This document shows positions 1-37,903 of a stretch of 37,903 nt of DNA, piece by piece (position 1 is the first letter of the stretch; the number at the start of each line of letters is the position of its first letter). The DNA is from Tubiluchus corallicola. Its lineage: Eukaryota; Animalia; Priapulida. Position numbers and translations under genes: made by a program. The DNA lies in NCBI GenBank assembly GCA_030141605.1, contig JAQGDQ010000220.1, forward strand, positions 1 to 37,903, given 5' to 3'. The notes beneath the pieces are model-generated. The model had not been told where the DNA came from. It made no database searches and worked only from the letters and a program-made list of their open reading frames with translations.

Positions 1-402
1 ACGTTCTTACAAGTTCCCTTTACACTTTATACCATAGATCCTAGTTCCTAGTGTTACTGCAATACCAAACTTAATGCTTAAGTGTCTTCATTTTAGATTA
101 ATGCAAAGTTGCCTCCACTAAAGTCTCGCTTCACTCGCTTTCAGGCTTTTTCTGTTGTTTTGCAGGCTTTCTACGCGTGTTAAGTAATTTATTTGAAGCT
201 CCTTAGTGTTTTCCACAGCATTGCGCACCCTGGTGCAGAAAGTTTGAACTATTTTTCTGCAGAAACGGGTGTCGGAGAAATGCTCGTTTACCTTCTGTAT
301 CTTTTGTCGTTCATCTAAAAGGACTGTTAAATGACTACAAGAAAATTGTTAAATGACCACAAGAAAATTGTTAAATGACCACTAGAAAATTAGCAAGCAA
401 GT

Positions 403-436
<34 letters not shown>

Positions 437-693
437 AATATTTATTTAAAGTCGGCTTTTGGGTCAACAATTAACATTAGCTCAAAGAGCTATTATCGCC
501 GACTGTAAATAACAACCTACAACTACATAACAGAGACTATTATTACTCCACTTTTACCCTAAATACCACGCGTCAGGCAGGGCAACAGCAGGTACCATTT
601 TTAAAGTCTTTGGTATGACCCGGCCGCTGGTTCGAACTCACGACCTCCCAGACGGAAAGCAGACGCATTACCGCTAGACTAAACCGTCTGGTC
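403..693 (-). mobile_element. tRNA-derived SINE (MetaSINE-like), copy 1
   Basis: Minus strand reads a tRNA-like head with A-box-like TAGCGGTAATGCG and B-box GAGTTCGAACC, then CCGGGTCATACCAAAGACTTTAAAAATGGTACC (resembles the Meta core, from recall) and a (TAT)n tail. A homologous copy lies at 36136-36409. Confidence 0.85.
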
Positions 694-1088
694 AAATCTT
701 TATTGCAAAATGTGACCCAAATTGCTTTGTAGCTGGCAGGTTAGGAGAAATTTGCTATTTGACCAAAAACAGTGAGTAATACCGTGAGTAAGCTCGTCAG
801 AAAATTCTATGCCCATTTAGTAATTATTACTGATCTGTTAACTGTGCAGTTGTTCACTAATAATACCCAGTTACCAATTACTGGATTAACTGTAATTAGT
901 TGTCAACTACAAGCGCTCTGTAATACTCACGACTCGGCATGACTGATTTAACGATAAAACCAGGTGCTTGAAATCTGTCTGGTACTTTGCACAAAGTAAC
1001 ACTTTCTATTTGTATGTTTTACTATTTTGCTGTGATTAACTTTTGGTAACTTACTATCCCATAATTAACCACTTCACTGCCGTCACGT

Positions 1089-1130
1089 GACGGAAAGCAG
1101 ACGCATTACCACTAGACTAAACCGTCTGGT
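1089..1130 (-). mobile_element. Isolated 5' head fragment of the same SINE
   Basis: GACGGAAAGCAGACGCATTACCACTAGACTAAACCGTCTGGT matches 651-692 with one mismatch. Confidence 0.75.
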
Positions 1131-1299
1131 GAGTCTTTGAAAGCATTTTAATTTTTACAAATCACAAAGTTAGTAGATTTAGAATCAAGAGTAAAAATTA
1201 AGAATTTGATTCAGCTGAATTTGCTGCAGAAAATTTTACATTTTGCTTTTGTATTAAATTTGTTGTTTTTTCATTTTCAGTTTTTATTTCTCTTTTCAG

Positions 1300-1328
1300 A
1301 TAAGGATCCGCCTTCGTTTGTATACTAA
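1300..1328 (+). CDS. Possible terminal coding exon of an upstream plus-strand gene, (D)KDPPSFVY*
   Basis: Very strong polypyrimidine tract and TTTCAG acceptor, then AT AAG GAT CCG CCT TCG TTT GTA TAC TAA, followed by a long T-rich UTR-like region with AATAAA at ~4709. Upstream exons not identified and frame assumed. Confidence 0.35.
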
Positions 1329-2106
1329 GCTAAATTTTAGAGAAATCTCATCCGCAGCTTTGAATCTCTATCTTGAATCTCTGGTTCTTTCAATGTGTGT
1401 TCGTGTGTTCGTGGTATTGTGATGTTTCTATTCACACTTCATTTATTTTTTATTCAGTCTGTAATAATTTATTGTTTTTTTCAACATTCTCTATATGTAA
1501 TATTAGTCTAACTATGCGAGTCGATTTGAAATATTTTAATTTGAAGCTCCATGCTGAATCTTGTCTTTGTTACTCCATTACCCTGCAGTCTAAAACAGAT
1601 TCTCGAGTCGTAAAATTTTCGGTGATATTCAAAGGTGGACACGATTGCTGCTTACCAAAGATGTCCACTCTTGTCAAATATCGAAGCTCATAGAGCGCTG
1701 TAGCTGATTGGAAGAGGTGCTGACAAGCCACTGGTGTAGCAGTGTTTAGTTTCTTACTGGATTAACACCTGTGTTTACCTGTCTTGAAGGCTGATTTCTT
1801 TATTTTAGAATTCTGCCTACCCAATGTCTGTATAATAGATACATGATGACATCAATATGCCCCGTGGATGAAAGTAGCAAAACTGATTTTGCACATACAA
1901 TTTTTGTGTCTTTGTGCTTGACCTTCGTACCTAAATTATTTTAACCGTTTTAAACTGCAGGCTTTACTAGTCATACAAAGAGATGATCTCTGTGTATTGT
2001 GACTGAAGCATTTATTGTAGTTGTTCGTAAGTTAACCAATGAATTGATTTTGTTCACTTGTAGCCCCGTGTGATTGTAAGCAACTTTCTTTTCCATTAGT
2101 GGTCGG

Positions 2107-2482
2107 TAGGGGTGAGCATCGAACGCTCGAATTCGATTCGAATGAGTTTTTTTAGTTCGAACTCGATTCGAATCCAAAACTATAGATTCGAATAATTCAG
2201 CACTTCAATCACATATGTTCCTGATCATTAAAACGATTGAAACATCATGCAATTAGCATAATTTAGCTGTGATTTCTGCACACAATTTTAAAGAAATTAC
2301 TAGTCGTTTTATTGCAGAACAAAATCTAGTGATATGCATGATCTTTGTAAGACTAATTTTTACTGGTGGTTTGAAAACTTGTTCGAAAATCGTTCAATCT
2401 CAATTCAAATTCGGTTCGAATTCGAAACACTGAAGTTCGGTTTGATTCGAATTCGCTTTCTGGTAGAGAATGCTCACCCCTT
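2107..2482. mobile_element. hAT-type MITE, copy 1
   Basis: TIRs TAGGGGTGAGCAT...ATGCTCACCCCTT, perfect 8-bp TSD GTGGTCGG (2099-2106 / 2483-2490), many TTCGAA subterminal motifs, inverted homologue at 7876-8280. Confidence 0.9.
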
Positions 2483-2910
2483 GTGGTCGGCAGACAAAAT
2501 TTTGTCGTCGTCATTTTACCCAAAATCGTGCATTCAGTGGCAGATGAGTATTTGCGAAAATATCATTCAAGCCACAAACTCTTTATTTGGCAGTTAACAT
2601 AAAACAAATTTTAGTATTGATATTTTTTACCCAGCCTTATTGCTTACATGTCACTTAGTTGCAACCAAAACCGGTGTTGTTGATATTGTTTTTTTTGCAA
2701 GCTTGTTTGTCCTTTAGTCAGTTAGTTATTTTACGACTTTAGTCATTTAGTCGTTTTACAATTATGTTTGAAATAGTAGATTCGAAAGTCACGTGTGTTT
2801 TACCATTTATATTGTAAGGAGTGTTGATAGACAAACCTTTAAAATTTGTGAGATAAAGTAGAAAAACTGACTGAGGATTTTGTGTAATTTTTTAATTTTC
2901 CACTTTCTTA

Positions 2911-3266
2911 GTCTGTATAAACTTGGTGTAATGTCACTTGGAAAAATTGTAGGTCATAGATTACAAGTGAGTAAAAATAGCTGAGTGGTCATGGTGTTTG
3001 TTTGGCTGTGAAGTTTTAGCAATACCCGGCCTGTCTAGTAAATGGATGACAGGGTTCCCATGGTCAGGAAAATTCCTGGTCTGTATGAACTTGGTGTAAT
3101 GTCACTTGATAAAATTGTTATAAATTACAACTTCCTGGGTCAATTTTTACAAGTCAATAAATATAGCTGAGTGGTCATGGTGTTTGTTTGGTTGTGAAAT
3201 TTGAGCAATACCAGGCCTGTCTAGTAAATGGATGGCAGGGTTCGCACGGTCACGGAAAGTCCTGGA
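2911..3266. repeat. Two-copy local tandem duplication (~168-bp period)
   Basis: GTCTGTAT(A/G)AACTTGGTGTAATGTCACTTG...CAGGGTTC...TCCTGG starts at 2911 and at 3079. Confidence 0.8.
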
Positions 3267-3627
3267 AAATCCTTCAAAATTCAGGCTATCCTGTAAAGTT
3301 ATAGAAAGGTCGGGGGGAAAAGGATAATTTGATAAAAAGTCCGAGAGAATGATGAAAACAATTGACACCAGCATGTTGTACCATTTCCTGGAGAAAAGAC
3401 GGCAGACAAAGCAAAGTATTTTTAAACATTCATTCTTCGTCTTCTAGGGACGCAGTCAGTAGGGTAGAAATTCAGTCAAGTTTCTGTCTTGAAAATTAGT
3501 AATAGTGTCATGTAGATCCGCAAAGTGGACAGAGTGAATGATCATACTAAAGTGCTGATTATTTTATTTTAATCACAAGTGTTTTGTATTTAATCTTATC
3601 AAGTTTTGATGTAAGTTACTCAACCAT

Positions 3628-3942
3628 CAGTGGCATAGCTAGAGTTCAGGCTTTGCAAGGCTCAAAATTTGAATTTTTGTTTAAAACCCTGTAAGACTAT
3701 TCTAATCCGTGTAGCAAGTTAATATCATTCTTGTGCAAAATGGCTTGTTTACTTGTGTTAAACTTGCTAGACGACGAAGCCAAGATGTGCTGGTGTGATC
3801 TCTGCTGTTCTGTGTAACTGTGCTAAGTGGTTTTGTCAACTGAAAATCATCAACATTAAGAACTGAAATGACCACAATGACCAATGACCGGTATTGCAAC
3901 ATTGCTAGCCTGCTAGTGCAAACTCCGCTAGGTGTGCCACTG
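3628..3942. mobile_element. Possible degenerate hAT-like MITE
   Basis: Imperfect TIRs CAGTGGCATAGCTAG / CTAGGTGTGCCACTG; no TSD recognised. Confidence 0.3.
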
Positions 3943-4278
3943 TAGCGAACTGCTCAAATGATGTTCTTCGAAATGAGTTATATTCGAGGCATTGTTATAA
4001 TTATTGTTATTGTGTAATGTGACTATATTTATAACAAGGTTGTCAATGCTCAAGTAGGTGTTGCTTATCTGTCGAATAATCGTCGCTAATAGTCGAACAC
4101 TGAAGTAGTCTTAACATACTGGAGATACATAACATAACATATTTCAGTATTTCTGTTTTTAGTTTGTACACTGGTGTCTATAGACAGCGAGCATATTGTA
4201 AGCATACATCGTTTTTAGTTGCGTGTTATGAGTACGTACAGTGGTGTTATTATACTTTTCAGTATAAAAGCGCGTGTA

Positions 4279-4572
4279 TACACGTCAAATGTAGACCTAC
4301 GTTAAGTCAAATGTAGATTTAGGTGATTCAAATGTGTCTTGGTAGCTCAAATGTAGACTTAGGCAGTTCAAATGTGTTAACAATGGTTTTCAAGAAATCT
4401 TGAGCGCTTTTGGTAAGTCAAATGTAGACACATGTCAAGTCAAATGTCCTATGTCTACATTTGACTTACCTAAGTCACATTTGAGTTACCAAAACACATT
4501 CGAAATTCCCATGTCTACATTTGACTTACCTAAGTCACATTTGAACTTTCCTGTGTCTACATTTGACGTGTA
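4279..4572. mobile_element. Foldback-like MITE with modular inverted arms
   Basis: Ends TACACGTCAAATGTAGAC / GTCTACATTTGACGTGTA are perfect inverted repeats. The left arm repeats TCAAATGT(A/G) and the right arm repeats ACATTTGA. Confidence 0.75.
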
Positions 4573-4819
4573 AAACCTATAGAATTGCTAATTATACAGT
4601 TATTATGAGTAACTTAATCGTAAGAATTTTAGTACTTTCACAAATTATGCATCAGAAGTCTGGAGTAGTTGACAACCCGTTTTATGTAGGTTGGTTGTTA
4701 TTATTTGCAATAAAATTATTTATTGCATTTAAACTTGTTCTGTTTATGAAGAATTCACGTTAACATTGTGCGTGCATGTAAATGAATTTACTCTGTTTCT
4801 GGTAAAATAGACGTAAATA

Positions 4820-5189
4820 CAGTCAACCCTCGTTAAACCGGACTAATTAGGGGGGGGGTCCGGTTTAACCGATTGTCCGATATGCCTATATATGGTCTAT
4901 ATTATACAGGAATAATCACCTTAATAAGGCCTATATACATTGCACTATATTATATAGTCTATATACTGTGCACTATATACTATAGTGTATATTACTTTAA
5001 AATAGTTAACCTGTGAGGATAAAGAAATTATTGTACACTTCAAATAAAAAATGGCCCGTCAGTGGCTCGTGGTGAGTTGGTAGGCCGTTTTGTTTAGCGC
5101 TCCAGCTCGGTCAGTTTCCTTTACTACTGATGATGTCCGTATTGTCCAATATCCGGGCTAACGGGGTCCGGTTTAACGAGGGTCGAGTG
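4820..5189. mobile_element. Tc1/mariner-pogo-type MITE
   Basis: 24-bp TIRs CAGTCAACCCTCGTTAAACCGGAC / GTCCGGTTTAACGAGGGTCGAGTG (2 mismatches), flanked by TA on both sides. Confidence 0.85.
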
Positions 5190-5300
5190 TACATGAATTA
5201 TGAGTTCTGAGCTCATCAATGCAGACCGTAACAAAATGGAGCATGTAACAGGAGTTTGCAATTCCAACACAATTTAAATATCTTAACCTTAATATCACAA

Positions 5301-5568
5301 ACTAATTTCTTGCATGTGGGAAGTGTAAACTTTAGCCCACGTAACGAGAATGGGCTAAAGTGCCACCAGAATTTTTTGTGACTGCTAAAGAGCAAACACT
5401 AAGAAAGAATTGTTCGTACAAAAACAACACTGCAGGTAACACTAATTTCTTGCATGTGGGAAATGTAAACTTTAGCCCACGCAACGAGAATGGGCTAAAG
5501 TGCCACCAGCATTTTTTGTGACTGCTAAAGAGCAAAGACTAAGAAAGAAATTGTTCGTACAAAAACAA
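5301..5568. repeat. Two-copy tandem duplication, 140-bp period
   Basis: ACTAATTTCTTGCATGTGGGAA...TTCGTACAAAAACAA starts at 5301 and at 5441. Confidence 0.9.
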
Positions 5569-6656
5569 GGATCAATTTTTATATTTAAGTACATATAATT
5601 TATTACACTGCACAGGTAACAATGTACACTTAACATTAATCTCTATAGGGTGATTGAAAACATAAATTAATGGACTGTACAATCATTTGACAATAAATAC
5701 AGTAGTTATTACAATATAAAAAAGCAGCAGATTTCAAAAAAGACGGACATTTTTCATGGAGGTGATCTCCTCATGGAGGATGAGGTTATTGCTAGAATCG
5801 ACTCACAATTAACGACAAGAGATCAATACAGCAAAAGTATTTATACTGCATTTATGAAACAAGTACAAAGCCTGGTTATTTGGATTATCAATGTGTTGCA
5901 CCAACTGCTTTACACCTGTGGCCATGTATAAAAATTATTTAACAAATATGGTTAGATTTAACAATTACACTGGTTACTTAGTGTATTTAAGTATATGAAA
6001 CAAGTGGAATTCTTTGAAACCTGTGATTCCCTATGGCCTTAAAATGAGAAAAAAGCAATACGAGGCTCGGAAAGTGCACAGATAGGTGACTGATCGAAAA
6101 ACTACAACAGAGAGACTTTTAAACCGTCACAAACAGAACAAGATGGATCGAAAGGGGGCAAAGAGCGACCTAAAATATCAGTGGATCAATTGTTTGTCCA
6201 ATTCATCTCAATGAGTTTCAACTAATATTTGAATACAAAAAAACAGTCTGTTGATCGAGTGACAGCGGAACTTTTACAATAAGGCAACTTACACTAAAAA
6301 AATCACCCAAAATATAAAAAATTCCTTAGCAAAAGTATAAAAGGGAAATAAAATAAAAGGGTATAAAATAATAAAGGGAAATAAGGAAGAAGAAAAGAAG
6401 AAAAAACATGTTGATGTTTTGATTGGACAGTGGAAATCACAACTGATTATAATGATTACCTTTTTAATAACGTGAAGTTTCGATTATGTGGCATCCATTG
6501 TTGACGTACAGAATCTGAGAAAAGAACTTTCTTCACTTTTGTCTTATTCCCTGTTATACCTTTGCTAAGAATAGATGTATCAATTTCAATATTATACTAG
6601 TGATAAATATAATTGTTTTTCTTACACCAGCTCAAGGCTTCAACAGTGAGGCAGAT

Positions 6657-6763
6657 CACCTAGGGTCATAGCTGGGGTCATGTGGAGCCATGACAGCCGA
6701 GGTCACTTGCACCTAGGGTCATAGCTGGGGTCACTTGGAGCCATTACAGCTGAGGTCACTTGC
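6657..6763. repeat. Two-copy tandem duplication, 53-bp period
   Basis: CACCTAGGGTCATAGCTGGGGTCA...GAGGTCACTTG at 6657 and 6710. Confidence 0.85.
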
Positions 6764-7203
6764 ATGTCTATTATTAATGAAAATCATGCGGGGTGAAGAT
6801 TGACAAAGGTGCAAACTAAGATAAATAAAGAATTAAATCTAATGTTATCATTATAATATTTACAAATACAATAAACATGCCTTTCAAAATCAAAGAGTCA
6901 ATCTGATGCTCATTTAAACCCCCCCCCCCTCCTCCACACACACACACACTTGCTGACTATTTTAATTTCACTGTGAAGCCGCCTACAAGACGACATCATG
7001 AATCTGCCTACATCTGTGGCATGAAGCTAAAGCTGCAAAGTTGATGGAAAACGTGTTACCAAAATTCTTTTAACTCACAGCATAAATTTAAATATCTCAA
7101 GAAACTCTGCCCAATTTCACCCCAAAATCAAATTCATATTCTGCATACTTGAACCAGATCTATGCATAATAAGGGAAAAACATCGTATTATTACGACGGG
7201 CGA

Positions 7204-7568
7204 TGGCGGAGATGAGGATGTTGAGATGGATGGTGGGAGTAACAAGAAGGGATAAAATCAGGAAAAGTAATATTAGAGGAACAGTGAAAGTAGTGGAAGC
7301 CTCGAAAAAGATACAAGAGGCAAGATTGCGATGGTATGGGCACCTGAAAAGAAGAGTCGGGGAAGATCACGTGGGAAGGGAGGTCATGGAAATGGAAGTG
7401 CTGGGAAATAGAAGAAGAGGACGACCCAAGTGGAGATGGTTTGAATGTACTAATGGAGACCTTAGAGAGAAGAACATAAATGAAGAGATGGTCAACAACA
7501 GGAATGCATGGAGAAGACTTATTCACAACGGCGACCCCGAATAGGGAAAAGCTGGGAAGAAGAAGAAG
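7204..7568 (+). mobile_element. 5'-truncated RTE-clade LINE 3' end
   Basis: Open frame [18 protein letters not shown]...RLRWYGHLKRR...RRRGRPKWRW typical of the RTE ORF C-terminus; (GAA)n tail; 14-bp TSD ATTA(C/T)GACGGGCGA at 7190-7203 / 7569-7582. Confidence 0.9.
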
Positions 7569-7875
7569 ATTATGACGGGCGACGAGAGCTTTGAAAGCCC
7601 TACTTCTCTTGTCAGTGTATTTTGTCTACAGGTTTATCGAAATCAAAAGTCAAGACTGGCAACAACTTCATTTATGCTTATGAAGATGAATGACTTTACT
7701 AACATAATGAAAAAAGAAGTATTTCGTACAACTCACTACATTTCCAACAAACTCTGAAGCAGGCGTCAAGCAAAAAATTGATACAAAATTAGGCAGAATT
7801 CTATGGACCAGGGAGTCCTAAGGCAGATAAAAAAATCACAAATGTACTACTACAAATGAGAATCTTAATAAAAAT

Positions 7876-8280
7876 TAGAGGTGAGCATTCTCTACCACAA
7901 AGCGAATTCGAATCGAACTGAATTTGACTTTCGAATTCCAATCGAACCGAACTTCAGTGTTTCGAATTCGAACCGAATTCGAATTGAGATTGAACGATTT
8001 TCCAACAAGTTTTCGAACCACCAGCAAAAATTAGTCTTACAAAGATCATGCATATCACTAGATTTTGTTCTACAATAAAACGACTAGTAATTTCTTTACA
8101 ATTGTGTGCAGAAATCACTGCTAAATTATGCTAATTGCACGATGTTTCAATCGTTTTAGTGATAAAGAACATGTCTGATTGCAGTGCTGAATTATTCGAA
8201 TCTATAGTTTTGGATTCGAATCGAGTTCGAACTAAAAAAACTCGTTCGAATTGAATTCGAGCGTTCGATGCTCACCCCTA
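7876..8280. mobile_element. hAT-type MITE, copy 2 (inverted relative to copy 1)
   Basis: Reverse complement of 2107-2482 with a short extra internal segment; TIRs TAGAGGTGAGCAT / ATGCTCACCCCTA; degenerate 8-bp TSD ATAAAAAT / GTAAAAAC. Confidence 0.88.
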
Positions 8281-8452
8281 GTAAAAACTGAACAATTTGT
8301 CAGATGCAATAGAGCAGCGGAAACATCTAACTTCTTGTAAGCAGCTTCACAACACATAAATTTGCTATCAAACATAAATCACTAGAAAACTTTTTGTATG
8401 GCAGTTACGTGTATTTTACAGTAAAAATCACGATGGACAGTTAAACTGTTTG

Positions 8453-8498
8453 CTAACCCCACAAGTCTTCAGTTCTTCCAAACTTGAATATCAATGCA
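8453..8498 (-). CDS. TMEM50: Transmembrane protein 50 (TMEM50A/B orthologue), coding exon 6 (last)
   Basis: Acceptor tttctttcag; encodes (S)ALIFKFGRTEDLWG*, matching the conserved FKFGRTEDLW C-terminus; phase matches exon 5. Confidence 0.95.
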
Positions 8499-10209
8499 CT
8501 GAAAGAAAAATACAAGCAACGTGTGAAAAACAGTAACCTAACGTAAATTATAGCAAAAAAACATTACAGTTAGATTAGTTTCCATTACTTCGACATAGAT
8601 GGCAGCACCATTTCGTAAATAGAATTCATAGTGCATACGAGTTAATTCGTACAAGTTTCTGGTGGCCTGTTCTGGTAAGTAAGAGGAAACCGTCTGAAAG
8701 CATTACAAGTTGTGAATTAAAGGAAAAGTTCAGTAAAAATAAATTGAATTGAATTGAATTGAGTAAACCCTCCTTACAACAAACTAATTAGAGAAAGGGT
8801 AGTCAGTCCAAAAGATACACTCTGTCCCCTAGATGCATTATTGGAAAAAACATCCATTAAATGGGGAAGTTTACTAGTTTAGTCATTCCAACATGTACTG
8901 CCCTCTGTAGGCACTAATTCAATTCAATTTCAATTTATTTATCTCTTTATAGTGTTACCATTAAACATGATTAATAAGAGAATCTCTAATAAGTTTTGAA
9001 AAATGGTTAAAATGTATAGATAGATCTAGAACTAGAGAAAGGATAGCGAAAAGACTATAAAGTCACCTAGTCTGCTATCCTTTACCGAATATAGACAAAA
9101 AGATTTTTTAGACACTGGTGGGCATTAATGTTATCATTTAATTTAGGAAACATTAGTAATTTTTAAAATTATGACATTTGCTATATAATCCAGAGAAAAG
9201 AATATACATGTAGTTTAATTAGCGGGCAACAAAATAAGGTCAATCTTGATTAAACTAAAAATTGCATTTAGATTTTATGTGAAATACAGGTGAAAATTGT
9301 TATGAAATGATAAAAACACTTTGAGTTAATAATGTTATTAATAAGCTTCTACTAAGCTTCCCTTTAGCTTCTAAACTACCCCATAGCAACAATTGATAGT
9401 GCTGTGTTCAGTTAGCATTTTCTTCTAGCAGTAAAATATGTATAGAGGGCGTTAAAGTCAATTCAAACTGCTGAAACTGAAGTGCAAAAATAAACTAGTA
9501 GCTTATTGCCCTTTGAAACTACCAAATTATGAGAAGCCGGAAGCTGTGGGCAACACTCCGGGAAATATCGGAACAAATTTTTTTGAAGCGCACGTCAACC
9601 AGAACAAATGAGAATGTGACAAATGGGGAGTAAATTTCATAGGGAATTACATAATGTAAAAATGGCCTAGAAACTTATTCAAGTTAATTATAATAATGTT
9701 TTTTTACAGGTCCATCTAATGTGACCAGTAATTGATCAGTCATTAATTGTGTCTAGACTGTGCAGTCAAATGAACAAAATATCCTGCATGGTTAGTTAAA
9801 AAAAGGCCTACTATAGACGTGTGAAAAGAGGGGAGTCGGGATTGAAAACCGGAAGCACTCCACCCTAGGCTTTACTCCCCGCTAGAGGATCACACACTTT
9901 CTTATTAGTCATGGTAACTAGGTATGTGAATAATTATGACACATTCATACAGTAAATGATATAAAACACTGATATGATACAGTGAGTGAATTAAACATAC
10001 TGCTAATGACAATACCGACACGCGTTACACATTGCATTAGCTGCTTTTTACCAGCAGACTGATTTTCGAGCTACGAATTTTTCGAGAAATGCAAACAAAT
10101 CAAATGGCATAAAAGTTAATGATGACGAAAACTTCTAACAAAGATGATGTTAGAAAAGTTAGGAGACACAATCAGAGGATGCGTTCCTGTGCAAATGAAG
10201 TTCTTATTC

Positions 10210-10310
10210 ATCCCATAAGTCTGTGGGAAACTTACCCAAAGAATCCCATAAGTCAGTGGGAAACTTACCTAAAGAATCCCATAAGTCAGTGGAATACTTA
10301 CCTAAAGAAT
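10210..10310. repeat. 33-bp tandem repeat, 3 copies, containing the TMEM50 exon 5 donor
   Basis: CTTAC (GTAAG on minus strand) at 10231, 10264 and 10297 within the unit GAATCCCATAAGTCAGTGGGAAACTTACCTAAA. Confidence 0.9.
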
Positions 10311-10365
10311 ATGAAAGCATTTTGTAAAAAGACGGCAACACCGGGCCACTGGTCCTTATATATTC
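10302..10365 (-). CDS. TMEM50: TMEM50 coding exon 5
   Basis: ttttctag acceptor and GTAAGT donor; 64 nt encoding (G)IYKDQWPGVAVFLQNAFIFF(S), matching the TMEM50 PGIAVFFQNAFIF motif. Confidence 0.95.
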
Positions 10366-10949
10366 CTAGAAAAACAGCAGAAATAGTTATAAGCACGTGT
10401 AACTATCTATGGAGAACGTGTAAAAGAATTTATGTTTAAACTAACAGCATAAACTGTTATGAAAGATGATTTTAGTTTCATTCAAATTATTCAACCAAAA
10501 CTTGCAAATTTTTCATTCAAAACAACCAAAATGCGTCTCAACTACAGCAGCTACGCGACATGCGGGTAAAGCAAAGCTGTTTGCCGCATCAGTTCACGAT
10601 GGTGAAAAATCTTTATAGTGATCATAATAGTAATCTTTATAGTAATCATAATAGTGATTTACTAGCAGAATCTTGCTTGGGAACAAGAAAAAATGAACCA
10701 AGTAAGGTTCTAGCTAGCTGTTAAAACTGTCACTATTACAATAGCATAGAGTGCGAGGCATCGTTAAGTGTACATAAATGAGTTGTTTGGTTCGTTGACC
10801 TTTGACCTTTTTACGATCACCATCAATCACTCGTACCGTGAAAAGGCTTATTAGCAACTCTTCTCACCAAGTGCGTTAGTGTTGCTTAACTGCTGAGCCC
10901 TTTGCTATTTAATGATGACGATAAGAATAATTCACTGACGACAACTTAA

Positions 10950-11469
10950 AGGAAAACCAGACAATTGATTAGATTCAATCTCATTTTATTTACTGTCCAA
11001 AATATACCATTTCATGCCTGTAAAAGTTAGCAATTGTCTTTATATTTGAAAAATTAGCTTAGAAAGTTAATTAACGGCAAGCAAGCACAGCTATTGCTTA
11101 TGTCAGAAACTAACCACAGTTTGTGAACTGGTAAAAGTCTTTCTTGCACGTCAAGCACATTTGCGTAAATGTTACTGCTTCAACGCGTGATGTCACAAAA
11201 ATGTCATGACATCAGAAACTAACACTGCAGTTCATGATCATGGTACCGCCTTCTATTTGTCAGCCAAGCGAATGTGTCAAAAAGGCGCCTTTGCCAATCT
11301 TAGTAGATTCACTGAGCCGCGCGTAACTTTGAAAGTTTAACGAAATTTGAGTATCCGAGGTAATTATTACTTAATCTAAGCTTTGATTTAAAAAAAGCTG
11401 CTGTAGTTTTCAATATTTTAAACAATTCCTTATTCTGAACTCGTGTTTACACAATCTTCCGGTTTTCCT
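10950..11469. mobile_element. Kolobok-type MITE
   Basis: TTAA|AGGAAAACCAG ... CCGGTTTTCCT|TTAA: 11-bp TIR (1 mismatch), TTAA TSD, AG...CT termini. Confidence 0.65.
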
Positions 11470-11815
11470 TTAAAATTTCAAAGGATGAATCAAATGCTTT
11501 ACCCAATGACTTTCAACGACAATTTCATTTCTTCTTTAAACACCTAGGATGTTTCCCAAATATCATCATAGACCCTCGTAATAATGCCTCCCCCCTTCAT
11601 AATGCAAACTCAAAAACATCAAAATTTTTGGCAAAACAAAATGTCCAATTTAGTGCATGGATGCGTGAATTACTGCAACTCATTATAATGCTAGACTCGC
11701 TTGACGCCACTTTTTTGAGCCCCAAAGTAAGAGACATGAAGAGGTTCTGATTGTAAATCTGTGAGTATCTACAGAGGGACTGCTTCGAGTAGAAAATTAT
11801 TGATTTTTTTGCCTA

Positions 11816-12043
<228 letters not shown>

Positions 12044-12216
12044 CTAATGGCAACTCACCATTTTGAAGCGTTGCAGATTATATTTTGCTGAATTCTCTGA
12101 ACAACATCCTCAACGTTGGAATACTTAAGTCACCTTCCAAGGTGAGTTAAAAGCAGAGTGGTCATGGCATTTGTTTTTCAATCACAACTGTGTCTCATTG
12201 GGTTTAATACTCACTC

Positions 12217-12548
12217 TTGGGCGTAGCCAAGTTCAAAAGTTTGAGGGGAGCATGCACATAAAAAAGACGCCGCGACACATACCAAACAATTTTTAATGCA
12301 TTGATTATACATTTTAATTTTGTGTTTAAAATCAAAACACGAGGAAGATACAGTTAATAATTGGGGCAATTTGATTCTTGATTCAATCAGTCAACTTTGA
12401 CAAGTGAGATGCATAAATACACAGTCATTTCAGAAACGCAGGAGGCTGGTTACTCAAATAAACTAATTACTCCATTGTTGAAAATGTATCAATTTTGAAA
12501 AATGTGGTCGGTGAAGTGGTTCTCCCTCCCCTATTAGCTACACCATTG
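12217..12548. mobile_element. Degenerate hAT-like MITE
   Basis: Ends TTGGGCGTAGCC / AGCTACACCATTG; 8-bp TSD ACTCACTC / ACTTACTC (7 of 8 match). Confidence 0.5.
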
Positions 12549-12718
12549 ACTTACTCTCAGTGGTTTCTTTTGCTACACTGATTCAGCCTCTAACAGGAAA
12601 CAGGGAAAATCCATACATACATATATAACAATACACACACACACATATGTATATATATATATATATGTATTGTTACCATACTGTTTCTTTTGTTTCTGAA
12701 ATGAACTAGCGAATTAGC

Positions 12719-12722
12719 ACCC

Positions 12723-12780
<58 letters not shown>

Positions 12781-12874
12781 CTCTCTCTCTTCCCCCTCTC
12801 TCTCCCACTCTCTCTGTCTTTCTCTTCCCTCTCTCTCTCTTCCCCTCTCTCTCCCACTCTCTCTGTCTTTCTCT

Positions 12875-12916
<42 letters not shown>

Positions 12917-12929
12917 CTCTCTTCTCTCT

Positions 12930-12973
<44 letters not shown>

Positions 12974-12989
12974 CTCTCTCCTCTCTCTC

Positions 12990-13053
<64 letters not shown>

Positions 13054-13068
13054 CCTCCCTCCCTCCCT

Positions 13069-13111
<43 letters not shown>
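12719..13111. repeat. Imperfect (CT)n/(GA)n microsatellite, ~390 bp
   Basis: Directly visible; preceded by short (CA)n and (TA)n tracts at ~12615-12670. Confidence 0.97.
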
Positions 13112-13189
13112 ACTTCCACAAAGAATAGAAGACACTCACATATACTAAATTTACATCCCACACCAGGAATACTTCAAACACAAACACTA

Positions 13190-13285
<96 letters not shown>

Positions 13286-13319
13286 TTAAATGCCATAATT
13301 AAAGTTGAAATCCTCTACC

Positions 13320-13449
13320 TTACACACAACAGATGGCATTAGTATACACATATTATACGTTAATGCATTGTTTGATCTGTTTAACTTTACACACAACAGA
13401 TGGCATTAGTACACACATATTATACGTTAATGCATTCTTTGATCTGTTT
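13320..13449. repeat. Two-copy tandem duplication, 67-bp period
   Basis: TTACACACAACAGATGGCATTAGTA...TTGATCTGTTT at 13320 and 13387. Confidence 0.85.
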
Positions 13450-14562
13450 TCTTGTGGGACACTATTTATTGTTTTCTTGCAATACACGATGTTCTTCAAG
13501 ATTTTTAAACAAACAATGGTCCCACAATATAATACGTAATACGAAAACAAAATGTAAGAAGTGTGATTTCTATTTATACAACTTTTCATCAACTGATACA
13601 ATTCGACATGAGGCTTTGCTTGATATATTATCAGCTACATGGAAAAAGGGTCACATATATTACTGCATATTCTATTGTAACTGCATCAAAAAAAAATTGT
13701 ACATATGTATGCTGCATGAGAACGTATGTATACACTATATTTACAATTGAGTGGTTTGGCCCCACCATGTTAAAAACCAACTGTTACTTACTACAAACCT
13801 CTTGAAGCAGATTGAAAATTGTGAAAACAGACAAAGGCAAAGCTTGCTGACCACTGGTCAACAACAAATAACAACGGACAGAGTGGTGAAGTATTCTTAT
13901 TTTGAGAAATGTTTTCAGACAAACGGGAGAATTTGGTAGCTGTAAATCTAAATGAAATCAACTTCGTGCTTGAGTCATAAGTCACTTATTTCACATGACA
14001 CATTTACAATAGTTTCATGTACAATATCTAGTGAAAGGGCCTACAATAAACGTAATACAAAACAGAAATACTGCACAGGAAAAGCCTCAAACACTGTTCA
14101 CTTATATACGAAGGTAAATGTGTTGCGGGTAATCAGAAAGCAGGGCTTATTAGATTGTCCCACACAGTATGTAGGTTTCTTCCATGGATGTTTGCGAACA
14201 GACAAAAGAACTGACAAACCTGTCAATAATATGGCACAGGTAGGTGTCATGTTTCTAGTATAAATTACCACTTATTTAGTTTATCAATAGCTAAACTATG
14301 ACAATGAAGTGCAAAGTAGAGACGATGGAAGATGAAATATTTGTTTATGTGCACAGCTTCATTATTAATAATGAGAATTGCAAATGTATCAATTACAAAA
14401 GTTAATACTAGGTAAACAAGTAAGTACTTACTTACTAGGTAAACTAGACAGTTCATATGCAACTATGCAAAGGATACTGTGAAACAGCTGCATAATGCAA
14501 TAAGCATAATGCTAAACGAGTTTAACTATTGAAAAATAGCTTTCGTGAATATAGAAACTTGT

Positions 14563-15322
14563 AAAAAGGTAGTGAATTTGATGATACGGCGATGCTTTTC
14601 TACTGATAAAGAGACTCCATAATTTCAGAAGTGAACATCCATATGGGAAATAGTAAAAAGGCAGTGAAATTGATGGTACAGCAATCGATGGTTTTCTACT
14701 GATAAAGAAACTCCATAATTTCAGAAGTGAACATCGGCATGGGAAATAGTAAAAAGGCAGTGAATTTGATGATACAGCAATCGATGGTTTTCTACTGATA
14801 AAGAAACTCCATAATTTCAGAAGTGAACATCGACACGGGAAATAGTAAAAAGGCAGTGAATTTGATGATGCAGCAATTGATACTTTTCTACTGATAAAGA
14901 GACTCCATAAATTCAGAAGTGAACATCCATATGGGAAATAGTAAAAAGGCAGTGAAATTGATGGTACAGTAATCGATGCTTTTCTACTGATAAAGACACT
15001 CCATAATTTCAGAAGTGAACATCCATATGGGAAATAGTAAAAAGGCAGTGAATTTGTTGATACAGCAATCGATGGTTTTCTACTGATAAAGACACTCCAT
15101 AATTTCAGAAGTGAACATCCATATGGGAAATAGTAAAAGGGCAGTGAAATTGATGATACAGTAATCGATGCTTTTCTACTGATAAAGACACTCCATAATT
15201 TCAGAAGTGAACATCGATATGGGAAATAGTAAAAAGGCAGTGAATTTGATGATACAGTAATCGATGCTTTTCTACTGATAAACAGACTCCATAATTTCAG
15301 AAGTGAACATCGACACGGGAAA
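14563..15322. repeat. 96-bp minisatellite, 8 copies
   Basis: AA(T/A)TTCAG recurs at 14621, 14717, 14813, 14909, 15005, 15101, 15197 and 15293. Confidence 0.95.
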
Positions 15323-15571
15323 CAGAATGAATAACTTTTCGTTCACGAATGGTTCTCTCAAAGCTGACTATGCCTGGTTCACACGTGAATACAGTCAACA
15401 CCGGCAGAATGAATAACTTTTCGTACATGAATGGTTCTCTCAAAGCTGACTATGCCTGGTTCACACATGAATACAGTCAACACCGGCAGAATGAATAACT
15501 TTTCGTACATGAATGGTTCTCTCAAAGCTGACTATGCCTGGTTCACACATGAACACGGTCAGCACCGGCAG
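15323..15571. repeat. 82-bp tandem repeat, 3 copies, spanning the GPCR start codon
   Basis: ATGAATAACTTTTCG at 15327, 15409 and 15491. Confidence 0.95.
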
Positions 15572-16405
15572 TTTGAAATTGGTATTTTAGTGTTCATACT
15601 TATAGCAGCAATATCTGGGAACAGTTTAGTCCTGTTAGCCGTCTACAAAGTTCATTATCTAAAAACAAGAACAAATTACTTAATCGCATCTTTAGCCGTC
15701 ACAGATTTGACAGTTGGAATCGGTTTAGTAGGTGTAATTCTATCCGTTACCTTGACGAATTACCGACTGTTTATTGTGACACGAATGATACAGATTATAC
15801 TGGCATGTGCAAGTATATATCATATCGTTGCTATAACAATTGAGAGATACATAGCAATTATTTACCCTCTGAGATACAATGTAGTCATAACCGAAAGAAC
15901 TGTAAAGTTTATGATCGCAGCTGCTTGGTCGACATCCATCTTACTGGAGCTAACACTGCATACCTTATACCACAGGATGATCGCCAGGAGTTTTACGCTT
16001 AAAGTAGCGGTCGTAATCGTACATGGATTTTCTATGTTATTTGCACCAGCAATAGCTATTGTAGCTATGTATCTTAAGATATGGAAAGGTGTGAAGAGAC
16101 AGAGAAGGATGATTCGCATCAGTAACAACGAGGAATCTTTACCAATGAGAGAACTACGAGCAACGCTTACGCTCTGCATCGTGACGGGTGTGTTTATTGG
16201 CTGTTGGTTGCCAGGAATGATAGACACGCACTACAAAATGCTGATTTCTAGTTTTTGGGGAATGAATAAGTTTCTGGCTGCACTGGGTTTGTTTAACAGC
16301 TGTCTGAATCCTGTTATTTATGCTGCCAGCAATTCCCGGTTCCGGAAAGCTTTCGTGCAAATAATGTCCAGAAAAAATAATGCAAATGTTTGTTTAAGTG
16401 AATGA
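15491..16405 (+). CDS. Class A (rhodopsin-like) orphan GPCR, single coding exon, 304 aa (324 aa if the in-frame ATG at 15431 is used)
   Basis: Seven hydrophobic segments with GN (TM1), LAVTD (TM2), ERY (TM3), W (TM4), P..Y (TM5), CWLP (TM6), NSCLNPVIY (TM7) and FRKAF (helix 8); N-terminal sequons NFS and NGS. Nested antisense in the TMEM50 intron between coding exons 2 and 3. Confidence 0.93.
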   Translation: MNNFSYMNGSLKADYAWFTHEHGQHRQFEIGILVFILIAAISGNSLVLLAVYKVHYLKTRTNYLIASLAVTDLTVGIGLVGVILSVTLTNYRLFIVTRMIQIILACASIYHIVAITIERYIAIIYPLRYNVVITERTVKFMIAAAWSTSILLELTLHTLYHRMIARSFTLKVAVVIVHGFSMLFAPAIAIVAMYLKIWKGVKRQRRMIRISNNEESLPMRELRATLTLCIVTGVFIGCWLPGMIDTHYKMLISSFWGMNKFLAALGLFNSCLNPVIYAASNSRFRKAFVQIMSRKNNANVCLSE

Positions 16406-17052
16406 ACATAATTTGTTAGAGATAATGTTTGTGTAAACAATGTTGCAACACAAGTGCAAATGCTCGCTTAAGTCAGTGAACATACAACTTGTTAGAGATA
16501 ATGTTGTGTAAACACTGCTGCAACACAAGTGCTAATGCTCGCTTAAGTAAGTGAATGTACAACTTGTTAGAGATAATGTTTGTGTAAACACTGTTGCAAC
16601 ACAAGTGCAAATGCTCGCTTAAGTAAGTGAACATACAACTAGTTAGAGATGTTTGTGCAAACAATGTTGCAACACAAGTAGAAATGCTCGCTTAAGACAG
16701 TGAACATACAACTTGTTAGAGATAATGTTTGTGTAAACACTGCTGCAACACAAGTGCTAATGCTCGCTTAAGTAAGTGAACATACAGTTTGTTAGAGATA
16801 ATGTTTGTGCAAACACTGTTGCAACACAAGTACAAATGCTCGCCACTTGAGTCAGTGAACGTACAATTTCTTAGAGATGTTTGTGTAAACACTGTTGCAA
16901 CACAAGTGCAAATGCTCGCCGCTTGAGTCAGTGAACATGCAGTTTCTTAGAGATAATGTTTGTGTAAACACTGTTGCAACACAAGTACAAATGCTCGCTG
17001 CTTGAGTCAGTGAACATGCAGTTTCTTAGAGATAATGTTTGTGTAAACAATG
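16381..17052. repeat. 73-79-bp minisatellite, ~9 copies, starting across the GPCR stop codon
   Basis: (G/C)TTAGAGAT recurs at 16415, 16491, 16566, 16642, 16715, 16791, 16870, 16946 and 17025. Confidence 0.93.
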
Positions 17053-17613
17053 CAGCTTCCTATCGTAGACTGTTTTACAAATTTTTTTTGTTATTTACAT
17101 TCACATATTTTCCTAACAAGCTCATTACTTAAACGCATGCAGCTCATTACTTAAACGCATGCTATTATAACATGAGAGTAACTCCTCATGAAAGAGCAAT
17201 TTCTCATTTCTATTATAACATGAAAGAAACAATGTAAATTCATTCAGTTGCATTCCAGGAGCAAAAATCAATAGTGCTTGGCTACGTTAAAAGGTTCGGT
17301 TATCTTGTAGGAGAAAATGCAATAACATTTGGCTCATAAATTAAACAGTTTATGTGGTTTATTACTTGCAGTTCTACAGCGTTTCTTTAATTAAAATATG
17401 TTACCAGTTTTGTGTTTGTGGCAGCTAAAATGCAAATGAGGTGAATGCTGCGACTAACTAGTAAAAGGAGAGAGTTTTATCAACTGAAACTCTTGTGTTT
17501 TATCAAAAAGAATTTGATCTAAACGTGATAAAAACAATGAATCATCGTGGCCTGCCTATAGCTGCAGCTGATTGTCGTCTGAAGGTTTAGTTGTGCTACA
17601 GTGATCTGGGTTA

Positions 17614-17964
17614 GTAATGAGACGGTGAGAGTAAGGTCCACAAAGATAGAGGTCAGACCCGCTCTAATCTATGGGCTGGAAGCAGCTTCTCTAAGAAAGA
17701 CCGAAGAGAAGAAAATGGGTGTGGTGGAGATGAGGATGTTCAGATGATTGGTGGGAATAACAAGAAGAAATAAAATTAAAAATAATAATATCAGAAGAAC
17801 GGTAAAAGTAGATTGCGATGGTATGGACACCTGAAAAGAAGAGTCGGTGAAGATCATGTGGGAAGGGAAGACATAAATGAAGAGATGGTCAACAACAGGA
17901 AGGCGTGGAGAAGACTCATTCACAACAGCGACCCCGCATAGGGAAAATCTGGGAAGAAGAAGAT
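17614..17964 (+). mobile_element. Internally deleted RTE-derived retroposon, 5'-truncated copy
   Basis: Homologous to 20778-21268 and 7204-7568; (GAA)n tail; TSD AGTG(A/G)TCTGGGTTA at 17600-17613 / 17965-17978. Confidence 0.88.
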
Positions 17965-18164
17965 AGTGGTCTGGGTTAAATGGCGGGCTTCTTCATAGAG
18001 GAGAAGTGCAGTAAATGAGATTTTTGTGTTTAAATGAAGGCAAAAAATCATCATTGAAATGAAACAAGCAAAGTTAAGAGAAAAAACGTGTGAAATCATT
18101 AGCAACGTTAAAACGAAACATCGTTAAGCGGGGAGTCATTAACCAACAACTTATTGTATGGGCA

Positions 18165-18324
18165 TGCAGAGTACAATAGCTATACGACATGCAGTTACTA
18201 AACTTGCAGAGTACAATAGCAATACGACATGCAGTTACTAAACTTGCAGAGTACAATAGCATTACGACATGCAGTTACTAAACTTGCAGAGTACAATAGC
18301 TATACGACAAGCAGTTACTAAACT
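18165..18324. repeat. ~40-bp minisatellite, 4 copies
   Basis: Unit GCAGAGTACAATAGCWATACGACATGCAGTTACTAAACTT. Confidence 0.9.
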
Positions 18325-18673
18325 CTTAGCTTGTTTATAGACACATGTAACAGTAGATATAATTGTTATTTCTGTTACCAGTTACAACAAAAAGGGAAGT
18401 AGTTATAGTTACACGTCAGCTCTAAAAAATCACAACTCATCGCGCATGTACTTCGTTACTCTCATTACTGCTATGTGTAGGGAAATAAATATTATATGTT
18501 TGCTTGTATAGCAAAATCGTCCATAAGTTAGCAATTAAGATTTTCTTGTTATTCACATATCCTGAATCTTCATTTCATGAGGATCATTTTGATTCCAAGT
18601 TCAAAGCTCTATATTATTTCTAAGGTGACATAATCCATGTTGAAGTTGAGGTGCAGGATACACAGTTAGTTAT

Positions 18674-18750
18674 CCATTGTTTTTGTTAGCCATTGTTTTT
18701 GCTAGCCATTGTTTTTGTTAGCCATTGTTTTTGTTAACTATTGTTTTTGT
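18674..18750. repeat. 16-bp tandem repeat, ~5 copies
   Basis: Unit GCCATTGTTTTTGTTA. Confidence 0.85.
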
Positions 18751-19228
18751 CTCATTTCTACAAAATACTTAGCAACCGCACAAATGTAGGCTGCTATAAA
18801 CTTTGCAAGAGCAGATTGGAGTTATGTACAAATCCAGTAGATGGCTCTTCCTGACAAAGAACCGGGTTTGGCAGCAGAAAAAACCGAAAGCAAAACCCTT
18901 GCTTCCACAAGGTACTATCGGAGTTTGAAAACACAAGTTTTTTTACAATTGCATTACTAGTATCTAGCCACACAAGTGGACCTGGAGTTACCGAATTAGA
19001 TTTTTAGTATTTTTTGAACATTTCCTTCATAATTTGATGCTAGAATATAAAAGTACAATACATTTAGCATTTGTTTTTATAAAAAACAAAAAGTTGGCAT
19101 TACAACAAATTTTTGGTATATTCTACTTTGAGGTGCCCATCATAACGTAGTTTTAACTATGCCGACTTACGGACTGTTTTGGTTTGAAAGCACACATATG
19201 TAATCAACATAAAAAGAATTTTTCTTAC

Positions 19229-19338
19229 ATAAATAATGCTAAGGTACCAATCACGCCGCACGTGTAGTAAGTGTTGTTGAATTCTGTATTGTCATAACGG
19301 GCGGCAACGTCGATAATGATCCACCAACCAGTGAAAAA
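19229..19338 (-). CDS. TMEM50: TMEM50 coding exon 2
   Basis: gtttcag acceptor and GTAAGA donor; 110 nt encoding FFTGWWIIIDVAARYDNTEFNNTYYTCGVIGTLALF(M). Confidence 0.96.
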
Positions 19339-19550
19339 CTGAAACACAAAAATGAGGCAATTTCCACATGAAACTGTATAAAGCAGACATTTGAATGTGC
19401 AAGAAACTACACCGTACGATGTTGATCGAGAATCACTCCTCTTTTTAAAAAGTTCCTGCAAATAATTTCTAGAAAGAAATATGGAAATGCTTAAGCAATG
19501 TAGACTGAGAATCATTTGTATTTTTCAAATTCATCAATTCAGAAAACTGC

Positions 19551-20035
19551 AGCCGTTGCCATGTTACCAAATGTTGATTGTATGTTGTTTACTGTGTTAA
19601 CTGGACGAAGCGATGGTTGACCACTTAGATGACAAAGCTGGCAAAGATGCTCAAACATTCCACTTTTGGATACTGTTGCATCAGGGCATTTTTTACTTTT
19701 TTCGACATTAATTGTCTTCCATAGGCCAACTAAATCACTCATAGAGACCATTAATTTTACAGTATCAAATATTTTATTAGTACTTGTTACTAGCCGTTGC
19801 CATGTTACCAAATGTTGATTGTATGTTGTTTACTGTGTTAACTGGACGAAGCGATGGTTGACCACTTAGATGACAAAGTTGGCAACAGATGCTCAAACAT
19901 TCCACTTTTAGATACTGTTGCATCAGGGCATTTTTTACTTTTTTCGATATTAATTGTCTTCCATAGGCCAACTAAATCACTCATAGAGACCATTAATTTT
20001 ACAGTATCAAATATTTTATTAGTACTTGTTACTAG
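19551..20035. repeat. Two-copy tandem duplication, 241-bp period
   Basis: AGCCGTTGCCATGTTACC...GTACTTGTTACT at 19551 and 19792, with a few substitutions and indels. Confidence 0.92.
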
Positions 20036-20775
20036 AGCCTTAAAGCACAAGAAAACCCTTCACTTATGTAAAATTCGTCTTGAAATCTTATGCTACTTAC
20101 ATGCTGTCCTATTGCACACAGGGTTTGCGTTAGCAGTAACGCTGTACAAAACTTGAAAATTTAAACTCCCGCCCACTTCACTAACTAAGCAATATTTTAA
20201 ATTACCCTAGCGTCAATAAGATTAGAAATAGGTTTTTTTGGTTTGTGAGTAGTGCACCCTGGAGGTGAGTCAACGATATTTTATCAAGTGGCGAGAAGAT
20301 GTGAAATTATTCAGAATTTTCTTTTCTAGTTACACAAGTTTTTCAAGCAGGAATGGGAAAGTCTAAGTAACACAACTTTGCATGGAAAGTTTTTTGGGAC
20401 ATAGTTTAACATTGCCTTTGTACGACATGTGCAATGGCGCAGTCGGAGCAGTATCATGGGAGATTTAAAATGAAACCAATAATTATCTTAATGCAAACAT
20501 GATATGCGCAAAAAATTGATATAAAGTCATATACATTCTTAAAGGCGATTTTTCTAAAACCTACTTCAGGTACCCATTTTCCTGTCCTTTAGCATTTTTC
20601 ATTTAACATGTTTTATACGTATCAAAATGTAAACTACATAATAAGATAAAAGAAGTCATGTAGTAGTAAATGTATAGCCACTTGCAGTATGTAAGAGAGA
20701 TGACTAGTGATAGTGTACCAAAGATTTGAAATGATAAATGGTGGAATATACATGGTTATTTAGAATTTTAAAGCC

Positions 20776-20851
20776 AACCTAGCCACTGGGGGGGGGGGGA
20801 CAGTCCAACTCAGTGCCGGTCCCAAGCCTGGAAAAATAGGGAGGGTTAGGG
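20776..20851 (+). ncRNA. Twister ribozyme core (P1-type, 3' cleavage-product form) at the 5' end of an RTE-derived element
   Basis: AA, P2 CCUA/UAGG, GC pseudoknot strand, P3 CACUGGG/CUCAGUG, P4 CCGG/CUGG closing loop UCCCAAGC, AAAAA linker, GAGGG. Order and conserved residues match the twister consensus as recalled; the P1 5' strand is absent. Confidence 0.8.
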
Positions 20852-21268
20852 TCAGGAAGGGCATCCGCCTGTAACAACTGAGCCAAAACCTTCTATGAAT
20901 GAGTCGGTGAGACTTAAAGGGAAAGTCCACAAGGAAGTGGTCAGACCCGCTCTAATCTATGGGCTGGAAGCAACTTCTCTAAAGAAGACCGAAGAGAAGA
21001 AAATGGGTGTGGTGGAGATGAGGATGTTGAGATGGATGGTGGGAATAACAAGGAGATAAAATTAGAAATAATAATATCAGAGGAACAGTAAAAGTAGTGG
21101 AAGCCTCGCAAGATTGCGATGGTATGGACACCTGAAAAGAAGAGTCGGTGAAGATCATGCGGGAAGGGAAGACATAAATGAAGAGATGGTCAACAACAGG
21201 AATGAGTGGAGAAGACTCATTCACAACGGCGACCCCGCATAGGGAAAAGCTGGGAAGAAGAAGAAGAC
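20778..21268 (+). mobile_element. Apparently full-length non-autonomous bipartite RTE-derived retroposon (~490 bp)
   Basis: Perfect 18-bp TSD TTAGAATTTTAAAGCCAA (20760-20777 / 21269-21286). RTE-like 5' UTR (twister plus GGAAGGGCATCCG) is fused to the ORF C-terminal region ([20 protein letters not shown]...EMRMLRW) with deletions; (GAA)n tail. Confidence 0.9.
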
Positions 21269-21869
21269 TTAGAATTTTAAAGCCAAACACAACCGAAGGA
21301 AATTGGAAAAGTTGGACTAAACCTGGATTCGTACCACAAAGCCTTGAGCAATAAAAAACCTAGCAGAATAATACGTATAAAAGAATTTATCTAAAATTTT
21401 CTAATAGTACATACATACTTGCTCTAGGTCCTCATAACATTGATTTTAAATACGTAATGGTTAAATTGTTATTTAAAGATAGTCACGTGTGTCTCTTCTT
21501 TCCCATTATTGAACATTATTTTATTATAACCAACACATTCGTATAACGTTCAATTTTCATTCGTCTTAAATGCAAAATCTGATAATTTTTAATTCCCTGC
21601 TACATGCGCATTAACTAATTAATTATATTGGTAACAATCCTGAGAGGGTGGCTGACCTCGATAACTTATAGTTCTTTCGCCACCCTTTCACCACTAATCA
21701 ATAAATACTTTTGCACTTTGTAATATTATTGTATGTTGAACAGATTTATAAATCTGTTAGTTATGAATTTTGCTATTTCAAAAATAGTGATAAACTAATA
21801 AACTTACTTACTTACATGCTATATTTCACCAAGAGTAATTATGTACCACAAATGAGCAGCCATACTTAC

Positions 21870-21968
21870 CAAAAATCCGGCTGACACGGAGGCTAATGCA
21901 TTTCTCTTCTCAGTCAGATCAAGCCATTCACAACTTGGAAATCTGAAGTTATCTAAACAGCCGGCCAT
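21870..21968 (-). CDS. TMEM50: TMEM50 coding exon 1 (start codon)
   Basis: [33 protein letters not shown] followed by GTAAGT; the EKRN..AS..AG.L motif is conserved. An acceptor (tttttccag) at 22009-22010 implies an upstream non-coding exon. Six exons total 480 nt (159 aa plus stop). Confidence 0.93.
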
Positions 21969-22199
21969 CACGACATAGCTATTGACAGAAGTAGCAGAAG
22001 ACGAAACCCTGGAAAAACTAAAAACATAACAACCAATATTAAAAAAACCATTTAACGACGGTGCCAAATTTATTTGTTTGTTTTTAATTAATTATGACTG
22101 TGACTGCCAGAACTTTTTATTAACTAAGTGGTACCAATCGGCTGTTGTAATTAAATTACTTTTTACTATCGTCATAAGTATTTTGCAACTCCATTTTAT

Positions 22200-23350
22200 T
22201 TGTTTCAGAACATGGCATATCTTGTCAGATTTACAATTTGCCAGTGTATTTTGTAAGCTGTCAATGTCCTTCTACTTGGACTGATGCTAATGTCACTATT
22301 GCTGATGGATAAATTATCAAAAGTGGTATACCTCAGGGAACAATTAGTGGTCCATCCTGTTTTATTTGATATGTAAATGATATTCTTGATTACGTTTTTT
22401 CTAATATAAGAATGTTTGTGGATGCTATTAAACTTTTTGGACAAATCAAGTCTCAGTTTGACTGTGCAATTCTTCAACTTGACCTTGATGCTTGACCTTG
22501 ATGCAATTCTTCAACTTGACCTTGATGCAATTCTTCAACTTGACCTTGATGCTGTTCAAAGATGATCTGATCAGTGGCTTTTGTAGCTGAAGCCTGTTAA
22601 GTACTGAAGCGCAGTTACGTATGAAAAGTCGTGTCACTTATAATTATGCAATTAATGACAAAATAGTTCCTGAAGTTTCTACTTTTCAAGATCTGTGTGT
22701 GATTATGTCTACTGATCTGAAGTTTGGTGATCATATTTCTGAATTAGAACAGAAAACCAAAAGATGCATTGGTATGATTAAGTGAACTGTAATTAGCAGA
22801 GATTCTTCTGTCATTTTGCCTTTATATGAAAGTTTGGTGCATCCTTAATTGGAGTATATTGCAGTTGTATGATCACCACAGTATAGTACGTATATTTAAA
22901 GTATTGAAGTAATTCAAAAGCGCTGTCTTGTCTTCGTTTAGCTCGTGACATTGATTTATCGTTTTTGTCTTCTCTAGAATAGAGACGTAATACTATTGAT
23001 TTGGCATTTGGTTTAGCATAAGATTCTAAATGATCCTACTGTAGTACAGTCAAGACAATTTTATTTCACCTTTTCATCAGCTTCGAAGACATTATAAGAA
23101 ACATTTTTGACCTTGTGTTAGAACCAATACATGAAAACATTTTTTCAGCCACCGAGTAATTAATCCATGGAATCGTTTCCAATTAGTCTCATAGTCATAC
23201 CTTCGAAGAATATTAGTAAATTTAAAAGTACAATAACATAGGCGCGTTCAATGCCATCTAGTCCCTGCTCCATGATTTTAATTACTTAATATTTAAAAAC
23301 TTTTGATGTTAAACTAATTGGAGAAAATAAATATTCTATGTCTATGTCTG
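22200..23350 (+). mobile_element. Decayed CR1/L2-group LINE reverse transcriptase remnant
   Basis: Interrupted translation SGIPQGTISGPSCFI*YVND, MFVDAIK (FADD equivalent), LQLDLDAVQR*SDQWLL, DLKFGDHI, LPLYESLVHP*LEY; many stops and frameshifts; internal 24-bp tandem at ~22465-22551. Boundaries approximate. Confidence 0.85.
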
Positions 23351-23528
23351 GTCACTAAACCATTCAATGAAATAGCAGCATTTGTGCAATAAATTGAATT
23401 GAAAATTGTTAATTTATAGAATTTGAAATGCTTTCACATTCAAATAAATTTATATTATAGTTTATTTCCCAAACGAAGTTTCCAATAATAATAACAATAA
23501 CATCAATCTACTTATATAACTCACACTC

Positions 23529-23885
23529 NNNNNNNNNNNNNNNNNNNNNNNNNNNNNNNNNNNNNNNNNNNNNNNNNNNNNNNNNNNNNNNNNNNNNNNN
23601 NNNNNNNNNNNNNNNNNNNNNNNNNNNNNNNNNNNNNNNNNNNNNNNNNNNNNNNNNNNNNNNNNNNNNNNNNNNNNNNNNNNNNNNNNNNNNNNNNNNN
23701 NNNNNNNNNNNNNNNNNNNNNNNNNNNNNNNNNNNNNNNNNNNNNNNNNNNNNNNNNNNNNNNNNNNNNNNNNNNNNNNNNNNNNNNNNNNNNNNNNNNN
23801 NNNNNNNNNNNNNNNNNNNNNNNNNNNNNNNNNNNNNNNNNNNNNNNNNNNNNNNNNNNNNNNNNNNNNNNNNNNNNNNNNNNNN
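23529..23885. other. Assembly gap (357 N)
   Basis: Run of N. Confidence 1.
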
Positions 23886-26349
23886 TTTAATTTCTCAGTC
23901 GCACTCCCAGAAATAAAGCAGAGATCTTCGACAACCTAACAGTGGAAACCTAGCTGCGCTTGAATTCGACAAGGTTTTTTTACCTATCTCACGCTTTAGT
24001 TAGTACTGACCTGACATCACTCAGTCAGTACGTCATTTATAGCAGTGGCAAAAAATTAGGTCGACATAAGTTCGAACCTTCTTGTGGTATTTAATTGACG
24101 TACACTCCATCACAAAACATTCTAAATACTACCTGCTTAAGTTATCACGAGGTAAATTTGCACATAATAATTTGCAACTCAAATTTTACAACATTCTAAT
24201 AAATTTATAATAATTAATTGTCATTTATATATGCGGTGCTTCATTATGCTAGTTCGCGGCTTTGGTAGGCCAGATCCGACCTTATTTTTGTTAAGAAGAA
24301 CTTTAGGCAAGAGGTAAAAAAATAGTTATTCGCTTGAGCTATAATTAAGTTTTAGATTTGCAACATAACAAACACAATGTTAATCACCCCCATCGAAAAG
24401 TATTCTATCACAATTATTCAAAAAGATCACGGAGTTAAAAATGTTCCACACAAGTTTCAATTTCACTTATTTTGTATGGTGGCCATTCTGATGCAACGTT
24501 TACTAGACAATAATGCAAAACTGCAAAAAAATATATTATTGATGGTCATCCATCCATTCACTAGCCCAACTTAATGTTAAATAACTTCGTTTATTAAGTA
24601 CACACTGTGACCACTGAACTACTTTTCCTAAAGCAACAAGAATTTTACAGACAAAAATTAAAACTTATTGCTTTTTAAAAAAAAGCTAGTGTTAGATGAA
24701 AGTAAATTAACTAATTTTGTAAAAAGTAACAAAACATAACAACAAATAGAATTTATCAGACTGGTTAACAATCGTAAGTAAACAATGATTTCTTTGCTTC
24801 TTGATTTTTATTGTTGTGGCACGCGTCGAGAAGTCATACAGCAGTATTAAATTATGGATCTTTGACGACTTAATTATTACTTCATTAACAGTAAGTTTTA
24901 TGCAAGTCGCTCCCAAACAAAGTCAGCAACACATTTAAAAAGCAGTCGAAACGCAGGCTTAGTGCTCACCACTTAACAACTGCCTCCGAGTAAGAGAATT
25001 ATCTTTAAATTAAATTTCTGCCTGTAGGTAGCGCAACAACCACAAAAGTACAGCAGACAACACGCCATGGCAGTCAACAAAGTTTATTCAAAGTAAAATG
25101 TTCTGCGTGTGAAGCAGAATTTAGTTTTCTAATTAGAACAGCTACCTTGTCACACGTTTATTTGAATTAAACCTATTATTAGCTTTTTAGTCTGTAAATT
25201 ATGGGTAAGTTTAAAACATTTTTGAACAGTTAACCATCACTATTATTATCTATCCATCGCGAAAAATATCGGTAAGCTTTAAAGTAGAAAAAAACTAATA
25301 CTTTCAATGATTTGTAGGTATGTTATTACTATATTTTTGCGTGGTTGGTTGCCCGATATTCCTTAATAACAGAATTATTGAATTTCCTTGTTTTTATCTA
25401 TGCTAATTAAGTAGTTTCCAAAATCTATTTTTACCCACAATCTGTGAGTAGGCCTACATGTATCAGGATCACGCTGATAGTAATCGATCAGAGCTATTTT
25501 AACAAATGACCTAAACTGGTGAGCTTTACAGTAATGATCATGCAGTCGCCTACAGTATGTCAGTGATAGCGGGTGCAACAATAATAAATGCACTGATGGA
25601 ATATCAATTTCAAAAATTTAAAGACAATTAAATTTGTGGGAAAAATTACTTTACATTTCTTCATATCTATCCATTGTTACAATTAATGTGTGGATTTTTC
25701 AAAGGGTGGGAGACGTTGGTATTAAACAACAATTATGTCATTTAAGAACTTTCTGTGTTTTAATGTTTAAAATTTAAGTTAGGTTTAATTATTTTTAATT
25801 CATCACTGTAGTTAGCAAATAAGCAAAGTTTTTTCAGTGTGTTCACCCACAGTTTAATATTAGCTGCATTCAGCAACCTGTTGAAAGTGGCCTAAAATTA
25901 CTGACTGTATGGTAGCGCCACTTCTCTGCAGGGGCTTCTCTTTGAAGTGAATGAAGCCCAGCCACTTAGCATTGAGTTGCATTCTCTTGGCAAAAGTAGC
26001 TCCTGTTATAATTGTTGCTCTTGCAAGTTTTGAACTGTGTTTCTAACTGTTTTATTGTTTCAAGATAAATGATAATATGCAAATTTGTGTTTCTGAATCT
26101 AAGCTACTGTTTGTTTTCAGGAAAAATTGTGCAGCACATTAATGGATATGTCTGTTCATTAGAATAATTGTGCGTGTGTGTACACGTGTTAAAACTAGTA
26201 AGATATACTTATTCTACTAATACTGAATATGCAATAGGAATATGTAACAACCAAATGTGCTTAGGATGGTATGTGTACGTGCCATTATTTGACGATGGTG
26301 GAGCGTTGATTGGTGCATTTATTAGTCATTGAATTTGTGTAAAATTGTT

Positions 26350-26700
26350 ATGGATACAGCCAGTATTGAGGACGGCGAGAACTTGCCTGGAAATGGGGAG
26401 GAGAAGCCTCGTTCCAGCATCGGAAGTATCGAGGAACCACCACGGTCGGATTCTTCCTCACCGGATGTGGATTCAGTTGTGGAACATACCGCGTGTTTGG
26501 CGAGTTCTGATAGATCTGATTCCCTGCCCACCTCTTCTAAGAGGAGTGCCTCCGGGCAAAAATATGACGATATGAAATTCTGGACAGGAAGGGGATCGAA
26601 ATCGGAGGAACCGCAGGAGGAGTGGACAAATGCAGAACCCATTCCCCGAAGTTTATACGGCCAACCTTTACAAGAAATTGATCCTCGTATTTTCGAAAAG
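26350..26700 (+). CDS. Probable first coding exon of a voltage-gated sodium channel alpha subunit (Nav2-like N-terminus)
   Basis: GC-richer 117-codon frame ending IPRSLYGQPLQEIDPRIFEK at a phase-0 AAG|GTAAGC donor. P..LYG.PL.EIDP resembles the Nav N-terminal motif that precedes TF(I/C)VV. Possible UTR acceptor at 26120. No further exon found in the window. Confidence 0.6.
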
Positions 26701-27021
26701 GTAAGCTTCTCGTTGCTGATATCATTATTGGAATATTTTTTCGATATGGTCATAACTCTTAACCATGCATTCTATTCATGTACATAGTTGCTTAGTTTAA
26801 AGCATTTGATTTAAAAAAAATTATGAAAAACCATATTTTAAATCGGATGACATACACTGCAAAATCATCTTTTTTGTTTAAATTAATTCATTATGAAGAG
26901 AAACTTGATAAAAAATAATCCTTGGTACAGAAAGCAAACTGCCCCACAAAATATGTGATTGTTTTTTACCAAGCCACTGCTGCAAGGCTTCTATTCAAAA
27001 GTCAAAAACTATAACAGCATA

Positions 27022-27201
27022 AATGTGTGCTAGGTTGCATAGTTTCTGATCTATGTGTGCTGGTTTGCATAGTTTCTGGTCTATGTGTGCTAGTTTGCAT
27101 AGTTTCTGAACTATGTGTGCTAGGTTGCATAGTTTGTGGTCTATGTGTGCTAGGTTGCATAGTTTCTGATGTATGTGTGCTAGTTTGTATAGTTTGTGGT
27201 C
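27022..27201. repeat. 30-bp minisatellite, 6 copies
   Basis: Unit ATGTGTGCTAG(G/T)TTGCATAGTTT(C/G)TG(A/G)TCT. Confidence 0.92.
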
Positions 27202-28322
27202 CTATCTTTTACATTTTTTAATCCTAGTTTGTGTCAAATGCTGTGATAACAAATTAAATATCAAGCATTGGTTTTCCTTTAGTCTGTCCAAGCGGTACTG
27301 CGCTATTTTGCACACAGAAAAATTATTTGTTTGAATTATTTTTAGAAATAGCCCCCCCTCCCCCGCCAAAAGCACTCAGGGGGTTAGGAACGGATGCTCA
27401 GCTGTGTATCTGTTTTGTAACTGACGTACTTATACTTCCATGTGCTTTCAGTACATTTTTGTTAATCAGATACGGAGATTTTACTGATTTGGAGATTAAT
27501 AATCATAAACCTACTTCGTTAGTAAAACTTTCTAATAATGTACACTGTGTAAAATACTCAGCAAGGTAAATGTTTAGCATGTACAGTATGGGAGATGAAA
27601 TTACCTATAAGTAGGTTTCCTTGTGATTGTTATATCACCCTTATTTGACCAAATTTGGCGTTGCTTAACTTCAGTCACTAAGCACAAGTCACCCCATTCT
27701 GTTGTTGTTATTGTTGTTGTTTCCCCGGGTTGGACGTCCATTGCAGTGCACAATTAGACATGGGGTGAAGGGTCAAGACTGTCATGGGCGACCCATCATG
27801 ATTTGAGGAGAAAGATTGAGCGTGGGGTGAAATAATACGACTGACCTATGTACAGTAGTAGTGTGCCTGCAGGCTTTCTTGCTGACTATGATGTAATTCA
27901 TAACTCCTAAGAGAAAGTCATAGCCATTTTAAATTTACAAAATGTCTGCTGAGTATCATTATCCACGCATCGCATAGTGAGTCTTGAAGGCGCTTTTTCT
28001 TCGTATTTCTGAAAATATTTTAACTATGAAAGGAGCCTTAGAAGTTTATGAAAAATGTGCCTAATGGAAGCCAGGCAAAGAAAAATTTTGTAACCCGCTA
28101 TATATGAATTTCTGGTTGTGGTCATTGTCCACTGGTTGGTTCACTCACTGGGGGATTAGAATTATTAATTTATATCTATACATTTTTGCTTTCAAGGTCA
28201 TGTCACTCTCTCTTCTGTAGTTCTATCAGTAGTAATAGGTTATTTAATTATCATAGTGGCAATCGAGGCGGGTTTTCGTATGCTAACTATAGCTGTCTTT
28301 TGTTTTGTGTGAGCGACGACTG

Positions 28323-29781
28323 AGACGCGTTTCCACTGCCTGCACAGACACCGACAGATATGCACAGACGGGCACAGGCACGCACAGACGGGCACAGACA
28401 CGCACAGACACCGACAGATATGCACAGGCGGGCACAGACACGGACAGACACGCACAGACGGGCGCAGGTACGCACAGACACGCACAGACTGGCACAGGCA
28501 TGCACAAACACGGACAGACAGCGCATAAACACGGACAGACACGCATAGACACGGACACAGACGCTTAGACACGGACAGACGCGCACAGACACGCATAAAC
28601 ACGGACAGACGCGCACAGACACGGACAGACACGCACAGACCCGGAAACACGCATAGATACGGACAGACGCGCACAGACACGGAAACACGCATAGACACGG
28701 AAACACACAGACAGGCATAGACACGGACACACACGCTTAGACGCGCACAGACACGGACACACACGCTTAGACGCGCACAGACACGGACACACACGCTTAG
28801 ACGCGCACAGACACGGACACACACGGACCTTTTTCTGTATGCTCCGTTTTTTGTGCGGACCGACAAGTTCTTTTTGTAATGAAGGAGATCACATCACACA
28901 CGCTATGCAAATTAGACCAGACTTGCATGACAAAGGGAATCTGAATATGTAGTCACATAGACTTTACAAGACAACTATGTGTCCAAGTAGCTTTTGAAGT
29001 TAATACTGATGGTAGAATATATACAGGTATCTGGTTTTTGTTGTTAACTTAACGTTTCTGGAAATTTATGCCTGATTTTTTTATTCTATTGCGCTTGCAT
29101 TTTTTTAAATTTGTAGTATATACTTTTACGCACGCTATTGCCACAGTATTTCAACTTTTTCCGGAAAATTCCCGAAAATGCTGTACAGCGGAGAAAATTA
29201 CCAGCTCCAATACATTGTTAGCTTGATAATAGAAGCCACCGTTTATTTGAAGTGAATACAGCAGCTATAGTCTTTTTAAATTCCACTAGAAAGCGCTGTA
29301 AATATTTCAATATATGGGCGTGTAATATCAAAAGATACTGTGGTAGGCTAGCAATAAGGAGAAAGAGTACAGTAGATATTTTAAATCTTCACATAAGATT
29401 TCATTGAAACTGCCATTGTTTGCTTTCCCACCAAGTGAAAAATAGTCAAGTTAAAGTCGACCAATACTTTGGTGCCAGCAGGAGAAACAAAGTAGAGAAA
29501 TGAGAGAGAATAAAATATTCAAGTATTGGGTATGCCCAAAAACTACGTTGTCGCCTCCTGTATCGCCTACTTCAGGTTACTTCCTGTTTTCTTTACACCA
29601 CAGCAAAATAAAATTTTTTTTCTTCCAGGAAGTCTTATGTCTAAAATTTCGTGCAAAAATTTTGGCGTACTTATGACGTGTTGTACCGAATGAGTGCGGT
29701 CCCAATGGGAACAACTTTCACAGACATAAAACGTGCGGGCAGAAATTGCCGCGTCTGTGCGGTCGCAGTGGAAACGCGCCC
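28323..29781. mobile_element. Possible PIF/Harbinger-like non-autonomous element, or two related ends
   Basis: Inverted ends GACGCGTTTCCACTGC..GCACAGAC / GTCTGTGC..GCAGTGGAAACGCGCCC; flanks TGA and TTA; TSD not clean. Confidence 0.45.
28342..28828. repeat. Cryptic GC-rich simple repeat (~10-bp GCACAGACAC/GGACAGACAC units)
   Basis: Directly visible; generates the spurious C/V/R-rich ORFs in the track. Confidence 0.93.
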
Positions 29782-30061
29782 TTAGAAACCCCGACCGCCT
29801 CGCGTTCACAACGCGGATGTATTAAATATTAACTGTTCGATTTAAACGCGTTAGCTGCTAGGTCTGCTACTGTTCAAATATTAGCAGACGCTTTGCACCT
29901 GCAGCTGTAGCCATTGTTAAAGTGTCAAATGAAATGTCTTCATCGATAAGCTAATTGAATTTCTTACTCGCACTAACCTAGCTTATTAGTTACACTGAAT
30001 ATTAATGGCTATACATACATATATATGATTCGTTGGTATGTTAACAAGTGGATAAAGTAAT

Positions 30062-30990
30062 AAGCTAGGTACTTTTCTACACCTAGACATTGATTGTATG
30101 ACTGTATAAAGCTAGGTACTTTTCTACACCTAGACATTGATTGTATGACTGTATAAAGCTAGGTACTTTTCTACACCTAGACATTGATTGTATGACTGTA
30201 TAAAGCTAGGTACTTTTCTACACCTAGACATTGATTGTATGACTGTATAAAGCTAGGTACTTTTCTACACCTAGACATTGATTGTATGACTGTATAAAGC
30301 TAGGTACTTTTCTACACCTAGACATTGATTGTGCAACTGTATAAAGCTAGGCACTTTTCTACACCTAGACATTGATTGTGCAACTGTATAAAGCTAGGTA
30401 CTTTTCTACACCTAGACATTGATTGTGCAACTGTATAAAGCTAGGCACTTTTCTACAGCTAGACATTGATTGTGCAACTGTATAAAGCTAGGCACTTTTC
30501 TACAGCTAGACATTGATTGTGCAACTGTATAAAGCTAGGTACTTTTCTACACCTAGACATTGATTGTGCAACTGTATAAAGCTAGGTACTTTTCTACTAC
30601 ACCTAGACATTGATTGTACAAGTGTATAAAGCTAGGTACTTTTCTACTACACCTAGACATTGATTGTACAAGTGTATAAAGCTAGGTACTTTTCTACACC
30701 TAGACATTGATTGTGCAACTGTATAAAGCTAGGTACTTTTCTACAGCTAGACATTGATTGTGCAACTGTATAAAGCTAGGTACTTTTCTACACCTAGACA
30801 TTGATTGTGCAACTGTATAAAGCTAGGTACTTTTCTACTACACCTAGACATTGATTGTACAAGTGTATAAAGCTAGGTACTTTTCTACACCTAGACATTG
30901 ATTGTGCAACTGTATAAAGCTAGGTACTTTTCTACACCTAGACATTGATTGTGCAACTGTACAAAGCTAGGCACTTTTCTACACCTAGAC
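30062..30990. repeat. 47-bp minisatellite, ~20 copies
   Basis: Unit AAGCTAGGTACTTTTCTACACCTAGACATTGATTGT(ATG/GCA)ACTGTATA; a few 50-bp variants. Confidence 0.97.
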
Positions 30991-31479
30991 AAATTATCGG
31001 CTCAGACCAAGAGTAAAACTTATAAGATCTGAGCCGAATAGGCGATATGGAATAAAGGGGTGCAGTAGGTGCGGTGCGGTGGGTGCGAATAAAGGGGTGC
31101 AGTAGGTGCAGGGGGTGCAGAATAAAAGAAGAAAATCATGAAAGTTTATGAATGTGTTTCTAAGCTTGTAAACGAATAGCTTCGAAAATTCAAATATTAC
31201 TTAAATTGCTGGCTTGACCTTACGAATCCTTTTCGACATCAAAAACCCGAGCTTGTCTCCTGTATCCATTTGTTAAGTCGGCTCCGATCTGTCAAAATAC
31301 GTAATCTTCAGCAAACATGGCATTTTGCACTTTGTCAAGTTTTACGCGTGAAATGACACAAGTAATAATGACTTTTTTCTGTATCAGTTGAAATTAGACC
31401 ATCAAACACTAGAGTTTCTTTACATCAGTTTGTTAATATGGAATTCAAAGCTTCAGTCTTGTTGCTGCTGTCATGCAGA

Positions 31480-32109
31480 TTTTGCACATTAGTACTTTGT
31501 AGTTGCTAGTTCGTGCAGCATACGTGTTTTGCACATTAGTACTTTGTAGTTGCTAGTTCGTGCAGCATACGTGTTTTGCACATTAGTACTTTGTAGTTGC
31601 TAGTTCGTGCAGCACGTGTTTTGCACATTAGTACTTTGTAGTTGCTAGTTCGTGCAGCACGTGTTTTGCACATTAGTACTTTGTAGTTGCTAGTTCATGC
31701 AGCACGTGTTTTGCACATTAGTACTTTGTAGTTGCTAGTTCGTGCAGCACGTGTTTTGCACATTAGTACTTTGTAGTTGCTAGTTCATGCAGCACGTGTT
31801 TTGCACATTAGTACTTTGTAGTTGCTAGTTCGTGCAGCACGTGTTTTGCACATTAGTACTTCGTAGTTGCTAGTTCATGCAGCACGTGTTTTGCACATTA
31901 GTACTTTGTAGTTGCTAGTTCATGCAGCATACGTGTTTTGCACATTAGTACTTTGTAGTTGCTAGTTCATGCAGCACGTGTTTTGCACATTAGTACTTCG
32001 TAGCTGCTAGTTCATGCAGCACGTGTTTTGCACATTAGTACTTCGTAGCTGCTAGTTCATGCAGCACGTGTTTTGCACATTAGTACTTCGTAGTTGCTAG
32101 TTCATGCAG
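31480..32109. repeat. 45-47-bp minisatellite, ~14 copies
   Basis: Unit TTTTGCACATTAGTACTTTGTAGTTGCTAGTTCRTGCAGCA(TA)CGTG. Confidence 0.97.
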
Positions 32110-32852
32110 TAAACGTGTTGGCAATTAGATGATTTTCTTCATTGGTCAAGAAGTGTTTGAGTGGCCATGCCAAAATTTGAAATGGCTAAACTTTAAATTT
32201 GGTAGTAGTTATAATAACGGGACAGGTGTCACCCGTTAGAAATGTAAGACTTCTTAATTTTGTGTGGGGCAGTTTTGACTGACCCATGTCCACGTATCTG
32301 GGCGGCACGTGCTCGGATTTATAACGTCCAAATATTTGTATGAGAATATTTTCTTGAACTGTGTAAAGGATGTCGGATGTTCTTAATTTAATACCAACTG
32401 CTGGATTTATAGAGCAGACAATGTTTACTGGTGCTGCCACCTGTCAGGCTTACTAAATTCTATGCCCTGTCATAAATCTTTTGTCGCCTGTTGGACTCTT
32501 GTGGCGAAAGTTTTCGTCCATTAACTAAATAAATTCTCTTCAGGAGGGTCATTTCGACAACCTACCAGTCAAAATGGCACTGGAATATTTTTAATGTTGA
32601 AAATCATGTTAGTTTGTGATGTCATCAATAATTGGGCTCGCCCACCGTTAAGAAGTTCTTAATTGATTATTTAATTATCAGAAATGCTTTTGCAGCATTA
32701 TTGGTGCTAAAATGTATAATTTTTAGTGTAAAAATCATCCTGTCTTCCTTTAACCTTTAAATAAGAAACTTTGAAATTACTGAAATGCTTTCACAAACAC
32801 TAAAGACATGGTGTTTCCAATAAGCAGCAAGAGGCATTGGTTTAACAGAAAC

Positions 32853-33163
32853 AACAAGAACTTTAATGTACGAAACTAAATACAGGGTGGCTCAGAAAAA
32901 CATTCCCTTAAATTAACTTGTAACCCTTCATCCAGGTAATGGCGTTTGTAAAAGAGACCCACCTCAATGTGTAAACCCGGTTATTGTGTAGCTCTGGAAA
33001 CCTATAACAAGTACTTTAATGTACGAAACTAAATACAGGGTGGCTCAGAAAAACATTCCCTTAAATTAACTTGTAACCCTTCATCCAGGTAATGGCGTTT
33101 GTAAAAGAGACCCACCTCAATGTGTAAACCCGGTTATTGTGTAGCTCTGAAAACCTATAACAA
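32853..33163. repeat. Two-copy tandem duplication, 153-bp period
   Basis: CTTTAATGTACGAAACTAAATACAGGG... at 32861 and 33014. Confidence 0.92.
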
Positions 33164-33210
33164 AACGAAAAAACCCAAATGCAGAAAGTGGATGAAAAAT
33201 GTCTGCTTAC

Positions 33211-33278
33211 CTTTCTGTAACAACAGTAGTCGTGTTAGCAGCAGCTATTGGTTGATTTGTCATCACAACTGTACTGTC
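33211..33278 (-). CDS. Pro/Tyr-rich PPxY protein, coding exon 2
   Basis: ttttttatctgtgtag acceptor and GTAAGC donor; 68 nt DSTVVMTNQPIAAANTTTVVTE(R), in phase with exon 1. Confidence 0.7.
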
Positions 33279-33640
33279 CTACACAGATAAAAAACAAAAT
33301 TTGTAAAATTGAATTCAAATCATAATTACGCGCGTTTCTGTAACTCATGCAACTTACGCCTTTTAAATCAAACATCTTATTTTTGCAATAAACATCTTAA
33401 AGCGTGAATGTACACTTCTCAGTCAAAGTAGAAAGCCAGAATCAGAATCACAAACAAAATCGTTCAGGCAAGTATTAAACTGCCACTCACCCATCCATTC
33501 ACTGACAACCCACTGTGTTGCTCATCTGCGGTCAAGGACCACACGGCATGAGAGTTTGGATAGATATTAATTCTGATTGCAGTAATGCTAGCAGCAACAT
33601 TTAAACCTCACACAAGTTCAATAACTTGATCAGAACCTAC

Positions 33641-33913
33641 CCCAGGCATAGCTTGTGCAGCATACATGGCTGTTCCCTGTACTGGATACACTCCCGCATG
33701 CGGTTCAACTCCAGCTGCAGGAACATATGTAGCTGCAGGGGGTGGGTAACCTTGTTGTGGGGGAGGTGGATACATCGGTTGTCCAACCGGTGGGTAACCT
33801 GCGTGACCGGTCGGCGGATAGCCCGGTTGCATGCTCGCAGAGGCAGGATAGCCAGTAACCTGGTCATAACTTGGGGGTGCATCAAACGGAGGGGCATTTG
33901 CTTTCTCCGCCAT
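33641..33913 (-). CDS. Pro/Tyr-rich PPxY protein, coding exon 1 (N-terminus like CYSTM/LITAF/PLAC8/dispanin proteins; family unresolved)
   Basis: Acceptor ttacttttag 7 nt before gtcATGG; MAEKANAPPFDAPPSYDQV with GYPP repeats; 91 codons to a GGG|GTAGGT donor. C-terminal exons not identified. Confidence 0.8.
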
Positions 33914-34492
33914 GACTAGACTAAAAGTAAAACAATCATGATACAGTAAATTTTGTATTCAAAACACACCGCTAATATATTGACATTACACAAGCCAATG
34001 TCTGTTCATGATAACAGTAAAACTACCACGAAAGAACATTGGAAACATTAAAGCAAAACATGGACAAGGTGAAATCGTCTGTCTAAACAGTGTCCAGTAA
34101 TAAAGTCACAGGAAAAAAGTCACATTTTGACTAGGGTTAGGATCAGGGTTAGGGTTATTTTTTCCTGTTGTTTTTTCTTTGTGATTTTTTTCTTCTTTTG
34201 ACTTTTCCCAGAGCTCTTACCTGGGAATTACCCGTGGATTCATCTCAGCAATTATAATTATTCTTAACTAAAGACGACTATGGTAATATTATTACTAGCC
34301 GTGGTAGTTTTAGCAATAATAATTATAATTCACAATTAATTAATCAGTGTGAAATACAAAATATAAAATACACACGTATGTACAGCTTCGACACACACAT
34401 CTTAACATACAGATTTTAAAATAATAAAATTCATTCTATGTATGCCTACTTTCATTCTAAAAATTAAGGTTGCCATGAAAATTTGAGCTTTA

Positions 34493-34952
34493 CAGTGTTC
34501 CCTCACTTATCGTGGGTTTTCCGTTCCAGGCCCACCCGGGATAAGTGAATTTCCGCGAAGTAGGGACGCTATACTTATTTTAGTAGTTATACATTATTTT
34601 AAGTCTTTATAAACCCTCCCCACACTCTTATACATAACCCTTTCGCGCATCTGAAGCGGGCGCAAGTACTACATTTCGTTTTTGGTGTGTATCCATCCGC
34701 CGAATAAATACACTATTTACTGTAAATGGTAATTTTTTATCATTTAAAATATTCTTTTAATGTTAGAATTAATATTTTTAATATATTTTTATACATTTTG
34801 TGATTTTTTTATGCAAAATCCATCAAATCTATACATTACTGTACAATACGTACTACGCATGTGCAAAAATACTTTAGACGGAGTACCGCAAAAACCCGCG
34901 AAACGGCAAAAATACCGCGATAAACGAACCGCGAAATAACGAGGGAACATTG
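34493..34952. mobile_element. pogo/Tigger-like MITE
   Basis: TA|CAGTGTTCCCTCACTTATCGTGG ... CCGCGAAATAACGAGGGAACATTG|CA; imperfect TIRs and subterminal CCGCGA repeats. Confidence 0.75.
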
Positions 34953-36135
34953 CACCATGTGATCCTTAATGTAATTGACGTCAAACATATTGCTCTATCG
35001 CTCCGCCCCCGCTGCAACGTAAGCATGCTAAGCAGCTAGCAACAAGTAAGTTCAACTAAACAACATAACAGTCACAACTAATGTCTAATCAGCAGATAAA
35101 CTGATTGCTCTTTTTCATAAACACAAATTTGCGGAGCAGCACTTATTTTTCAATGAAATTAACACTTCAAGTAGCCAAAAATGACTTTTCAATTTAAACA
35201 GAATATAGAGACGAAGTTTCAAAGCACTACAAAATACAGTGACATAAGTATAATAAAGAAACTAAGCCAATTGGCCTTGCTTTACAATAAATGAATTACA
35301 AAAATATTAAGTCTCTCTTGCCTTTAAACATTCGAACATCAAGCCTGCGATGTATTTTTTTATATTAATTAATCATGTGCTCGTCTGCAAGATTTATTAA
35401 GTTTTTGTATTTTTCCGTTTGTCAGGCTACGGAAATGAAATAAATTTGACTGTTCCATTCCATAGACGACTCTTATATTGAATGTCTGAGTTACATAAGT
35501 CCCAATGGTATCTTTTAACCATGATTACAACCGGAAAAGTAGCGTAAAATTACCTAATATTACATTGATATACAATATAAGTTTTGACCACATTTGAACT
35601 TTTGATTGTGAAGATCTCGTTGAGGTTTATAAAAACTGGCCAGAAAAGAAAACATTTTGTTTTGCCCTTATTTAAAGTTAATTAAATAGTTGTTTTTATC
35701 TAACTTGCAAAGCCATAGATAGACTAAAGTAAATTGTGTATTTTCTTGATTGCAAAATGGTTTAATCAGCAACTCATAGACGTAAGCCTTGTGCATTTCT
35801 TCCTATAAACAAAACAAGACTATATATTTCCAATAATTCACTTGCAATTTCAGTTGACGATATTAAAATCTAGAACCAAGCCAATATTTCTCCCGCTTAC
35901 TAATGAAAAGTTGAGCATTTTTCACAACAGTGTTAAACGGAGCTGTAGCTAAACGTCCCGAATGTACCCGCTGCAGGGGTGCGTGAAATAACTTGCACGC
36001 TGATTGGACAGTCAAGGAAAATGATTAACATTATGTTAGACGTTGACTAATTAATCATCTTAAGTGCATGCCATCAGTTATGCCTTGCAAAATTAACTGT
36101 CAAACAATGCTTTGAATCCATTAAACAATAACATT

Positions 36136-36409
36136 GACCAGAGGGTTTAGTCTAGTGGCAACGCGCCCGCTTTCCATCTGGGAGGTCGTGAGTTTGATAC
36201 AGCAGCCGGGTCATACCAGACTTTATAAAAATGGTACCTGCAATTACCCTGTCAGGGGCATGATATTTACGGTAAAAGTGGGGTAATAATAGTCTTTGTT
36301 ATGTACTTCTAAGTTGTTATTTACAAGTGACGATAATTAATAGCTGTTTCACCTAATGTTAATTGTTCGTCCAAAAACCGAGTTTAAATAAATATTATTA
36401 TTATTATTA
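36136..36409 (+). mobile_element. tRNA-derived SINE (MetaSINE-like), copy 2
   Basis: Colinear with the reverse complement of 403-693, more diverged, (TAT)n tail. Confidence 0.85.
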
Positions 36410-36486
36410 AGGGTTGGTGCATTGACAATGCGGTTAAGCTAACTATTCCATAAACAAACTGTACAATTACTATAGTTACAGTAACA

Positions 36487-37152
36487 GGCGCTATTACACT
36501 TTCGCACCGCCTAGCTTTTCCTGGCCTATTGGTTGTTTTCACGCCTGCAGGCCAGAAAGCAGACCAACAGGCGTAATATACACCATATTCCCATAATATT
36601 ATTGCGGCGTACGCTTTATAAGTCCAGATTAAAATAATGCATTACTTACCTACAGCCGCCATTAAAAGCTGCACGTGAATAACCGTGTTTACATCACTGC
36701 TGCGCAGTCGCTCTCGCGCATTGACGTGATGGCCCTTAACCTGTATTTTTAGTTTCTTCGCATAATTTATGATTATTAGGGTTGCATCTACGAGAGTTTG
36801 TATCGTATCGCGGGTGGGCCTGGAACGGAACAGTTATTTATCATTAATTTTATTTATTGCTGTAGTATTATTACTATTAGATTATAAAAAAAGTAAAGGT
36901 TTTTTCTTTATTTCGTAAATGCGGTGAAGATGAAAGTGTGTCACGTGCTTTTAAGCTAGGCCCTGATAATGCATAAACTAGTACGAAATTCGTCACGTGA
37001 CTACACACACAAACAAGATGGCGATACTGTGTCGAACTGTGAATACAGCGTAATTATTGGTAATTATGCCTAAATAGGATTAAATTACAATTAGATTAGC
37101 GGAAACATTCACTGATGACGTAAGAATAATAGAATGATGACTTACGAGCCTA
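36487..37152. mobile_element. MITE copy A, truncated at its inner end, inverted relative to copy B
   Basis: Starts with TIR GGCGCTATTACACTTTCGCACCGCCTAGCTTTT; reverse complement of 37210-37893. Confidence 0.85.
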
Positions 37153-37155
37153 TTA

Positions 37156-37894
37156 GGGCGCTATTACACTTTCGCACCGCCTAGCTTTTTGTAGGTTATT
37201 ACTCGTTTTTAGGCTCGTAAGTCATCATTCTATTATTCTTACGTCATCAGTGAATCTTTCCGCTAATCTAATTGTAATTTAATAATATATTTAGGTATAA
37301 TTACCAATAATTACGCTGTATTCACAGTTCTACGCCTATACAGGGCGTATCGCCATCTTGTTTGTGTATGTAGTCACGTGACAAACTTCGTACTAGTTTA
37401 TGCATTATCAGGGCCAAGCTTAAAAGGCACGTGACACACTTTCATCTTCACCGCATTTACGAAATAAAGAAAAAAACCTTTACTTTTTTTATAATCTAAT
37501 AGTAATAATACTACAGTAATAACTAAAATTAATGATAAATAACTGTAGTCGTCTAAAATAATTTCCCGCGATACGATACAAACTCCCGTAGCTGCAACCC
37601 TAATAATCATAAATTATGCGAAGAAACTAAAAATACAGGTTAAGGGCCACGCACGTCACTGCGCGAGAGCGATTGCGCATCAGTGATGTAAACACGGTTA
37701 TTCACGTGCAGCTTTTAATGGCGGCTGTAGGTAAGTAATGCATGATTTTAATCTGGACTTATAAAGCGCAAGAAGCAATAATATTATGGGAATATGGTGT
37801 ATATTACGCCTGTTGGTCTGCTTTCTGGCCTGCAGGCGTGAAAACAACCAATAGGCCAGGAAAAGCTAGGCGGTGCGAAAGTGTAATAGCGCCC
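37156..37894. mobile_element. MITE copy B, complete (739 bp), possibly PIF/Harbinger-like
   Basis: Perfect 34-bp TIRs GGGCGCTATTACACTTTCGCACCGCCTAGCTTTT; left flank TTA, right flank ACA (no clean TSD). Confidence 0.88.
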
Positions 37895-37903
37895 ACACTC
37901 AGT

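Follow-up and report, generated by a model that had tools for sequence, protein, structure and literature searches.

A predicted twister ribozyme core heads an internally deleted RTE-type retrotransposon family in the priapulid Tubiluchus corallicola

Introduction

To our knowledge, no role has yet been assigned to the majority of eukaryotic twister ribozymes. In the window, the whole stretch of 37,903 nt of Tubiluchus corallicola DNA that was analysed, a sequence with the architecture of a twister core starts at position 20776, at the left target-site duplication (TSD) of a short retroposon. The locus raises the question of whether self-cleavage set the 5' end of this element, and of what kind of element carries such a ribozyme. 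The preliminary description of the DNA had pointed to twisters at the 5' ends of RTE elements in Schistosoma. This precedent is real: in Schistosoma mansoni, the RTE-clade LINE Perere-3 was described as carrying T-variant twisters at its 5' end (Liu 2021, PMC8501958).

The only retrotransposon study of twisters that we found in the open literature covers one LINE in one parasite. Within the same literature, neither a twister-headed non-autonomous RTE element nor a twister-RTE junction outside Schistosoma was found. In a single sentence, a 2026 paper associates retrotransposons, autonomous as well as non-autonomous, with hammerhead, delta-like and twister motifs; in its available text, the sole title on twisters among references 21-26 is that of Liu 2021 (PMC13725137).

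Results

The putative twister core contains every core element of the type-P1 architecture (Table 1), with the AA (20776-77) and G20841 both preserved. In the Rfam covariance search, the twister-P1 model RF03160 matched 20771-20849 over its full length (model positions 1-68) with 46.2 bits, corresponding to an E-value of 5.7e-9 on 801 nt and of 2.7e-7 on the whole window, while the remaining seven of the eight Rfam matches in the window had E-values of 0.067 or worse. The score is 21 bits lower than the gathering score of 67.2, and at the gathering threshold the whole window gave 0 matches. Compared with the model, the difference lies in the missing 5' strand of P1, with mismatches at three of the model's four P1 pairs. 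A search for the 16-nt L4/P4 pattern gave a single match in the window and none in 100 shuffles. The match and the complete set of core pairs support the assignment of 20776..20845 as a type-P1 twister core, which, with P1 absent, is filed as a T-variant rather than as a canonical twister. The twister identity claimed in the preliminary description is thereby upheld, as are all the pairings and coordinates it had named (P2, GC, P3, P4 and GAGGG); the twister-P1 search it had proposed gave a match, albeit one below the gathering score.

When four stretches were folded for minimum free energy (MFE), none stood out as stable (z 0.19 to 1.25) and the core was not recovered; nested folding of this kind is uninformative for a twister core because of the double pseudoknot. 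In the nested ensemble computed with ViennaRNA, which cannot score pseudoknots, P2 and P4 had pair probabilities of 0.0, and an alternative fold paired the 5' strand with the purine-rich 3' strand.

The twister heads a 493-nt element that lies between perfect 18-nt TSDs, a direct repeat with a chance probability of ~2e-7 for a 60x60 search. The last two bases of the left TSD are the AA of the twister, a 2-nt microhomology in which AA is common to target and element. The TSD had previously been placed at the twister; the perfect repeat does adjoin the scissile site, with the refinement that the AA lies within it. In the element, the 5' UTR of an RTE-type LINE is joined directly to the last part of the LINE's ORF, and a (GAA)n tail follows. 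The coding sequence corresponds to residues 840-986 of P0002, a protein of 987 aa with endonuclease and reverse transcriptase (PF14529/PF03372 and PF00078); the endonuclease (APE) and reverse transcriptase (RT) domains are absent from the 493 nt, and only ORF residues ~840-986 remain. Judging from this 987-aa relative, ~2.5 kb would have been deleted between the start and the end of the ORF. One contig of sequencing run X4 (see below) runs left of 20909 into upstream RT sequence, which therefore places the large deletion at 20908/20909. The best named relative of the ORF comes from the mud crab Scylla paramamosain (81%, with 120 of 130 proteins listed). RTE elements are characterized by a single APE and RT ORF of ~1000 aa and a short-repeat tail (for Perere-3 see PMC8501958). 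The architecture supports the assignment of the parent LINE to the RTE type.

Table 1. Features of the window around and beyond the putative twister core.
Feature	Position	Strand	Basis or remark
Interspersed repeat, twice, opposite orientation	424-695 and 36134-36409		83% identity
Interspersed repeat, twice, opposite orientation	2107-2455 and 7932-8280		95% identity
Copy C, 5'-truncated copy of the parent-type LINE	7204..7569	+	9-nt TSD
TMEM50/UPF0220-family gene	8456-22008	-	exons near 21870-22008, 19228-19338, 11880-11972, ~10301-10402 and 8456-8563
96-nt tandem array, 8 copies	14561-15322	-	open 276-aa frame, weak THAP-domain similarity (E 1e-4)
Open rhodopsin-type GPCR frame, 324 codons	15431-16405	+	PF00001, E 2e-31; nested antisense in TMEM50 intron; 82-nt tandem repeat overlapping the start
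Copy B, 5'-truncated member of the deleted family	17616..17963	+	no ribozyme; 9-nt TSD
Host intron, GT..AG, TMEM50/UPF0220-family gene	19339..21869	-	translation and splice sites
Left TSD, 18 nt	20760..20777	+	100% identical to 21269-21286
Type-P1 twister core without P1 5' strand	20776..20845	+	core pairs and Rfam match
Order of core elements: AA, P2, GC, P3, P4/L4, P2', GAGGG	from 20776	+	
Predicted general acid and general base	A20776 and G20841		roles after PMC8501958 and PMC11662667 (available text)
P2	20778-81/20837-40		4/4 pairs, all Watson-Crick (script check)
Pseudoknot 1, GC with loop GC	20782-83/20826-27		2/2 pairs (script check)
P3	20784-90/20809-15		7/7 pairs, one G.U (script check)
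P4	20816-19/20828-31		4/4 pairs, third pair G.U (script check)
Pseudoknot 2, CCC/GGG	20821-23/20843-45		3/3 pairs, intact (script check)
G-quadruplex motif	20839-20861	+	canonical, four tracts
Orphan P1 3' strand	20846..20851	+	pairing check against flank
Rest of RTE 5' UTR	20852..20894	+	first 14 nt are part of the pattern that found L001-L004
ATG and ~4 codons, likely ORF-start remnant	20895..20908	+	in frame with the last part of the ORF
3' end of APE and RT ORF	20909..21242	+	interrupted by deletions of 2, 16 and 90 nt when compared with copy C
Short 3' UTR and (GAA)n tail (21254-21267), then an extra C	21243..21268	+	
Right TSD	21269..21286	+	18-nt direct repeat
Assembly gap (N), 357 bases	23529-23885		spurious ORF cluster 23461-23939 arises from the gap
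Self-inverted repeat, 1.4 kb, foldback- or MITE-like	36487-37893		91% identity

Two further copies in the window relate the short form to its parent. Copy B has the fusion of UTR and ORF and the 90-nt deletion in common with the copy at 20776, while copy C retains the 90 nt in an open 113-aa frame that is 81% identical to P0002. The 5' and 3' ends of the LINE are thus joined by an internal deletion that is common to independent insertions, copy B having its own TSD. Other copies were read from public contigs of four sequencing runs (X1-X4) from at most two samples, X1-X3 being one sample and possibly the window's own source. Two further runs, X5 and X6, contained almost none of the element's sequence words and do not enter the counts, and no RNA run was among those listed as carrying the sequence. 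Among the contigs listed, at least seven that differ at 7-14 letters extend across the fusion, and the depth is of the same order on both sides of the fusion point; the short form is therefore a family, and this twister appears to be carried mainly by it. At 20829, contig depths added up to 1,450-3,200 times that of the flank, a value that is not a copy number and that we read as many copies.

The majority of the family has C at 20829 and T at 20833, which is nearer to the Rfam consensus than the copy at 20776, as well as C at 20804 and extra letters near 20797-20800. Overall, the copy at 20776 departs from the majority at 10 of 40 listed substitution rows and by small deletions, ~2-3%; the changes at 20829 and 20830 would fit CpG decay. 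Compensatory changes among copies, which the preliminary description had expected to be informative, did not appear within the family at a share of at least 1%, with only four variable sites in 20735-20865.

The contigs also record where the copies begin. Loose ends exactly before 20776 were seen in three runs (X1, 16 contigs; X2, 15; X4, 11), with upstream sequences that are long and mutually unlike; among the six rows listed for X3 there was no loose end before 20776. The consensus agreement of these flanks was 0.45 (X1), 0.48 (X2) and 0.51 (X4). Simulated unrelated flanks agree at 0.41-0.44 with the composition of the window and at 0.46-0.48 with 74% AT, and element-internal loose ends at 20801 agree at 0.80-0.86. 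Hence the AA is common to the copies and nothing upstream of it is, which excludes a longer shared 5' end. The next heterogeneous 5' junctions among the rows listed are at 20788 (3 contigs, X2) and 20807 (2 contigs, X4); five of the 16 pieces listed start at 20776, and some family copies begin at 20779 or 20788. These loose-end figures refer to the rows listed, with 367 and 23 further rows outside them, and the variable G run breaks contigs. Behind 21267, 3' loose ends of other copies were found in 24, 34 and 29 contigs. No empty-site joint was present among the 15 joints listed out of 19, and X4 is without cover of the right flank; neither is evidence in one direction or the other. A 5' end at the scissile site, as originally suggested, and the pile-up of junctions at the same AA that an alignment of copies was expected to reveal are thus both seen, in three runs and two samples.

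More distant relatives were searched for in metagenome and viral contigs with a pattern made of the twister core and the UTR motif behind it. It found four loci (L001-L004) in metagenome contigs and gave 0 matches in viral contigs. All four match twister-P1 with 40.3-44.7 bits and all four lie on RTE-type elements, which is a biased sample of twisters, as the pattern included the element's own UTR motif. L001 has an ORF of 1003 aa (461-3469) with an RT domain and a weak endonuclease match (APE, E 0.012), and L003 an ORF of 1019 aa with an RT domain and a clear endonuclease domain; a weak PHD-finger match (E 9e-4) directly follows the RT domain of L001. To judge by inspection, L002 and L004 seem to have lost internal sequence at different points, suggesting that short derivatives arose independently. 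The ORF ends of the four loci are 31-39% identical to that of the window element. In a stem comparison of five sequences, P2 shows compensatory changes relative to the copy at 20776, at pairs 2 and 3 in L001 and L002 and also at pair 4 in L001; in L003 and L004, part of the P2 pairing is lost. L001 and L002 have a single A at the junction, and none of the four loci has a TSD of at least 8 nt there; 0-1A variants without TSDs are known (Liu 2021, PMC8501958).

The four G3 tracts of 20839-20861 are not kept in L001-L004, and the G-quadruplex motif is therefore not treated as a conserved switch. A distal P3 hairpin with the loop AAGCCA is present in L001 (165-310), in L003 (3167-3315, minus strand) and in the family loose-end consensus, with differing stems, and is lost in the copy at 20776 (20795-20808). 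This conserved auxiliary loop may have a role.

The host gene was recognized by Pfam UPF0220 (TMEM50 family) matches to three collinear minus-strand frames out of 37 frames scanned; one short exon was not located within 8456-22008. The element, on the plus strand, sits antisense within an intron of this gene, from which it receives no sense transcription, and therefore cannot cut the host pre-mRNA. For the same reason, the copy at 20776 is probably not a source copy. Neither this antisense position nor the origin of the carrier as an internally deleted RTE family had been part of the preliminary description. Read-through from the receptor frame, 4.4 kb upstream on the element's strand, is possible. 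All three copies in the window (the copy at 20776, B and C) are antisense to TMEM50, a number too small for a claim of bias. A scan for bacterial promoters and terminators was at chance level; its bacterial models are not relevant to animal DNA.

Discussion

We consider it highly probable that the element at 20776 belongs, in slightly decayed form, to a many-copy family that derives from an RTE-type LINE by internal deletion and that starts exactly at the predicted twister cleavage site; the copy was likely reverse-transcribed from self-cleaved RNA. Given the observed anatomy, the TSD at the scissile site, the family structure and the pile-up of 5' junctions, the following course may be proposed. 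A source copy would be transcribed by read-through from a host promoter, and the twister would cut at N^AA, with the flank giving a weak or absent P1, to free an RNA that starts with 5'-OH AA. The endonuclease/reverse transcriptase of a partner LINE would then recognize, in trans, the retained 3' end and the (GAA)n tail and prime at a genomic nick (target-primed reverse transcription). Copying would reach the cleaved 5' end, where the 2-nt microhomology of the AA would help to join the target, and the TSD would come to lie directly at the scissile site.

Shared 5' junctions might also come from an internal promoter that starts at the first base of the element, the twister being a vestige or serving only in structure or translation. 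Junctions would pile up at a common start site too, some LINEs have an internal promoter (PMC8501958), and the chemistry of a 5' end is invisible in DNA contigs. The start would, however, have to match the scissile site to the base, and the junction carries no extra G. Moreover, catalytic bases and pseudoknots are kept across elements with ORF ends as divergent as those of L001-L004, and the equivalent Schistosoma ribozymes do cleave, giving 5'-AA (PMC8501958); we regard such an origin as unlikely. That a single deletion, after insertion at this locus, turned a full-length LINE into the short form, with no mobile family, is far less probable still. This reading could draw on the fact that, among the contigs listed, none spans the whole element, but copy B shows the same fusion and 90-nt deletion between its own TSDs, and at least seven divergent contigs bridge the fusion with depth of the same order across it. 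[quoted passage not shown] Many RTE-mobilised SINEs are of this size and have a bipartite RTE part (PMC5786205), yet the first bases of the element are the AA of the twister, ARAGORN found no tRNA in the window, Rfam gave no tRNA, 5S or 7SL match here, and the heterogeneous flanks upstream of 20776 contradict a shared head. A ribozyme in this position would also remove any upstream head, as Kojima notes (PMC5786205).

A retrotransposition from cleaved RNA leaves room for the individual copy to be active or inactive. The P1 stem closing L1 is absent from the copy at 20776, where the strand 20846-51 pairs with the flank at two of six positions in the canonical register. A shifted P1 (20766-71/20846-51, 6/6 pairs with 3 G.U, shift of 3 nt) reached only -0.2 kcal/mol with a pair probability of 0.0 and was set aside, the same helix being found in 4.8% of random flanks. 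A mini-twister was reportedly described by Kosutic (2015), whom McKinley (2024) cites. According to the available text of McKinley 2024 (PMC11662667), P1 imperfections do not lower twister cleavage and P1 is dispensable, all four bases are tolerated at position -1, and imperfections in P1, P2 and P4 are tolerated, P4 being sensitive mainly at pair 4. In Schistosoma, cleavage was shown for variants with C^AA, G^AA or A^AA, and up to four P1 mismatches are allowed in T-variants (Liu 2021, PMC8501958). The copy at 20776 has C20775 at position -1 and an intact P4 pair 4. The earlier suggestion that it may be inactive unless P1 is supplied therefore stands as to the absence of a canonical P1, whereas the need for P1 is weakened by the published dispensability (PMC11662667) and by C^AA cleavage (PMC8501958).

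Both catalytic bases and both pseudoknots are kept, and the balance tips slightly towards cleavage of this copy in vitro. That the family mechanism is right and this copy catalytically dead, which is compatible with our preferred explanation, comes close to an even chance while falling a little short of it. A dead copy would accord with the missing P1, the G.U in P4 and the partial loss of the distal P3 hairpin, with the private changes at 20804, 20829 and 20833 and the letters missing near 20797-20800, and with a nested ensemble, blind to pseudoknots, that disfavours P2 and P4. The four-tract G3 motif overlaps the 3' strand of P2, the catalytic G and a pseudoknot strand, P3 contains a run of 12 G, and the G-rich 3' strand could form a G-quadruplex. 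On the other hand, the G-tracts also belong to the family majority (no differences are listed there), and the family has spread; the sensitive P4 pair, the pseudoknots and the catalytic bases are intact, and the tolerance of stem imperfections (PMC11662667) and the cleavage of C^AA variants (PMC8501958) also speak against a dead copy.

The reading of the element as a ribozyme-processed LINE derivative places it between known systems. Like Perere-3, as described in the available text of PMC8501958, it has a twister core at the 5' end, a TSD directly against the AA, an imperfect P1 made by the flank, no site specificity and a short-repeat tail; Perere-3 1A copies without TSDs resemble L001 and L002. 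Unlike Perere-3, the carrier has 493 nt and neither an endonuclease nor an RT domain, the tail is (GAA)n instead of GTAA, P3 is long with a G run, and activity is predicted only. With the bipartite non-autonomous RTE LINEs RTESINE1/2, WALLSI3, RTE-N2_Lch and Bov-A (Kojima 2018, PMC5786205) it shares the origin as an internal-deletion derivative that retains the 5' and 3' ends of an RTE LINE, but it differs from their published descriptions in retaining ~330 nt of coding sequence besides the UTRs. In the available text of Kojima 2018, the word twister has 0 occurrences and only HDV-like ribozymes are cited for RTE.

The R2 SIDEs, short internally deleted elements that are processed by an HDV-like ribozyme (reviewed in Weinberg 2019, PMC6765202), are likewise non-autonomous deletion derivatives whose 5' end comes from an inherited self-cleaving ribozyme and which are mobilised in trans, as would be the case here. 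In contrast to the R2 SIDEs in that account, the ribozyme here is of the twister class, the partner LINE is APE-type and has no fixed site, and the strand upstream of the ribozyme changes with every insertion. The element thus works like the Perere-3 T-variants and belongs to the bipartite non-autonomous RTE-type elements, a combination not found in the open literature searched. In the tables of Liu (PMC8501958), as far as available, 18.6% of 813 T-variants are without a downstream domain, and these could hide such short elements; the tables of McKinley may include the ribozyme of this organism.

A many-copy family with 5' junctions at the scissile bond amounts to a genomic record of past cleavage in vivo. 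It also offers a natural experiment, as one core has been placed behind many P1 strands: does the quality of the flank-made P1 predict offspring or purging, and does sense or antisense orientation in genes predict the fate of a copy? Standard annotation misses such loci because all five that were scored (40.3-46.2 bits) fall below the Rfam cut-off of 67.2. We are mildly inclined to a wider view, in which P1-less twister heads would be an ancestral, portable generator of 5' ends in a broad branch of RTE elements reaching far beyond Schistosoma. Time and again, they would have given rise to 'twister SIDEs', which as short non-coding parasites are more numerous than their parents and are able to become source copies behind any host promoter. 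Such elements, hidden by the Rfam cut-off as every insertion erases P1, may explain much of the unexplained abundance of twisters in animal genomes.
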